64,000 nt of DNA, taken from an uncultured Chloroflexia bacterium. GTDB lineage: Bacteria; Chloroflexota; Anaerolineae; Anaerolineales; UBA11858. The stretch's first letter is position 1, and each line of letters starts with the position of its first letter. The stretch is from contig CAVQGY010000002.1 of the NCBI GenBank assembly GCA_963712165.1, positions 134,611-198,610 of the forward strand, given 5' to 3'. Made by a program: the position numbers and the translations under genes. The notes below the pieces were generated by a model. That model saw only the letters and a list, made by a program, of their open reading frames with translations, was not told the origin of the DNA and ran no database searches. Shown here piece after piece: positions 1 through 64,000 of this stretch.

Positions 1-257
1 AATAGATCGAATACTTCCTGGGATGATCCTGCTTTCAGATATTCAAAATCAGGTAGTCCGGGACGTGCCAACATAGTACCTCCTGCTGAAAACCTGTGAA
101 AAAGACTATTCCTTAACAAATTAAAGAGATTTTCTGATTATACACTGCTCAACCATTCTTTATAGGTAATAAATTTCCTGTTCTTCTGGACTGGTTTTAT
201 TAAAGAAAAAGGCATCCACTTGAAGTGGATGCCTTTTCTTAAGCTGATTTTACTGAA

Positions 258-1610
258 TTACATATCTGCTACTTCCGAGGGTTTGAAGATCAAGAAGATG
301 GCATTGATGAGGATGCCCAGCACTGCAGCTGTCGCGATGGATGGAAGTCCGCTGGGGAAAACACCCTGCAGAACGGGGATGGGCAGGAAGCCACCGGCAT
401 AACCGATGTTTCCACCAATACCCACAACCATGATCACCGCACCTACTGCCAGATTGCGGGGATTGAAAAGACTGACCTTATTCTCCACCATCAGGGCGAT
501 ACCCTGCATGCCGATCACACCAAAGAGGTAGATCGCCAGGCCGCCGCTAACAGCCACAGGAACAGTATTTACCAGCGCCTCAAGTTTGCCGATGAAACCC
601 AGCACCATGGAGAGCGCGCCTGCAGCGATCAGGACCGGTCCGGAGTAGTTGAGGGTAATGGCCATCAGGGAGTTGTTCTCACCGTAGTTGGTTCCTGCGG
701 TGGAGCCGAACAGACCGTTGATGAAGTCACCGATGCCGTCCAGGATCAGGTTGAAACCGATGTGCTCATCCAAATGGTAGGGCTCTTCCCCTATCGATTC
801 AGCATAGCGATCCACGTAAAGGCTGATCTGGTACAGGTGGGCGGTTGATTCCGGGATGGTGGCGATGGCCATGATCGAGATGCTGAAAATAGCCGTTACA
901 ACCATCGCTCCAGTGAAGCTCGGGAAAGTGAAGTGTGGCACTACAAACCAGTTGGCAGCAGCGACTCCGGACATGTTGATCAAATCAAAGGGAATCGAAA
1001 CCAAGTAACCGACGATTGCGCCCAACAGGATGGGGATCATGCCCAAAAAGCCTTTGCCGCGCAGGTAAACCGAAAGAAGGATGGTTACCAGGAGGGTGAC
1101 GATCGAAACCACCCAATTTGCCTCAGCCATACCGAGGGCTGCAAAACCAAGGCCGAAACCGATGATGGCAGCAACGGATCCGGTGACAATCGGAGGAAGG
1201 ACCTTGTCAACAGCCTGCTTTCCGACAGCCTTGATGATCAGGCCGACCACGATGTTGATCAATCCAGTGACCAGGATGCCGGCCTGCATGGTGCTGATCA
1301 GCTCATCGCTGGCAGGTACGCCCCACTCAGCGCCAGTGATGGCCAGGTAAGCAGCCAGATAGCTGAAGCTCGAGCCATAAAAAAGAGGAATGAACTTGCC
1401 AATTCCGATCTTGGACAGGACCAGGGCCACAATCGTCGCTAGACCGGCAACAAACAGCACTGTCGAGACGTGGAACCCGGTAAGCATGGCACACAAGACC
1501 GTTGCCGGGAACATGGTCAGCACATGCTGAAAACCCAAGATGATCATCTTTCCAAATGGAGGAACTTCGTTTGGAAGATAACCAGGTATCTTCCTTCCTT
1601 CAGTAGCCAT
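258..1610 (-). CDS. NCS2-family nucleobase:cation symporter (uracil/xanthine permease type)
   Basis: 450-aa hydrophobic multi-TM ORF. FGKMIILGFQHVLTMFPATVL and TNYGENNSLMAIT segments are typical of NCS2 permeases. AAGGAGAG Shine-Dalgarno lies directly upstream of the ATG at 1610. Confidence 0.85.
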   Translation of the reverse strand: MATEGRKIPGYLPNEVPPFGKMIILGFQHVLTMFPATVLCAMLTGFHVSTVLFVAGLATIVALVLSKIGIGKFIPLFYGSSFSYLAAYLAITGAEWGVPASDELISTMQAGILVTGLINIVVGLIIKAVGKQAVDKVLPPIVTGSVAAIIGFGLGFAALGMAEANWVVSIVTLLVTILLSVYLRGKGFLGMIPILLGAIVGYLVSIPFDLINMSGVAAANWFVVPHFTFPSFTGAMVVTAIFSISIMAIATIPESTAHLYQISLYVDRYAESIGEEPYHLDEHIGFNLILDGIGDFINGLFGSTAGTNYGENNSLMAITLNYSGPVLIAAGALSMVLGFIGKLEALVNTVPVAVSGGLAIYLFGVIGMQGIALMVENKVSLFNPRNLAVGAVIMVVGIGGNIGYAGGFLPIPVLQGVFPSGLPSIATAAVLGILINAIFLIFKPSEVADM

Positions 1611-1788
1611 TAATTCTCTCCTTAACTAATGATATTGACCATTCTATTGAAAAATGAATACGAGTAGATCTGCGAAATATTCCCCTTCACCTCCTTCTCC
1701 AGGCAATTCCATTTCCTTCGACTAAGATATTTAACCCGGATTATAGTAAGTAGTAATGCATCTCCGGTACATTCCTTAAGATTTTAAT

Positions 1789-1814
1789 CAAAAAAGAACC
1801 ACCAAAATGGTTCT
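1789..1814 (-). terminator. Intrinsic terminator ending the Mo-hydroxylase operon
   Basis: On the minus strand, an AGAACCA-TTTTGG-TGGTTCT hairpin is followed by a T-run. It lies about 170 nt downstream of the coxG-like stop and upstream of the permease gene. Confidence 0.55.
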
Positions 1815-1986
1815 TTCTCACTCCTTCAAGGTTTATAATCCCGAACGGTTAAAATCCAACCCCGGTGCTTTTGAAGATTTGAAATCCTCTTGTGTGTCCC
1901 CATATCAATCTTCATTCTAATCAATCCTTGGATTGTGTCAATGATTGATTCCACCACAAAACTCCCATTAAATGGCAATCAATGGA

Positions 1987-2595
1987 TCAGGTCAAGCTGA
2001 ACAGCAAGATCAAGCCAATCACTGCCAGGATGCCAATCCCCACAGCCCATTTCACCCAGGGAGCTCCCAATAAATCCCGAGCCACTGCAGCTGCATAATC
2101 ACTTTCAGCGGCCTTTTGATACGAAACCTCCCGATCTTCCTCAGCAGCGGCCACACGTTCTGCCAAAACATTATCGAGTGTCTCAAAAGCCTGGCTGATG
2201 ATACTTTTAGCCACTGTATCGATCAAACGTTGCCCAACAGCAGCCAATTTACCCCCGATCTGAACTTCTCCAGTGTAGCCCATTAGGGTTTGATTATTGC
2301 TTTGAGGAGTAAGAGTAACATCCCCGGTTCCTTTCATGAAGCCTGGTTTTCCGCGCCCCTCAACTGTCATGGTATAGCTGACAGGGTGATCCTCATTGGA
2401 GATCACCAGCTGACCAGAGAACTCCCCCGCCACTGGACCTACGCGGACGTTCATGACCGCTTCGTAGGTATTTTCTCCAACCAGTTCCATCTTTTTTGTG
2501 CCCGGAAGGGCCGCAGCCATCACCTCGGTATCTCTGAACAGATCCCAGACTTGCTGCTGGGTGCCAATAAATATATGTTCTCCATCAACTTTCAT
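1987..2595 (-). CDS. CoxG-like SRPBCC protein with C-terminal membrane anchor
   Basis: MKVDGEHIFIGTQQQVWDLF...GPVAGEFSG is CoxG/SRPBCC-like, and the hydrophobic tail is WAVGIGILAVIGLILLFSL. I place the start at 2595, where GGAGGGAGGAAGAAG precedes the ATG. The ORF-track start at 2625 has no such site. Confidence 0.8.
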   Translation of the reverse strand: MKVDGEHIFIGTQQQVWDLFRDTEVMAAALPGTKKMELVGENTYEAVMNVRVGPVAGEFSGQLVISNEDHPVSYTMTVEGRGKPGFMKGTGDVTLTPQSNNQTLMGYTGEVQIGGKLAAVGQRLIDTVAKSIISQAFETLDNVLAERVAAAEEDREVSYQKAAESDYAAAVARDLLGAPWVKWAVGIGILAVIGLILLFSLT

Positions 2596-4942
2596 CTTCT
2601 TCCTCCCTCCGGTGGAGCAGCTCATATAGTCGATTTGGGCTCAGCGGCGTTTCCGTGATCTCCAGGCCAAATTCCTCGAAAGCGTTTTCCAGGGCCTGGG
2701 CAAAAGCAGCCGGCACGGGAATGGCTCCTGCTTCTCCTACCCCCTTTGTCCCTAATTTGTTATTGGGAGCTGGGGTATTTTCATGATAGACCTCAATTTT
2801 GGGCGGCATTTCTGTCGCGAATATTAACAGGTAATCCGCAAGGCTGGCATTCATCAGCTGACCATTCTCATCATAATGCAGCTTCTCATAATAAGCATTA
2901 CCTATACCCATGGATACACCGCCGTGGATCTGGCCTTCCACCACCAATGGGTTAAGCATGGTACCGCAGTCTTCCACGGTGATATATTTAAGGATCTTGA
3001 TCATCATCGTTTCCGGGTCCACTTCCAGGATCATGCCATGGACACCAAAAGCGGTCGCGCCGTAAGCAGGTCCAAAGTACTTGGTGGATTCCAGTCCCGG
3101 TTCAGTACCTGGCTCCACCGCTCCCCGGAAGGGATTGGCCAGTACGGCCAATTCTCCCAGGCTGATGGATTTTTCAGGGATATCAGCCACTCGAACCAGC
3201 CCATCCTCCAACTCCAGTTCCCCTTCCGGCGTTTCCAGGATCTTGCTGGCCAGCTTAAGGACTTTGATCCGCACGTCACTGGCAGCTGCCAAGACTGCAT
3301 TCCCGGCCACAACAGCTCCCCGGCTGGCAAAGGTACCAGTGCCCCAATGAATTTCCGCTGTATCACCAGAAACCAGGCTGACATCTTCCACTTCCACACC
3401 CAGCTGCTCGGCAATGATCTGGGCAAAGGAGGTCATATGGGATTGCCCCTGGGTGCCAACACCCGTGGCGGCGCTGATCTTTCCGCTTGGCTCAATGGCT
3501 ACCCGGGCTCCTTCATAAGGACCCACACCTGTGGTTTCAATGAAAGGCACCAGCCCAATTCCGACATATTTTCCTTCTGCGCGTAACCGGGGCTGCTCCT
3601 CTTTGATGAATTTTTCATATTCGATCTTTTCAACCGCTTTGTCATAAGCTGGCTGGTAGTTCCCGGAATCAAAGACCAGGTTGGTAAATGCCTGGTCAAT
3701 AATCTCATGGTCATATGGGAACTGGTCCGACTTGATGAAATTCAACCTCCGCACTTCGATGGGATCCAAGCCTAATTCTCTGCAGCCGATATCCAGCATG
3801 CGCTCAACAATATAGATCCCCTGGGGGCGGCCAGCACCCCGAACTGGTGTGGTGATGATCTTGTTCGTGAAAACTACCGAAAGCTCACTGGAGTAGTTCT
3901 TGACATCATAAGGTCCCATGGAATGAGACTGGGTATTGAGCGGGATCGTCAACCCATAGGGATCGTACGCGCCAGTATCATGAATGATGGATTGTTTGAT
4001 ACCCAGGATACGTCCCTCCTCGGAAAGGGCCATTTCTACTTCCTGGATTTGCTCCCGCTCCTGGGTTGTGGCGTAAAAGTTCTCCTTGCGGTCCTCGATC
4101 CACTTCACAGGCCGATCCAGCTTCATGGTCAGCCAGGGCAGCACCATTTCTTCAGCATAGAACATCATGATCTTTGGCCCAAAACCGCCCCCAACAAATG
4201 GCGCCACAACTCGCACCTGGTGGGTTCTCAATCCCAGGCGGGAGGCCAAACCGTTGCGGATGGGGATGGGAGACTGGGTCGCGTCCCAGACCATTAAATG
4301 TTGATTCTTCTTATCCCAATCCACCACTATGCCGCGGTTTTCCATGGCGGCCGCAGCTCCCCGGTCCAATTTGAATTTCCTTTTGAAGACCAGAGCTGCT
4401 TCTTTTTTCGCGGCTTCATAGTCTCCCTTATTCTGGACCAGGTGGGCAGCCAGGTTGGATTCCAGGTCGTCATGAACCAGGGTATGACCCGGCTCGAGGC
4501 ATTTTTCCAGATCGGTCACTGCCGGAAGCGGTGAATATTCAACATGTACCTCTTCCACCGCGTCTTCAGCGATATAGCGGCTTTCAGCCACCACAACAGC
4601 AATGATCTCACCCGCATGTTTGACCTTATCTTTAACCAAAGGAACCTGCCTGCGGGAATGGAAGACCACATCTTTCAGAGTAGGCGGCGGAGATACCAGC
4701 GGTGGACCGGGTTCCCAGTCATCCCCCATATCTTCTGCCGTAAAGATCCCCACCACTCCGGGAATCTCTTGGGCCTGGCTGATATCAATGCTTTTTATTC
4801 TCGCGTGGGCATAATCACTACGCACAAATGCGGCATGCAGCATATTGGGAAGATTGATATCTCCCACAAATAGCGCTCCCCCGGTCAACAGGCGGGGATC
4901 CTCTACTCGTTTCACTCGTTTGCCTATCACTTTGTAATTCAC
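2585..4942 (-). CDS. Molybdopterin-binding large subunit of a xanthine dehydrogenase/CoxL-family Mo-hydroxylase (form-II-like; substrate unknown)
   Basis: 785 aa with N-terminus MNYKVIGKRVKRVEDPRLLTG. The active-site loop reads PVRGAGRPQG (AYRGAGR-type), not the AYxCSFR loop of true CO dehydrogenases. It sits next to the 2Fe-2S and FAD subunits. Confidence 0.9.
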   Translation of the reverse strand: MNYKVIGKRVKRVEDPRLLTGGALFVGDINLPNMLHAAFVRSDYAHARIKSIDISQAQEIPGVVGIFTAEDMGDDWEPGPPLVSPPPTLKDVVFHSRRQVPLVKDKVKHAGEIIAVVVAESRYIAEDAVEEVHVEYSPLPAVTDLEKCLEPGHTLVHDDLESNLAAHLVQNKGDYEAAKKEAALVFKRKFKLDRGAAAAMENRGIVVDWDKKNQHLMVWDATQSPIPIRNGLASRLGLRTHQVRVVAPFVGGGFGPKIMMFYAEEMVLPWLTMKLDRPVKWIEDRKENFYATTQEREQIQEVEMALSEEGRILGIKQSIIHDTGAYDPYGLTIPLNTQSHSMGPYDVKNYSSELSVVFTNKIITTPVRGAGRPQGIYIVERMLDIGCRELGLDPIEVRRLNFIKSDQFPYDHEIIDQAFTNLVFDSGNYQPAYDKAVEKIEYEKFIKEEQPRLRAEGKYVGIGLVPFIETTGVGPYEGARVAIEPSGKISAATGVGTQGQSHMTSFAQIIAEQLGVEVEDVSLVSGDTAEIHWGTGTFASRGAVVAGNAVLAAASDVRIKVLKLASKILETPEGELELEDGLVRVADIPEKSISLGELAVLANPFRGAVEPGTEPGLESTKYFGPAYGATAFGVHGMILEVDPETMMIKILKYITVEDCGTMLNPLVVEGQIHGGVSMGIGNAYYEKLHYDENGQLMNASLADYLLIFATEMPPKIEVYHENTPAPNNKLGTKGVGEAGAIPVPAAFAQALENAFEEFGLEITETPLSPNRLYELLHRREEEDES

Positions 4943-4995
4943 TTCAGCACCTCATCTGGATATCTCATCAGACCAACTTTGGGTTTGTTCGGATC

Positions 4996-5469
4996 CTACC
5001 TCGCCTTTTCTGCGGCCAGTTTGACAGCATCAACGATATGCTGGTAGCCAGTGCAGCGGCAGAGAACTGTGGAAACCGCTTTCCGGATCTCTTCATCCGT
5101 CGGATCGGGGTTTTCTTCTAACCAGGGCACAAGTGTGGTCAGGAAACCTGGAGTGCAGAAGCCGCACTGGAGGGCATGAGCCTCACGGAATGCTTCCTGG
5201 AGAGGGTGCATATCATCAATAGTGCCTAACCCTTCCACAGTCAAGATCTCCTGGTTGTGGACCTGGGGCGCAAAAATCAGGCAGGACCGCACCGGAAATC
5301 CATTCAGCAGTACAGTGCAGGCACCGCAGACACCATGTTCACATCCCACGTGTGTCCCGGTCAAGCCTAAATCATTCCGGAGAAAATCGCTTAACAAGGT
5401 TCGGGGGTCCACAGTCTCTTGATAGACCACGCCATTTACCGTGACGGAAAGTTCAAATGTGTTTTCCAT
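4996..5469 (-). CDS. (2Fe-2S)-binding small subunit of Mo-hydroxylase (CoxS-like)
   Basis: 157 aa with two Cys clusters: CEHGVCGACTV and CGFCTPG...CRCTGY. Confidence 0.9.
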   Translation of the reverse strand: MENTFELSVTVNGVVYQETVDPRTLLSDFLRNDLGLTGTHVGCEHGVCGACTVLLNGFPVRSCLIFAPQVHNQEILTVEGLGTIDDMHPLQEAFREAHALQCGFCTPGFLTTLVPWLEENPDPTDEEIRKAVSTVLCRCTGYQHIVDAVKLAAEKAR

Positions 5470-5478
5470 GGTTATCTC

Positions 5479-6357
5479 CTATTTTCCGCCCTTTGCCCGT
5501 TGAAAAGCCTCTTCCAGAGCTCTCCGGGTGAGGATATTTGCCAGGTGGCGCCGGAAGTCAGCTGTGGCATGGATATCGCTGCCGGGATCGATCTCATCTG
5601 TGGAAGCCTTTTCTGCAGCGGCCTCGATCAGTTCGGAAGTCACCTCTTCTCCAATCAACATACTTGCCGAGCCAGGGGCAGAAACTGGACCATCTCCTGC
5701 GCTGAGATAAACCAGGCGGGCATTTGTGGGGCGATCCTTTTTGTCCAACGTGAGCAGAGCTGCCACACCCAGAAGGGCAAAATCATGGGACCGGCGAGAG
5801 ACTTCTTTGATAGACCAGCCAGATCGAATCGGCAGCGGAGGAATTTCAATTTCTACCAGCAATTCTTCCGGTTCCATGACAGTCATCAGCAAACCTACAA
5901 AAAATTCGCTGGCAGGGACCACGCGTTCAGCTCCCTGTTTCAATATCTTAAACTTTGCCTCCAGGGCAGTTGAGACAACAACCAGTTCTGCGGAAGCATC
6001 CGCATGGGCCAGGCTTCCTCCTATCGTCCCTCGATTTCTGATCTGGGTGGTAGCGATCAGGGGCATACTTTCATGGATCAGAGGAGCTATATCTTTCACA
6101 AGATCACTTCTTTCAAGTGAAGCATGACGGACCATAGCGCCCAACCGTAAATGATTCTTATCCTCCTGGATCTGGGCAAGCTCTGGGATCTGATTGATGT
6201 CCACCAGCACTTCTGGCTGGACCAACCGGAAATTCATCATCGGAACCAGGCTCTGACCGCCGGCAAGTACTTTGGCGTCATAGCCATGTTCAGCCAGCAG
6301 TGACAGCGCCTCTGGTACAGATCTGGGAGCATAATACTTAAAAGGTGCAGGTTTCAT
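5479..6357 (-). CDS. FAD-binding medium subunit of Mo-hydroxylase (CoxM-like)
   Basis: 292 aa. MKPAPFKYYAPRSVPEALSLL...AGGQSL...RNRGTIGGSLAHAD is typical of FAD_binding_5/CO-dehydrogenase flavoprotein subunits. Confidence 0.9.
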   Translation of the reverse strand: MKPAPFKYYAPRSVPEALSLLAEHGYDAKVLAGGQSLVPMMNFRLVQPEVLVDINQIPELAQIQEDKNHLRLGAMVRHASLERSDLVKDIAPLIHESMPLIATTQIRNRGTIGGSLAHADASAELVVVSTALEAKFKILKQGAERVVPASEFFVGLLMTVMEPEELLVEIEIPPLPIRSGWSIKEVSRRSHDFALLGVAALLTLDKKDRPTNARLVYLSAGDGPVSAPGSASMLIGEEVTSELIEAAAEKASTDEIDPGSDIHATADFRRHLANILTRRALEEAFQRAKGGK

Positions 6358-6414
6358 ATTGCCTCTCCATGCGTTTCAAGCCCTATTCAATTATTTATTT
6401 CTAAACCACAGTAC

Positions 6415-7285
6415 TCAGCCCACATCCAGCAGTGAGATCTCCCTCTGCAGGCAGTCTTCCAGGGAAGTCGGCTGTCTTCCCAGCAGCCAGTGCAGCATAC
6501 GGGGGTTGCCGGAAAATCCATGGTTCTGATAATGCAGGAACATTTTAACCAAAGTGGAGACCTGATAGGAACCCAGGCCAGATCTGGGATACCTGCTCCT
6601 GCCAATCCTCCAGAGAGATCTGCTCAGCCTGGATCTCTTTGCCCAGCAGTCTTCCAAGCAGAGAAGCGATCTCTTCTTGGGATGTTAATCCAGTACCGAC
6701 CAGCTGATAGACAGCCCCGGCATGGGTCCCTTCAGTCAGCACGATCGCTGCAACATCAGCAACATCGTGAAGATCCACCAGGCAGAGCCTGGTGCTAACG
6801 GAGTAGGGCACCTGGTAAATGCCCTCCCGACTGATCCTATCCAGCTGGTTTGTGATGTTCTGCATATAAGCGGTTGGCTGGAGAATGGTGAACGGAAGCC
6901 CGGAAGCGATCAACTGCTCTTCCACGCGCAGCTTCAACCAATGATGGGGCATATCCTCCAGCTGGGGATGCAAGACGGAATGGTAAACGAAGTGGTCCAC
7001 ACATTCACGGAAGGCTTCCTGGATGACAATTTGGCCGATTTCCACTTCTCGGGGATGAATATTGGGAGGAATATGATAAACCGCTTGCACACCCTGCATC
7101 GCGTTTTGCAGGTCCTCTTCACTCAGCAGGTCACCCAGAAGGGCATTCTCCGCTCCAGCCTCGATCACACTCGAACGGTGTTCCTCCTGGTGGATCAACC
7201 CCCGCACCCGGACCCCTCTGGCTGCCAATGATCGGATGACAGCTAAACCTGTTTTCCCGGCTGCACCGGTTACCAGTATCATCAT
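6415..7285 (-). pseudogene. NmrA-like NAD(P)-binding protein interrupted by a frameshift
   Basis: The N-terminal 246-aa ORF (6545..7285) has a Rossmann motif, ILVTGAAGKTGLAV. The conserved family C-terminus (GLGSYQVSTLVKMFLHYQNHGFSGNPRMLHWLLGRQPTSLEDCL) continues in another frame (6415..6657). The frame change maps to about 6560-6600. Confidence 0.7.
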
Positions 7286-7292
7286 CTACCCC

Positions 7293-8966
7293 TTATTCAG
7301 ATTCCTTGAAGGCTACAAACCTGGCCCAACAAGACGCCAATTCCATACCTTTTTGGATAAAACAGCCAATATAATAGCGTCCACTTTCCATCTTTGCCAG
7401 ATCGGTTCCCAGGTTTTCAGCATGGATAATGCCTTTCGGGAACAGATTCAGATGCATGTCCTGGTAATACTTATCGAGGGGATAGATCTCATCCCAACCA
7501 GCCCCATACTGCTCGATCAGTTTTTGATTGGCTTCCTCGAAGGTCTTGGGGTGCCAGATACGCTGTATGGTGTTCATGGGATGTTCCATAGCCACGCAGT
7601 CCACTGCCAGCCATTTGATATCCTTCTCGATGCACCAGTCTGCGAAATCGGGAGAGGGGCCTGGATGACGGATCATATAGCGGAATTCATCCGAATCCGG
7701 GCTGTTCCAACCATATTGGTGGTACCCGGTTTTGATCACGAGGATATCGCCTTTCCTGACATCCACAACCTGCTGGATCATTTCCGGCGTGTACACGCTG
7801 GTATCGGAGACGAACTTGGAAATATCCGCTACAACGCCCGGGCCAAACCATTTTTCAAATTTCGTTTCACCGATCGTTGAACCTGCCGCGTGAAAGTGCT
7901 TCTCGCCATCCATATGAGTTGCCAGGTGGAAGCTGGCCCGGCAGTGGGCATTATTACGGCCCAATCCGAAATACTGGCCGCCCACCCTTTTGGTGTAATT
8001 CACTGAAAGAGGCACATAATTCGCCCATTGAGGGGTTTGCACACTGAAGGGCAGGGTCATATCCAGCATGTGGATCTCTTTCATGCTGGCAAGGAATTCC
8101 TTTTCCTCCATGTCTTCCGGTGCCTGGAGAGCAACTGCCCGGCACCAGGAAGATTCCACTTCCATAAATGGAATGGGGAAGATCATGATCCAGGCCCTCT
8201 GATTGGCCAACTTACTAATCTGGCCGCCCAAGGATTCAGCCAGCAAAAGACCTGCTTTGGGCATGGTGATATGGGTCAACTTGTGATATTCCTCTGGTGG
8301 GAATAACTCATCCCAGCTGGCTCCATGGGTTACTTTTAATTTAGCTTCCGCTTTATCGAACTCCCGGGCATGCATATAGCGCAAATTGGTGTTCATGGGA
8401 TGCTCGGCGCTGCCGCAGTCTACTCCGATCAATTTCAGTTTTAAATCCAGGGCCCACTGAAAGAAATCCGGTGATGGGCCTGGGTGGCGCAGATAATATC
8501 CAAATTCCTTGTTCTCTATGCCGCCCTGTGCATCCGGATTGGGCACATCAGGCTGGTCCCAGCCGTGCTTATGATAGCCGGTGTTGATGATCAGGATATC
8601 GCTTTCTTTCACTTCAACCTTCGCGGTGATCATCTCCGGAGTATACAGGCTGTAATCCGAGACTTCCTCCGAGATATCGACCACCACTCCCTCACCGGAG
8701 AGATCAGTCAGGGGGATATCGGCGATCGCCCGGGCACCAGAGTGGAAAGCACGCGGACCTACCAGGTGGGTCCCGGTGTTATTGGACCACTCGATCTGTT
8801 GTCCATTGGCTCCCATTCCTCCCCCAAAGGACCCGGTCAATCTCTTGAAGAAATGCACCTGGAGCGGCATCTCCCCCGGATAAGGCGGTGTGAAGATGCT
8901 CATCGCCTGGGTCAAATCGTACATCCGGGCTTCATTCAGTAAATTGATAACATTCTCTCGTTTCAT
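7293..8966 (-). CDS. Tandem double cyclase-family (kynurenine-formamidase-like) metal hydrolase
   Basis: There are two homologous halves (VVVDISEEVSDYSLYTPEMI...RHPGPSPDFFQWA...VDCGSAEHPMNT versus VVADISKFVSDTSVYTPEMI...RHPGPSPDFADWC...VDCVAMEHPMNT). I place the start at 8966 (GGGGAGGAAAGAA precedes ATG MKRENV) rather than the ORF-track start at 9011. Confidence 0.8.
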   Translation of the reverse strand: MKRENVINLLNEARMYDLTQAMSIFTPPYPGEMPLQVHFFKRLTGSFGGGMGANGQQIEWSNNTGTHLVGPRAFHSGARAIADIPLTDLSGEGVVVDISEEVSDYSLYTPEMITAKVEVKESDILIINTGYHKHGWDQPDVPNPDAQGGIENKEFGYYLRHPGPSPDFFQWALDLKLKLIGVDCGSAEHPMNTNLRYMHAREFDKAEAKLKVTHGASWDELFPPEEYHKLTHITMPKAGLLLAESLGGQISKLANQRAWIMIFPIPFMEVESSWCRAVALQAPEDMEEKEFLASMKEIHMLDMTLPFSVQTPQWANYVPLSVNYTKRVGGQYFGLGRNNAHCRASFHLATHMDGEKHFHAAGSTIGETKFEKWFGPGVVADISKFVSDTSVYTPEMIQQVVDVRKGDILVIKTGYHQYGWNSPDSDEFRYMIRHPGPSPDFADWCIEKDIKWLAVDCVAMEHPMNTIQRIWHPKTFEEANQKLIEQYGAGWDEIYPLDKYYQDMHLNLFPKGIIHAENLGTDLAKMESGRYYIGCFIQKGMELASCWARFVAFKESE

Positions 8967-9014
8967 TTCTTTCCTCCCCAATCGGATAACCCTGGACTGA
9001 GCCAGAGGCAATCT

Positions 9015-10259
9015 TTACCCTATCTTGTAATGCTCCGCGAACGCTACCAGGGCTTCCTGGAACAGGCTGATCGGAGGCCGGACCAGTCCAGCACCTACCT
9101 GGCCAATGCCAGCTTCCTTGTGGGCGATCCCGGTATTGATCCGCGGGGTGATATTCTTTTCAACAATCTTGCGAAGATCCATCCCGGTAGGCGTACCCCT
9201 GAAGTCTAGGGGTGGGATAGTGAAATATTTATGCTCCGCGAAGGTGATCTCATACATTTCCAGAGTGGTATTGATAGCATCCTTGGGTGTTCCGCTGACA
9301 AAGTTAACGATTGCCGGCGCACTGGCCATGGCAAAACCACCTATGCCAGCTGATTCTGTGATGGTGCTGTCCCCAATATCCCCACTGGAGTCCTCTTCCG
9401 TATAACCCGGGAAATAAAGTCCCTTCGGAGTCGGTACCGGGGCGGTGAACCAGCGCTCTCCCAAACCGCTGATCCGGATCCCAAAATCCGTGCCATTACG
9501 GGCCATAACACTGACGATCGTGCTGCCCTCGATTCCGTGAGCGACATCGGACATGGCTTTGCAGGCAGCCATGACAGGATTGAGCACACTCAGCGCGTTT
9601 TCTCCCAGGAATGCCAGGACTTTTGAAGCCGCCTTGTTATCTTTAGCAACCGCGGTGATCAGGGGGGCCAGCTTGGCGGTGAACAGGATCGAGCCGGCTT
9701 TATTGCGGTTGTGGCCTTCATCGCCCATGTGCAGCGATTCCGCCAGCAGGGCCCGGATATCGATGCCCTCGCTGGACTCGATCGCATCCTTCAGCAAAGG
9801 AGCCATGACATCTTCCATCCAGCGCAGCTTGGCAATCACTTCTTCTGAATAGGCGCCATAGCGCAGCACCTTGCCGTAGCCTTCATTAAGGTTGGAATAG
9901 GTCTTATTTCCATGAGTTTTATTTTCCAGGATGTAGACCGACATCGATGGGCTGGTCAAACCTGCCATCGGCCCTACAGCCTGGTGGTGGTGGCAAGGCT
10001 CTAATTCAATCTCGCCGGACTCGACCAGTTTTTGGGCCTCTTTCATATCCTTGGCTTTGCCCTCGAAGATCAACGCTCCGGTGATTGCTCCCCGCATCGG
10101 GCCTGAAGCGCGGTCCCAACTAATGGGAGGTCCTGCATGCAGCAGTAGGTTGTCCCGCATTCCCGGGATAACATCGATGGCTTTGCCCATTCCAACCCAG
10201 ACGGGACGGGCCTCCATCATTCGTTCAACTGCTTCCTGATTGGCTTTTTCTATATCCAT
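9015..10259 (-). CDS. DUF1116 protein, YlbE/AllG homologue
   Basis: 414 aa. LLHAGPP...PCHHHQAVGPMAG...NLNEGYGKVLRYGAY...GIRISGLGERWFTAP...INTGIAHKEAGIGQVGAG closely tracks the E. coli YlbE pattern as I recall it. Confidence 0.85.
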   Translation of the reverse strand: MDIEKANQEAVERMMEARPVWVGMGKAIDVIPGMRDNLLLHAGPPISWDRASGPMRGAITGALIFEGKAKDMKEAQKLVESGEIELEPCHHHQAVGPMAGLTSPSMSVYILENKTHGNKTYSNLNEGYGKVLRYGAYSEEVIAKLRWMEDVMAPLLKDAIESSEGIDIRALLAESLHMGDEGHNRNKAGSILFTAKLAPLITAVAKDNKAASKVLAFLGENALSVLNPVMAACKAMSDVAHGIEGSTIVSVMARNGTDFGIRISGLGERWFTAPVPTPKGLYFPGYTEEDSSGDIGDSTITESAGIGGFAMASAPAIVNFVSGTPKDAINTTLEMYEITFAEHKYFTIPPLDFRGTPTGMDLRKIVEKNITPRINTGIAHKEAGIGQVGAGLVRPPISLFQEALVAFAEHYKIG

Positions 10260-10297
10260 TCCCAGCTCCTTTTCAACCAGACTAAGGCATTAAACTA

Positions 10298-11191
10298 TCA
10301 AGAATCCTTTTTTGTATATCGTTTACCCGGCTCGAACTTGGAGCGGGCTTCTTTCAGAATTTCCTCATAGAGGGCCAGGTTGCGGTCCTCGAGGTGATCG
10401 AACGGCTGAGGGCTCTTGCTGCCCCAGGTGATGTAGCGCAGGGGATCCGGATCCAATTTAGCGGCAATGATCTCCTCTGTACCCCGGGCCTGGGCCAGCC
10501 GCCAGGCAATCGGGTTAACGATCATGCTGTGTCCGAAATAATAATTGCCACCTGCATCCGGTCCAACCATATTCGTGCTGACCATATAGACATGGTTATC
10601 ATATGCCCGGGCGCAGTTTGTGATATACCAGATATCAAAGGACCGCAGCAATGCTGAGGGCCGGACAATCACTTCGGCTCCCTTTACAGCTAAGAGGCGC
10701 GACAGTTCCGGAAAATCCCCATCATAACAAATGATCATACCGATCATGCCCAATTCGGTTTCATAGACCTCGGCGCTGGTTCCAACTTCAGTCCAGCCCC
10801 CGAATTCCTTCCTCTCTCCCGGAAAGGGATGGGTCTTATCATAGATGCCGATGATCTGGCCATCAGGACCGATCAGAATCGACGCGTTCAGGATCCGTCC
10901 TTTTTCCCCAGCCCTGCGGTATGTTGGCCAGACCACATGAACACCCAGTTTCTGAGCCCTTTCCTGGATGGTTTCGGTCAAACTACCCGGAACCTCATCT
11001 ACCAGTTCCCATAAAGCATCAGCTGAGAGCCCAGTATCAAATCCGGTAGTCACCGTTTCAGGGAAGACCACCAGATCAGCCTGGTAATCTTCAACTGCTT
11101 TATCCAGCCATTTGACGCATTTGGCAATATTTTCCTGGGGTTTATTGGGAGTTATTGCGATCTGGACACAGGCGGCTGTAAATTCTTTCAT
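10298..11191 (-). CDS. Carbon-nitrogen hydrolase (nitrilase superfamily; amidase or N-carbamoyl hydrolase type)
   Basis: 297 aa with Glu in VVFPETV and the catalytic Cys context GMIICYDGDFPE. Confidence 0.85.
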   Translation of the reverse strand: MKEFTAACVQIAITPNKPQENIAKCVKWLDKAVEDYQADLVVFPETVTTGFDTGLSADALWELVDEVPGSLTETIQERAQKLGVHVVWPTYRRAGEKGRILNASILIGPDGQIIGIYDKTHPFPGERKEFGGWTEVGTSAEVYETELGMIGMIICYDGDFPELSRLLAVKGAEVIVRPSALLRSFDIWYITNCARAYDNHVYMVSTNMVGPDAGGNYYFGHSMIVNPIAWRLAQARGTEEIIAAKLDPDPLRYITWGSKSPQPFDHLEDRNLALYEEILKEARSKFEPGKRYTKKDS

Positions 11192-11207
11192 CAGGAAGTA
11201 TCTCCTT

Positions 11208-12941
11208 TTATCCTTTCATCTTTTCAAGCAGGGCAGCCAAATCAGTATTCCCGCCGGCTGCTGGTTTCCAATCAACCTGGATCACATCCCTTTCCTGGTC
11301 CTTCAGGGACTCGGTAAAGGATTCCAAACCAACGTTAATGGCTGCAAAGGGGCCGTTCACAGTCTCCAGGTCGATCCCGCTGAAATCCTTCTCGTCCTTG
11401 ACCAGATCCACTCCCTCAAGCCCACCCACCAGCTTTCCCGCATATCTAACCGCCTGGTCGCTGCTCAGGTAAACCTTTCCGCCAGCCTTTTCCAGAACTT
11501 CCCGTTGGGCAGCCATATCCTGGGGATCGAGGTCAGTCCCGGAGAGGGTGATCACCACATCCAGGCGCCGATTATTTTTACTCGCGCTCTTGATCGCAGA
11601 TTCGATCGCCGGCGCCAGCTCGCTGGCTGGATCGGGGTGAGAGCCATAACCCAGCACGACATCCAGCAGGATCAGGGCCACTTCGGGGTCAGCGGCTTCT
11701 GTTTCCAGACGCTGGATGCGGAGTTCGTTATCCATCATCGGATGCAAGCGTCCTACAGTGAATTCATCTTCCCCAAGGTCGACGATCGTATGCTCCTGAC
11801 TGATCAGTGAGTTCTCCAGCTTCTTTTCTTTGTTAATTGGCACATTGGAATAAAGATTGGGCAGCGTCTTATCAAGAATCAGCAGGGCTTCATAAGCCAG
11901 GGTGCCGCCAGAATACAACCCGCGCAAGTAACGCTGGCTGGGGTTGAATCCACCCAGATCCATCTCACCCTCCGCCAGCGGTGTTTCCGAATCGCTTTCG
12001 AGGGCCACCGCGGCCGCCGCAGTATCGTCAAAGGTGGAGGCGAAATAGAGATTATCGATCTCTTTTAAATTAGTCTGATAACCGATAAAATTCACCACGA
12101 CCGGTTTGGACAGCTCCCTGGCATAGGACAGGATACGGTCAGCAGTTACAGTATCGGGCGGCTTGGAGATCAGGACGATCACCTTCGTATCCGGGTCACG
12201 GTCCAGTAAATCCAGGGCCATGCGGGTGGTGATGCCGCCTACTTTGGAGGACAGATCCCGGCCGCCTGTCCCAATGGCATGGGTCAGTCCCCCGCCGTAG
12301 TGGTGGATGCGGATCGAGACCTGCTGCAATCCGGTTCCGGAAGCGGCCACCAGACCGATCGCTCCTGCCCGGGTTCGGTTGGCGAAGCCCAATCCTGTAC
12401 TCTTGACGATGGCTGTGCCGCAGTCCGGTCCCATTACAAGCAGGCCTTTACTCGCGCCCAGTTCTTTCAATTCGATCTCTTCCTCCACAGTGACGTTGTC
12501 ACTGTAAAGGAAAACGTGTTTTCCCAAACGCAAAGCCTCGCGAGAAACCCCGGCGGCATAACGTCCTGGGACAGAGATCAAGACCCAGTTTGCACCGGGC
12601 AGGGATTTGTCAGCTGACTCAAGGCTTTTGGGCAGGAAATCCTCCCCGGCACCTTCCCTGCTGCGCCGGGCAGTCACCAGTTCATCGACTTTGGAGATTG
12701 CATTTCGCGCTATTTTTTCGTCCTTGGCTTTGACCACGATCACCAGATCGTCGGCTTTGGCGACTTTGATCTCATCCACCAGGAGGCCGGTTTGGCCTAA
12801 TAGTTCTAGGTTGGCCTCCGTGCCCATCACTACCCCGGCGTCTTCTACGCCAGGAAGCTCAGCCAGGGAACGCTGAAGCTGCATCAGGACTACAGAATCA
12901 AAATATGCACCAGTGCGGATCTCAGTTTGAATAAATACCAT
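11208..12941 (-). CDS. FdrA/AllF-like protein (succinyl-CoA-synthetase-alpha fold)
   Basis: 577 aa. The N-terminus MVFIQTEIRTGAYFDSVVLMQLQRSL is characteristic of FdrA, and CoA-ligase-like GPDCGT and GTGLQQ segments are present. Confidence 0.85.
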   Translation of the reverse strand: MVFIQTEIRTGAYFDSVVLMQLQRSLAELPGVEDAGVVMGTEANLELLGQTGLLVDEIKVAKADDLVIVVKAKDEKIARNAISKVDELVTARRSREGAGEDFLPKSLESADKSLPGANWVLISVPGRYAAGVSREALRLGKHVFLYSDNVTVEEEIELKELGASKGLLVMGPDCGTAIVKSTGLGFANRTRAGAIGLVAASGTGLQQVSIRIHHYGGGLTHAIGTGGRDLSSKVGGITTRMALDLLDRDPDTKVIVLISKPPDTVTADRILSYARELSKPVVVNFIGYQTNLKEIDNLYFASTFDDTAAAAVALESDSETPLAEGEMDLGGFNPSQRYLRGLYSGGTLAYEALLILDKTLPNLYSNVPINKEKKLENSLISQEHTIVDLGEDEFTVGRLHPMMDNELRIQRLETEAADPEVALILLDVVLGYGSHPDPASELAPAIESAIKSASKNNRRLDVVITLSGTDLDPQDMAAQREVLEKAGGKVYLSSDQAVRYAGKLVGGLEGVDLVKDEKDFSGIDLETVNGPFAAINVGLESFTESLKDQERDVIQVDWKPAAGGNTDLAALLEKMKG

Positions 12942-12959
12942 AAATGATCTCTCAAGTCT

Positions 12960-14168
12960 TTAGATTATTTTTTTCGCCTCAAAATCGGCGACCTGCTCTG
13001 GGGAGTAGCCCAGCAGGTCGATCAAGATTTGATGGTTATGTTCTCCCAGGACTGGAGGTGGATGATGCACCTCAGCTGGCGTTCGGGAGAGTTTATATGG
13101 GAAGCCGGTCAGGGGGATCAGGCCGGCAGTGTTATGTTCCACTCTCTGTATAAATCCTCTATCCTCGCTCTGGGGGTGTTCAAAAACCTCTGGCAGGGAG
13201 TTGATCGGGCCGCAGGGCAGGCCAGCCTCCCGGATCAGAGCTAGCCAGTCCTCGGCATCCTTCTCCTTGAAAATCCCATTCAGAGTCGCAATTAGATCTG
13301 ATCGGTTCTTGACTCGTTCCTGGTTGGTCAGGAAGCGGGGATCTTCTTTTAATTGGGGATGGCTGATCGCATCACAAAGCTTTTCCCACTGGCGCTGGTT
13401 GGCTGCGCCCAGCACAAACCCTTTATCACGAGCCTGGAAGGGCTCATAGGGAGCGATATTGGGATGAGCATTGCCAACTCTCTCTGGCGCCTGGCCGCTG
13501 ACCAGATAATTCGAGGCAACATTGGCAAGCAGGGCTGCCTGGGTATCCAAAAGGGAGATATCGATCTGCTGCCCTTCCCCGGATTCCATCCGTTCATAGA
13601 TGGCAGCCAGAATGGCAGATGCGGCGAACATGCCGGAGGTGATATCGATGATCGGGATTCCCACCCGGGAGGGCGGTCCCTCTTTGGGTCCGGTGATGCT
13701 CATCATTCCCCCTTCCGCCTGGACAATGGCATCGTAACCCGGACGATCTTTATCAGGACCAGTGCGGCCGTAACCGCTGATCGAGCAGTAGATCAAACCC
13801 GGGTTGCCCTCTTTCAGGGCTTCATATCCCAGACCCATCTCATCCAAAACGCCGGTGCGGAAATTTTCGATAAAAATATCAGAAACCCGGACCAGTTTAC
13901 GGATGATCTCCAGTCCAGCAGGGTCCTTCAGATTGACTGTCAGGCTTCTTTTATTGCGATTTGCAGAGAGGAAATAGGCTGATTCACCGGGATAGGGCCC
14001 ATAGGGGTCACCTACAAAGGGAGGTCCCCAGCCGCGGCTTTCATCCCCCGCGCCAGGGAGCTCGATCTTGATCACATCCGCGCCAAAATCCCCCAGCATC
14101 ATGGTGCAGTAGGGACCAGCCATGGCCCGGGTAATGTCTACGATCCGGATATTTTTGAGGGCAGCCAC
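12960..14168 (-). CDS. Family III CoA-transferase (CaiB/BaiF type)
   Basis: 402 aa with RIVDITRAMAGPYCTMMLGDFGADVIKIE. It has a GTG start preceded by AAGGAG. Confidence 0.9.
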   Translation of the reverse strand: MAALKNIRIVDITRAMAGPYCTMMLGDFGADVIKIELPGAGDESRGWGPPFVGDPYGPYPGESAYFLSANRNKRSLTVNLKDPAGLEIIRKLVRVSDIFIENFRTGVLDEMGLGYEALKEGNPGLIYCSISGYGRTGPDKDRPGYDAIVQAEGGMMSITGPKEGPPSRVGIPIIDITSGMFAASAILAAIYERMESGEGQQIDISLLDTQAALLANVASNYLVSGQAPERVGNAHPNIAPYEPFQARDKGFVLGAANQRQWEKLCDAISHPQLKEDPRFLTNQERVKNRSDLIATLNGIFKEKDAEDWLALIREAGLPCGPINSLPEVFEHPQSEDRGFIQRVEHNTAGLIPLTGFPYKLSRTPAEVHHPPPVLGEHNHQILIDLLGYSPEQVADFEAKKII

Positions 14169-14293
14169 GGATCTCTCCTTGTAATAGCGGTGATGGATGT
14201 ATCTCCCCGCTCTGGGAAGTAAATTTAGTATACCTTAATTGGCCTTTATCAATGAGGTTATCCACGGTTTTTATTAAGGGCAGTAATCAATTA

Positions 14294-14302
14294 TGCTATA
14301 CT
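14294..14302 (+). promoter_or_regulatory. Candidate extended -10 element (TGCTATACT)
   Basis: A TGnTATACT match lies about 120 nt upstream of the acetyltransferase ATG. No convincing -35 box was seen. Confidence 0.3.
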
Positions 14303-14424
14303 GCGATTAAAGTCCTGAAAACCGGGCCGGAAATCCGAACTTGTCCCCCCTTTTTCAGGTTTTTTTCCTACTCAAAGCCTAATCATCAGGACCAAATTTG
14401 TATTTGAGAAAATGAGGAGTTTCT

Positions 14425-14985
14425 ATGTCCGCCCGAACAGAAAAAGAGAAAATGCTGGCAAGCGAGGTTTATAACTGCCTTGATCCAGATCTGAAGCGGT
14501 TCCGCCAGGTAGTGAAAACAAAACTCAGAGTATATAATGAGTCGGATGAGGAAGATGACCGGCGTTCTCTGCTGGAGGATCTACTGGGGAATATTGGTGA
14601 AAACCTCATCATCTGGCCCCCATTCAACTGCATATACGGCGAAAATATCTACATCGGGAACAATGTTTTCCTCAATTTGAACTGCATGATCATTGATAAT
14701 AACCGGGTTGAGATCGGGGATCATGCCATGGTTGGGCCCGGGGTCCAGATCTACACTGCTGCCCATCCGCTGGATGCAGAGTCGCGCAAGCTGGGCTGGG
14801 AGGTGGCCAAACCGGTCACGATCGGGAACAGCGTCTGGATCGGGGGCAGCGCCATCCTCCTTCCCGGGGTGAAGATCGGAGAGCGATCGGTTGTGGGTGC
14901 TGGCGCGGTGGTGACCAAGGATGTACTGCCAGGGGTCGTCGTTGCCGGAAATCCAGCCCGGATCATTCGTGAGATTGAAGGATAA
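14425..14985 (+). CDS. Maltose/galactoside O-acetyltransferase-type hexapeptide-repeat acyltransferase
   Basis: 186 aa. It has the Mac-type N-terminus (MLASEVYNCLDPDL) and left-handed beta-helix repeats ending GNPARIIREI. Confidence 0.85.
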   Translation: MSARTEKEKMLASEVYNCLDPDLKRFRQVVKTKLRVYNESDEEDDRRSLLEDLLGNIGENLIIWPPFNCIYGENIYIGNNVFLNLNCMIIDNNRVEIGDHAMVGPGVQIYTAAHPLDAESRKLGWEVAKPVTIGNSVWIGGSAILLPGVKIGERSVVGAGAVVTKDVLPGVVVAGNPARIIREIEG

Positions 14986-15076
14986 CCTGGAGCAAAGCTT
15001 GAAACAATGGAAATTTTGATCTGGATGAATATGACATAAACGTCCCCCCGGATAGGGATCAATTCTAGCGAGAGGC

Positions 15077-15105
15077 TTGACAAAAACCCACCACCCATAT
15101 AGACT
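15077..15105 (+). promoter_or_regulatory. Candidate sigma-70 promoter of the metG leader
   Basis: TTGACA (15077-15082), a 17-nt spacer, then TAGACT (15100-15105). Confidence 0.45.
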
Positions 15106-15132
15106 TAGGGAAAGTTTTAGAAAGGAAAAAAT

Positions 15133-15153
15133 ATGTACCTGATCAGTGTGTGA
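15133..15153 (+). CDS. Mini-ORF MYLISV, possible entry ORF for the leader peptide
   Basis: AAAGGA lies 6 nt upstream of the ATG. Its TGA stop overlaps the leader ATG (gtgTGATGatg). Confidence 0.25.
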   Translation: MYLISV

Positions 15154-15242
15154 TGATGGCTGTGATGATGATGGTCATGCGGATGGGCCGCAAGAGCCCA
15201 CCCCCTCGCCTGGCAGCCGTGCGTGTTAAAAAAGATCACTGA
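15153..15242 (+). CDS. Met-rich leader peptide MMAVMMMVMRMGRKSPPPRLAAVRVKKDH
   Basis: This 29-codon ORF has 7 ATG codons in its first 11. It lies between the candidate promoter and the terminator that precedes metG. Confidence 0.5.
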   Translation: MMAVMMMVMRMGRKSPPPRLAAVRVKKDH

Positions 15243-15263
15243 AACACGAACTTCGAACTATCC

Positions 15264-15290
15264 GAGCTGTCCAGATGGACAGCTCTTTTT
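15264..15290 (+). terminator. Intrinsic terminator (candidate attenuator) immediately upstream of metG
   Basis: A 9-bp stem, GAGCTGTCC/GGACAGCTC, with a 4-nt loop is followed by TTTTTATTT. It lies 27 nt before the metG ATG. Confidence 0.75.
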
Positions 15291-15316
15291 ATTTACTATT
15301 CAAATTGGAGCGAATC

Positions 15317-17098
15317 ATGAGCAAGAACATCCTCGTCGCCGTAGCCTGGCCTTACGCCTCAGCTGATATCCATGTGGGCAATATGACCGGATCTTATTTG
15401 CCGGCTGATATCTATGCCCGCTTCCACCGCTTACAAGGGAATAAGGTATTAATGGTATCTGGATCGGATTCCCACGGCACGCCGATCACTGTCCGGGCTG
15501 ATCAGGAAAATAAATCGCCGGAAGAAGTCTATCAGGAGTACCATACCAGGTTCCTGGGTCTATTTCAAAAATCAGGGTTAAGCTATGACCTGTACACCAG
15601 CACTCACACACAGAATCATTTTAAGGTTGCCCAGACCATGTTCAGCGCGCTTAAAGAAAAGGGCTACCTTTATGCGGAAACCCAGAAACAGTGGTATTCA
15701 ACTACTCAGGAACGGTTCCTGCCCGACCGCTACGTGGAAGGCACCTGTTATATCTGCGGTTATGAAAACGCCCGGGGGGACCAGTGCGACCAATGCGGTA
15801 ATCTTTTAGAAGCTAATGGCTTGATCAATCCCCGCTCCAAGATGGATGGTTCAACCCCGGAGCTGCGGGAGACAGAGCACTTTTACCTCGATCTGAGTGC
15901 CCTTCAATCTCAGATAGTTGAGTTCCTTAAAGACCGGGAGGATTACTGGCGGCCCAATGTGCTGCGTCAATCCCTGGGTCAGATCCTGGCTCAAGACCTG
16001 CACGGCCGGGCTATCACCCGGGACCTTCAGTGGGGCATTCCTGTACCCGTTCCCGGGTGGGAGGAAAAACGCCTCTACGTCTGGTTCGAGGCCGTTATCG
16101 GTTATCTTTCGGCCGCGATTGAATGGGCTGCCCTGACCGGAGAGGAAGAAAGCTGGAAAGATTGGTGGTACAACCCGGAAGCCCGGGCCTATTACTTCAT
16201 CGGCAAGGATAATATCCCATTCCACGCTGTGATCTGGCCGGCTGAACTGGCCGGTGTGGGCAGCACTTTCGGCGCCTTTTTCGACGAGGATGACTCACGC
16301 GAACTGGTTCTGCCTTATGACGTACCCGCTAATGAGTTCCTCAATATGGAGGGCCAAAAGATTTCCGGCAGCCGTAATTGGGTGGTGGATGCCCTTGATT
16401 TCCTATCCCGCTACGATCCAGATCCCCTGCGCTACTATCTGACCGCCAACATGCCTGAGACCCGTGATACAGATTGGGAGTGGAGTGAATTTGTCACCCG
16501 GAATAACAACGAACTGGTCGCAACCTGGGGCAATCTAGTAAATCGAGTGCTTTCATTCGCGCATAGGACTTGGGACGGGAAAATACCTGATCCCGGGGAT
16601 CTGAGGCCGGAAGACGAAGAGATCATCAAGGTAGTCGAAACTGGATTTGAGACGGTCGCTGATCTCTATGACAGGGTAAAATTGCGGGCAGCCCTGACCG
16701 AGACCATGCGCCTGGCCAGTGAGGTCAATAAATACCTCGATGGAAAAGCTCCCTGGTTTGAGATCAAGGAAGATCAGGACAGCGCCGCAAAATCCGTTTA
16801 CACCGCCATTCGGGCCATCGATTCACTTAAGATCCTCTTTTCTCCCGTTCTGCCATTCACCTGCGAGCAGCTTCACCAAATCTTGGGCTACGACAAGCCT
16901 CTCTTTGGAGAACAATATACCGAAGAGATTGAGGATAACTTGGGGACACATACCGTGCTGCGCTACCGCGCTGGGGAGGTCTGCTGCGATTGGCGCCCGA
17001 GCGAGATCAAAGCTGGACAAGAGTTCAATCAACCGACTCCGTTATTCAAGAAACTGGATCCGGAAGTTGCGGAACAGGAGCTGGAACGGATGGGTTAA
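15317..17098 (+). CDS. metG: Methionine--tRNA ligase
   Basis: HIGH-type motif ADIHVGN, zinc knuckles CYICGYENARGDQCDQCG and KMSKS-type KISGSRN are present. I place the start at 15317 (GGAG 7 nt upstream). The ORF-track ATG at 15275 lies inside the terminator hairpin. Confidence 0.95.
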   Translation: MSKNILVAVAWPYASADIHVGNMTGSYLPADIYARFHRLQGNKVLMVSGSDSHGTPITVRADQENKSPEEVYQEYHTRFLGLFQKSGLSYDLYTSTHTQNHFKVAQTMFSALKEKGYLYAETQKQWYSTTQERFLPDRYVEGTCYICGYENARGDQCDQCGNLLEANGLINPRSKMDGSTPELRETEHFYLDLSALQSQIVEFLKDREDYWRPNVLRQSLGQILAQDLHGRAITRDLQWGIPVPVPGWEEKRLYVWFEAVIGYLSAAIEWAALTGEEESWKDWWYNPEARAYYFIGKDNIPFHAVIWPAELAGVGSTFGAFFDEDDSRELVLPYDVPANEFLNMEGQKISGSRNWVVDALDFLSRYDPDPLRYYLTANMPETRDTDWEWSEFVTRNNNELVATWGNLVNRVLSFAHRTWDGKIPDPGDLRPEDEEIIKVVETGFETVADLYDRVKLRAALTETMRLASEVNKYLDGKAPWFEIKEDQDSAAKSVYTAIRAIDSLKILFSPVLPFTCEQLHQILGYDKPLFGEQYTEEIEDNLGTHTVLRYRAGEVCCDWRPSEIKAGQEFNQPTPLFKKLDPEVAEQELERMG

Positions 17099-17123
17099 AA
17101 CCAAAATCCCCACCCATTAACAA

Positions 17124-17165
17124 CCAAACTCCACATCTGTCATCCAAACTCCACAACTCTGTCAT
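17124..17165 (+). repeat. Tandem direct repeat CCAAACTCCACA(T/ACT)CTGTCAT x2
   Basis: A 20-nt copy and a 22-nt copy are followed by a partial third copy (CCAAAC) that runs into the IS-end hairpin. Confidence 0.7.
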
Positions 17166-17167
17166 CC

Positions 17168-17739
17168 AAACAAGCTCCCGGCTAAAACCGGGAGCTTGTT
17201 TCAACCCAAGGCGCCCTAAAGGGCGCTTTCTATTTCTATGGAAGTTCCCACTGGTTGCTGAGAGGTCCTAATTGATGGTGTTCTTTTTGATTGATTATGT
17301 ACTTGATTAATCCAGGAAGATCCCGTTTTGAGACCGAAAACGCTCCATAACCTCCCTGCCAGCGAAATCCCAATTCAGGCCTGATCTGATTAGCAATGAC
17401 AAATGAAGTATATCCTTTTACTTCACCCACAATCACTGATACGCTAGCTGATGGATGAAGTTTGAAAAGTAGATGGACATGATCACCTGTGCAACCAAAA
17501 GCAAGTAACTCGGATTTAGCAGTCAATAATCTTTCCCGGATCATACTATCCAAGAATTTTTCGATTTCATTATCTATCCACTGATATCTTTTATAGGTTG
17601 TCCACACAATGTGAAAGTACAACTGAAGATAGGATGATCCCATTGATAACCCCCTTATCTGATACTTCCATCATACAAAAAACCAAGCCCCTCTTCCAGG
17701 GGGGCTTGGTTCGAATTAGCCCGCGGATTCATTCGCGGG
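17168..17739 (-). mobile_element. IS200-like (Y1 transposase) unit, copy 1, with sub-terminal hairpins
   Basis: tnpA is flanked downstream by hairpins at 17168-17201 (14-bp stem) and 17211-17226. Upstream hairpins lie at 17681-17711 and 17720-17739. The same four-hairpin architecture recurs at 19227-19781. Confidence 0.6.
17236..17643 (-). CDS. IS200/IS605-family Y1 (HUH) transposase-like protein
   Basis: 135 aa with HUH motif DHVHLLF, tyrosine motif WQGGYGAFSV and C-terminal KYIINQKEHH. Confidence 0.85.
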   Translation of the reverse strand: MGSSYLQLYFHIVWTTYKRYQWIDNEIEKFLDSMIRERLLTAKSELLAFGCTGDHVHLLFKLHPSASVSVIVGEVKGYTSFVIANQIRPELGFRWQGGYGAFSVSKRDLPGLIKYIINQKEHHQLGPLSNQWELP

Positions 17740-17782
17740 TGCTGAACAAGCTGGAGTTTGTCAGTGTTACTTATAATCAAAA

Positions 17783-17808
17783 AGCGGGATCCTTGTGGAT
17801 CCCGCTTC
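17783..17808 (-). terminator. Hairpin downstream of the serpin gene (probable terminator)
   Basis: AAGCGGGATCC-acaa-GGATCCCGCTT on the minus strand is followed by TTTTGATT. A degenerate copy lies at 19205-19229. Confidence 0.5.
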
Positions 17809-17815
17809 TTACGTA

Positions 17816-19130
17816 TTAGGGACTGACTACCCGCCCCATAAAGAGAATTGAATTGGTCTGGTGATCCCTGATAGCAAACAGGAACGGTCGGTCCACCGTC
17901 AGCTGGATCGGATTCTCAGGTGCAGACGTCAGTTTCATGATCACCGCTGTCGCTGCGGCTGCCTCTGTGCCCTCTTCATCCACCCCAATATAAGCTTTAT
18001 GGAAGACGTCTGAGATGAACAGGTCCTTATCTCCAGTCATACCAGAAAAATCTGCTGCGCCGCTGAAGGCTTCCGGCATGCCCATGGCTGCCAGGATCTT
18101 CGCCAGGCTGATCTCGGTCTCAAACTCGAATTTTGGGAATATCAATTGGACGGGGGCATATGTCATTTCAGAGATGATGTTTTCCAACTCCCGGCTGGAA
18201 AAACCACCCTCGAAATCCTTGAACGATCCCTCGTCTGGCATTAAAACCAGCATGGATACCTGTCCGCCCAGATAAGGAAGAGCCACGGCCTGGAAACCTT
18301 CTCCCTGGTAGTAGGGCAAACTAGCATCCGACCCCAGCCTCATCATTGGCACATCCAGCTCCTCTCCGTCCAGGCCATAGAAGATGCCATTTTCAGTGAG
18401 GGATTCCTCAAAAGGTTCCATCCAGGTCGCCTTGAAGTAGATAGCGTTGCTGAGCACCAGGCGGGTATCGGTTGTCACAGCACCCTCTGGGATCAAGTCC
18501 CTGATCTTTTCTTTGGTCTGATCACTAACCCAGCTGTTTATGGTTAGGCGGGATTCTTCTGGTGCCTGGATATAATCAAGCAGGCGCAGGCCGGCACCGT
18601 AGTTGACCGCCAGGGTATCCAGAAAACTCTCCTCAAATTGGAAATCCTTTTGACCCCAAATCGAATTGGCAATATTCAGCTGGAAGGGATCTCCTTGATC
18701 GTTCGGGATATCCAGCTCGGCCAGTCCCTCCAGGTATTGAGCCAGGGCGTTAAAACCGGCATGGAGTTGGCCATCATTTTCGAGGAAATGGAATACCGCG
18801 GCCATTTCCCTGGCCGTGTTCCCTTCTGCGCCGGCATAGGTCATCGCCAGAGCGGAGGAAATGCTGTAGGGTGAATAGAACAGGTTGCCTTTCAGGGAGG
18901 ACAGCTGTTGGTAAAGGTCCACAGCAAAAGCGTTGTTGCCTTCAGCCAGCTCAGCCAACTCATCCAGAGGATAAGTCCGCCAGATCTTCCCGAGAGAGCT
19001 CGGAAATGACTTCCTGGGGTTTATTTCCTTCCGGCAGAACGGAGCTCCCCTCTGAACAGCCAGACAGGACCATGATCCAAATTCCTGCCAGGACAAGATA
19101 GATGATATTTGATTGCTTTTGGGTCTTCAT
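17816..19130 (-). pseudogene. Serpin (serine protease inhibitor) with lipoprotein signal peptide, interrupted by a frameshift
   Basis: The serpin body (NLFYSPYSISSALAMTYAGAEGNT...GVDEEGTEAAAATAVI...VDRPFLFAIRD...FMGRVVSP) is in one frame. The signal/lipobox (MKTQKQSNIIYLVLAGIWIMVLSGC) is in another frame (18960..19142). The switch occurs between about 18962 and 19010. Confidence 0.75.
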
Positions 19131-19226
19131 TTTATTCTCCATAATAAGTTGATTACTTCCTAAAGTAGGACGTATTTTTTATGGATTTTGTTCCCCTTTA
19201 AGGAAGCGGGATCCTTGAAGGGGTCC

Positions 19227-19781
19227 GCTCCCGGCTGAAACCGGGAGCTATTCCAACCCAAACCACCCTGAAGGGTGATTTCTATGATTCCCATTCCATT
19301 TGTAGATCATCAGACCGATGGTGTTCTTTTTGATTCTCAATATATTTGATCAATCTCGGAATCTCTTTCCGGGAAACTGTAAGCGCACCAAAACCACCCT
19401 GCCAGCGAAAACCACCATCAGGATGAATCTGGTTAGCAATCACATAAGATGAATATCCTTTTATCTCACCGATAATCTCCGAAACACTGATAGCTGGGTG
19501 CATTTTTATCAGGAGGTGAACATGGTCTCTAGTACAACCAAAACAGATCACCTCGGATTGCTTTTCAATTACCTTCTCGTTGATCAATCTCCTTAGATCA
19601 TTCTCTAAATCGTCTGTAATCATTTCAAAGCGCTTATAAGTGCCCCAAATGAAGTGAACAAATAATTGATGATATGTAGATCCCATAAATACCCCCATTT
19701 CAACTATTAATCACAATACAATAAACCAAGTCACTCTTCTAGGGTGGCTTGGTTCGAAAAGGCCGGGGATTCATTCCCGGC
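19227..19781 (-). mobile_element. IS200-like (Y1 transposase) unit, copy 2
   Basis: Hairpins lie at 19227-19248 and 19264-19277 (downstream of tnpA) and at 19724-19754 and 19762-19781 (upstream). The unit is bracketed by the 16-nt direct repeat AACCGGGAGCTATTCC (19239-19254 and 19818-19833). Confidence 0.55.
19282..19686 (-). CDS. IS200-like Y1 transposase paralogue with Phe at the expected tyrosine position
   Basis: The HUH motif DHVHLLI is present, but the motif reads WQGGFGALTV (codon 19390-19392 is TTT). The start is set at the ATG homologous to copy 1 (GGGGGT then ATGGGATC). Confidence 0.8.
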   Translation of the reverse strand: MGSTYHQLFVHFIWGTYKRFEMITDDLENDLRRLINEKVIEKQSEVICFGCTRDHVHLLIKMHPAISVSEIIGEIKGYSSYVIANQIHPDGGFRWQGGFGALTVSRKEIPRLIKYIENQKEHHRSDDLQMEWES

Positions 19782-19826
19782 TGATCAATACAAGGTGGAT
19801 TAAAACGAATTCCAAATAACCGGGAG

Positions 19827-22211
19827 CTATTCCCCGAAGTTCACTACGGTCACGCCATCTCCCCCTTCTCCTTCCTTGCCTCGCTCAAAATGGTCCACTT
19901 GAGGATGATCTTTGAGGGCTTGGCGCACCGCCGAGCGTAATTTCCCGGTGCCCATGCCGTGTATGATCCGGACCCAGGGCATCCGGGCCAGGAATGCTTT
20001 ATCCAGGAAGAATCCCAGATTTTCCAACGCTTCATCAACCTGCTGCCCGCGCAGATCCAGCTCCATTCCCGGCGATTCCACTTCAGTTGGTGTGTAAACT
20101 ACGGATTGGGAAGTTATTTCCAATTTGGGTTCCTCCCCCGCGGGCGTGTGTTCCAGATCCGATTTGCTAGCTCTTACCCTGATATTGCCAACCTGGATTT
20201 CCACATCATTCCCATTGATCGAGAGGACCTTCCCTTTTTTGCCCAATGACCGGAGGTAAACCGTATCTCCTTCGAGAACAGGACCCGAAGGATACGGCAT
20301 AGGGATCTCGGTCCGTTTACCAGGCACAGGCTCAGCCAGGATATCTTCGATTTGCTGGGCTTCCTCTTCTAGGGCATTTACTTCACCCTCAGGCTGATTC
20401 CCCCGATCCATTTCGGAGCGGACAGCTTCCAAACCCTTGCGGAGTTCTATTAATTCATCCTTGGCCTCACGGCGGGTCTTTTCCAGCAAATCAACCCGCT
20501 CATTTTCAATCTCCTGAATGCGGTCTATCAGCTGCCGGCGCAGGGCTTCTGCATCCTTCTGTGCACTTTCAGAGGCCTGCCGGGCACCTTCGGCCAATTT
20601 TCGTTGGCGGCGGATCTCGTCCAGCAGATCATCCGCCTGCAGGTCATCCGGATCAATTGTGCCGCGGGCAGCCTGAATGATCTCCTCCGGCAGCCCAAGC
20701 CGGCTGGCAATCGCCAGGGCATTGGATCTGCCTGGTAAACCAATCGTCAAATGATAGGTGGGTCTCAAGCTTTCGAGGTCAAATTCAACCGAGGCATTTA
20801 CCACTCCTGAATTGGCATGGGCATATGCCTTTAGATCCGGGTGGTGGGTGGTCACCAGGGTAGTGATTCCGCGCTCCAAGAGATGGGACATCAATGAACG
20901 CGCCAGGGCAGCCCCTTCCTGGGGATCGGTACCGGCCCCCAATTCATCAAGGATCACCAGGGATCGGCGATCCATTCTGGCAAGGATATTGATGATATTG
21001 GTAATGTGGCCAGAAAAAGTGGATAGGGACTGTTCAATCGATTGTTCGTCCCCAATATCTGCATAAAGGTTGGAGAATAGGCTGATCTCGGATTTTCCTT
21101 CAGCCGGAATATGCAGCCCGGTCTGGGCCATCAGGACCAGCAATCCCACGGTCTTTAAAGTGACTGTCTTCCCGCCAGTATTGGGGCCGGTGATGATCAT
21201 TGCATAGGTCTGGTCATCTAAAACAACATCGATAGGAACCACATTTTTAGGATCCAACAGCGGATGGCGAGCGCCAAATAACCGCAGGATCACACCGGGG
21301 TGTCCTTTTTCCTGTTTTTTCGGAAAGGGATGGATTTCCGGCCGGTACGCTTTCAGGGCCAAAGCATATCTCCCCCGGGCGAACGCCAGGTCAAGGCGGG
21401 TAAGCACATCCACCATTTCCGCCAGGACCTCTCCATTCTCGGCCACCCGGGCAGTCAGATCAGCCAGGATCCGCCGAATCTCATCCCGTTCATCCAATTC
21501 AAGTTTCCGGAAGAGGTTATTTGCATCCACCATGGCCTGGGGTTCCACATATAATGTCGCTCCGGAAGTGGATTGATCATGTACAATGCCTGGAACGCTG
21601 GCTCTGGCATCCGCTTTGATGGGCAGAACATATCTGCCATTGCGTTGGGTAATTATGGCTTCCTGGAGATGTTTGGCCACATCCGGTCTTTTCAGCAGCT
21701 GGTTCATGCGGGTTTTAAGCCTGCCATGCTGGACATTCAAGTCCTTCCGGATCTGCGCCAGCTTATCAGAAGCACTATCCAGAATCTCTTCCTGGTCTGA
21801 GATCACCCTTGTGATCGAGCTGATCAGTCCCAGGGAATCAGGCAGCTCCTGCACCATGGCTTCCAGGGTTGGGTAATCCCAGTTCTCCCTGTGGAAAATT
21901 CGTTTCAGGCTGCGAACGGCTACCAGTGAATCCTTCACCTCTAAGAGCCTGTTGGGCTCAAGGACCATACCCCTCATCGCATCCGCCACAATTGGCCTCA
22001 GATCCCTGGCTCCACCGACGGTCATCCCGGGGTGCAGGGTAAACAGATCCAGCGCTTCAGCAGTCTCCTGCTGCAGAAGATTGACCTCTTCCAGACCGGT
22101 CGAAGGGACCAGCTCAAGGGCTAGTTCTCGGGCAGGATTAAAGTGACACTGATCTGCCAGTGCCTCCAGGATGCGGGGATATTCCAGGGTTTTTAGAGCT
22201 TTTTGATCCAT
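19827..22211 (-). CDS. mutS2: Endonuclease MutS2
   Basis: 794 aa with Walker A ITGPNTGGKTV, DELGAGTDP and a C-terminal Smr domain (LDLRGQQVDEALENL...IIHGMGTGKLR). Confidence 0.95.
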   Translation of the reverse strand: MDQKALKTLEYPRILEALADQCHFNPARELALELVPSTGLEEVNLLQQETAEALDLFTLHPGMTVGGARDLRPIVADAMRGMVLEPNRLLEVKDSLVAVRSLKRIFHRENWDYPTLEAMVQELPDSLGLISSITRVISDQEEILDSASDKLAQIRKDLNVQHGRLKTRMNQLLKRPDVAKHLQEAIITQRNGRYVLPIKADARASVPGIVHDQSTSGATLYVEPQAMVDANNLFRKLELDERDEIRRILADLTARVAENGEVLAEMVDVLTRLDLAFARGRYALALKAYRPEIHPFPKKQEKGHPGVILRLFGARHPLLDPKNVVPIDVVLDDQTYAMIITGPNTGGKTVTLKTVGLLVLMAQTGLHIPAEGKSEISLFSNLYADIGDEQSIEQSLSTFSGHITNIINILARMDRRSLVILDELGAGTDPQEGAALARSLMSHLLERGITTLVTTHHPDLKAYAHANSGVVNASVEFDLESLRPTYHLTIGLPGRSNALAIASRLGLPEEIIQAARGTIDPDDLQADDLLDEIRRQRKLAEGARQASESAQKDAEALRRQLIDRIQEIENERVDLLEKTRREAKDELIELRKGLEAVRSEMDRGNQPEGEVNALEEEAQQIEDILAEPVPGKRTEIPMPYPSGPVLEGDTVYLRSLGKKGKVLSINGNDVEIQVGNIRVRASKSDLEHTPAGEEPKLEITSQSVVYTPTEVESPGMELDLRGQQVDEALENLGFFLDKAFLARMPWVRIIHGMGTGKLRSAVRQALKDHPQVDHFERGKEGEGGDGVTVVNFGE

Positions 22212-22335
22212 CGCTGTCAGTTTACCATACCAATCGAACGGCTACGCCCTTTTATTACTGACATCCACTGAAAGACCACAAATGGGGTTATAATCGTAAA
22301 TCATTATTCAGGATCAACATACATCGTACAAAATC

Positions 22336-23151
22336 ATGAGCCGTCCAGTCTGGTTTGTCAACTTACTCAAGCGTGTTTATCCCACCCGGCGGCCGATTGC
22401 CCGGCTTACCAAGCTGCCTCTGATCGGGGACCTGGTCGATCACCTGGTATTCCGTGGTGATGAGATGTATGTTCTTCCCAAGGACCAGACGATTCAGATC
22501 CATGCCCCCCTCGACTCCCCAGAAAGCACCGTTATCCCTTCTCAACTGGTCGAGCACTTCATCGAGCAAGCCAACCATCATTGGATCATGGACTTTTGCA
22601 TCTGCCGGGAGGGAGATGGATGCCAGGATTATCCCCAAGATCTGGGCTGCCTCTTCCTCGGCGAACCCGTTCTGCAAATCAATGCCAAAATGGGCAGACT
22701 TGTGACCAAAGAAGAAGCCCTGGCCCATGCCCAGCGCTGCCGGGAAGCAGGCCTGGTGCACCTGATAGGACGTAACCGTCTCGATACGATTTGGTTGGGA
22801 ACTTCCCCATCCGAGGAATTGATGACGATCTGTAACTGCTGCCCTTGCTGCTGTTTGTGGGGATTGGTCACCGACCTCACACCAAAGATCAGCCATAAGA
22901 TCACCAGTATGCCCGGCGTTGAGGTGGTGGTCAATGAGGATTGCACAGGTTGCAGCCTTTGCGCAGACGGCATTTGTTTTGCTGATGCCATTCAGATCAT
23001 CAACGACCGGGCAGAGATCAGCCTGGAATGCCGCGGCTGCGGTCGCTGCGTTGAGGTCTGTCCTGAAAACGCGATCAGCCTGACCATCGAGGGGGTAGAA
23101 AAATACCAGGAAATCCTTCAGCGGCTGGATCAGCTGGTTGATCTGGGGTGA
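22336..23151 (+). CDS. Cys-rich 4Fe-4S dicluster domain protein
   Basis: 271 aa with a CNCCPCCC motif plus CTGCSLCADGIC and CRGCGRCVEVCP ferredoxin motifs. Confidence 0.65.
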   Translation: MSRPVWFVNLLKRVYPTRRPIARLTKLPLIGDLVDHLVFRGDEMYVLPKDQTIQIHAPLDSPESTVIPSQLVEHFIEQANHHWIMDFCICREGDGCQDYPQDLGCLFLGEPVLQINAKMGRLVTKEEALAHAQRCREAGLVHLIGRNRLDTIWLGTSPSEELMTICNCCPCCCLWGLVTDLTPKISHKITSMPGVEVVVNEDCTGCSLCADGICFADAIQIINDRAEISLECRGCGRCVEVCPENAISLTIEGVEKYQEILQRLDQLVDLG

Positions 23152-23179
23152 ATCAGGATCGGATCCTTCGTTCGCTTAT

Positions 23180-23554
23180 CTAAACTTCAAACGAATCTTC
23201 CGGCACCCAGGGGGGCACACATACTGCCAGAAAAATCAGGTCACTCTCCCCCTGATTCTTTATCTGATGAATTTCTTCGGGTTCAATATGGCAAGCTTGA
23301 CCGGATCTTAGTCTAATATCCTCCCCGTCCACACTCATCTGGCCTTCACCCTCTAGAATAAAATATGTCTCCTGGGAAACCTTATGGTAATGCGCCTCGC
23401 TGGATTTTCCTTTGGGGATCACGATCCGGGCCAGGCTGTGGTTGGCATCGGGGGTGGATGCTACCGCCTTCCCGATCAACTCATAGATGATCTCGCCAGT
23501 TCTTGTTTTGAGTGGTTGATTGTCGGTATTGATAGGGGTCAGATACATAATCAA
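23180..23554 (-). CDS. Cupin-domain protein
   Basis: 124 aa with the cupin motifs HYHKVSQETYFILEGEG and HIEPEEIHQIKN. Confidence 0.75.
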   Translation of the reverse strand: MIMYLTPINTDNQPLKTRTGEIIYELIGKAVASTPDANHSLARIVIPKGKSSEAHYHKVSQETYFILEGEGQMSVDGEDIRLRSGQACHIEPEEIHQIKNQGESDLIFLAVCVPPWVPEDSFEV

Positions 23555-23572
23555 GATTCCTTTCCTGTTCGA

Positions 23573-23920
23573 TCAGGACAGATCCGCATAGAGCAATTCA
23601 GTCCTCGCTGCCATAATAAAATCATTCTCGTGCAGCCTCTTGTAAACAAAGGTCCACCAGCGTACTGTGCACTTTCCCCAACTGATCATTAGATCCGGGT
23701 GATGGTCAGCCTCTTCGGATATCCCCGCAACCTTGTTGGCAAAGTTTAACGCCCCCAAAAAATCATCAAACACAAAAATTCGCTCAATGCGCGGATTGCC
23801 TTCCTGGTAAATCATCCTCCATTTGGGCAGCTTTGTTAAGTATCCAGCGATTTGTTCTTCTGTCAATGGCTCATTATATTTTGTGTAACTAAGAATTGAT
23901 TGCTTAGCCAGGTTCTCCAT
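23573..23920 (-). CDS. Pterin-4a-carbinolamine dehydratase-like protein
   Basis: 115 aa with the core FDDFLGALNFANKVAGISEEADHHPDL. Confidence 0.75.
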   Translation of the reverse strand: MENLAKQSILSYTKYNEPLTEEQIAGYLTKLPKWRMIYQEGNPRIERIFVFDDFLGALNFANKVAGISEEADHHPDLMISWGKCTVRWWTFVYKRLHENDFIMAARTELLYADLS

Positions 23921-24410
23921 TTTGATCCTCCATAATAAGTTTTTCCAATTGGGAAAAATGAATATCTACCAGTTCCCGCACAAATCCACCCTTGATCTCA
24001 AATCCCAGTCCCTGGAAAGTTCGCAGCGAACGCTGATTAAAATCTGCAATGGTAACCCTGAAAACCTTTGGCTGATAGCAGACCGCTCCGTAATCCAAAA
24101 CCGCTCCCACAAAATTAGCCCCCAACCCCTGGCCCGTCAGTCCCGGGTGCATGCCTACGCCCACATCCAGGACCTCTGGCTCACCGCAGGAAAAATCCCC
24201 TCCCGGCACCTGGGCATCCATTCCATAGCAGCAATAACCCACCAATTCACCCTCAAGGTCCAGCACGTGGTGATAGCGGTATTCCGGATTCATCAGTCCC
24301 TCCAGGTCTTCAGGACTGAGATCATAAATATCATAAGGAGTCTGGTAGTTCCAGCGAATGATCTCCTCAGCTTTCTCTCTGGTAATGGGAATGATTTGAT
24401 AATCAGCCAA
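23904..24410 (-). CDS. GNAT-family N-acetyltransferase
   Basis: 168 aa with a GNAT-like acetyl-CoA loop, HPGLTGQGLGANFV. It overlaps the downstream gene by 17 nt. Confidence 0.7.
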   Translation of the reverse strand: MADYQIIPITREKAEEIIRWNYQTPYDIYDLSPEDLEGLMNPEYRYHHVLDLEGELVGYCCYGMDAQVPGGDFSCGEPEVLDVGVGMHPGLTGQGLGANFVGAVLDYGAVCYQPKVFRVTIADFNQRSLRTFQGLGFEIKGGFVRELVDIHFSQLEKLIMEDQNGEPG

Positions 24411-24465
24411 AAGAATCCAGCTCCATTCATCAGTGAGTTGAAAAAGTCAAAAGGGAGTCCTTATT

Positions 24466-25623
24466 TCAAACGCTTGTCAGAATATGGGAAATGACCGTTG
24501 CTCCGCTTCCACCAATATTCTGAGTGAGTGCAACTTTTGCCCCATCGATCTGGGCTTTTCCTGCTTCGCCGCGAAGCTGCTGGACGGCTTCCACAACCTG
24601 GTACATCCCAGTCGCACCCACAGGATGTCCCCGAGCTTTTAATCCCCCCAAGGTAGCAATAGGGATCCTGCCTTTTGGTGTTATCTCACCATCCAATGCC
24701 AGGCGAGGCCCCTGGCCGCGTTCAGCAAATCCGCAAGCTTCAAGTGATAGGGCTGCCATGATCGAGAAGGCGTCATGGATCTCAAAGAAATCGATTTGAT
24801 CTGGACCCAGGCCAGCCTGGCGGTAAACCTCCCGGGCTGATAATTCCGCGGCAGTCAGCCAGAGCGGATCATGCCGATCGTGAACCGCCAAACTGTCCGT
24901 CGCGACAGCTGATCCGGCAATTTTCACAACCCGTTTCTGGCTCATCCCTTTGACCAGGTCCAGCGGGACCACGATCGCAGCCGCTGCGCCGTCCCCAATC
25001 GGCGAAGCATCCATCAAATTGATCGGATCAGCCACCATCGTGGCTTTGCTGTATATTTCTTCTGTGATCGGTGATTGGAAGCGGGCATTGGGATTGTTGA
25101 CCCCATTGGCATGAGCATTGATCGAAAATGGTGCGAAGTCCTTGTGCACCCAACCGTATTCATACATATATCTGCGCATGATCAAGGCATTTAGCCCCAC
25201 AAATGTGACCCCGTGAATCCCTTCCCAGTCAGCGCTAGCTGCTGTAGCCAGGGCTGCTGTGGTTTCGCTGGGAGAAGTGTCCGTCATCTTTTCCACTCCC
25301 ACAGCAAGGGCGCTTGAAACCAGACCTGAGCCGACCGCGATCATTGCGGTCCTTAATGCCAGGGCGCCTGAACCACAAGCGGCTTCAACCGTCATAGCCT
25401 CAATACCCCGGAATCCGATCCAGTCGGAAATCAAGGCTCCCAAGTGGCTCTGTTTGTCAAGCTGTCCGGCCATCATATTGCCAACATACAGCGCCTCGAC
25501 CCTACTTATATCGGCATCTTCCAGGGCAGCGAAAATGGCATCGCCGGCCAATTCAACCAGCCGTTTGTCCCAGTGCTCCCCAACAGGCACCTGTCCGATT
25601 CCCAGTATGGCAATTTCCCGCAT
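24466..25623 (-). CDS. Thiolase-domain protein (SCP-x / archaeal-type acetyl-CoA C-acyltransferase)
   Basis: 385 aa with the active-site context VEAACGSGALAL and C-terminal NIGGSGAT. Confidence 0.85.
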   Translation of the reverse strand: MREIAILGIGQVPVGEHWDKRLVELAGDAIFAALEDADISRVEALYVGNMMAGQLDKQSHLGALISDWIGFRGIEAMTVEAACGSGALALRTAMIAVGSGLVSSALAVGVEKMTDTSPSETTAALATAASADWEGIHGVTFVGLNALIMRRYMYEYGWVHKDFAPFSINAHANGVNNPNARFQSPITEEIYSKATMVADPINLMDASPIGDGAAAAIVVPLDLVKGMSQKRVVKIAGSAVATDSLAVHDRHDPLWLTAAELSAREVYRQAGLGPDQIDFFEIHDAFSIMAALSLEACGFAERGQGPRLALDGEITPKGRIPIATLGGLKARGHPVGATGMYQVVEAVQQLRGEAGKAQIDGAKVALTQNIGGSGATVISHILTSV

Positions 25624-25790
25624 AGGTCAATCATCCTTCACCAGCCCTGCGGGCTGGCCGAATCCAAGCTTCTATCCCCTATTATGGTTATCTATTCTCT
25701 CAAATTCTATCAGATTCATGAATCTACTCTCCGTCACCCTCCTGACAGACAGATCCAAAACACCTTGTTTAACGAAAACACTACAAGGAT

Positions 25791-25970
25791 CTAGGCAAAA
25801 AGGACCATGATGTTGGCCAGGACGATCAGGGCCAAAGCAAAACCCATTCCAACCTGGCTGCCTGACTCCGCCATTGGATAGAGTATCAGGGCTGGAAGGA
25901 TCAGGAGCAGAAAGAGGACCAGGAAAAAACGAGCAGGGCGAGACCGGATGGACTGTATGATTCTATTCAT
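25791..25970 (-). CDS. Small (59-aa) two-TM membrane protein, translationally coupled to the lactate permease gene
   Basis: The sequence is MNRIIQSIRSRPARFFLVLFLLLILPALILYPMAESGSQVGMGFALALIVLANIMVLFA. Its ATG overlaps the upstream stop (ATGA). It is below the 60-aa ORF-track cutoff. Confidence 0.4.
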   Translation of the reverse strand: MNRIIQSIRSRPARFFLVLFLLLILPALILYPMAESGSQVGMGFALALIVLANIMVLFA

Positions 25971-27496
25971 GAGATCAACACCGCCAGTAAGGTTATAAAG
26001 CTGATCACCAGCAGCAGGACACAGATCACAGGTAAAAGCTTGCGCAAGATCTCACCTTCCCTGCCTTCCATTCCAGCCGTGCTGGCTCCCACAATCACTT
26101 TGGTAGGCGCCGCGACGGATCCCAGCGCACCACCGGTTGTTTGGGCAGCCAGGATGATTGCTGCTGGTAGTCCCAGGATTTCAGCTGTACGCTGCTGAAG
26201 GGCTGAGAATACAAGATTGGAATTGGCGTTGCTTCCCGTCATTACTGCCCCCAGGGCACCAATCCAGGGTGAAACTACAGGGTAGAACCAGCCAATTGCA
26301 CTCGAGAAACCCTGGGCCAGAGTATCTGTCATACCAGCATGTCCCATGATCACTGCCATCATCACGATCGAGGTAATGCCCACACTGGAGGAGATCACCC
26401 GCTGACCGGTGCTCTTTAGGATCCTGCTCAAAGCTCCATCCTCATACCAACCTGCGGCCCGGAAGATCAAAAAAGCTGCCAGGGACGAGATCAAGAGGAT
26501 CATGCCCGCATGTCTGAGGATATAAAGCTGGCGGCCAGGGCCAGCTGGCACCATAAAACCAGTCCCCGTGACCGTGGCTGGAAAGTCAAGACCGATCCGT
26601 ATCTGGCTGAGGAAAGTCTTTACACCTGGGACTAGTTGGATCACCAGGGTTAACCCTACCAGCACTCCGTAGCCAGCCAGGGAGATTAACAGCTCACGCC
26701 AAGGGATTTTGCCCTCAAACTGATGATCCTTACGCAGTACCCAGGCCAGGGGAATGCCAACAACCAGGCCCACACTTCCTCCTATCAAGCCGCCAATATT
26801 CCATAAACCTGACCTCACAGTCAGGTACTGAGCTGCAGACATACTAGTACCAATGATCAGGATAGGCAGCCAGAGCCGTGCCAAGGTTTTCCAACCCCCG
26901 GTCACCAGCGCCACAGACCCTCCAACCAGCACTCCGGTTATTCCCAGGAAAATGGCTGCCGGGCCAGCAAGGACTTCCCACCCCAATCCGGTCGCTGCCA
27001 TCATGGCATTAAAGGAAGCTCCAAGAGAACCAAAAGTCACCGCCCAGGTGTGGCCCAGCGAAGGTATAACCACGGCAAGCAGCGGAGAAAACCCCAGGCC
27101 TACCAGAATAGGGGCAATAACCGCAGTTGGTACACCAAAACCACCCACACCCTGCAAGAAAGAAGCAAAGATCCAGCCGATCAGCAAGGCTTGAAGACCT
27201 TTATCGCGTGTGAGCAGGGGCATGGTTCTACTTAAGACTTCGATCCCTCCCGCTTCAGCAACGACCCGGTAAAGTAGGAAGGCCGTCCAGATGATCAGCA
27301 ATACATCCATAATCAAAAATACCGACTTGGCGTGGGCATAGGCCAGAGTGGGCAAATTGATCTTGAACCATATCCAGGCGATCAGCAGGGCTGCCAGGTA
27401 GCCAGCCCCTCCAGCCTGGGAAGCTTTCCATCGAAAGCCTACCATCAGGATCAGGATGATAAGAATAGGAGCGAGCGCGAGAATGAACATGGACAC
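25967..27496 (-). CDS. L-lactate permease (LctP family)
   Basis: 509-aa polytopic membrane protein. The N-terminus ILALAPILIILILMVGFRWKASQAG is typical of the LctP/LldP family. Confidence 0.8.
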   Translation of the reverse strand: MSMFILALAPILIILILMVGFRWKASQAGGAGYLAALLIAWIWFKINLPTLAYAHAKSVFLIMDVLLIIWTAFLLYRVVAEAGGIEVLSRTMPLLTRDKGLQALLIGWIFASFLQGVGGFGVPTAVIAPILVGLGFSPLLAVVIPSLGHTWAVTFGSLGASFNAMMAATGLGWEVLAGPAAIFLGITGVLVGGSVALVTGGWKTLARLWLPILIIGTSMSAAQYLTVRSGLWNIGGLIGGSVGLVVGIPLAWVLRKDHQFEGKIPWRELLISLAGYGVLVGLTLVIQLVPGVKTFLSQIRIGLDFPATVTGTGFMVPAGPGRQLYILRHAGMILLISSLAAFLIFRAAGWYEDGALSRILKSTGQRVISSSVGITSIVMMAVIMGHAGMTDTLAQGFSSAIGWFYPVVSPWIGALGAVMTGSNANSNLVFSALQQRTAEILGLPAAIILAAQTTGGALGSVAAPTKVIVGASTAGMEGREGEILRKLLPVICVLLLVISFITLLAVLIS

Positions 27497-27604
27497 TGGT
27501 TTTATTGATTAAAAATTCAAACCTAATTGTAGCATGGATGAACAGGGAGGATTCAGGTTACCAGATCCCACGGCACTCCCGCTTGCAGCTGTAGGGCTCA
27601 ATGG

Positions 27605-28465
27605 TCAGGCGCCTGATAGGTTCTGATCCAAAAAATCAAGTACCGTGGCGGCCACCTGTTCCGGAGCTTCCAAAGGCAGCAAGTGCCCAACTGATGGGAT
27701 AGTCACCGCCTGGCCTCTCGGCAATCTCTGGGCGATCCGCTGCAGAGTCTTCTCACTCACTGTGTCGGACAATTCCCCCCGCAGAACCAGGACAGGACAC
27801 TCGACTCGCCCCAAATTCTTCCAGACATAGCGGTCCGCCGAACCGGCAGTCTCATACACTCGCCCTTCCCACTGAGGTGTATATTTCAGGCTGATCCTGC
27901 CGTTCTCCTCAGCCAAGGCCAACCCAGTGACATAATCTCTCAACACCAGGTCCGGGATAGCCGCGAAAATCGCTTTTTCGCGATAATTCTGAAACATGCT
28001 TTCCTTGTCTGGGAAACTGGTCCTTCGTCTCAGCGTTCTGCGGACCAGAGGGTGGAAATAGGGCAAAAGGTTTAACAGTGAAAAGCTCCGCATCAGGAAC
28101 CCCTTCCAAACAGGGAAAAGTGTGGGCTCAATCAGAACCAGAGCCCGGAATCTTCCCGGTTGCTCTATCGCTGCCATCAAGGATGTCATCCCTCCCAGGG
28201 AATGGCCCATACCAATCAAAGTCTCTCCCGCCTTGAGGTGAGATGGCAGGTCATTTAAATAATCATCCCGGAACAGCCTCCAATCATGAAGAGAATCTGG
28301 ATCAGCCCCCGGCCAGAATGGTCGCAAATAAACAGCCCTGGTCCGATAGGTATCCAGAAAGTGGTCCAGGAACGATCGGTAAGCCTCGGGCGGGTACCCA
28401 TTGGCATGCGCATACAGCAGCAAAGGACCCAAATCGCTCAGGACCAGAGGGTCAAGGCCTTTCAT
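27605..28465 (-). CDS. Alpha/beta-fold hydrolase
   Basis: 286 aa with nucleophile elbow GHSLGG and C-terminal VGHLLPLEAPE. Confidence 0.8.
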   Translation of the reverse strand: MKGLDPLVLSDLGPLLLYAHANGYPPEAYRSFLDHFLDTYRTRAVYLRPFWPGADPDSLHDWRLFRDDYLNDLPSHLKAGETLIGMGHSLGGMTSLMAAIEQPGRFRALVLIEPTLFPVWKGFLMRSFSLLNLLPYFHPLVRRTLRRRTSFPDKESMFQNYREKAIFAAIPDLVLRDYVTGLALAEENGRISLKYTPQWEGRVYETAGSADRYVWKNLGRVECPVLVLRGELSDTVSEKTLQRIAQRLPRGQAVTIPSVGHLLPLEAPEQVAATVLDFLDQNLSGA

Positions 28466-28682
28466 CGGTTCCTTCCCCCTTTTTTCTACCTGGGAATTGA
28501 AATGGATTCACCCGGTCTTTTTTACGCCTTCCTAGACGCTTGATCAGAAGTCCCAGGGCGATAAAACCTATCCCTCCTAGCAGGAACCTGTCCTCGTCTA
28601 CCAGAAAGGCAGAGGAGGAAAAGTAGATAACCTGGCACGCCAAGCCGATCACCAGACTACAGTTGCCCAGTTTCTTTATCAT
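28452..28682 (-). CDS. Small membrane protein, hypothetical
   Basis: 76 aa with two hydrophobic segments and a basic tail. It overlaps the downstream hydrolase start by 14 nt. Confidence 0.4.
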   Translation of the reverse strand: MIKKLGNCSLVIGLACQVIYFSSSAFLVDEDRFLLGGIGFIALGLLIKRLGRRKKDRVNPFQFPGRKKGEGTDERP

Positions 28683-28725
28683 TCATCCCCTGTAAATTGA
28701 ATTGAAATAATGGGGAAAAATACTA

Positions 28726-30150
28726 TCACTCTACATAATCCTCTAATTTGTAGGAAACTGTAGGACTGCGAAGTTTACGTAAAGCTGTGGCTTCAATCTG
28801 CCGGATCCTTTCCCGGGTAACATCAAAATATGCCCCAACTTCTTCGAGTGTATGGACCTTACCATCCATCAATCCGAAACGGAGTTCAAGGACCTGGCGC
28901 TCTCGGACCGAAAGGTTATCCAGTGCTTTGCCGAGTTGGTCCCGCATCATCTCTGCTGCTGTAGCCTCAATAGGTGAAGCAGCATCCTCATCCCGGATGA
29001 AATCCTCCAGCTGGTTGTCATCCTCATCGCCAACCGGCCTGTCCAGGGACATGGGATCTTCCGCTGCGCGCAAATAGCGGTGAACTTTGGCGGTTGCTTC
29101 GCGCCAGTTGCGCAGCAGTTCTGGTGGAAGAGCTTCCTCCCGCTCCTCCTGAAGATGTTCCTTGATGGCTTTTTTATCCTTTCGGGAAAGATAATCGGTC
29201 TCCAGGGCTATTTCCTTTAATGTTGGCTCGTGTTCCAATTCCTGGGTCAATCTCCGGCGGATCCTGAGCAGTTGGGTCACGGTTTCGAAGACATGCACGG
29301 GAATGCGGATGGTCCTGGCCTGATCGGCAATGGACCTGCTGACAGACTGGCGGATCCACCAGGTAGCATAGGTACTGAATTTAAAACCCCGGGTGGGGTC
29401 GAATTTAGATACTGCCCTCAGAAGCCCGACATTGCCTTCCTGGATCAGGTCAAGGAAGGAATTACCCCGGCCAATATAATGTTTGGCGACACTGACCACT
29501 AATTTTAGATTGCGCTGGATCAGGGCTTGATAGGCTTCATAATACCGACTCCAGAGATCTTCGATCTCTATTCTTAATACCTCCTCATCAGGCAGCTGAT
29601 CCTGGAATTTCTTTAGAGGGGGCAGGCTGTTCTTGTCCAGCAGCCAGGGCTTAAGCCAGTCAGCCACAGGGTCCGGGAAAGAATAAAATGAGACAAAGAA
29701 GTGGAAAATGTTCCGGGCCACACAACCCCATTCCTCATTTTCTCCCCACAGGCCATTGTCAAGGTATTCACGGGTATAGGAGGGTGGATCAAGGTGCCAC
29801 TTCTTCCGCAGTTCCCGGGATTCATTAAAAATGGCTTCCCAATCCGGACACTCCATTTTCAACCGCTTCGCGTCTTCCCGTATGCGGCGGTAGATCACCA
29901 CCAGGTCTCCATAGATTGCAGAATAAAGATCAAAATCGGAAGGGTTTTCCATCTCCACCAGGGGTTGCTCATGTTTCAAGCGGTCCATCCGTCGGGTGGA
30001 AAGCAGACGCGCACCCAGCCAGAACTCCTGGTGCACATCCAGCAGATCGATGGTCCCGATATCATTCAGGTACATCTGAACTGGGTCGTCCCGGTGGGCA
30101 GCCCTGATATTTGCGCCTTCCTGTTCTGGATTCGTATGTTCGTTCTGCAT
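28726..30150 (-). CDS. rpoD: RNA polymerase sigma factor, RpoD/SigA type
   Basis: 474 aa with region 2 ([37 protein letters not shown]) and region 4.2 ([28 protein letters not shown]). It lies directly downstream of dnaG. Confidence 0.9.
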
Positions 30151-30219
30151 TGGCTTTCACCCCAAATAGGTCAGTAAAAGCTGTGATTTATAACATACTC
30201 AATATTGGCCTTTTCATCC

Positions 30220-32151
30220 TCAGGAATCAAAGGTCGAAGTCCGGCTGGTGTAGCGCTTCATCGCTTTATCTATTTTATGCTTTTCCTGCAAATAGTGGGA
30301 GATATTTCCGTGATGTTCTGCGGCTTTGTAATCACCATTTTCATGGTCCCGCTCCTGCAGGAAGCGGTAGTGGTCATTATGTTTGGCAATTTGCCATTTC
30401 CGCAAATTCAGAAAAGCTCGCATCAGGTCTTCCAGGACTTTGTCAGAGTTCGAAGCCAGGTCACCTGTCATCACCAGCAGCTCATCGACAATTTCTTCGA
30501 AGTTTTCGGGCAGATGAGCGATGATATAATCGCGCGGTTCTTCCTCCGCCTGAGCCAGAGCATCCTTGATAATTCTGATCAGGATCTGGAAATTTGCATT
30601 CTGAAAATCCTTCTCGTCGAATCGTGCTAATCCATCCCGGCTGAGAGCCCGATCGACCTTGTAGATCAATTCCGGTTCACGCAGCAGGATGCCCACACAA
30701 TGTTTTTCATACATCTCCCCGTCCCGGCGGATCTTCTTCTGGGCAGGGGGTTGCTGGGCCTGGATAGCCCCTCCCCGGGTCAAGGACACCGGGCGTCTTC
30801 TTTTCCGTTCAGGACGAAAGCGAAGCAGGGCATTCTCGTTGATTTCCAGCAGGCGGGAAAGTCGCTGGGTATATACATCCCTTTCGATCGAATTTGGCAG
30901 ATCATCGATCAATGGAAGCACCTGGGTGGCAATGGCGCTTTTTACTTTGGGATCATCCAGGTCTTGATCCCTGGCCAGGGCATCCATAACATGCACTACC
31001 ACCGGGCGGGCTTTTTCGATGAGAGATCTCCACAATTCCGGATCCTGATTGGTGACATCGTCGGGGTCCATCCCTGGCGGCAGGGTTAACACACGGATAT
31101 CCGCATTCAGACGGCCTTCCTGCTGAAGAAGTCCACGAGCGTCAAATGCCATTTCCTGAGTGCGGTCCAGCGCTTCGCGTGCGATCTGTAAACCGCGCAG
31201 GGTAGCTTTTTGTCCAGCAGCATCGCTGTCCATAGCAATGATGAATTTATCTGTATACTTCTTGAGCACTCTCAGCTGGTATTCGGTGAGGGCCGTTCCC
31301 ATCTGGGCAACGATATTCCGGAAGCCATACTGGTAAGGGCCGATCACGCCCATATATCCTTCCACGATCACCACCTGATCCAGGTCCCGAATCGGTTTGC
31401 GGGCGGCATCCAGTCCAAAGAGCAGGCGGCTTTTATCAAATACAGCCGTTTGGGGTGAGTTGAGATACTTGGGCATATCCTCAGGGTCGAGTGCCCGAGC
31501 CCCAAAACCAGCCATAGCGCCGTTCCGGTTCCGGATGGGGATCATTAAACGGTGGCGGAAGCGGTCATAGACTCCCCCATCATCCTTTACTGAGACCAGC
31601 CCTGCCTCCTTAATCTCGTCCAGGCTGAATCCCTTCTCCCGAAGATGGTTCAGAGAGGATTCCCAGGAATTCGGGGAATACCCCAACCCGAAAACCTCTC
31701 CTGTTTCTTCATTAAGGCCTCGTTTATGAAGATAATCCCGGGCCATCTCTCCCCCCGGGGTTTCCAGCAGGCAGTAGCGGTAAAACGATACCGCCTCTTC
31801 CAGCAGGGAACGAACGCGTTCTCCGGCTTCTTTCTCTTGCTGGGCTTCTGGTGTGAGAGTTTTTAGCTGCACGCCTGCGCGTTCAGCCAGTTCCCGGAGA
31901 GCTTCAGCAAAGTCCCAGCCCTCCCTTTTCATCACATAGCTGAATACATCTCCCCCTTCATCACATTCTCCGAAACATTTCCAGGTTTGTGTATCAGGGA
32001 AGACCACAAAGGATGGTGTGTTCACATTATGGTGAAAAGGACAGAAACCAGAATAGTTTCGCCCTGCCCGCCGCAGTTCGACACTCTCTGACACCAGGTC
32101 AACGATATCAATCCGGTCTTTGATCTCGTCAGTCACGCTCATAGATTGCAC
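30220..32151 (-). CDS. dnaG: DNA primase
   Basis: 643 aa with zinc finger [26 protein letters not shown] and TOPRIM motifs [10 protein letters not shown] and [12 protein letters not shown]. Confidence 0.95.
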   Translation of the reverse strand: [643 protein letters not shown]

Positions 32152-32202
32152 CAGTTTAAATGGGTTCAGAACAGATTATACCAAGTGGAATTGGGGATAC
32201 CG

Positions 32203-32245
32203 GTAAAATATCCATCCCTATTGAATCTGTAAACCAGGGATGGAT
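32203..32245 (-). terminator. Hairpin/terminator downstream of glyQS
   Basis: A 10-bp stem, ATCCATCCCT/AGGGATGGAT (32210-32219 and 32236-32245), is followed on the minus strand by ATTTTA. Confidence 0.45.
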
Positions 32246-32271
32246 CCTATTTTGGCTTAACAGCAGGCCGG

Positions 32272-35200
32272 CTAAAAACCTTCTAGCCTGGTCATATCCA
32301 GGACTCCCTCAGCTAGTCCGGATATTTCCTGCAGCAATCCGAGGCGGTTCTCCCGGGTCTTCTGGTCCTCATCCATAACCAGCACGTTATCAAAGAAATC
32401 CGTGATCAGAGGAACCAGGGGTGTAAAGATCGCAAAAAATCCTTCCAGGTCACCGGGAGTTATCTTGGACTGGCGAGCTTTTGTTAAGCTCTCACCCAAA
32501 TCCGCCTCTGCTTTTTCAATGAATCTGGCCGGATCAACCGAATATCTTTTTTCAAGATCCCTGGTAATCCTCACACAGCGGGCAAACGAATCCAGTGTGA
32601 GATCCCAGTCATCCTTTTTAACCCATTCAGCGAGGGATTTTACCGCCCGAAAAGCGCTGGCTGGGTTATACCCTTGTGCACTCACTATCGCATCAACCAC
32701 ATCATAGGCATACCCTTCATCTCGAAGGTAGTTATGCAATCGGTCCTGGATGAATCCCAAGCAGTCCTCTCTGGTTTCTGGAGAGAAATCGATGGGCAGG
32801 TTGAGAGCCGCGGCGTCCAGCGCCGAGGACAGGTCCAGATCCAGATCCCAATGAATGAGATTACCCACCAAACCCAGTGCCGCTCGGCGTTGAGCAAAAG
32901 GATCTTTGCTGCCTGTGGGTGCCAGGCCGGCAGCGAATAATCCTGCCAGGGAATCCAGGCGGTCAGCCAAACCCACGACCAGTCCGGGCAGGGTCGATGG
33001 CGCCGGGTCATTCGCGGAAGAGGGCAGATACTGTTCCCGGATAGCCAGGGCAACAGATTCTTGTTCACCTGAACTTCGGGCATAATAATATCCCATTACT
33101 CCCTGGAGAGAAGTCATTTCAACTACCATCTGGGTAGCCAGATCTGCTTTGGATAGTTCAGCTGCCCGGCGGCTGGTCTCCAGATCTCCCTCTGCCAGGC
33201 CAACCAGGTCAGCGAGTTTATCCACTAGACCCCGCACACGTTTGGTTTTATCACCCATCGATCCCAGGTCAACCTGGAAGGTGAGGGTATCAAGAGCTGG
33301 CAGGTAATCCGCCAGGGGTTTTTCACGATCAGCTTTCACGAAGTATTTCGCATCTGCGAAGCGAGCCAGGATGACATCCGTGTTACCTTGCGTGATCAGG
33401 GGCAGCTGGGGATATTTACCTTCCGGGGATGGTTTATTGGCAATGGTAATAAAATAAGGAAGCAGCGCTCCATCCTTCTCGACCGGGAAATAGCGCTGAT
33501 GCTTTTTCATCACCGAGATCAATACCTCCCGGGGAAGGTCCAGGAAAGCGGGATCAAACTCACCCAGCAGCGCAGTAGGAGCTTCCACCAGGTGGGTCAC
33601 TTCTTCCAATAAGGCTGGATCCTCGGGCACCTCACCACCAACCTTCCCGGCAAGGTGCTGGACATCTTTGAGAATCCTTTGGCGGCGTATATCCTGGTCC
33701 AGGAGGATCCCTTGTTTATCCAGGATCTTAAAGTAATCCTTCGGGGAGGAAACCTCAATATCAGCTCCGTTATCAATGAAGCGCAGGCCTCGTGTATACG
33801 GTCCGGCTTTTAAACCAGCATAGGTGAACGGGATCCAGGAACCCCCATGCAGCGCCAGCAACCAGCGAATGGGTCGTGAAAAGGCCAACTTGGGATCATT
33901 CCAGCGCATGGATTGCCCAAAACGGACAGACCCTATCAAATCCGAAAGCGCACCCATCAAAACCTCATGGGCAGGCAATCCGGCTTTACGTTCCACGGCA
34001 ACCACATATTCTCCGCCGTCAATTTCCTTGACTTCCAGGTCCTCCAGGGATACTCCCTTGGATTTCGCAAAGCCTTCAGCAGCCTTGGTGGGCTGGCCGC
34101 CTTCATCAAAAGCCCTTTCCCGGGGAGGTCCCTTCACCAGCTGCTCGAGATCCTCTTGCTGATGGGCTAATCCGTCCAGGGATAATACCAGCCGGCGGGG
34201 GGTGGCCATCACCCTCAGATTCTCATAAGACAGACGCAGATCAGAGAACATGGCCGGGGCTGCCTGTGTTAGCTGGCGGATCGCATCCTCTACATCCCCC
34301 GAAGGTAATTCCTCAGTGCCGATCTCCAATAAGAAATGCGACGGTGTAGTGGGAGCTTTTCCGGTCGATGCTCCTGTGGTTTTGGCAGCGGCGTCATCTC
34401 CGCTCCCCAGCCAGGGATATTCTAGTTCCATGCGCTCATCCAGATAGGCCTCCGCGACCTGCTTGGAAAGGTCCCGCATGCGGTGGAAGAAACCTGCCCG
34501 TTCAGTCACACCTACAGCACCGCGCGTGTCCAATAGGTTAAAGGTGTGGGAACACTTAAGCACAAAATCATGAGCTGGAAGGGTTTGCTTCATTTCCAGG
34601 CAGCGGAGAGCCTCGCTCTCATAGATTCTGTATAACTCCCGCATATGATCAACATCTGCCAGCTCAAAGGCATATTTACTGAACTGCTGTTCACTTTGCA
34701 GCTGGACATCCCCGTATTTGATATCCTTGGACCAGCGGATATCCTTAAAATCTCGTACTCCTTGCAGCGCCATCGCAATCCGTTCCAATCCGTAGGTGAG
34801 CTCCACAGAAACCGGATCCAACGCCTGGCCTCCGGACTGCTGGAAATAGGTGAATTGAGTGATTTCCAGGCCATTGAGCCAAACTTCCCAGCCCAGCCCC
34901 CAGGCACCCAGAGCGGGGGATTTCCAGTTATCCTCCACAAACCGGATGTCATGTTCAACCGGGTCTATGCCCATAGCTTCCAGGGATCTTAAATACAGCT
35001 CCTGGGGATTGCCAGGATCCGGTTTAAGGATGACCTGGTATTGTGTGTGTTGATAAAAGCGGTTGGGATTTTCACCGTACCGTCCGTCATCCGGCCGGAT
35101 GGAGGGTTCCACGTAGCCAACATTCCAGGGCTCTGGACCCAGTACTCGCAGGGAGGTGGCCGGGTTCATCGTCCCGGCACCGACCTCAGTGTGATAAGGA

Positions 35201-35280
35201 TGCCAGATCAGGCAGCCATTATCCGCCCAGAATTTTTCCAGGGCCATAATGAGAGATTGGAAATCCAGCGCTTCTGTCAT
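32272..35280 (-). CDS. glyQS: Glycine--tRNA ligase, fused alpha-beta (GlyQS) polypeptide
   Basis: This 1002-aa single ORF has a GlyQ-like N-terminus ([24 protein letters not shown]...[12 protein letters not shown]). It continues without a stop into a GlyS-like beta part. Confidence 0.95.
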
Positions 35281-35330
35281 AAATACTCCTGCCTTAGAAG
35301 TGAAACCTCAAACAAAATACTCATCACGAA

Positions 35331-35339
35331 ATTATAACA
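35331..35339 (-). promoter_or_regulatory. Candidate extended -10 (TGTTATAAT) for glyQS
   Basis: A TGnTATAAT match on the minus strand lies about 50 nt upstream of the glyQS ATG, implying only a short leader. Confidence 0.4.
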
Positions 35340-35431
35340 TGGGGGTAATCTCAGTTTATGGGAGAGACAGAGTGACATTTAGACCGGGAGATGAGGAAAA
35401 TTGGATACATCATTCAGTATTCCAATCAATC

Positions 35432-35456
35432 GTAGGGGCGACCTGCCAGGTCGCCC
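35432..35456. repeat. GTAGGGGCGACC...GGTCGCCC hairpin repeat
   Basis: An 8-bp stem, GGGCGACC/GGTCGCCC, has loop TGCCA. A related longer copy lies at 43059-43106. It is followed by a GTCATTGCGAGGA-type element (35463-35505). Confidence 0.7.
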
Positions 35457-35606
35457 GATCATGTCATTGCGAGGAATCGATCAGAGGATTGTGACGCAAT
35501 AATCCCATGGTCTCCCGGTCACAGAGTCCCCACTTCCCCTGACTTAATGTATAATGCCTAACTCAGCAATTATTAACCTAACCATTTATAGAAAAGTGAG
35601 TTTAAC

Positions 35607-37379
35607 ATGACAACCTATCAACAGGAACGCTGGAGTTTGGACGCCCTTTTTCCGGGGCACGAGACCAAGGAATTCAAGGACGCGATGAGTGGCCTGGAAA
35701 GTGGCATTGATTCCTTTGAACAGCACCGCTCCGAGTTAGATGTAGAGATCGATGAAAAGGACTTCCTGGACATTGTCTCTGAATTGGAGGAAATCAATAC
35801 CCAGAGCAATCGTCTGTATGGTTTTGCGGGTTTGTGGTTCGCCGCAGATACCCAGAACCAGGACGCCCAGGCTCTTCAGGCCCGGATCGAGCAGTTTTTG
35901 GTCGGCCTTCAAAATAAGACCCTTTTCTTCAGTTTGTGGTGGAAACAATTGGACCAGGCTACAGCTGACAGGCTGATGGCCGCATCAGGGGACCTGAAAT
36001 ACTGGTTGGAGGAAATGCGCCACTACACTCCTCATACCCTTTCGGAACCGGAAGAGAAGGTCATCAATATCAAAAATGTCACCGGATTCAGCGCCCTGAT
36101 CACCCTCTACGACTCGATCACTAACCGCTACAGTTTCAAGGTGGAGATTGATGGGGAAGTCAGGGATATGACCCGGGGCGAGCTGATGGTCTACGCCCGC
36201 CACCATGATCCCGATCTGCGGGCTGCCATCTACCAGGAGCTGTACAAGGTCTATGGCGACGACGGACCTATCCTGGGACAGATCTACCAGACAGTGGTGC
36301 GGGATTGGGCCAATGAGAATATTGACCTGCGCAAGTACCAGAGCCCAATTGCAGTACGCAACCTGCGTAATGACATACCGGATAAAGCCGTGGATGCCTT
36401 GCTGGGTGTATGTGAAAAGAATACCCCTGTTTTCCAGCGCTTCTTTAACCTCAAAGCCAAATGGATCAATACCGACCAGCTGCGCCGCTACGATATCTAC
36501 GCACCGGTTGCCCAGGCTGATAAGACTTATACCTACCAGGAAGGTGTGGACATGGTCTTGGACGCCTTCGGAAATTTTGAACCCCGGATCGGCCAGCTGG
36601 CTGAAAAGATCATCGCCGACGGCCATGTTGACAGCGAGGTTCGTAAAGGTAAACGCGGTGGTGCGTTCTGCTGGTCGGTAGACAAATCCCTTTCCCCCTG
36701 GGTGCTTTTGAATTACCAGGGCACCGCGGATTCTGTGGCTACCATGGCCCACGAGCTGGGACACGGCATCCATGCCCTTCTGGCCCAGGACCACAGCGTT
36801 TTCACCTACCACTCATCCCTGCCGCTGGCGGAAAACGCCTCCACTTTTGGAGAGATGCTGTTGATCGATAAACTGCTCTCAGAGGAAGCAGACCCGGCTG
36901 TACGGCGGGATATCCTCTTTAAACAAGTCGATGACGCCTACGCTACCATTATGCGCCAATCCTTCTTTGCTCTCTTTGAACGGGAAGCTCATCAAATGAT
37001 CCGGGATGGAGCTATCATCGATGACCTTTCCGAGATGTATCTGAAGAACCTCCAGAAGCAGTTTGGTGACGCGGTTTCGGTCAGTGATGAATTCCGCTGG
37101 GAGTGGGTATCCATCCCCCACTTCCTCCATACACCTTTTTACGTCTATGCCTACGCCTTTGGACAGCTGCTGGTATTCTCTCTCTACCAACGTTTTAAGC
37201 AGGAAGGTGAGAGCTTTAAACCCGGTTATATCAAGATCCTGGAAGCTGGCGGCTCCCAGGCACCCGCTGAGATCCTCTCTGGAGCTGGCATCGATATCAA
37301 CAGCCAGGATTTCTGGCAGGGCGGATTTGATGTGATAGACGGAATGGTGAAAGAACTGGAGGAATTGCCGATCGAGTAG
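35607..37379 (+). CDS. pepF: Oligoendopeptidase F family (M3B) metallopeptidase
   Basis: 590 aa with zinc motif HELGHGIH. A TATAAT box lies at 35550-35555 upstream. Confidence 0.9.
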   Translation: MTTYQQERWSLDALFPGHETKEFKDAMSGLESGIDSFEQHRSELDVEIDEKDFLDIVSELEEINTQSNRLYGFAGLWFAADTQNQDAQALQARIEQFLVGLQNKTLFFSLWWKQLDQATADRLMAASGDLKYWLEEMRHYTPHTLSEPEEKVINIKNVTGFSALITLYDSITNRYSFKVEIDGEVRDMTRGELMVYARHHDPDLRAAIYQELYKVYGDDGPILGQIYQTVVRDWANENIDLRKYQSPIAVRNLRNDIPDKAVDALLGVCEKNTPVFQRFFNLKAKWINTDQLRRYDIYAPVAQADKTYTYQEGVDMVLDAFGNFEPRIGQLAEKIIADGHVDSEVRKGKRGGAFCWSVDKSLSPWVLLNYQGTADSVATMAHELGHGIHALLAQDHSVFTYHSSLPLAENASTFGEMLLIDKLLSEEADPAVRRDILFKQVDDAYATIMRQSFFALFEREAHQMIRDGAIIDDLSEMYLKNLQKQFGDAVSVSDEFRWEWVSIPHFLHTPFYVYAYAFGQLLVFSLYQRFKQEGESFKPGYIKILEAGGSQAPAEILSGAGIDINSQDFWQGGFDVIDGMVKELEELPIE

Positions 37380-37387
37380 CTATTCGT

Positions 37388-38539
37388 TCACAACTGACGT
37401 AACGCAGAATAAGTATCGCCAGCAGGTTCACGATTCGCCGCTGCCAGGGCATTCACCCAGAAACCACCTGAGAAAATGGGGGCGGCGATCCAGGAACCAA
37501 GACCTCTTCCCAGGTTTGCGCTGGCGATTGTTAATGCCATCACTGTTCCCCGGGCTTCTGGAAGCACACCAGTCATCAAGGGGATCAAGCTGACGATGGC
37601 GAACTCAAAGGTCAGATAAAAGACGAATAACCCCAAATATGCCCCCGCGGTTGACCCGCCAACCAGGGGCAGCAAAAGGGAAGAAAGAACACTGGCGATC
37701 AATCCATAAGCCACTGCCTTCCGCATGCCAATCCTGTCAGCAATAGCACTGACCCCACCTTCACCCAACAGCTCAGCGATGCCGATCAGCGCGGATGCTC
37801 CCCCCAGGGCAGCGATCTGCATTCCAAAGGATTGGTTCAGCCACACTCCAAAAACCACATTCACCAGCTGATTGGCCGTGCAGATCATGAGCATCACGCC
37901 CAATCCGGCCAGGGCGGTTCCAGATCGGATCACCAATTGGAAATTCTTCAGGATGCCCTGGGATTTGGTGTGCGCCTTCGTATCCGGTGGAATGATAACC
38001 AGGGTGACCAGGATGGACAGAACGGTGAGGGCTGTTAAAAACAGGAAGGGAGACAACAAACCCACCCGATCCAATAAAAAACCTATAATGGGCATGCCCA
38101 GAAAAAAGGATAGGGACCAGCTGGTCTCGGTGATGCCTAAGACAAATCCGCGCCTCTCATAAGGGATCGTATCCCCAAAATAGGCCTGGTTGGAGGGATC
38201 GAAGATCGCCTTTCCTAACATGGAAAGGATCAGGAAGAGCAGAAACCCCAGGCTGGTAGGAAAGAGGCTGACCACTAAAGTGCCAAGGCCAAACAGGATC
38301 AAACCGGAGAGCATGCCTGTCCTGCGCCCCCGGGTGTCAGCCAAAGAGGCCAAAAAGGGGCTGATGAAGCCCACCAGGGATTGGCCAGCATACATGCGGG
38401 TAATAGTTAGCAGGCTGATCCCCAGGCCTTCCATTAATATAGGCTGAAAGGGAAAGACCATCCTGAAACCGGTATTGGTCACCGTCCGGATTAGGGTGGT
38501 GCTGGATATCTGCAGCCAGGTTTTCCGGGAGAGTTTCAT
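37388..38539 (-). CDS. MFS transporter
   Basis: 383 aa with about 12 hydrophobic segments and the MFS loop motif LADTRGRR. Confidence 0.8.
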   Translation of the reverse strand: MKLSRKTWLQISSTTLIRTVTNTGFRMVFPFQPILMEGLGISLLTITRMYAGQSLVGFISPFLASLADTRGRRTGMLSGLILFGLGTLVVSLFPTSLGFLLFLILSMLGKAIFDPSNQAYFGDTIPYERRGFVLGITETSWSLSFFLGMPIIGFLLDRVGLLSPFLFLTALTVLSILVTLVIIPPDTKAHTKSQGILKNFQLVIRSGTALAGLGVMLMICTANQLVNVVFGVWLNQSFGMQIAALGGASALIGIAELLGEGGVSAIADRIGMRKAVAYGLIASVLSSLLLPLVGGSTAGAYLGLFVFYLTFEFAIVSLIPLMTGVLPEARGTVMALTIASANLGRGLGSWIAAPIFSGGFWVNALAAANREPAGDTYSALRQL

Positions 38540-38572
38540 ATTCCCTGAATCATACCAGCAAAACTCTCAGGG

Positions 38573-38620
38573 AAATAAAAAGGATGCCCCCGCACATCAG
38601 GAGAGGCCATCCTTTTTATT
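38573..38620. terminator. Bidirectional-looking hairpin terminator
   Basis: AAAAAGGATG...CATCCTTTTT arms are flanked by A/T runs on both sides. It lies downstream of the lipoprotein gene on the minus strand. Confidence 0.5.
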
Positions 38621-38649
38621 TATAGATCTGCAGCGTGGGTAAATCCGGG

Positions 38650-39375
38650 TTAATCTCCCGGCAAAGGCGATCCCGTCGTTTCGCCATGGATCGCCCAGGT
38701 CTTATTGTACATAAACTGACCAGTGAGGTCCGGGTCAGCCGACTCTGATGCCTCCGCTCCGCCAATCTTAATTTGGAAATCCCTGGTCGTTCTCGAGAAG
38801 GGGAAGAATGGAAAATAAGGTTGAGAGGTCTGCGGGCAGTTCATAGCCCCAGTTCCTGTATCAGGATTAATGGTCTCCACTATGGTCATCGTGACCACCC
38901 CATCTGAACAAGAAGCATCCTCAATGCTTACCAAAGCCTCTCCGCTGGCAGTGATATCACAGGGACCGGCGTCCGTCTGGATAAACCCCGTGTTAGTGAT
39001 CGGCACATGGCATTCCTCCATGATCACAGTTGACCCGGCAACGCTGAACGGGCAGGGAGACGAAGGCTCGGTTTGGCCGTTAACTTTCATTAATTCCAGT
39101 TCCCGATTAGGACTGAAATCCCAGGTGTGGGAAAGGAACAGCACAAACTCGGTCAATTCACTCGGACAGGCCAGGGCTACTGGCTCCAATCCAGAATCGT
39201 CAACTGGCAGATCATCATCACCATCACCTGAGTCCAGGGCTTGTCCCTGGGAAGTGTACTGGCCGTCAGGATCAGCCGGGGCGCCGAGGATGCCACATCC
39301 TCCAATTATTAAGCTGAGACCTAAGATAATGCTCAGGACCAGGATCAACCTGGATTGATGAATTGAGAGTGACAT
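38650..39375 (-). CDS. Hypothetical lipoprotein
   Basis: 241 aa with a signal peptide and lipobox (LSLIIGGC). The mature part is Asp/Gly-rich, with no family recognised. Confidence 0.65.
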   Translation of the reverse strand: MSLSIHQSRLILVLSIILGLSLIIGGCGILGAPADPDGQYTSQGQALDSGDGDDDLPVDDSGLEPVALACPSELTEFVLFLSHTWDFSPNRELELMKVNGQTEPSSPCPFSVAGSTVIMEECHVPITNTGFIQTDAGPCDITASGEALVSIEDASCSDGVVTMTIVETINPDTGTGAMNCPQTSQPYFPFFPFSRTTRDFQIKIGGAEASESADPDLTGQFMYNKTWAIHGETTGSPLPGD

Positions 39376-39554
39376 AGATTTCTCCTTTGAATTATGTTAA
39401 TCCAACGAATCAGCCAATCCCACCACTAATCACCCCTCAAATATGCTTTTATTGTACCCGTAAAATGAAATGGCTCAAGCAGGGCTTGGGGTTCTCCTCT
39501 TATGGTTTTGACTGGGAAGAACTCCTAAATGCGATCATCCCTTGGCGCTCTTCA

Positions 39555-39574
39555 CCCACAGATCAATCTGTGGG
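39555..39574. repeat. CCCACAG-N6-CTGTGGG hairpin repeat
   Basis: A 7-bp stem. A second copy with a different loop lies at 43324-43343. Confidence 0.65.
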
Positions 39575-39789
39575 CTGAAGGTCCTGACTGGCTTTTATAT
39601 ACCTCTGGTCAGAATTCCTGGTGACTAGATAAATAAAAGCCCCGCTTAAGCAGGGCTTGGTTATCTCAGCCCACGGTTTTGCGCAGCACCCCGAGCCATC
39701 GCGAGGGGTTAACCGTGGGGAAAAAAAATAAAAGGGACCATCCCGGATTCCTTTTACATCAGTCTCCGGGTCACGCGAGGGGCGCGCTT

Positions 39790-40779
39790 CTAAATCTGCA
39801 GCTCGACCACATCCTCGTCCTCGAGCACATGGTCGCGGCTAACCATCTGGCCCGGGAAATCTGCGCTGGTCCCCCAGATCTTGGCAGTTTTGAGGTTTTC
39901 CTGGAAATCCTTGTGCACCTTACCCGCGAAATCCGCCAGCTGGATGCCTTTCCCAACTACGAAGGGCGCGGTTTTATCGGGCTCTTTTCCAGGCGCTTTG
40001 GAGTAGACCCGAATCACACCCAGTTTTTCGAAGATGCTTTTCTTTAACACCTCAAGATTGAACCCGGTAGCAACGGACGCCGGGATCAAAGGATGTTCAT
40101 CCTCCAGCAGTTGCTGGAAGATCTCATAATGTTCCCCATATTCCTCACTGTCATACTTGTTGACCAGAACCAGGCAGGGTACATAAAGGAGAAAACCTTC
40201 GCCTTCTATCCTTCCACGCAAATAATCAGGCGCGATGCGGTTTTCCAGCAGTTTTCCGATCACAAACTCCAGTTCCTTGACCGGATTGGCATGGAGATCG
40301 ATCATGATCAAAACCAGATCCACCCTCCGGATCAAATTCAAGAATTCCGGATCGATATACTCCTCGCTGAAGGGAGGGGTATCGATCAGCTGGACCTGGA
40401 TATTTTCGATCATCATCATTCCAGGCGTCGGAGTCCAGGTAGTGAAAGGCACTGCTGAAACCTCTGGGTCAGCGTTGGTTTGGGCTGCCACCAGGGTGGA
40501 TTTTCCGGCGTTTGTGCAGCCGATGATCACGATCTGTCCTGCCCCTTCCTTGTTGATATGGTAGGGAGAAATCTGCTTTTTACCGCCCTTCTTTGAGGTT
40601 GTGGCAGCTTTCAATTTGGAAAGTTTTTTACGCAGATCCGCTCGAAGGTGATCCGTACCCTTATGTTTGGGAATAGTGCTGAGCATTTCCTCCAAGTACT
40701 TGACCTTGTCTTCTGTCGTGGTCGCGGACCGGAAGCGCTCCTCTGCGTTGAAATAGTCAGCTGGAAGGTTGGTTGGCAT
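39790..40779 (-). CDS. DRG/Rbg-type OBG-family GTPase with C-terminal TGS domain
   Basis: 329 aa. An N-terminal helical region (KHKGTDHLRADLRKKLSKLK) is followed by G1 IIGCTNAGKST, G2/G3 PFTTWTPTPG...LIDTPP and a TGS-like tail ending DEDVVELQI. Confidence 0.8.
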   Translation of the reverse strand: MPTNLPADYFNAEERFRSATTTEDKVKYLEEMLSTIPKHKGTDHLRADLRKKLSKLKAATTSKKGGKKQISPYHINKEGAGQIVIIGCTNAGKSTLVAAQTNADPEVSAVPFTTWTPTPGMMMIENIQVQLIDTPPFSEEYIDPEFLNLIRRVDLVLIMIDLHANPVKELEFVIGKLLENRIAPDYLRGRIEGEGFLLYVPCLVLVNKYDSEEYGEHYEIFQQLLEDEHPLIPASVATGFNLEVLKKSIFEKLGVIRVYSKAPGKEPDKTAPFVVGKGIQLADFAGKVHKDFQENLKTAKIWGTSADFPGQMVSRDHVLEDEDVVELQI

Positions 40780-40909
40780 AAGATTCTTCTATGTAATGTG
40801 TAGCTCCATTTTACCCCAAGGAATTCGAGTTGACCTCTTTTACCTTACATTATTCTTAAGCACTGATATTGATAATCATCTACAATGTGTGTAGCAAGGA
40901 AAACAAGCT

Positions 40910-41527
40910 ATGATCAAACTATTACTGGCGTCCAACAACCAAGGGAAGTTGGCAGAACTCCGGTCGCTTTTTAGCGGCCTTGAGCTTGAGCTTCTCTCCC
41001 CTGCGGACCTGGGTCTGGACCTGAAGGTCGAGGAACGGGGATTGAATTACATGGAGAACGCGGTCCTTAAAGCTGCCATTTTCGCAGACGCAGCACAAAT
41101 GTGGACCCTGGCTGATGACTCCGGGCTTGAAGTCGATCTCCTGGATGGGGCTCCTGGCTTACGCTCTGCTCGTTACGCGCCGGATCCGAATGCTACAGAC
41201 AAAGACCGAAGGTTATTCCTGGTTCAGAATCTTAAAGAATTCACCAGGCCCTGGAAAGCAGTCTTTCAATGTGTTCTCGCGCTGGTAGGGCCGGAAGGCT
41301 CGCCAATTGTCACTCGCGGTACCTGTTCGGGTGATATTATCCCTATCGATCGGGGGCATGGTGGTTTTGGGTATGACAAGATCTTTCGCCTGGAAGCAAA
41401 CGGGCTGACCATGGCTGAGCTCACTCCGGAGCTGAAGAACCAGCTCAGCCACCGGGCACTGGCCGCCGCCAAACTGATCCCTGTGCTGGAGACTTTATTT
41501 GCTAACAGTTTTTCTCAGTTAGAATGA
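40910..41527 (+). CDS. rdgB: Non-canonical purine NTP pyrophosphatase (RdgB/HAM1 family)
   Basis: 205 aa with LLLASNNQGKLAEL, GGFGYDKIF and SHRALA. Confidence 0.9.
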   Translation: MIKLLLASNNQGKLAELRSLFSGLELELLSPADLGLDLKVEERGLNYMENAVLKAAIFADAAQMWTLADDSGLEVDLLDGAPGLRSARYAPDPNATDKDRRLFLVQNLKEFTRPWKAVFQCVLALVGPEGSPIVTRGTCSGDIIPIDRGHGGFGYDKIFRLEANGLTMAELTPELKNQLSHRALAAAKLIPVLETLFANSFSQLE

Positions 41528-41622
41528 GGGCCAGGTCTCGGCTGACAGGCCATCCGGCACAGTGAAAAGTTATCGGTTTTGAGTTATGATATGGGTATTA
41601 CGCTTAGCAAACTGGATTGTTG

Positions 41623-42981
41623 ATGGTATCAGTAAATGAGTTCTGGATCATCCTGGGTTTAGCAGTTATCATTTCCCTGCTGCTTGGAGCAGGTGGGGCG
41701 TATTTCCTGCTTCCTAAACCGAAACCCAGCGATGCAGAAACCCCTTCACCCAAAAAACGAAAAGGACAGGACAAAGCCAAAGAGCGTATCAGGCGCATGT
41801 ATGCCCTGATCACTGACCTGACCGTGACCCTGAACTATTCCCGGGTGCTTGAAAAAAGTCTTGACGCGTCCTTCCTGGCACTGCGCATCCTTGATATGCC
41901 CACAGATCGACTGATCAGCGTCGTACTGCTGTTCGCAGAAGAGGAAATGGCTGTGCCGGATCTGGTAGTAGCCTATGGCCGGGGCTTACCCCGCCCGGAC
42001 CTGGCCATCCGTATTCGCGGCGTCTCTGGCCTGTTGGAGCGTGTGATCGAATCCGGTGACCCCCATGTCACCAACGAGCTCGGGAAGGATCCTGAACTAA
42101 AGCAGTTCATCTCTTTCCGGGCCTGCCGCGCTGGCTACTGCGTTCCGCTTCGGGCCGGCCTGGACACCTTTGGCGTGATCCTTTTCGGTCATCCCGATGA
42201 CGATTATTTCAATGCGGATGCCCAGGATGTGATCAACACTATCGCCCACCAAGCCCAGATAGCGATGCAAAACGCTCACCTCTTCCAGGAGCTGAAAACA
42301 GAACGCGACCAGATCATTAAAGCTCAGTCCGAGGCCCAGCGCAGACTGGCCCGGGCCTTACATGACGGACCCACCCAGACAGTGGCAGCCATCCCCATGC
42401 AGATCAGCCGCGCCCGGCATTTGCTAAACAAAGACATCACCGCAGCAGGAGAGGCCCTTTACCAGACCGAGGAACTGGCCCGCCGCACCTCGCGGCAGCT
42501 GCGCCACATGCTCTTCACCCTGCGGCCGCTGGTGCTGGAATCGGAAGGTTTGATCGCCGCCCTGGAATCCATGGCCGAAAAGACCAAGGAAACTTTCGAC
42601 CAAAATGTGATCATCGAGTGTGATGCTGAATTGGTCAAAGAACTGGACATGAACACCCAGACGGTGATCTTCACCATCGCCGAGGAAGCCGTTAATAACG
42701 CCCGTAAACACGCCCAGGCGGAGCACATCTGGGTCAAAGTCACCAGGCTGCAAGCCGACCTGGCTTTCCTGGAGATCGAGGATGACGGCAAGGGCTTCCT
42801 GGTGGAAGGTGTTCTAGAGAATTATGACGGCCGGGGAAGCCTGGGCATGGTCAATATGCGCGAACGCGCTGAACTGGTCCAGGGTGTTTTCCATGTCAAA
42901 TCGATTCCCGGCGAGGGCACCCAGATCCAGGTAGTCCTTCCACTTACACCGGATGCAGCTGATCGCCTGCGGCTAATTTAG
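41623..42981 (+). CDS. Sensor histidine kinase (TM - GAF-like - HisKA_3 - HATPase_c)
   Basis: An H-box LARALHDGPTQ, an N-box EEAVNNARKHA and a G-box DDGKGF...GSLGM are present. The first ATG is at 41623 (the ORF track begins at a TTG at 41617). No adjacent response regulator was found. Confidence 0.85.
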   Translation: MVSVNEFWIILGLAVIISLLLGAGGAYFLLPKPKPSDAETPSPKKRKGQDKAKERIRRMYALITDLTVTLNYSRVLEKSLDASFLALRILDMPTDRLISVVLLFAEEEMAVPDLVVAYGRGLPRPDLAIRIRGVSGLLERVIESGDPHVTNELGKDPELKQFISFRACRAGYCVPLRAGLDTFGVILFGHPDDDYFNADAQDVINTIAHQAQIAMQNAHLFQELKTERDQIIKAQSEAQRRLARALHDGPTQTVAAIPMQISRARHLLNKDITAAGEALYQTEELARRTSRQLRHMLFTLRPLVLESEGLIAALESMAEKTKETFDQNVIIECDAELVKELDMNTQTVIFTIAEEAVNNARKHAQAEHIWVKVTRLQADLAFLEIEDDGKGFLVEGVLENYDGRGSLGMVNMRERAELVQGVFHVKSIPGEGTQIQVVLPLTPDAADRLRLI

Positions 42982-43024
42982 CGCCAATGGAGCGACGGGT
43001 GTGCCCGTTGGGCACGACCGAGGA

Positions 43025-43058
43025 CCGGGGGCTGCTTGGCAGCCGACCGGTTTTTTTT
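43025..43058 (+). terminator. Strong intrinsic terminator of the histidine kinase gene
   Basis: CCGG-G-GGCTGC ttg GCAGCC-GA-CCGG hairpin is followed by T8. Confidence 0.8.
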
Positions 43059-43106
43059 GTAGGGGCGACCCGGCACTGTCCTGAGCGAAGCCGAAGGACG
43101 GTCGCC
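43059..43106. repeat. GTAGGGGCGACC...GGTCGCC long hairpin repeat
   Basis: The outer stem is GGCGACC/GGTCGCC and the inner stem is GTCC/GGAC. The 5' motif is the same as at 35432. Confidence 0.7.
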
Positions 43107-43323
43107 TTTTATTGTTTAGGGAGAAGTCGTTGTTTGCGTCCTGGAAAGACCTAAACATGCAGGACAATCCCCTGCTTGGGGGGCCCCCGGCTGTCCCCTC
43201 GCTAAGGCTCGGGATGCTTCGCAAACCCGGGAGCTGAGGAAACCAAGCCCCGCTAGGGTGGGGCTTTATTACATCAATCTGGGATAATGAGGGAAATAGG
43301 TATATGTCAAGAGTGATAATCAG

Positions 43324-43343
43324 CCCACAGCTGAATCTGTGGG
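43324..43343. repeat. CCCACAG-N6-CTGTGGG hairpin repeat (second copy)
   Basis: It has the same 7-bp stem as 39555-39574, with loop CTGAAT instead of ATCAAT. Confidence 0.65.
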
Positions 43344-43576
43344 TTTGGGGGAAATCGGCCTTGCTGATTTTCCCAAGTCTCCCTGTTAAATAACCTCCTG
43401 GTCACCAAGTCTCCCAATCTCCCTGTCACATGATCCGGTCCTTCAGACCGAGATTGCCGCCCTTCGCTCCACTCTGGGCAGGCTGTCAGTCGTTGCACTC
43501 CTTCCTCACAATGACAAATTGGTCTGACCTCCCTCTCCCAGTCACCCAGTCCCCAGGGAATCCCGCCTCTTTTTTT

Positions 43577-43642
43577 CCGGTCGCGAGCAAGGCGAGCAAC
43601 CGGTCTCTTTACCCCGGTCACGAGCACAGCGAGAAACCGGTC
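43577..43642. repeat. Two 29-nt CCGGTC(G/A)CGAGCA...ACCGGTC hairpin units, 37-nt period
   Basis: The units are CCGGTCGCGAGCAAGGCGAGCAACCGGTC (43577-43605) and CCGGTCACGAGCACAGCGAGAAACCGGTC (43614-43642). Confidence 0.65.
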
Positions 43643-43691
43643 CTCAAGGAAGTGATTCTTCTATCTTTCAATTTACACTTACAATATATCC

Positions 43692-44459
43692 ATGCCATAT
43701 CTCAACGACCTATACTACCAGGCCTACCAGCCCGATGATGCTGATCGCTGGCCGCTGGCCCTGATCCACGGCGCGGGTGGGGATCACCTTTCCTGGCCCA
43801 GCCAGCTCCGGAGAATGAGCGGTTACCGGATCTTCACTCCTGATCTGCCCGGTCATGGCAAATCCAGAGGACACGGCCTGCAGGGGATCTCTTCCTATGG
43901 GAAATCCACGGCCGCCTGGATCCAGAGCCTGGAACTGCCCAAAGTCTTCCTGGCCGGGCATTCCATGGGCGGGGCGATCGCACTCTGGCTGGCCCTTCAC
44001 CATCCCGAACTGGTCCGCGCCCTGGTATTGATCAGCACCGGAGCCAGGCTGCCAGTCAACCTCAGCCTGATCGAGGAGCTGGCCACCCAGGTAGGTTTTC
44101 CGATCGCGGTGGAGAAGATCACCAACTGGTCTTTCAGCTCCCGGGTTGAGCCGGCGCTGATTGAAAACGCAAAGAGGCAATTATTGAACACCCGGCCATC
44201 CGTGCTGGCTGGGGACTTCCGCGCCTGCGACAGTTTCGATCTCAACGAGCGGCTGGGGGAGATCCAGGTGCCGACCCTCGTCCTGGTGGGAGATGAGGAC
44301 AAGATGACTCCGGAACGTTTCGCGGAAGGGTTGGCAGGTGGCATCTCGGGGGCAGATCTGAAGGTCATCCCCGGGGCGGGGCATATGCTGCCGCTGGAGC
44401 AGCCCGCTGCGGTGTCTGGTGCCATGCGGGGCTTCCTGGAGCGGGTCCTGGATGGATAA
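43692..44459 (+). CDS. Alpha/beta-fold hydrolase
   Basis: 255 aa with nucleophile elbow GHSMGG and C-terminal GAGHMLPLEQP. Confidence 0.8.
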   Translation: MPYLNDLYYQAYQPDDADRWPLALIHGAGGDHLSWPSQLRRMSGYRIFTPDLPGHGKSRGHGLQGISSYGKSTAAWIQSLELPKVFLAGHSMGGAIALWLALHHPELVRALVLISTGARLPVNLSLIEELATQVGFPIAVEKITNWSFSSRVEPALIENAKRQLLNTRPSVLAGDFRACDSFDLNERLGEIQVPTLVLVGDEDKMTPERFAEGLAGGISGADLKVIPGAGHMLPLEQPAAVSGAMRGFLERVLDG

Positions 44460-44487
44460 AACCATTGCCTAATCCCATTCCAGGTTG

Positions 44488-44493
44488 TATAAT
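44488..44493 (+). promoter_or_regulatory. Candidate -10 box (TATAAT) for tRNA-Val
   Basis: A perfect TATAAT lies 10 nt upstream of the tRNA 5' end. Confidence 0.35.
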
Positions 44494-44503
44494 ATTTTCC
44501 CAC

Positions 44504-44577
44504 GGGCGGTTAGCTCAGCTGGTTAGAGCGTTGCGTTGACATCGCAAAGGTCGTTGGTTCGAGTCCAATACCGCCCA
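44504..44577 (+). tRNA. tRNA-Val (anticodon GAC)
   Basis: I folded a 74-nt cloverleaf by hand: acceptor GGGCGGT/ACCGCCC, D arm GCTC/GAGC, anticodon stem TTGCG/CGCAA with loop TTGACAT, T arm GTTGG-TTCGAGT-CCAAT and discriminator A. No CCA is encoded. Confidence 0.93.
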
Positions 44578-44584
44578 CTTCTCT

Positions 44585-44609
44585 AAACCGCTTTCGGGCG
44601 GTTTTTTTC
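44585..44609 (+). terminator. Intrinsic terminator after tRNA-Val
   Basis: AAACCGC-tttcgg-GCGGTTT is followed by a T-run. Confidence 0.7.
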
Positions 44610-44708
44610 TGTCTCGGGTTTAATCCCCCTGAATAGCCTGGTTTTTTCGGATATTTGCATGCTATGATTGTAGTAAAGGTGCATTCTATGTAAACAAGGA
44701 GGTTTGGT

Positions 44709-44837
44709 GTGGGCGAGAAAGGAAAACGTGACAAAGGCAAACGGGAATCGAAAAAGAAAGCGAAACTCACCATAAAAGAAAAACGCCGGGAAAAAAAAGA
44801 GAATACCCAGTCCGGGAGCAAACTATCCCAATCATGA
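44709..44837 (+). CDS. Small (42-aa) Lys/Arg-rich hypothetical protein
   Basis: The sequence is VGEKGKRDKGKRESKKKAKLTIKEKRREKKENTQSGSKLSQS. A perfect AAGGAGG lies 8 nt upstream of the GTG. It is below the ORF-track cutoff. Confidence 0.4.
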   Translation: MGEKGKRDKGKRESKKKAKLTIKEKRREKKENTQSGSKLSQS

Positions 44838-45384
44838 TCTAAGCCCCTCTTGGACTTTCTAGCACGTTGTCAGCGGACATTTGCTCAATATAAAAAAGTC
44901 GAAAATCATCTGAAGAAGTGATCAGGTTTGATAACCCATATCGATCTAGAAGTCCGGGTACGCCCCCTGCCATGAACCCACCTACATCCTCATTCGAAGG
45001 GCTTTTGCTTCGGTGAGATTGAGGTGGGTTTTGTATTAAATGGATTGGATATGTTCAAATCACTCTATGCCTGAAATTGAGGATCCTGAGTGATAACCAG
45101 ATAGGGGCATCCACTTTCCCAGCAAACCGGGATCGATTCGGGTATTTTTTGGCCTACTGGACCATAGATAAATCATCCTTTTAGAGTACCCAAACCATCC
45201 CTTTGTTGGGAGCAAGTTATCTCACTTATTGTTATACTTCCCATAGATGAAATCCTTATCGAGGCTTCATCTCTATCCGTAAACACATCTCGTGGAAGTG
45301 GAAAAGATAGTTTCAATACCGTTGGATAGACAGGCGAAAGGTGTGAGAATTTAATCCGGACTTAGTTAGAAAAAGGAACCAGCC

Positions 45385-46284
45385 ATGCACCCCATTGAAG
45401 TTACCCAAATCGCAAAATCGTTCGGCGATACACATGCGGTTGTTGATGTTTCATTTGATGTGAGAAGTGGTGAGATCTTTGGCCTGCTCGGCCCCAACGG
45501 AGCAGGGAAAACCACAGCGATCCGGATCATGCTGGACATATTCCAACCTGACCGGGGTGAAGTCTCTATTTTAGGTGGACCTATGTCCGAAGGGAAAAAG
45601 GACCATATCGGATATATGCCGGAAGAACGCGGTTTATATCAGGATATCCCTCTGGAGCGCTGCCTGCTCTATTTGGCTTCACTCAAAGGGGTCCCTGATC
45701 AAAAAGCCCGCCAAAATCTGGAGGTATATCTAGACCGGTTTGACCTGGCCGCCCATAAGAGCAAGAAGATCAAAGAGCTCAGCAAGGGGATGCAGCAAAA
45801 AGCCCAGATCATCAACACCATCATTCATGAGCCAGAGCTGATCATCATCGATGAACCGTTCACCGCGCTGGACCCACTGAACCTGCAACTTGTCAAGGAC
45901 GTTATGTTGGAGCTGCGCGATCGGGGCGTGACCATCATCATGTCGACCCACCAGATGCAGCAGGTAGAAGAGTTATGTGACCGCATCCTTTTGATTAACG
46001 ACGGGGAGAATGTACTGTATGGGGACCTAGATGAAATTCGGCGGCGGTTCTCCGGTCATGCTGTTTTAGTTCGGGCCGAAGGCAAACTGCCAGAAATGCC
46101 AGGCGTGAAGGATGTCATCTCTCACAATGGTGATCTCAAACTCTCCCTGGATGAAAATACATCACCTCAAGATGTATTGAAATCCCTGGCCGATAGAGAC
46201 ATTAACGTTGAGAAATTTGAGATCGCTGTCCCGGCCCTAAACGAGATCTTCATCCGCGTGGTTGAGGAGGGCGACTCCAAATGA
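45385..46284 (+). CDS. ABC transporter ATP-binding protein (ABC-2/NatA type)
   Basis: Walker A GPNGAGKTT, signature LSKGMQQK and Walker B LIIIDEP are present. Confidence 0.9.
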   Translation: MHPIEVTQIAKSFGDTHAVVDVSFDVRSGEIFGLLGPNGAGKTTAIRIMLDIFQPDRGEVSILGGPMSEGKKDHIGYMPEERGLYQDIPLERCLLYLASLKGVPDQKARQNLEVYLDRFDLAAHKSKKIKELSKGMQQKAQIINTIIHEPELIIIDEPFTALDPLNLQLVKDVMLELRDRGVTIIMSTHQMQQVEELCDRILLINDGENVLYGDLDEIRRRFSGHAVLVRAEGKLPEMPGVKDVISHNGDLKLSLDENTSPQDVLKSLADRDINVEKFEIAVPALNEIFIRVVEEGDSK

Positions 46285-47492
46285 ATAGGGTCTTGCGCGT
46301 CGCTCAACATGAATACCAGCGAAATGTCTTCAAAAAAAGCTTCCTGCTGACCCTGTTGAGCATACCATTTATGGTTGCTTTTAGTGTGGGCGTGGGATTC
46401 TTTATGGTTTCCTTGGAGAATAATGATCTGCCTGTTGGCTATCTTGACCAGGCAGGGATATTTGAAAACCCTATCCCGGCGCCTGTCTCGGGAGGGGATG
46501 AACCCGTTGATTTCATTTCCTACCAGACCGAAGAAGAGGCCCTGGCGTCCCTGAAAGCCAATGAGATCCAGGCTTATTATATACTTCCAACTGACTACTT
46601 GGAGACCCGGAGGATTGAGATAGTCTATATAGATAAACCCGCAGACAATGCCAACAGACAGTGGTGGGATTACCTTCAGATCAACCTGCTTTCTGATCAA
46701 CCAACAGAGATCGCTTACCGATCTGCTTCTGGGGCAGATGTGACCGTGCGCTCACTGGATGGTAAACGTTCCGTGGCTGACAGCGGTCCCACCTTCGGCA
46801 ATATGATGCCCTTATTCATCACCTTGGCTTTTTTAGCACTGATCTTGATGAGTTCCGGATTTCTGATGGGAGCTGTTGCCGAGGAAAAAGAGAACCGCAC
46901 CATGGAAATCATGGTCACCTCAATCTCTCCCCTGCAGATGATCGGCGGTAAGCTTTTAGGCATCGTCGCCATAGCGTTGACCTTGCTGGTTTCATGGACC
47001 CTGATCGTAGTCCTGGGCATATTTGCAGCCCGTGTAATGGGGATCGGGTGGTTCCAGAACTTAGGAATGGACTGGGGCGTTGTCCTGGCAACAGTTGCCA
47101 TCGCCGCCCCTGCCTATGTGCTGGTATCAGCCTTGATGATAGCAATCGGCACGATGGTCACCTCTACCCAGGAAGGGCAGTCGTTTAGCTCAGTCTTTAT
47201 CATTTTCCATTTGATCCCTCTCTATATCAGTTTCGCATTTGTGAATGACCCGCAGAGTTCTCTGGCCGTCACACTGAGTATTCTGCCATTCACATCCCTG
47301 ATGACGACTGCCATGCGCAACCTGTTCTACTCCGTTCCCTCCTGGCAGATCGCCGTGAGTGCTTGTGTGCAAACATTCTGCGCTGTGATAGCACTCTGGC
47401 TGGCAAGCCGGGCTTTTCGGCTGGGCATGCTGCGTTATGGTCAACGGCTTCGTTGGCGTAGTTTATTCCAATTGCGGGAGTCTGGTGAGTGA
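46281..47492 (+). CDS. ABC-2 type transporter permease (NatB-like)
   Basis: 403 aa with one N-terminal TM, a large loop and a C-terminal cluster of TM helices. It overlaps the ATPase gene by 4 nt (ATGA). Confidence 0.8.
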   Translation: MNRVLRVAQHEYQRNVFKKSFLLTLLSIPFMVAFSVGVGFFMVSLENNDLPVGYLDQAGIFENPIPAPVSGGDEPVDFISYQTEEEALASLKANEIQAYYILPTDYLETRRIEIVYIDKPADNANRQWWDYLQINLLSDQPTEIAYRSASGADVTVRSLDGKRSVADSGPTFGNMMPLFITLAFLALILMSSGFLMGAVAEEKENRTMEIMVTSISPLQMIGGKLLGIVAIALTLLVSWTLIVVLGIFAARVMGIGWFQNLGMDWGVVLATVAIAAPAYVLVSALMIAIGTMVTSTQEGQSFSSVFIIFHLIPLYISFAFVNDPQSSLAVTLSILPFTSLMTTAMRNLFYSVPSWQIAVSACVQTFCAVIALWLASRAFRLGMLRYGQRLRWRSLFQLRESGE

Positions 47493-47502
47493 GGGTAATA
47501 CA

Positions 47503-48792
47503 ATGAAAAAAATATTAAAGATCATTCGCCAGGAACTAATCATTACTTTCAGCCGCCCATCTTTTCTGGTTGTTGCGGTTGGCATTCCCCTTCTGGGTGT
47601 TTTGATCCTTGCCGGAGTAAAAGTGATCCAGGACCGTTCTGGTGATGCTGACCCAACATCCGACTCCTCAGCAGAAGAATGGCAAATGGAAATCGAAGGT
47701 TATATCGATCAGGCTGATCTGATCCAGGTCATCCCCCCAGATCTCCCTGAGGGGCATTTGATAGCCTATGAAAACGAGGATCAGGCCAAAGAAGCCCTGG
47801 CAGCAGGGGAGATCTCTGCTTACTACATCATTCCAGTTGATTTTGTGGAAGAAGGGGAGGTTATCTATGTCTTTCCGGATTCCAAACCCTTGATCGAAGA
47901 TGGTCAGAAATGGGTCATAAGGTGGACCTTGCTGGTTAATCTTCAGGGAGGGGATCTGGAAAAAGCAGAGCGAATCTGGAATCCGGTTGGGGAGTTGGAA
48001 GAGCGGGTTATCTCATCCTCGGCGGTGATAGAAAGCCCGGATGCCAGCGAAGCGTGCTCCCGTCCCGGATCCGCCTGCCAATCCAATGATCTGGTGCGTT
48101 ACATACCCTCCATTATGGCCGCCCTCTTCTATATATCCTTCATGTTCAGCAGCACGATGCTCTTCACCAGTGTTGGCATAGAAAAAGAAAACCGCACCCT
48201 GGAAGTGCTGTTGCTGTCGATCAGCCCGAGACAGCTGCTGACTGGGAAAACGATTGGATTGGGCATAGCAGGGCTGATCCAAACCCTGGTCTGGTTAGGC
48301 GCGGTCTATACCATATTCAACCTGGGTGGATCAACACTGAGCCTGCCAGAGAATTTTTCCTTTCCCGTAGATATCTTGATCTGGAGTTTGATCTTTTTCC
48401 TGAGTGGATATGGGGTTTATGCCAGCATGATGGCTGGAGCAGGAGCCCTGGCGCCGAAGATGAAGGATGCTGGGGGTGCTAACTTCATTGCCATGAGTCC
48501 CCTCTTGATCGGTTATATAGTTGGGATCCTGGCACCATTGGCTGAATCCGCCGAGGCAGCCCTGCCGATCATCCTCAGTTTCTTTCCCCTCACATCGCCG
48601 ATCGTAATGGTCATGCGCTTAACGAACAGCATCGTTCCTCTCTGGCAATTATTACTGTCAGCTGGTTTATTAATTGCCACAAATATATTGATCATCCGGG
48701 CAACCGCATCCATGTTCCATGCCCAGCATCTACTTTCGGGTCAACCCTTTTCGATAAAACGCTATTTCAGGATATTATTTTCAGGAAACTGA
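47503..48792 (+). CDS. ABC-2 type transporter permease, second paralogue
   Basis: It has the same architecture as the preceding gene, including the shared EKENRT motif. I place the start at ATG 47503 (MKKILKII, GAGG upstream) rather than the ORF-track start at 47437. Confidence 0.8.
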   Translation: MKKILKIIRQELIITFSRPSFLVVAVGIPLLGVLILAGVKVIQDRSGDADPTSDSSAEEWQMEIEGYIDQADLIQVIPPDLPEGHLIAYENEDQAKEALAAGEISAYYIIPVDFVEEGEVIYVFPDSKPLIEDGQKWVIRWTLLVNLQGGDLEKAERIWNPVGELEERVISSSAVIESPDASEACSRPGSACQSNDLVRYIPSIMAALFYISFMFSSTMLFTSVGIEKENRTLEVLLLSISPRQLLTGKTIGLGIAGLIQTLVWLGAVYTIFNLGGSTLSLPENFSFPVDILIWSLIFFLSGYGVYASMMAGAGALAPKMKDAGGANFIAMSPLLIGYIVGILAPLAESAEAALPIILSFFPLTSPIVMVMRLTNSIVPLWQLLLSAGLLIATNILIIRATASMFHAQHLLSGQPFSIKRYFRILFSGN

Positions 48793-48840
48793 TAAAAATT
48801 AAATAAGCTGGAATAGAGACGCTATTTATCAATACAACAA

Positions 48841-48878
48841 AACCGCTCTTCATTCTGAAGAGCGGTTCTTATTTTTTT
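48841..48878. terminator. Terminator between convergent genes
   Basis: A 12-bp stem, AACCGCTCTTCA/TGAAGAGCGGTT, with loop TTC is followed by a T-rich run. Confidence 0.8.
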
Positions 48879-48889
48879 CAACCGGGATG

Positions 48890-49513
48890 TTAGTTCGTGA
48901 CTGTAACAGCTTTACCAATCAATTGATTCTCTTTCAGTTCTTTGAGGATCAGGTCCGCCACATCAGCCCGGGCAATGGTGGATTTCTTGGCGAGGATATT
49001 CTCCCCATACTCATAGACACCCGTTCTGGGTGAGTCCTGCAAGCCGCTGGGGCGAATGATGGTCCAATCCAACCCGCTGCCTTTGACCGCAGCCTCCTGG
49101 GATTCGTGGTCCACCCGTGAGCTCTTTAACAGGGTGGCAAAGAAGGCTTTATTGACCAGCGACAAAGTATCCCAACTATCACCTACTCCCATGGCAGTGA
49201 TAACCACCAACCGGGAGAGGTTATATTTCTCCATGCTGTTGATGATATGGATCGTGCCAGTGGTGCGCACAGTTGTCTTTCCCAGGTCATTTCCAACACC
49301 CAGGGCGCAGATGACGGCCTCCTGGCCTTCAACTGCCTGGTCGACAGCAGATGGATCAAAGACATCACCTGTCAAGACCCTTAAGCTTTTATCCTCAAAT
49401 GGGATCCGGGCAGGATCGCGCACAAAAGCGGTCACTTCATGACCAACTTCCAGGGCATGTTTGAGAATTTCAATTCCGGTTCTGCCGCTTGCTCCAAAGA
49501 TAACGATCTTCAT
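48890..49513 (-). CDS. NAD(P)H-binding atypical SDR (BVR-B/flavin-reductase-like)
   Basis: 207 aa with MKIVIFGASGRTGIEILKHAL. Confidence 0.8.
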   Translation of the reverse strand: MKIVIFGASGRTGIEILKHALEVGHEVTAFVRDPARIPFEDKSLRVLTGDVFDPSAVDQAVEGQEAVICALGVGNDLGKTTVRTTGTIHIINSMEKYNLSRLVVITAMGVGDSWDTLSLVNKAFFATLLKSSRVDHESQEAAVKGSGLDWTIIRPSGLQDSPRTGVYEYGENILAKKSTIARADVADLILKELKENQLIGKAVTVTN

Positions 49514-49639
49514 TTAAAATTTTCTCCATGATGTTTTTCAAAGGATCAAGGAAGATGATAGCATACAGGGGGCTCAGCCCATGTTATAACTCTATAAGAT
49601 TAACATAGGGTCAAACTGATTAAATTCCAAGGACCTGAC

Positions 49640-50566
49640 ATGCCTTCGAAAACAATAAACTCCAAAAACACCTTGATCCTGGCTTTAGTAGTGGGCTTAT
49701 CCCTTTTAACGATCACCATCTTGTCCTTTCAATTCAGGACCAACGGAAAGATCATCTCAAGCGGACGGACACGGAAATTCCTGATCTATGTCCCGGAATC
49801 TTATGATCCTGAAATGCCAACGCCCCTGGTTTTCAGCATCCATGGATTTGTACAGTGGCCCAATCACCAGAGAGCCATGACAGGATGGAATGACCTGGCA
49901 GATGAATATGGATTCCTGGTCGTATATCCCCAGGGCACCGGCTTCCCGCTCCGCTGGAATGCCTCGCCTATTTATGGTGATACAAAATCCATGGACGAGG
50001 AACTGCAGTTCTTTGCGGACCTGATCGACCATCTTGAAAGGACCTATAACATCGATCCCTCCCGGGTCTATGCCAACGGCATGTCCAATGGTGCCGGGAT
50101 GACCGATCTGCTGGCCTGTGAACTGTCCGACAGGTTCGCAGGAGTCGGCGGTGTGGCAGGGGCATATCTATTTCCCCAAGAAGACTGCCATCCATCCCGG
50201 CCAGTACCGGTGATCGCTTTCCACGGAGTAGACGATCCGGTCGTTCCTTATCTAGGCGGTCCCAGTCCCCGGGATGATCGATTATTCTTCCCGGCAGTTG
50301 AGGATTGGGCTAAAAACTGGGCGTTAATGAATTCCTGCGATAATAGCCCTGAGAAAATCCAAATAACAGAAGACATCATGAGAATGACCTATTCAGTATG
50401 CGAGGGTGAAGCTCCGGTGATCTTTTACAGAGTTGAAGGCGCCGGGCACACCTGGCCGGGCGGTGAAAAACTACCGGTCTGGATCACTGGTCCGACAAAC
50501 CGGGATATTAATGCCTCAGCATTGATGTGGGAATTCTTCAGCGAATATCCGGCAGAGAAGGAATAA
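49640..50566 (+). CDS. PHB-depolymerase-family esterase (LpqC-like), secreted or membrane-anchored
   Basis: 308 aa with an N-terminal TM/signal segment, LVFSIHGF, a nucleophile context YANGMSNGAGM and AFHGVDDPVVPY. Confidence 0.8.
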   Translation: MPSKTINSKNTLILALVVGLSLLTITILSFQFRTNGKIISSGRTRKFLIYVPESYDPEMPTPLVFSIHGFVQWPNHQRAMTGWNDLADEYGFLVVYPQGTGFPLRWNASPIYGDTKSMDEELQFFADLIDHLERTYNIDPSRVYANGMSNGAGMTDLLACELSDRFAGVGGVAGAYLFPQEDCHPSRPVPVIAFHGVDDPVVPYLGGPSPRDDRLFFPAVEDWAKNWALMNSCDNSPEKIQITEDIMRMTYSVCEGEAPVIFYRVEGAGHTWPGGEKLPVWITGPTNRDINASALMWEFFSEYPAEKE

Positions 50567-50632
50567 TAAATGGCGATTCTGGCAGAGCTTTTCGGCGATA
50601 TCAAATTCATCTTCTCCTACCGGAGGGTGCTG

Positions 50633-51229
50633 ATGAAAAGACAGCTGGGCCTGGATAAACTAGCTCCCAAGGCCGGTGACCTGGCGCTAGATTTCACCCT
50701 CTCGGATATCTCAGGTACGGAATCGATCACCCTGTCCGATTTCCAGGGGAAAAAGCCGGTGGCGCTGATCTTTGGCAGCTTCACCTGACCTCCCTATGTC
50801 AAGGGTACCGTGAGTATCAAGGAGCTCTATGAGAAATATCACGACCAGGTCCAGTTCCTGAGCATCTATATCCGCGAAGCCCATCCCATTGACGGTTGGT
50901 GGTTGGGCCGGCGCCTGACCAGGGGGTTGATGAAGATGTTTGAACCCAGGGCATCCCAAGAGCACTATGATCCCCAGACCATGGAGGAACGCAGGTCGGT
51001 GGCAGGGGAGTGCGAGACTGCTCTCCAATATGGGATCCGCACCTATGTAGACGAGATGGATGACAGGGTAAACGACACTTACGCCGCCTGGCCGACCCGA
51101 TTGTACCTAATTGGCCTGGATGGAGTGGTCGTTTATGCCGGCGGGATGGGGCCATATGATTTCCGCCCGGCAAAACTGGAAAAGGCCATTGAGACCTATT
51201 TGGCCAGCCAGCAAAATCTTAGCAGCTGA
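50633..51229 (+). CDS. Deiodinase-like thioredoxin-fold protein with in-frame UGA (probable selenocysteine) at 50786-50788
   Basis: ORFs 50570..50788 and 50810..51229 are in the same frame. Read through, the site is ALIFGSFT-TGA-PPYV, followed by FLSIYIREAHPIDGWW. GGAGGG lies 5 nt upstream of ATG 50633; ATG 50570 is an alternative start. Confidence 0.75.
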
Positions 51230-51262
51230 TAGTTACAAAGTAATGGATCTGATTTTGGAATA

Positions 51263-51292
51263 AACCTCCCCAAAGGGGAGGTTATTTTTATT
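51263..51292 (+). terminator. Intrinsic terminator after the selenoprotein gene
   Basis: AACCTCCCC-aaa-GGGGAGGTT is followed by ATTTTTATT. Confidence 0.8.
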
Positions 51293-51363
51293 ATGCTATA
51301 CTGAAAAAGGCATTGATCTCGGCAGGATCGAAATGATTTCCACCATATTGAACGGAGGTCCAC

Positions 51364-52947
51364 ATGAAGGTATTTCAAGGAAAGATCATCTCCCTCGATT
51401 CAGATAGTAATATCTATCAATACCTGGTGGAGGATCAAGGGAGAATCGAATATTTGGGAGACAGTTTACCTCCTGAATACCAGAACGGAAAACCGTTGAT
51501 CGACCTGGGCGACCAAGCCCTGATTCCGGCCTTCGGGGATGGACACCTGCACTTTTCAAATTGGGCTTTGTTCGCCGCTTCTTTTTTTGATGTGCGCGAG
51601 GCCCGAAATATCCCGGAGATCCAGGAACAAATCAAGGAATATCTCAAAGGAAAAAGCCGCCAGAGAATTGTCATCGGATTTGGCGTCTCCAAATACAGCG
51701 TCAGCGAAAGGAGATTGATCAACAAGGAAGAACTGGATCAGGTCTGTCCAGACAATCCTCTGGTCCTGGTCTGTTATGATGGGCACTCTGCGATATTCAA
51801 CAGCGCCATGCTGGATAAGTTTCCAGATACCGTGAAGCAGCTGCCTGGATTCGATGCAGATCAAGGCCATCTGTTCCACGAAGCATTTTTCGAAGGGATA
51901 GATTTTGCAACCTCCCTGATCCCTCCTCTGCAGCTGATCAAAAGCATCATCAAAGGATACGATCTGCTGGCTGCTTATGGTGTTGGAACCATCCATGCCA
52001 CCGAAGGAGTCGGATTCCCGAATGATCTGGATGTTACCCTGGTCAGCCTCATCGCCAAAGCCCGGGGAAAAAAGAATAACTTTCAAACCCGGCTATTTTT
52101 CCAAACCATGGATGTTGGGAAGGTCCTTAAGCGAGGCTTGCCACGCATCGGAGGATGTTTTGCTACTGCTCTTGACGGCTGCTTTGGGGCCACCGATGCT
52201 GCCCTGCATGAAGCCTACAGCCATGATCCTGGAAACAAGGGTATTCTCTTTCACGAGGAAGAAGAGGTCTTTGAATTTGCCAGAAAGGCAAACCGGGAAG
52301 GATTGCAGATCGAAATGCATGCGATCGGGGATGCAGCTGTCACGAGAGCAGTCGATGCTATCGAGGGGGCATTGCAGGATACACCGCGGGAAGACCACAG
52401 ACATACGATCATCCATGCCTGCCTGATCAAACCCGGGGATCTGCAGCGGATCGCCTCGCTGGGAATCGCCATCACTTTGCAGCCCGGTTTCCTGATCAGT
52501 CCCCTGGAACCGGTGGAATACCTGGAAGAGATCCTGGGAGACAGGATCTTCAGCAGTTCTCCTTTAAGATCGATCATTGACGCTGGCATTCATCTCAGTG
52601 GAGGTTCGGACGCACCTGTAACTCATCCCGACCCGATCGAAGGGATATATGGTGCATGCAACCATCCCTATGACACCTCTCAATCCGTTTCGATCGAAGA
52701 AGCGTTAAGGATGTACACCTATGAAGTCGCCTGGACCTGTTTTGATGAAAAAGAACGCGGCTCATTGGAAGTTGGAAAAATGGCCGACTTGGTCATACTC
52801 AACCAGGATCCCCTGTCGCTAGACCCCAGTGATCTGCGGTCCCTGAAGGTTAACAAACTCTATCTGGGTGGTGATGAATTCGAAGGGGGAATGAATATTC
52901 CCGGCATGCTTTGGAACAGCCTGGCAGGGAGCAAAGTTCCTGTCTAA
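51364..52947 (+). CDS. Amidohydrolase-family metal hydrolase (YtcJ-like)
   Basis: 527 aa with the HxH motif FGDGHLHF, later HAIGD and GSDAPV. GGAGG lies upstream, and a candidate TGCTATACT -10 lies at 51294-51302. Confidence 0.85.
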   Translation: MKVFQGKIISLDSDSNIYQYLVEDQGRIEYLGDSLPPEYQNGKPLIDLGDQALIPAFGDGHLHFSNWALFAASFFDVREARNIPEIQEQIKEYLKGKSRQRIVIGFGVSKYSVSERRLINKEELDQVCPDNPLVLVCYDGHSAIFNSAMLDKFPDTVKQLPGFDADQGHLFHEAFFEGIDFATSLIPPLQLIKSIIKGYDLLAAYGVGTIHATEGVGFPNDLDVTLVSLIAKARGKKNNFQTRLFFQTMDVGKVLKRGLPRIGGCFATALDGCFGATDAALHEAYSHDPGNKGILFHEEEEVFEFARKANREGLQIEMHAIGDAAVTRAVDAIEGALQDTPREDHRHTIIHACLIKPGDLQRIASLGIAITLQPGFLISPLEPVEYLEEILGDRIFSSSPLRSIIDAGIHLSGGSDAPVTHPDPIEGIYGACNHPYDTSQSVSIEEALRMYTYEVAWTCFDEKERGSLEVGKMADLVILNQDPLSLDPSDLRSLKVNKLYLGGDEFEGGMNIPGMLWNSLAGSKVPV

Positions 52948-53121
52948 TCCTTCTCTGAGTATGAGTAGTTTGTCCTTAATATAGACAAGACCTCACCATA
53001 GTATGATGTAAGAACATCATCGATCACGCGATCCCACGCTTCCAAAATCATGCTATGAACACTGCCAAAGTATTGCGGCAGTGTTTTATTTGATTTAGCG
53101 ATTAATTTCCCAACCAAACTC

Positions 53122-53152
53122 AGACTCCCCTGCTAGTTCAGCAGGGGAGTCT
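53122..53152. terminator. 12-bp hairpin between convergent genes
   Basis: AGACTCCCCTGC/GCAGGGGAGTCT with a 7-nt loop is followed on the plus strand by ATTTTA. Confidence 0.4.
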
Positions 53153-53155
53153 ATT

Positions 53156-54190
53156 TTAAGCAGACGAAAGGCGAAGCGGGAAGGAAATATTCATCGAGCC
53201 CGGTGCTGCAGCCCTCAGGCTGGCTGCTGTGATCGAGCGCTGGACCTGCTCCGCTCGGGAACCGGTCAGCTCAATCCGGACCACAGCATCGGGCTTGACC
53301 AGGGACAGCTGCCCCCGGATGTGAGCCAGCACCTGCTCGGGAGCGAAATCCTGGACCGGGACTGTGACTTTCACCATCGGTCGGGCAGGAAGGGGATGGG
53401 TTTCCAGTTCCTGGGTCAATTGCCCATCTTCCCAGTGAAGAGTGACCAAAACAAAGGACTTTGCCTCAAACCGTTCCGCGACCGAAGTGCGCTCGATCGA
53501 TCCCGGATAGATCACTGGAGTGTGGAGAGGCTCTCCACCCAGGGTTTGAGTCAGCTGTTGAGCCCGGTGGATATGGCCGGATAACACCGCTTGAAAACGG
53601 TCTGGCACCCACTCAGGTGGGATATTATCCGGTCCATCCCGGAAAGTGAAATCTGCTGGCCCCACCTGGGCACCCTCAAAGGTCTGGTGGGTGCACAGGT
53701 AATGGGCATCTGCCGAGACCTCCTCCCATCCGGTCTGGCCCAAGAGGGACTGGAACCTTTCTTTGGCTTTCCTCGCAAAAGGAAAACCGGACAGGGCAAC
53801 CGATCGATCTCCCAACTGGACAAGATAGGTTTGAGGTTTGTCGAAGATCTTGATATTTTCATGCGCCAGATACAGGTGCGCTGGCAGCCTGGACCGTTCA
53901 TGATTGCCCGGGACAATAAAGATCGGGATTCCCCTCTTGGCGACCTCGAAGAGCGGTTCGTAGGCCCGATCAACGATAGCTGGATGTACCTGGCTGCGGG
54001 AAAAGAGATCCCCGCCGTGGACAATAAGGTTGACCTTCTGCCTGCGAGCAAAATCCAAGATGAATTGATAATTAGAAAAGAAGTCCTCCCCCCGCCTGCG
54101 GCGCTCAATCCGGGGTTGGATAGGCAGGTCGAACCCCAGATGGGTATCAGCCAGGATCAGAATTTTGATGTGTTCTGTCATAAGTTCCAT
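53156..54190 (-). CDS. Calcineurin-like metallophosphoesterase (SbcD/Mre11-like), no SbcC partner nearby
   Basis: 344 aa with the motifs LADTHLG, HGGDLF, PGNHE and SGHIH. Confidence 0.8.
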   Translation of the reverse strand: MELMTEHIKILILADTHLGFDLPIQPRIERRRRGEDFFSNYQFILDFARRQKVNLIVHGGDLFSRSQVHPAIVDRAYEPLFEVAKRGIPIFIVPGNHERSRLPAHLYLAHENIKIFDKPQTYLVQLGDRSVALSGFPFARKAKERFQSLLGQTGWEEVSADAHYLCTHQTFEGAQVGPADFTFRDGPDNIPPEWVPDRFQAVLSGHIHRAQQLTQTLGGEPLHTPVIYPGSIERTSVAERFEAKSFVLVTLHWEDGQLTQELETHPLPARPMVKVTVPVQDFAPEQVLAHIRGQLSLVKPDAVVRIELTGSRAEQVQRSITAASLRAAAPGSMNISFPLRLSSA

Positions 54191-54316
54191 TCCGATTGAA
54201 AGAGGATCCGGTCCTCAATCCTATTATAGCACAAATGTTCTACTTTTCCAGGGATATTTCCTTCCTTCGTGTGGCTCACCTTCAGGATAAGAAAACCTAT
54301 CTTCCTGCCAACCGCG

Positions 54317-54347
54317 ACAAACTCCACCTGGTGTGGGTGGAGTTTGT
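54317..54347. repeat. ACAAACTCCACC hairpin (12-bp stem)
   Basis: The hairpin is ACAAACTCCACC-tggtgtg-GGTGGAGTTTGT. It shares the CAAACTCCAC core with the tandem repeat at 17124-17165. Confidence 0.65.
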
Positions 54348-54402
54348 ATTCTTATGCCTCTAGGAATTAATAAGTCTTTCTAATCTTTCCTCACTGTTTA
54401 GA

Positions 54403-55641
54403 TCAAGTTTCGACCTCCGAGAGCACAGCCGGCTGGAACCTTTTCCGCTTCCCCAGCCAGAGGTGAAGCAGATAGAATCCTCCCACGGCAACCAGCGCGA
54501 TCCCCGCATCCAGGTACCAGAGGGTGAAGGGGTTAAAGTTATCCAGGACATAGCCCGATGCGCTTGGTCCAATGATGGATGGCAAAGACCAGGCCAGTCC
54601 AAAGACAGCCATGTAGCGTCCCCGCATGTCCTCGGGTGCGAAATTGGCCGCCAAAGCCTGAGAAGTGGGCATAACGATCATTTCCCCTATGGTTATCACC
54701 ACCAAAGCCAAGGCAAACAGCCAGATAGTATTCACAAAACCGAACATTCCAAAGCCGAGCATGTAGAAGAAACTGCCCAGACCCATCATTAAGAACGGGG
54801 GACGATATTTTATCAACCGCGTGGTTGAGAACTGAAAAAGGATCACGGTTATGGCACTGGCAGTCATCACAAAACCATATACCTGGGGAGTGATGCCATG
54901 CACATCGCGCAGAAAGACAGAAAGGGGACCGTACATTTGCAGGTAGACCAGCAACATCAGCATGGATGCAAACATGAATGCCACATAAGCATAATCCTTG
55001 AGCACAGTACCATATCCCTGATATGTCTTCAGCATGCTCTCCGACTCCTGGCCTGTCTCAGGTTTGGTTTCCGGGATCTTCCGGAAAACCAGGTAAGCCA
55101 CCAGGCAGCTGACTACCGCGTCGATCACAAAAAGTGTGAAAAAATTTCGGTTGGCGATAAAGCCGCCGATGATGGGCCCGATGATCCAGGTCAGGTTCGC
55201 AGATACTCTTAAGATACCAAAACCTTCCTGGCGCTTCTCTTCCGGTAGGACATCAGCCACCATGGCTTGGTGGGCGGGACCAGCCACCCTGCCCAGCAGC
55301 CCGATCAAAGCTGCCAAGGGGATCAAGATAGAAAACTCATTAACAAGGCCCAGGGTCAATGTGCTGAGGGCGCTGAAGATCAATCCCCCGAGGATGATGT
55401 TCTTTCGGCCGAACTTGTCGGTCAAACCCCCGCCGATGATATTCCCCACCAATCCAAAAGCTGACATGGTTCCCAGAACAAGTCCTGCCTGGGTCATACC
55501 TACGCCGAAGTGATCGGTGATATAGAGCGAAAAGAAGGGAAAGAGCATATTCCCTCCCAGTCGGTCAATAAAGGAAACAGCCACCACAGTCCAGAACAAT
55601 CGCGGGAAGCTGTTATAGGTATCTTTCAATCGATTCAACAT
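54403..55641 (-). CDS. MFS transporter
   Basis: 412 aa, 12-TM-like, with the MFS motif GGGLTDKFGRK. Confidence 0.85.
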   Translation of the reverse strand: MLNRLKDTYNSFPRLFWTVVAVSFIDRLGGNMLFPFFSLYITDHFGVGMTQAGLVLGTMSAFGLVGNIIGGGLTDKFGRKNIILGGLIFSALSTLTLGLVNEFSILIPLAALIGLLGRVAGPAHQAMVADVLPEEKRQEGFGILRVSANLTWIIGPIIGGFIANRNFFTLFVIDAVVSCLVAYLVFRKIPETKPETGQESESMLKTYQGYGTVLKDYAYVAFMFASMLMLLVYLQMYGPLSVFLRDVHGITPQVYGFVMTASAITVILFQFSTTRLIKYRPPFLMMGLGSFFYMLGFGMFGFVNTIWLFALALVVITIGEMIVMPTSQALAANFAPEDMRGRYMAVFGLAWSLPSIIGPSASGYVLDNFNPFTLWYLDAGIALVAVGGFYLLHLWLGKRKRFQPAVLSEVET

Positions 55642-55704
55642 AGCGGATCCGGTATAGTTTTATCCTGTATAAGAATCTAGCATTGGTTGTGATCTAACTA
55701 TGCC

Positions 55705-56769
55705 CTAAAATCGGATAACATCCCCGCAATACTCGCAGGATAGGCTGTCCATGCCCCGCAGGATGGGCTGGTTGATCGCCCCTCCACAGGACGGGCATTT
55801 TGTGGGAGCGTTCTTGACCCCCTCAAGGACAGCATCATCGATGGGGATGGCCCGGGCCAGGTCGAAATCACCAGCCCTGGCGCGGTTGACCAGCGCCACC
55901 CACTCGTCCCCCCGCTGCCAGATATGCAGGTGGACCTTGTTCATAGGCGCCCGGCTGTCAAATAATAGCTCCAGGTAATCGTCCTTGTTCAAAAATCCCT
56001 CTTTGGAGGACTTCGCCTCTTCTACCAGCACTACAGGGATCTCCCACAGCGTTTCCTGGACCAATTCCTTCTCGGTGGCCACAAAAAGCACTTTCTTTGT
56101 GGCTACTTTTTCTTTCTGCTCAAAGATCAATCGTTGGTCGGTCAGGTAGAGCACGCCCTCTGGGTCCTCCTTGGTCTGTTTGCCTTCTCGAGCCCAGACC
56201 GCCTTTACCGCCATGATCCCGGATTCAGCTGCCAGGAGTTGGAAGCTGGCTTCACTGAGCTCTGTTATCATCCACTCCAGTCGCCCCAAATGGTATTCGA
56301 GTTTGCTGACATCACTCTGGAACTGGTCATAGGCGCCGCGAATATTATCCTCAACAGCCTTGATCCGCCCCTCCAGGTTCTCTACTTCGGCCTTCAGTCG
56401 TTCCGCCTTAGGAAGGAGGAGTGCCGGTGCCCCACCGGCTCCGGACAGTTCTGCAAGTTGGCTTTCCAAAGGACTTAGTGACCTCGCCAGAGAGGAAGCT
56501 TCCCTTGAGATCTCACGCTCGATGCCCGGAGCGATATCCGCCCAGCCTTTGGCAAAATCCGCCGCCTTTTCTTCTAGCTCCTTCTCGAAAGCATAGCCTT
56601 TATTCCGCAGGGCCAAAATGCGCTGCTCCAGGCTGCTGATGGATCCCCCCAGATCCTCCACGCGATCCCGCAGGTCTGTCAGGCGGGCAGAAGACTGCAT
56701 GTCTCGCAATGAGGAAGTCAGCTCCTGCATATGGCTTTTCAGTTTTGCGGAAGAGGTCTCGTTTGCCAT
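55705..56769 (-). CDS. Hypothetical protein: long coiled coil + PH/GRAM-like domain + C-terminal zinc ribbon
   Basis: 354 aa. An N-terminal heptad-rich 190 aa is followed by GVLYLTDQRLIFEQKEK (bacterial PH-like) and a C-terminal CPSCGG...CEYCG. AAGGAG lies upstream of the ATG. Confidence 0.7.
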   Translation of the reverse strand: MANETSSAKLKSHMQELTSSLRDMQSSARLTDLRDRVEDLGGSISSLEQRILALRNKGYAFEKELEEKAADFAKGWADIAPGIEREISREASSLARSLSPLESQLAELSGAGGAPALLLPKAERLKAEVENLEGRIKAVEDNIRGAYDQFQSDVSKLEYHLGRLEWMITELSEASFQLLAAESGIMAVKAVWAREGKQTKEDPEGVLYLTDQRLIFEQKEKVATKKVLFVATEKELVQETLWEIPVVLVEEAKSSKEGFLNKDDYLELLFDSRAPMNKVHLHIWQRGDEWVALVNRARAGDFDLARAIPIDDAVLEGVKNAPTKCPSCGGAINQPILRGMDSLSCEYCGDVIRF

Positions 56770-57230
56770 ACAAACTCCTTTTCAAGCTATGAATAGTTAA
56801 ATTCTAACTGATTTTTCTGTAACACTTGAATATTCAGGAAGCGAGGTGGTCTTTTCCATTTTTTTATCGCGGTAATTGTAAATTGGCTTTCTTCCGCGTC
56901 TGGGGGCTCAACCCGCTCCTGCTGTATTTGCTGGCTTTCCCGTTCAGCGCGTTTTTTGTTCTGCCAGGGATCCCTTGGTGGTATGAAATTGCCCCACTCT
57001 GGCTGGTCGGGCTCCAGGAATTGATCCTGCTCCTGACTCTGAGCGCTCCGGCAATCTACTTGGAGAAGAAAGACTTTTGCTTCTCTATCTGATCTAGGTA
57101 AGACCAGTTCAAGACAGGCCATCTTTAAAGAATGGCAGTTCAGACCATGGGGAAGAATCGGCCCTGCCATTTTCCAGACCTATATTTGCTACAATATAAC
57201 TAACTTTTAAGAACACCTAGAGGAGGAACG

Positions 57231-58085
57231 ATGGAGTTTTTTGGACTGGCTTTCCTATTAATCATAATCTTTATCATGGGGATAAAGATCATCCGCCCAG
57301 TGGAAGTCGGCATTATTGAGTTCCTGGGCAGATATATCCGGACTGCAACTTCCGGGTTCAATTGGATCGTACCAGGGCTCTTCCGGATAATCCGGGTGAA
57401 TATCACCGAGCGCCGGGTAGATATTGACCCCCAGTCTATCATCACCAAGGATAAACTCAATGCAGTGGTGGACGGTGTGGTCTATTACAAAGTAGTGGAC
57501 GCCCAGATGGCGATCTACAACGTGGATAGTTACACGACATCGGTCCCCTCACTGGCCAAAACCACCCTCAGGGCCGTGATCGGAAAAATGACCCTGACCG
57601 AAGCCAACGAGAACCGAGATTCCATTAACTTGGAAGTGGAAAAGATCCTCTCCCGGGAAGTGGATAAATGGGGCATCTCCGTTGTCCGGGTCGAGCTGCA
57701 GCGCATTGAACCTCCGCCCGATGTGCAGGATGCCATGAACCGGGTCGTCAAAGCTGAAAACGAGAAGATTGCTGCCCTGGATCTGGCCACAGCGATTGAG
57801 ACCAAAGCTGACGGCGAACGCCGGGCCGAGATCAAAAAAGCTGAGGGTATAGCAGCGGCTATCAGACTTAAAGCTGATGCCGATGGCGATGCAATCAAGA
57901 CCGTTAATGAAGCGGCTGAGAAATTCTTCGTTGGAAACGCCGTGGTGCTTAAAAAACTGGAAACGGTCAGTGAAGCGCTGAAAGATAACGCCAAGATTGT
58001 CATCCCCACGGATAGCAGCCTCATCAATATCATCGGCGATCTGGCCGGGACTGGTGTTTCGATCAAGAAAGATGAGGGAAAATAG
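57231..58085 (+). CDS. SPFH/Band-7 (stomatin/prohibitin-like) membrane protein
   Basis: 284 aa with an N-terminal TM and then an SPFH core (VPGLFRIIRVNITERRVDIDPQSIITKDK...RIEPPPDVQDAMN). GAGGAGG lies upstream, and a candidate TGCTACAAT -10 lies at 57187-57195. Confidence 0.9.
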   Translation: MEFFGLAFLLIIIFIMGIKIIRPVEVGIIEFLGRYIRTATSGFNWIVPGLFRIIRVNITERRVDIDPQSIITKDKLNAVVDGVVYYKVVDAQMAIYNVDSYTTSVPSLAKTTLRAVIGKMTLTEANENRDSINLEVEKILSREVDKWGISVVRVELQRIEPPPDVQDAMNRVVKAENEKIAALDLATAIETKADGERRAEIKKAEGIAAAIRLKADADGDAIKTVNEAAEKFFVGNAVVLKKLETVSEALKDNAKIVIPTDSSLINIIGDLAGTGVSIKKDEGK

Positions 58086-58251
58086 CCAGAATTGATCACT
58101 GGTAGTTCATCCTAATCAAGGGTCGGATTGTCCGCCAGATCTAACTCAGGGGTTTTTATGAATTTATGACCATTAGGGTGTCTGGTCTGGTAAATATTAT
58201 CAATATTTGGTACTTTATATACAGCATTTCCACTAACCAAAGGAGAAACTG

Positions 58252-58923
58252 ATGAGAAAATCCCTCTTAATCCTGGTGGCTCTGTCCCTGCTCCTGGTTC
58301 TAACAGCCTGTACCGGGTCCGCTGAGAAGGATGCGGAAATAGTCGATGAAATTCTGGAAGAGGTGGAAGATCCCGCTCCCACAGACCCACCACCTACCCC
58401 CGAACCCACGGCAACTGAAGAAATGGTGATGCTGCCCGTGTCAATGGTCTCGGCTCCACTGGGCGAGGATTTTAATGCCTATAAAAACTCCCTGCCGGGA
58501 TTTGCCCCCCTGGATTTTGAGGAGAGCGAACTACCCGCTCCCCCCGGATCTGTAACCGCCAACTGGTTCACTTCAGGCGGTTATTATGTTGTGGCATACT
58601 ACGGTCTGGACCTCGAGAATGCGGGCCCACTCTGCCCGGGCAACTCGATCCTTACCGGAGGAACCTGGGTGCATGTCTCCAATGCGCCCACCGAGGAAGG
58701 CGCCTGTGAAAGTTTCCCGACCCTGACCGATGATCCAGCTGTGGGGCCGATCGACTGCCATGGGGTCCTCTTCTACCGCACTGCCATACCCAGCGACCTG
58801 CAGGGAACGTTGTTTGGCACGATCGAAATGCTGGATGCAGACGGCAACCTGGTAGGCATCACCAGCCAGGCAGAAAGTAATCCCGAGATGTTGGAGATCG
58901 ATCTGGAAGCAACCTGTAATTAG
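58252..58923 (+). CDS. Hypothetical lipoprotein
   Basis: 223 aa with signal peptide and lipobox LVLTAC, followed by a Pro/Thr/Glu-rich linker. Confidence 0.7.
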   Translation: MRKSLLILVALSLLLVLTACTGSAEKDAEIVDEILEEVEDPAPTDPPPTPEPTATEEMVMLPVSMVSAPLGEDFNAYKNSLPGFAPLDFEESELPAPPGSVTANWFTSGGYYVVAYYGLDLENAGPLCPGNSILTGGTWVHVSNAPTEEGACESFPTLTDDPAVGPIDCHGVLFYRTAIPSDLQGTLFGTIEMLDADGNLVGITSQAESNPEMLEIDLEATCN

Positions 58924-58947
58924 GATTCCAATTAGGAAATAAAGACC

Positions 58948-58987
58948 AAGGGACGAAGCCCTTTCAATGGACTTCGTCCCTTTTTTC
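58948..58987. terminator. Terminator between convergent genes
   Basis: An 11-bp stem, AAGGGACGAAG/CTTCGTCCCTT, is followed by a T-run. Confidence 0.75.
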
Positions 58988-58999
58988 TTGTTCTCAATA

Positions 59000-59938
59000 T
59001 TATCTGGATTTGAATCCCCCTTTGATCTTCTCATAAGGCTGTAGGTTGAAAGGACATACTTTCACGCAGACCGAACAGCCGTGGTATTTGTTGAAATACG
59101 GGAAACACTCATCATTCCGGAGATAGGTTTCCTGGCCGTCCGGGTGCAGCACCGGGTTGTCATAAAATGCATCCGCCGGGCACTCCCGGTGGCAGATCCG
59201 GCAGCTTTTACAGAACTCTCGCACCCAGGTGTGGTTATTGCCTTCGTTGAAGGGCAGATTGGCGATGCTGGTAAAGACCGCCGCCAGCCGCACCCGGGGA
59301 CCATGCTCGGGCGTGATGATCAATCCGTTCAGGCCCATCCAGCCCAGCCCGGCCATCTGTGCCAGCGGCGGATAGAGCGCCAGTCCGTTCAGAGGATGCC
59401 CGGCATGGGCGCCATATCCCCTTTCTCGTAGGAATGTGGCCAATGAGTTATTGATCCGGCCCAGGTCTCGGTAGGTTTCCATCACTGTCCGCATGCAGGC
59501 AATGCTGGGCGCGCTGTTGATGCCATCCGCATCCATCTCCATCGACACTACAATTGCGTTATCGTACAACACCGCCTTTTCCTGGAAGACCCAGCGCCGG
59601 GGAAGTTTTGTGTAGCCGATGCTGGCAGCGCCCAAATGGAAGGCTTCTGCTTCCAGCTCCTCGATCAATTTCTGGTCTGCCACGATTTTTGGTTGGGGCG
59701 GATTCTCGTCCAGGGTTTCCAAGGATTCTCTGATCCCGGAGAGGCAGGCCAGCATGGTTGGGAGCAATCTCACCGGGGGGCCAGCTTCGCTGCTTTCCAG
59801 CCTGCCCCGGATGATATCAAAGCGTCTGGGAGAAATTTCCGTGAAACGGATGACATCATCTCTTGACTGCAGCTCCTCTTCCAGGGAGAGTGCGGTCTGG
59901 AAGAGCGATGTTTTGTACAACATCTTTGGCAAGCTCAT
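59000..59938 (-). CDS. Fe-S protein of the reductive-dehalogenase / epoxyqueuosine-reductase (RdhA/QueG) superfamily
   Basis: 312 aa with GLGWMGLNGLIITPEHGPRVRLAAVFT, then CKSCRICHRECP and CSVCVKVCP cluster motifs. No Tat signal was seen. Confidence 0.6.
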   Translation of the reverse strand: MSLPKMLYKTSLFQTALSLEEELQSRDDVIRFTEISPRRFDIIRGRLESSEAGPPVRLLPTMLACLSGIRESLETLDENPPQPKIVADQKLIEELEAEAFHLGAASIGYTKLPRRWVFQEKAVLYDNAIVVSMEMDADGINSAPSIACMRTVMETYRDLGRINNSLATFLRERGYGAHAGHPLNGLALYPPLAQMAGLGWMGLNGLIITPEHGPRVRLAAVFTSIANLPFNEGNNHTWVREFCKSCRICHRECPADAFYDNPVLHPDGQETYLRNDECFPYFNKYHGCSVCVKVCPFNLQPYEKIKGGFKSR

Positions 59939-59966
59939 AATTACCTCGATAGTTCTATTGGTTTAA

Positions 59967-60920
59967 TTATCCATAAAGATATTGATAGACAGCATCCAGA
60001 CCAACCAGGGCTGCACTCACCGCGCCTACCAGGGTGATCTCATAGATCATGTCATCCGTATACCCGGCTGCTTTTAAATCCTCCACATCCTCATCGGTAA
60101 TCCGATAAGCATGGAGGGAAAGATTCTTGAGATAATTTCTAAGCTCATCTGGTAGATCAGGAGTTTGTCCACCCTCAACTCTCCATTGGGACATAATATA
60201 TAACTCAATATCCGATCTCATTGCCGGATCCGTCTCACCCTCCACAGAAAGCAGATGCTGACGTCCCGCCTCTACTTCAGGAGGCCGGATCAGGCCATCT
60301 TCTGTTTTCACCCAATCCTCAACTGCTGGTGAGCCTCGTAAGATCCCGCCGGTAAAATTCAACATTCTCGCCAGTCGTTTTTGTTGAACGCCCTGGGGGA
60401 CTGGAAAGCCAAATGCGTCTGCCACCCGGTCGATCAAATTATAATGAAACCCCACATTGGCAGCTTCCTGAATAGCCAGGTTATCTAAACCGGATTTTCG
60501 GATTTCATCCATCAGGTCGTGGTCCATATCCTGGGGATGAACAGTCATCACCTCAAGCATTTTCAAAGCTGCCCGGGTCTTTTCCGGAATATCCGCCTGG
60601 GTCCAATCCTCCAGCACTGCATCAAGAACATTCTGGGGCATATGCAGAGCCGCGACCGCGACATGTGCTTCGAGTCAAAACATACATTGGTTAAGCTTGG
60701 AGACGAAACTGGCAAAAAGCTCGGCTTCCCCTTTGGTCCAGCCTCCTGAACCTGCCATACCACGCACAATATAGGATATAAAATCCTTTTTAAAGAAAGA
60801 CGGTTTGTAGGAGAGGGTCAATGGTGGACCTGGTAATGCTCCCACCCACCATCTGGCAAACCTCAATCCCAGACTCATATACCAAGGCCTGTGACTGCTT
60901 TTCATCAGGTCGATCCGCAT
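59967..60920 (-). CDS. AhpD/carboxymuconolactone-decarboxylase-family protein with in-frame UGA (probable selenocysteine) at 60675-60677
   Basis: ORFs 60675..60983 and 59967..60641 share a frame. Read through, the site is E-LFASFVSKLNQ-C-M-F-TGA-L-E-A-H, which equals the AhpD E-x11-C-x-x-C-x3-H motif with the second Cys replaced by TGA. I place the start at 60920 (GGAGG 6 nt upstream). Confidence 0.75.
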
Positions 60921-60943
60921 AAATTTCCTCCAAGAAACTTCTG

Positions 60944-60955
60944 GTACAGATGTAC
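60944..60955. promoter_or_regulatory. GTACAgaTGTAC palindrome, candidate TetR operator in the divergent promoter region
   Basis: A perfect 5+5 inverted repeat abuts a TATAAT box (60956-60961). A second TGTACA lies at 61000-61005. Confidence 0.4.
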
Positions 60956-61021
60956 TATAATTAATTTGCCCCGACCCGTCCATACCAAATTCTCAACTCT
61001 GTACATAAAAGTGAGATTATC

Positions 61022-61633
61022 ATGCCTCAAACCATATCGAAGGATCCTCGCGCTATCAGAACCAGGACCGCTCTTCAATCCTCATTTAAGAATCTCCTTA
61101 GACACAAACCGTATAATAAAATCTCCATCGCCGATATCGCAAATAAGGCCGGGGTTGCCCGGCATACCTTTTATAACCACTACGAGACCAAACAGGATCT
61201 CTTGTATTTTCTGGTGGATACCATCCTGGAACCATATTATAAAAATCTGGAAAATTGGAGTCCATTCCTGACCAACCCTGAAGAAGAGCAGAGGATGCAT
61301 ACCTCGTTCTTCAAAGCCTGGAAGGATAACGCTGATGTGATCGGTTTATTAGAGTCTGTCGATCTGGATCTGGTCATTGTTGATAGGCTGAAAAGTTTAT
61401 TCAGACGGTTCTATTATGAGAAGGTCTCGTCTGAGATGCCAGGTATCAGCCAGAATTTTGCTAATTACGTGATCAGCTATAACGCTTACACATTGGCTGG
61501 TTTGTTAAAGCCATGGTATGACTCGGGGATGAAAGATTCTCCTGCCGATCTGGGAGGATTTCTGGTGCAGCTTTCTGGAGCCTCTCAGCGGTTCCAGGCT
61601 ATTGAAAAATACAGGCATATACTTGGTGGCTAA
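61022..61633 (+). CDS. TetR/AcrR-family transcriptional regulator
   Basis: 203 aa with N-terminal HTH ISIADIANKAGVARHTFYNHYETKQDL. Confidence 0.9.
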   Translation: MPQTISKDPRAIRTRTALQSSFKNLLRHKPYNKISIADIANKAGVARHTFYNHYETKQDLLYFLVDTILEPYYKNLENWSPFLTNPEEEQRMHTSFFKAWKDNADVIGLLESVDLDLVIVDRLKSLFRRFYYEKVSSEMPGISQNFANYVISYNAYTLAGLLKPWYDSGMKDSPADLGGFLVQLSGASQRFQAIEKYRHILGG

Positions 61634-61741
61634 TGTTGATGGAACAGGCAAAGTAAAAAATGATCGCTGCTGACAACACTGTCAGTGTGGTACAGTCCAT
61701 TAATAACACATTTCATTCAGTGAACGGTTAAAAGGTAAGGC

Positions 61742-62113
61742 GTGGCCCTAAAACCCCTGCATTTCATCGGCCAGGAAGTCCCGGTGGAGTTCGACAAGAA
61801 ACCGGCACTGGAGAAAAAACCCCCTGCCCCGGACCGATTCATTTGGGAGGAAGAGACTTTCCAGGTGGAGTCGGTGCTGAGTGAATGGCAGGATTTTGGC
61901 CGCCGGGGGCGGATGTCCAGTAATATGCGGCCCCACAACGCCGCCAAGGCCCTTCGCCGGGGGTCCTGGGGAGTGGGTCGCTTCTACTTCCGGGTGTTAA
62001 CTATAGGAGGTCGGATCTTTGACATTTACTATGACCGAGCTCCCAAGAACGTTGAAGACCGAAAGGGATCCTGGTTCCTGGACAGGGAAATGGCCCTGGA
62101 TCCTGAGGCATAG
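61742..62113 (+). CDS. Hypothetical protein (DUF6504-like pattern)
   Basis: 123 aa with a GTG start after AAGGTAAGG. The pattern F-W...V..VL..W...G...YFRV...G.IFDIYYD...WFL recalls a small family common in Chloroflexi and Actinobacteria. The family assignment is from memory only. Confidence 0.55.
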   Translation: MALKPLHFIGQEVPVEFDKKPALEKKPPAPDRFIWEEETFQVESVLSEWQDFGRRGRMSSNMRPHNAAKALRRGSWGVGRFYFRVLTIGGRIFDIYYDRAPKNVEDRKGSWFLDREMALDPEA

Positions 62114-62144
62114 GTTTTCGAGAAGGTTTTTTCAGGAGGGAATC

Positions 62145-62603
62145 ATGCTTGGCAAGAAAATGCTCCTAACTGCCTATTCATACACCCATTATCTGGTGAT
62201 GGAAGCGATCCAGGGTCTCACTCATCAGGAGAGCTTGCTCAAACCTCCCGGGGGAGAGAATCCAGCCAACTGGATCCTGGGCCACATCCTGACCAGCCGG
62301 AGCAATGTCCAGGCGATGTTGGATCTGGAACCCATTTGGAACTACGATCGCTGTAAACTTTACCTGCCGGACTCGGAACCAATCACGGCAGAAAGCCTGG
62401 TGGAAAATCTGGAAGATATGCTCGCCGACCTGGAAACGACTCAGGAAGATCTAATGAAGGAACTGCAGGGTCTGAATGATGATCTACTGCTGGAACCTCA
62501 GGGAGATAACAGCCTCGGGGAGGAGCTGTCCGGGTATGCCATCCATGAAGCCTACCACGCCGGCGAGCTAGCGATAATCAGGATTTGGCTCCGGAGATCA
62601 TGA
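62145..62603 (+). CDS. DinB-family protein
   Basis: 152 aa from ATG 62145 (AGGAGGG upstream). DinB-type His motifs are ILGHIL and IHEAYHAGE. Confidence 0.8.
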   Translation: MLGKKMLLTAYSYTHYLVMEAIQGLTHQESLLKPPGGENPANWILGHILTSRSNVQAMLDLEPIWNYDRCKLYLPDSEPITAESLVENLEDMLADLETTQEDLMKELQGLNDDLLLEPQGDNSLGEELSGYAIHEAYHAGELAIIRIWLRRS

Positions 62604-62631
62604 ACGTCCAATCGCTGATAGAGGAAATAAT

Positions 62632-63099
62632 ATGGATCCCAAATCAATAGATTATTTCAACAAATTTCTCTCATCCCCCCTTACAGAGAGGTGGGACAAA
62701 TCCATCAGGTATGATTCCTATTATTTTTGTGCAGATGAGGAAAGCGCTAATCATTGTGCAGATCTTGTGCTAATGGGCGAAAAACGCGCCACAGCCAGTT
62801 TATTATGGAGTTATGAACCGGACAATGAACCCCTGCCAGAAGTGGGACAGCTCAGCGTGATCACCAACTGGGATGGGGAACCTCAGTGTATTGTTGAAGT
62901 CACATCTGTGGAGATCATGCCGTTCAATGAGGTTCCACCTGAATTCGCTTATGAGGAAGGCGAGGGGGATAAATCCCTGGAGTTCTGGCGCCGGGTTCAC
63001 TGGAAATTTTTCAGTATGGAGTGCGTGGAGATTGGAAAATCGCCAATCGAGAATATGCCAGTTGTCCTGGAGAAATTCAAAGTAGTTTGGAAGGGATAG
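62632..63099 (+). CDS. ASCH-domain protein
   Basis: 155 aa with LVLMGEKRATASL...VEVTSVEI..F..V...FAYEEGEGD, typical of ASCH/YqfB-like proteins. Confidence 0.75.
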   Translation: MDPKSIDYFNKFLSSPLTERWDKSIRYDSYYFCADEESANHCADLVLMGEKRATASLLWSYEPDNEPLPEVGQLSVITNWDGEPQCIVEVTSVEIMPFNEVPPEFAYEEGEGDKSLEFWRRVHWKFFSMECVEIGKSPIENMPVVLEKFKVVWKG

Positions 63100-63101
63100 C
63101 T

Positions 63102-63659
63102 ATGAATGCTTCCTCGAGTAAACCGGATGTCCGCATATCAGTTTTTATCGCAATCAGTTTGGACGGATTTATCGCCAGGCCAGATGGGGATGTATCCTGG
63201 CTGGATGAATTTGAGCCCTTCGATGAAGGGGAGGATGGCGGATTTGGCGAACTATTCAACGCCGTCGATGTCATGGTCATGGGCCGGGGGACTTTTGAAA
63301 AGGTCCTGACGTTCGATTGGCCATACGGGGACAAACCTATCACCGTGATGAGCAGCAGCCTGACGCAAGTGCCAGAAAAGATCAGAGGCAGTGTCAGAAT
63401 TGATGATTCTGCCCCCGGAGAGATCCTTCGAAGATTGGAGTCTGAAGGATGCAGGCACATCTATTTGGATGGGGGACAGGTGATCCAATCCTTCATACGT
63501 GACGGCTTGGTGGATGATCTCACCTTGACCATCATTCCGATTCTTCTCGGTCAGGGATTACCACTCTTCGGACATCTGGAAGGGGCTATCAAGCTCAATT
63601 TGATGGAATCCCGCTCCTGGAAGAACGGGTTTGCACAATTGAGATACAAGGTAATTTAA
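63102..63659 (+). CDS. Dihydrofolate-reductase-like RibD C-terminal domain protein
   Basis: 185 aa from ATG 63102, with FIAISLDGFIARPDG and MGRGTFE. Confidence 0.8.
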   Translation: MNASSSKPDVRISVFIAISLDGFIARPDGDVSWLDEFEPFDEGEDGGFGELFNAVDVMVMGRGTFEKVLTFDWPYGDKPITVMSSSLTQVPEKIRGSVRIDDSAPGEILRRLESEGCRHIYLDGGQVIQSFIRDGLVDDLTLTIIPILLGQGLPLFGHLEGAIKLNLMESRSWKNGFAQLRYKVI

Positions 63660-63704
63660 TAAGTCTGAGTGAATCCCTGTTCTTGTAGATCTGTCTTGAG
63701 AATC

Positions 63705-64000
63705 CTAGATTAATAAGGATATGAGCTTTTCCTTGATCTTTTCAACATCCCCTGGTTGGATCCTCTCCTGGGAATATTCCAGCATCAGGCTCAGTTTTCC
63801 AGAACAGGTGACTGCTCCCGCCAGGATATTGACAAAGATCAGCGGATAGGCTCCGCCGGGATTCATGATCAGTCTCTCCAGTTCAAAACCCCCATATTCC
63901 CGGGGGAAATCCATTCGGGTCAGATTAGTTACTGCTGTCCCGATAAGTACGTTCTCGAAAGAATCCATTTTCTCCCGTTTCGCCATGGAGCTGATCACAT
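63705..64000 (-). CDS. C-terminal part of a protein that continues beyond the window edge (unassigned)
   Basis: An open frame runs to the window end and only the last ~97 codons are visible. No confident family call is possible. Confidence 0.35.
   Translation of the reverse strand, partial: VISSMAKREKMDSFENVLIGTAVTNLTRMDFPREYGGFELERLIMNPGGAYPLIFVNILAGAVTCSGKLSLMLEYSQERIQPGDVEKIKEKLISLLI

What the first reader, a model, noticed from the sequence alone, without database searches (positions are those of the whole stretch)
59967..60920. Second probable selenoprotein: the TGA completes an AhpD-type E-x11-C-x-x-U-x3-H motif
ORFs 60675..60983 and 59967..60641 on the minus strand are in the same frame. 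Translating through TGA 60675-60677 gives GEA-E-LFASFVSKLNQ-C-M-F-[TGA]-L-E-A-H-VAVAALHMPQNVL. This reproduces, residue for residue, the AhpD/CMD-family proton-relay and redox motif Glu-x11-Cys-x-x-Cys-x3-His (Pfam CMD, PF02627), with the second Cys replaced by the TGA codon. AhpD-like CxxU proteins are a known bacterial selenoprotein family.

Thirteen nt downstream of the TGA codon, the mRNA can form GUCGC-GGUC-GCGGC (60649-60662). This is a 5-bp stem with a GGUC apical loop, reminiscent of the GGU-containing loop of bacterial SECIS elements.

Two such genes within 10 kb argue that the organism uses Sec and that automated annotation here will be truncated.
Basis: partly seen in the sequence, partly recalled or inferred. 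Interest (0 to 1): 0.7.

Follow-up and report, generated by a model that had tools for sequence, protein, structure and literature searches.

The report
Mis-split AhpD-like selenoprotein gene
Two adjacent "genes" are really one 317-residue AhpD-type redox enzyme whose in-frame TGA almost certainly encodes selenocysteine; this belongs to a selenoprotein family already catalogued, so it is a well-supported annotation fix rather than a new kind of biology.

Summary
On the minus strand, one reading frame runs from ATG 60920 to the stop at 59969-59967. It is interrupted only by TGA 60677-60675 (codon 82), giving E67-x11-C79-x-x-[TGA]82-x3-H86.

- **Family:** with TGA read as Cys, the protein passes NCBIfam TIGR01926 (peroxidase-related AhpD family). 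The match spans the TGA.
- **Conservation:** all 19 related loci I fetched carry TGA at this codon, down to 29% identity. They come from Chloroflexota and Myxococcaceae MAGs and from metagenomes. Both flanks are conserved as protein. More distant homologues have Cys there.
- **Hairpin:** a 5-bp hairpin with a GGUC loop starts 12 nt after the UGA. It is conserved and meets the published bacterial SECIS consensus. However, four of its five pairs are forced by the Ala-Ala-Val-Ala-Ala codons.
- **Genetic code:** TGA is an ordinary stop elsewhere in the window.
- **Second candidate:** a deiodinase-like TGA gene lies 10 kb away.
- **Untested:** the Sec machinery could not be checked; none lies in the 64 kb window.

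"AhpD-like, TIGR01926, CxxU" is a listed selenoprotein family, so this is a new member of a known kind. Three extras stand out: a sestrin-like second helical domain, a conserved pairing with a small reductive-dehalogenase-like Fe-S gene, and a divergent TetR gene with a palindromic operator-like site.

The parts
59967..60920 (-). Complete selenoprotein coding sequence: 317 codons including UGA82, plus the TAA stop at 59969-59967. Public annotation splits it into an 81-aa and a 224-aa product.
   Evidence: frame; TIGR01926 84.8 bits > 81.8 across the TGA; public 81-aa and 224-aa calls; homologues
60675..60677 (-). In-frame TGA, codon 82, proposed selenocysteine. It takes the place of the second Cys of the CxxC redox motif.
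   Evidence: TGA in all 19 fetched Sec-type loci; Cys, TGC, in distant homologues; aligned to CxxC of 6k40 and 2oyo
60663..60722 (-). Active-site segment E67 (60722-60720) ... C79 (60686-60684) - U82 - H86 (60665-60663). This is the AhpD-type Glu/Cys/Cys/His relay.
   Evidence: (E67, C79 and H86 invariant in 12 homologues)
60649..60662 (-). Candidate bacterial SECIS core: a 5-bp stem GUCGC/GCGGC with a GGUC loop. Twelve nt separate it from the UGA, and the loop starts 17 nt after the UGA.
   Evidence: conserved 14/14; the one pair made of two synonymous sites is CG x12, UG x1, UA x1; lowest synonymous divergence of 188 windows; MFE -9.7 kcal/mol over 40 nt; E. coli fdhF has a GGUC loop 18 nt after its UGA. 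Caveat.
60402..60758 (-). AhpD-like catalytic domain, residues 55-173.
   Evidence: TIGR01926, profile positions 54-174 of 178; PDB 6k40, 2oyo, 2prr, 3c1l, 2pfx
59970..60386 (-). C-terminal helical domain, residues about 179-317, with no Pfam family. It is probably a degenerate second AhpD-like half, giving a sestrin-like two-lobed protein. In a Cys-type relative (L016) it is a separate 113-aa gene.
   Evidence: no Pfam hit; hhalign domain 1 vs domain 2, E 2e-4, probability 44%; AF2 pLDDT 80.6; Sestrin2 TM 0.62 and 0.56; L016
60926..60931 (-). Shine-Dalgarno GGAGGA, 5 nt upstream of ATG 60920.
60942..60957 (.). Palindrome TAGTACA-TC-TGTACCA in the divergent intergenic region. Likely the operator of the neighbouring TetR regulator.
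   Evidence: TAGTACAnnTGTACYA conserved in L002, L004, L008, L009, L010 and L011. The operator function is inferred.
61022..61633 (+). Divergently transcribed TetR-family regulator.
   Evidence: TetR_N, TetR_C_8; conserved next to the gene in 9 loci; L006
59000..59938 (-). Downstream gene, 28 nt after the stop: a 312-aa reductive-dehalogenase/QueG-superfamily protein with two 4Fe-4S motifs.
   Evidence: PceA 8q4h 1e-22, 4uqu 2e-20, NpRdhA 4ras 9e-13, QueG 5d08 6e-8; adjacent in 11 loci, in both gene orders, down to 42% identity

Best explanation
Positions 60920-59967 (minus strand) are one gene for a 317-residue AhpD-like thiol/selenol oxidoreductase of the TIGR01926 'peroxidase-related' branch of the AhpD/CMD superfamily.

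**Recoding (inferred).** Codon 82, UGA, is decoded as selenocysteine. The proposed mechanism is SelB with Sec-tRNA(Sec), recruited by a short GC-rich hairpin with a GGUC loop (60662-60649) just downstream of the UGA.

**Catalysis (inferred by homology to M. tuberculosis AhpD).** Sec82 and Cys79 would form the redox-active pair, cycling through a selenenylsulfide, with Glu67 and His86 as the proton relay. The likely function is reduction of a peroxide or of a partner protein's oxidised cysteine.

**Architecture (supported by a model).** A second helical lobe, residues about 179-317, makes the protein sestrin-like.

**Operon (adjacency shown, co-transcription and role inferred).** The gene is probably co-transcribed with a small cytoplasmic reductive-dehalogenase-like B12/Fe-S protein (59938-59000). 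Both would be under a divergent TetR regulator that binds a conserved palindrome. The most likely role is an ancillary redox or protective partner of that enzyme.

**Shown here:** single frame, motif, family membership, TGA conservation, Cys homologues, hairpin conservation, gene linkage. **Inferred:** Sec insertion itself, the SECIS function of the hairpin, and the enzymatic role.
For: - **Frame and motif:**
- **Family:** the joined protein passes TIGR01926 at 84.8 bits against a cutoff of 81.8, with residues 55-173 crossing the TGA. PDB AhpD-like proteins 6k40, 2oyo and 2prr align at E 7e-15 to 1e-13, with their CxxC over C79/U82.
- **TGA conservation:** 16 loci plus L021, L022 and L023 all have TGA at this codon, at 29-100% identity. 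The N-terminal 81 residues are 50-83% identical and the C-terminal part 42-70% identical among the 15 loci.
- **Database relatives:** all 78 hits cover at most 74% of the query. Eight of the 11 I inspected start at the codon right after the TGA. In the exhaustive search, no representative better than E 5e-16 has an N-terminal extension.
- **No second start:** residue 94, the Met of the supposed second gene, is Leu or Ile in 8 of 12 homologues.
- **Cys homologues:** P0137, P0136, P0138, P0154 and P0214.
- **Hairpin:** conserved with one compensatory and two wobble changes at the only free pair. Codons 86-90 have the lowest synonymous divergence, 0.35 against a mean of 0.61. All four bSECIS consensus criteria are met in the window: 4-nt loop, 5-bp stem, G at loop positions 1-2, 17-nt spacing, MFE -9.7 (criteria from PMC13188914). 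E. coli fdhF has the same GGUC loop 18 nt after its UGA.
- **Standard code:** TGA ends 14 of 36 long ORFs in the window, including rpoD and dnaG.
- **Second candidate:** a TGA gene matches deiodinase PF00837 at 90 bits.
- **Literature:** AhpD-like/TIGR01926 CxxU is a catalogued selenoprotein family (PMC13188914; PMC1088965; PMC2398784). Chloroflexi are known Sec users (PMC1794560; PMC5389517; PMC13326102).
- **Linkage:** the RDH-like gene is adjacent in 11 loci and in two gene orders. In Sulfurospirillum multivorans an AhpD-like protein is made only in PCE-grown, dehalogenating cells (PMC4585668).
Against: - **No Sec machinery seen.** The window has only tRNA-Val, and the ORFs of 250 aa or more that I scanned (all but two) include no selA, selB or selD.
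- **The hairpin is small.** The 60-nt fold is not better than shuffles (z = +1.45). No Rfam family matches.
- **The hairpin is largely forced.** Four of its five pairs come from the fixed GC of the Ala codons. A Cys-type relative (L018) and a Trp-type relative (L019, TGG) keep an equivalent hairpin. Two relatives (L002, L008) miss the -7.5 kcal/mol criterion.
- **Pfam CMD is below threshold.** The score is 18.6 bits against a gathering score of 23.
- **No direct evidence.** There is no experimental evidence for Sec insertion or for peroxidase activity.
Confidence: 0.88

Rival explanations
1. There are two real, separate genes. Translation stops at TGA 60677-60675, giving an 81-aa peptide. An independent 224-aa protein then starts at ATG 60641, as in the public annotation.
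For: Public gene callers made exactly these two calls. In a Cys-type relative the C-terminal module is a separate gene (L016), so split architectures do exist in the wider family.
Against: - The 11 codons between the TGA and ATG 60641 (LEAHVAVAALH) are conserved as protein and contain the catalytic His86.
- Met94 is Leu or Ile in 8 of 12 homologues, and no Shine-Dalgarno sequence precedes it.
- A single AhpD domain model and the solved structures align continuously across the TGA.
- Cys-type homologues are uninterrupted.
Confidence: 0.03
2. The UGA is read through as a standard amino acid such as Trp or Cys, either by near-cognate suppression or by a reassigned code, and not as Sec.
For: One relative (L019, protein P0133) has TGG (Trp) at this codon. 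No Sec machinery could be shown.
Against: - TGA is a normal stop in 14 of 36 long ORFs here.
- The position is the catalytic second Cys of CxxC, where Trp would abolish redox chemistry.
- 19 of 19 fetched Sec-type loci keep TGA rather than drifting to TGG or TGY.
- A SECIS-like hairpin lies at the canonical distance.
- The family is a documented selenoprotein family.
Confidence: 0.04
3. This is a pseudogene, an AhpD-like gene inactivated by a nonsense mutation.
For: An in-frame stop sits in a catalytic motif. L001 also shows frame disruptions in its N-terminal part.
Against: - The same TGA occurs in lineages as far apart as 29% identity, and in two phyla, with both halves conserved as protein and no other stops.
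- The codon is always TGA, never TAA or TAG.
- The L001 frame disruptions are confined to one nanopore-style MAG. Its near-identical sister L004 is intact.
Confidence: 0.01
4. Sec is inserted, but the 5-bp GGUC hairpin is only a by-product of the Ala-Ala-Val-Ala-Ala peptide. The true SECIS would be a different or larger structure.
For: - Four of five pairs are fixed by Ala codons.
- An equivalent hairpin is present in Cys-type L018 and Trp-type L019.
- The fold z-score is not significant.
- L002 and L008 are below the energy criterion.
Against: - RNAalifold finds no other conserved structure within 57 nt.
- The only free pair always pairs, including one C:G to U:A double change.
- Residue 87 varies among Ala, Thr and Val, but its codon keeps C or U at positions 2 and 3, which preserves pairing. 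Cys-type L016, L017 and L020 have AAA or GGA there and lose the stem.
- Synonymous divergence is lowest exactly here.
- The loop sequence and spacing match E. coli fdhF.
Confidence: 0.2

Closest known systems
AhpD-like selenoprotein family (COG2128 / TIGR01926, CxxU), from the Sargasso Sea and GOS selenoproteome surveys and listed in BSepDB
   Same: It has the same HMM family (TIGR01926 passed). It has the same CxxU motif with Sec in place of the second Cys, and a SECIS-like hairpin right after the UGA. Cys homologues are widespread.
   Different: This clade is 317 aa, with an extra C-terminal helical domain of about 140 aa. The typical single-domain protein is about 180-200 aa. Its closest relatives in the databases are all TGA-type. 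It is linked to an RDH-like gene and a TetR regulator. I could not check whether the catalogued exemplar (MCB9421940.1) belongs to this clade.
Mycobacterium tuberculosis AhpD and the solved AhpD-like proteins 6k40 (D. radiodurans), 2oyo and 2prr
   Same: The Glu-x11-Cys-x-x-Cys-x3-His relay is reproduced, and the sequence alignment covers residues 57-175. The Mtb residue numbers E118/C130/C133/H137 are from my own knowledge of Koshkin et al. 2003, which is cited in PMC4585668.
   Different: Those proteins use Cys, not Sec. The solved relatives lack the second lobe. No AhpC or lipoamide partner genes are nearby.
Sestrin2 (human; chains in 9lwf and 9lvj)
   Same: It is the best structural match to the AF2 model of residues 83-317 (TM 0.62 and 0.56, probability 1.0 and 0.99). 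Both are helical proteins built from two AhpD-like lobes.
   Different: The Foldseek E-value is only 0.12-0.23 and sequence identity is 13-15%. There is no Pfam PA26 hit. Sestrin uses Cys. This is resemblance of architecture only, not membership.
E. coli fdhF SECIS
   Same: The apical loop GGUC is the same, and it sits 17 nt after the UGA here against 18 nt in fdhF. UGA is followed by C in both.
   Different: The stem here is only 5 bp (6 bp in some relatives) and has no bulged U or long lower helix. Function is untested.
SMUL_1530, the AhpD-like protein of the Sulfurospirillum multivorans organohalide-respiration region
   Same: It is an AhpD-family CxxCxxxH protein genetically and physiologically tied to a reductive dehalogenase, and is proposed to protect it from oxidative stress (PMC4585668).
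   Different: It is the Cys form, from a different phylum, and its dehalogenase is a respiratory PceA. The partner here is a 312-aa, apparently cytoplasmic RDH/QueG-like protein of unknown substrate.
NF041238 AhpD_rel_CFYUT and NF053654 YciW-related (seleno)proteins
   Same: Both are AhpD-related (seleno)protein families with CxxU, and both give weak hits.
   Different: The scores of 43.5 and 31.5 bits are far below the cutoffs of 175 and 310. This protein is not a member.

Membership tests
NCBIfam TIGR01926 peroxidase-related enzyme (AhpD family) | Whole-protein HMM score at or above the curated cutoff of 81.8 bits | tested here: met
   84.8 bits, E 6e-24, residues 55-173 against profile positions 54-174 of 178, with U82 entered as Cys. 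The margin is small.
AhpD/CMD superfamily | Catalytic motif Glu-x11-Cys-x-x-Cys-x3-His | tested here: met
   E67, C79, [TGA]82 and H86. E67, C79 and H86 are invariant in 12 homologues. The motif aligns to the CxxC..H of 6k40 and 2oyo.
AhpD/CMD superfamily | Pfam CMD (PF02627) gathering score of 23 bits | tested here: not met
   18.6 bits, E 0.002, matching residues 58-90 only. The Cys-type relative P0154 does pass at 28.3 bits.
Bacterial selenoprotein | In-frame UGA aligned with Cys in homologues, with protein conservation on both sides | tested here: met
Bacterial selenoprotein | bSECIS consensus: loop 3-9 nt, stem 4-16 bp, G in loop position 1 or 2, 16-37 nt from the UGA, MFE <= -7.5 kcal/mol (PMC13188914) | tested here: met
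   Window: loop GGUC, 5 bp, 17 nt, -9.7 kcal/mol. Twelve of 14 relatives meet all four criteria; L002 and L008 miss the energy criterion. bSECISearch itself was not available.
Bacterial selenoprotein | Genome encodes selA, selB, selC (tRNA-Sec) and selD | not testable with these tools
   None is in the 64 kb window. Indirect support: a second TGA/Cys candidate (deiodinase-like), and the Sec trait is documented in Chloroflexi/Chloroflexota.
Bacterial selenoprotein | Selenium demonstrated in the polypeptide (75Se labelling or mass spectrometry) | not testable with these tools
   Experimental.
NF041238 AhpD_rel_CFYUT (seleno)protein | HMM cutoff of 175 bits | tested here: not met
   43.5 bits.
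Sestrin (PA26) | Sequence-family membership, plus the two-lobed AhpD-like fold | tested here: not met
   No Pfam hit. There is only fold resemblance, TM 0.62 with Foldseek E 0.12.

The most novel reading that the evidence does not exclude
The Sec-containing, sestrin-like AhpD protein and the adjacent 312-aa cytoplasmic reductive-dehalogenase/QueG-like B12/Fe-S protein would form a dedicated TetR-controlled two-gene module. In that module the selenol/thiol pair would either deliver electrons to the RDH-like enzyme or itself perform dehalogenation, as in deiodinase or Bmp8. That would be a selenium-dependent organohalide- or epoxide-reducing system in Anaerolineae-type Chloroflexota.

The pairing survives in both gene orders and down to 29% and 42% identity. 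A deiodinase-like selenoprotein lies 10 kb away. The AhpD domain gives a faint hit to the CMD-family debrominase Bmp8 (6ohi, E 0.11).
Probability: 0.12. Interest if true: 0.6.

Novelty: new member of a known kind. Interest (0 to 1): 0.3.

Why it matters
**Annotation.** The practical value is a fix. In this genome, and in essentially all of its database relatives, the gene is recorded as two hypothetical proteins of 81 aa and about 224 aa. That hides a redox enzyme and understates the selenoproteome of Chloroflexota.

**Biology.** The finding adds a clade of AhpD-like selenoproteins with three notable features:
- The closest relatives are all TGA-type.
- A second lobe makes the protein sestrin-like.
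- The gene is consistently paired with a reductive-dehalogenase-like gene.

The last feature gives a concrete, testable lead on what AhpD-like selenoproteins, whose function is still unknown, actually do. It does not change what is known about Sec decoding.

Tried and rejected
- **Rfam.** A search of the whole window and a permissive search around the TGA found only tRNA-Val and noise. This is not informative, because bacterial SECIS elements are poorly covered.
- **Single-sequence fold.** The 60-nt fold is not better than shuffles (z = +1.45). The case for the hairpin therefore rests on comparative data.
- **Lower stem.** A 3-bp extension, GCA/UGC, seen in the window is not conserved, so I dropped it.
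- **Source contig.** P0001 was not on record, so the organism's Sec machinery could not be examined.
- **Exhaustive protein search.** I used the post-TGA 235 aa instead.
- **P0133.** I first took its 'W' for a code-4 translation of TGA. The DNA shows a genuine TGG.
- **C-terminal domain.** Pfam found nothing for it or for its stand-alone relatives.
- **Bmp8.** No papers on it are in the library.
- **Upstream start.** I rejected ATG 60983, because homologues have stops between it and the conserved MR[IV]D start.
- **Sec machinery in the window.** The 474-aa and 643-aa ORFs that looked selA- and selB-sized are rpoD and dnaG.
Full report
**1. The observation**

Reading the minus strand confirms that ORFs 60675..60983 and 59967..60641 are in one frame. 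A single TGA at 60677-60675 separates them.

Counting from ATG 60920, the read-through product has 317 residues. It reads ...G-E-A-E67-LFASFVSKLNQ-C79-M-F-[TGA82]-L-E-A-H86-VAVAALHMPQNVL.... This is exactly Glu-x11-Cys-x-x-(TGA)-x3-His.

Twelve nt lie between it and the UGA.

**2. It is one gene of the AhpD family**

With the TGA entered as Cys, the protein scores 84.8 bits against NCBIfam TIGR01926, 'peroxidase-related enzyme'. The curated cutoff is 81.8. The match covers residues 55-173, so it runs straight across the TGA.

Solved AhpD-like structures align over residues 57-175 at E 7e-15 to 1e-13. These are 6k40, 2oyo and 2prr. Their C-x-x-C lies on C79/U82.

Pfam CMD is only sub-threshold, at 18.6 bits against 23. 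Two other AhpD-related (seleno)protein models, NF041238 and NF053654, are far below cutoff.

**3. The start codon**

ATG 60920 is preceded by GGAGGA at a 5-nt spacing. Every related locus with an intact, unshifted 5' end (14 of the 15; L001 is frame-disrupted there) begins M-R-[IV]-[DN]. Several have in-frame stops immediately upstream.

The upstream ATG 60983 is not conserved, and L010 has a stop between the two. Public gene calls on the source contig (1,297,979 bp) give an 81-aa product starting at this Met, plus a 224-aa product from ATG 60641.

**4. Comparative evidence for recoding**

*Word-indexed search.* A search of 5.8 billion proteins found 78 relatives. None covers more than 74% of the query. 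Of the 11 I inspected, 8 begin at the very codon after the TGA: LEAH, MEAH, MAAH, METH, VAAH, MTAH.

*DNA of related loci.* I fetched 15 related loci. Seven come from MAGs: six Chloroflexota (Chloroflexia, Anaerolineales or Anaerolineae) and one Myxococcaceae. Eight come from metagenome contigs. All carry a stop at the same codon, and it is always TGA.

- The N-terminal 81 residues are 50-83% identical.
- The C-terminal part is 42-70% identical.

*More distant relatives.* L023, at 39% identity, also has TGA at the homologous codon. So do L021 and L022 (two contigs carrying the same P0121 gene), at 29% identity.

*Exhaustive search.* In an HMMER search of 1.84 billion representatives, no hit better than E 5e-16 has an N-terminal extension. 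The near relatives therefore all appear to be TGA-type.

*Cys-type homologues.* Uninterrupted homologues appear further out:

| Protein | Length | Motif |
|---|---|---|
| P0137 | 301 aa | CNFC |
| P0136 | 322 aa | CQYC |
| P0138 | 202 aa | CSYC |
| P0154 | 197 aa | CAFC |
| P0214 | 194 aa | CAFC |

Where I read the DNA, the codon is TGC.

*No second start.* The 11 codons between the TGA and the supposed second start contain the invariant His86. The Met at residue 94 is Leu or Ile in 8 of 12 homologues. There is therefore no conserved second start.

*Standard code.* TGA is an ordinary stop in this genome. It ends 14 of 36 long ORFs, including rpoD and dnaG, which excludes a reassigned code.

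**5. The hairpin**

RNAalifold on 14 distinct sequences returns only this 5-bp stem.

*What is forced.* Four of its pairs are made by the fixed G and C of the Ala codons in H-A-A-V-A-A. They carry little independent weight.

*What is not forced.*

- The one pair formed by two synonymous third positions always pairs: C:G in 12 sequences, U:G in 1, U:A in 1. The U:A is a double change.
- Residue 87 varies among Ala, Thr and Val, but only through codons that keep C or U at positions 2 and 3 (GCY, ACC, GUC). Pairing is therefore preserved.
- Codons 86-90 have the lowest synonymous divergence of 188 five-codon windows in the gene. The value is 0.35 against a mean of 0.61, tied with one other window.

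*Fit to the published consensus.* The bSECIS consensus in PMC13188914 requires a loop of 3-9 nt, a stem of 4-16 bp, G in loop position 1 or 2, spacing of 16-37 nt, and MFE of -7.5 kcal/mol or lower. The window meets all four: loop GGUC, 5 bp, 17 nt, -9.7 kcal/mol. Twelve of 14 relatives also meet them.

The E. coli fdhF SECIS has the same GGUC loop 18 nt after its UGA. I confirmed the sequence, recalled from memory, as 100% identical in 5,419 E. coli genomes.

*Against.*

- The 60-nt fold is no better than shuffles (z = +1.45).
- Rfam finds nothing.
- The controls are mixed. Cys-type L016, L017 and L020 lack the stem, but Cys-type L018 and Trp-type L019 keep an equivalent one.

I regard the hairpin as a plausible SECIS core and as moderate, not strong, evidence.

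**6. Does the organism use Sec?**

I could not test this directly. The window contains only tRNA-Val. The long ORFs I scanned include no selA, selB or selD, and the rest of the contig was out of reach.

Indirect support comes from three directions:

With Cys in place of the TGA it matches Pfam iodothyronine deiodinase PF00837 at 90 bits. That is another catalogued bacterial selenoprotein family.
- Chloroflexi are documented Sec users with their own tRNA-Sec type (PMC1794560, PMC5389517).
- Some Chloroflexota MAGs carry 46-49 selenoproteins (PMC13326102). Sec-type hydrogenases are reported in Chloroflexota (PMC13582414).

**7. Architecture and context**

*Second domain.* Residues about 179-317 have no Pfam family. 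They align weakly, in register, with the catalytic domain (hhalign E 2e-4, probability 44%).

An AlphaFold model of residues 83-317 is all-helical (pLDDT 80.6, pTM 0.79). Its best PDB matches are Sestrin2 chains (TM 0.62 and 0.56), followed by bacterial AhpD-like proteins. Sestrin is itself built from two AhpD-like lobes. This is my own knowledge, from Kim et al. 2015.

In the Cys-type locus L016, this C-terminal module is a separate 113-aa gene just upstream of a single-domain AhpD-like gene. The window's protein therefore looks like a fusion.

*Downstream gene.* Twenty-eight nt downstream lies a 312-aa protein with two 4Fe-4S motifs. It is related to several proteins:

| Relative | PDB entry | E-value |
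|---|---|---|
| PceA | 8q4h | 1e-22 |
| PceA | 4uqu | 2e-20 |
| NpRdhA | 4ras | 9e-13 |
| QueG | 5d08 | 6e-8 |

These values come, with supporting family hits.

This RDH-like gene is adjacent to the selenoprotein gene in L001, L002, L004, L008, L009, L010 and L011, in the same order as in the window. In L003, L014, L021 and L022 the order is reversed. L021 and L022 are the 29%/42%-identity relatives. Conservation in both orders argues for functional coupling.

*Regulator.* A TetR regulator is divergently transcribed. It is conserved in 9 loci, plus L006. The intergenic region holds a conserved palindrome, TAGTACA-nn-TGTACYA, at window 60957-60942. This is a likely operator.

*Precedent.* In Sulfurospirillum multivorans, an AhpD-like CxxCxxxH protein encoded in the organohalide-respiration region is made only in PCE-grown cells. 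It was proposed to protect that system from oxidative stress (PMC4585668).

**8. Mechanism proposed**

SelB with Sec-tRNA(Sec) would read UGA82, guided by the hairpin. Sec82 and Cys79 would form the redox pair, with Glu67 and His86 as the proton relay, as in M. tuberculosis AhpD. The protein would reduce a peroxide or an oxidised partner, most likely in support of the co-encoded RDH-like B12/Fe-S enzyme. The TetR regulator would control both genes.

Sec insertion, the SECIS function and the catalytic role are all inferences. Frame, motif, family, conservation and linkage are shown.

**9. Novelty and verdict**

'AhpD-like protein, TIGR01926, CxxU' is an entry in the current list of prokaryotic selenoprotein families (PMC13188914). 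It was first reported from the Sargasso Sea in 2005, with 27 sequences. It was abundant in GOS, with 299 sequences of 'AhpD-like 1', and it is browsable in BSepDB.

The finding is therefore a correct identification of a mis-annotated member of a known selenoprotein family.

The clade's apparently TGA-only near relatives, its fused sestrin-like second lobe and the RDH-like/TetR module are modest new details. The most novel reading still open is a selenium-dependent dehalogenase-type module. It has little direct support, and I put its probability at about 0.12.

Noticed in passing
window 50633-51229 (+), TGA at 50786-50788: This is a second selenoprotein candidate. It reads FGSFT-[TGA]-PPY and, with Cys in place of the TGA, matches Pfam iodothyronine deiodinase PF00837 at 90 bits (cutoff 27). 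A hairpin with an AGU loop lies about 25 nt after the UGA. I did not check conservation of the TGA in homologues.
   Followed up: partly
L019:1454-2413 (protein P0133): This close relative of the Sec-type L021 has TGG (Trp) at the Sec/Cys position, one transition away from TGA. It keeps the downstream hairpin but is not next to an RDH-like gene. It may be a decayed or repurposed former selenoprotein.
   Followed up: partly
L016:427-768 and 758-1366: In a Cys-type relative, the C-terminal domain of the window's protein is a separate 113-aa gene that overlaps the start of a single-domain AhpD-like CxxC gene. Many stand-alone proteins of 100-140 aa hit this domain and have no Pfam family.
   Followed up: partly
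[not shown]
   Followed up: partly
window 60942-60957 and about 60985-61010: A conserved palindrome, TAGTACAnnTGTACYA, and a second conserved block, TTTGGTATGGA, lie in the TetR/selenoprotein intergenic region of the closer relatives. The distance of the palindrome to the start codon varies from about 20 to about 70 nt.
   Followed up: partly
window 62019-62603 (+); L019:234-719: A DinB_2 superfamily gene lies just beyond the TetR gene in the window. Another lies near the Trp-type homologue in L019. This may be a recurring neighbour; I did not examine it.
   Followed up: no
window 59000-59938 (-); L003:3969-4808: The RDH/QueG-like neighbour is unusually short (312 aa). Its N-terminal ~125 residues matched no Pfam model and were not covered by the RDH alignments, and I ran no signal-peptide or Tat-motif scan. 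L003 carries a second, divergent copy on the opposite strand.
   Followed up: partly
L001:1223-1610: The N-terminal part of the L001 homologue is broken by frame disruptions, while its near-identical sister L004 is intact. These are most likely assembly errors in a long-read MAG.
   Followed up: no
window 2585-14168 (-): This is a cluster of xanthine-dehydrogenase-type molybdoenzyme subunits (MoCoBD, FAD_binding_5), AllG, a CN-hydrolase, a cyclase, a CoA ligase and a CoA-transferase, with a xanthine/uracil permease at 258-1610. It is probably purine or N-heterocycle catabolism. Some molybdenum hydroxylases use a labile selenium cofactor (my own knowledge); I did not examine this.
   Followed up: no
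window 17816-19096 (-) and 32272-35280 (-): The window encodes a bacterial serpin (Pfam Serpin, 397 bits) and a fused alpha+beta glycine-tRNA ligase of 1002 aa.
   Followed up: no
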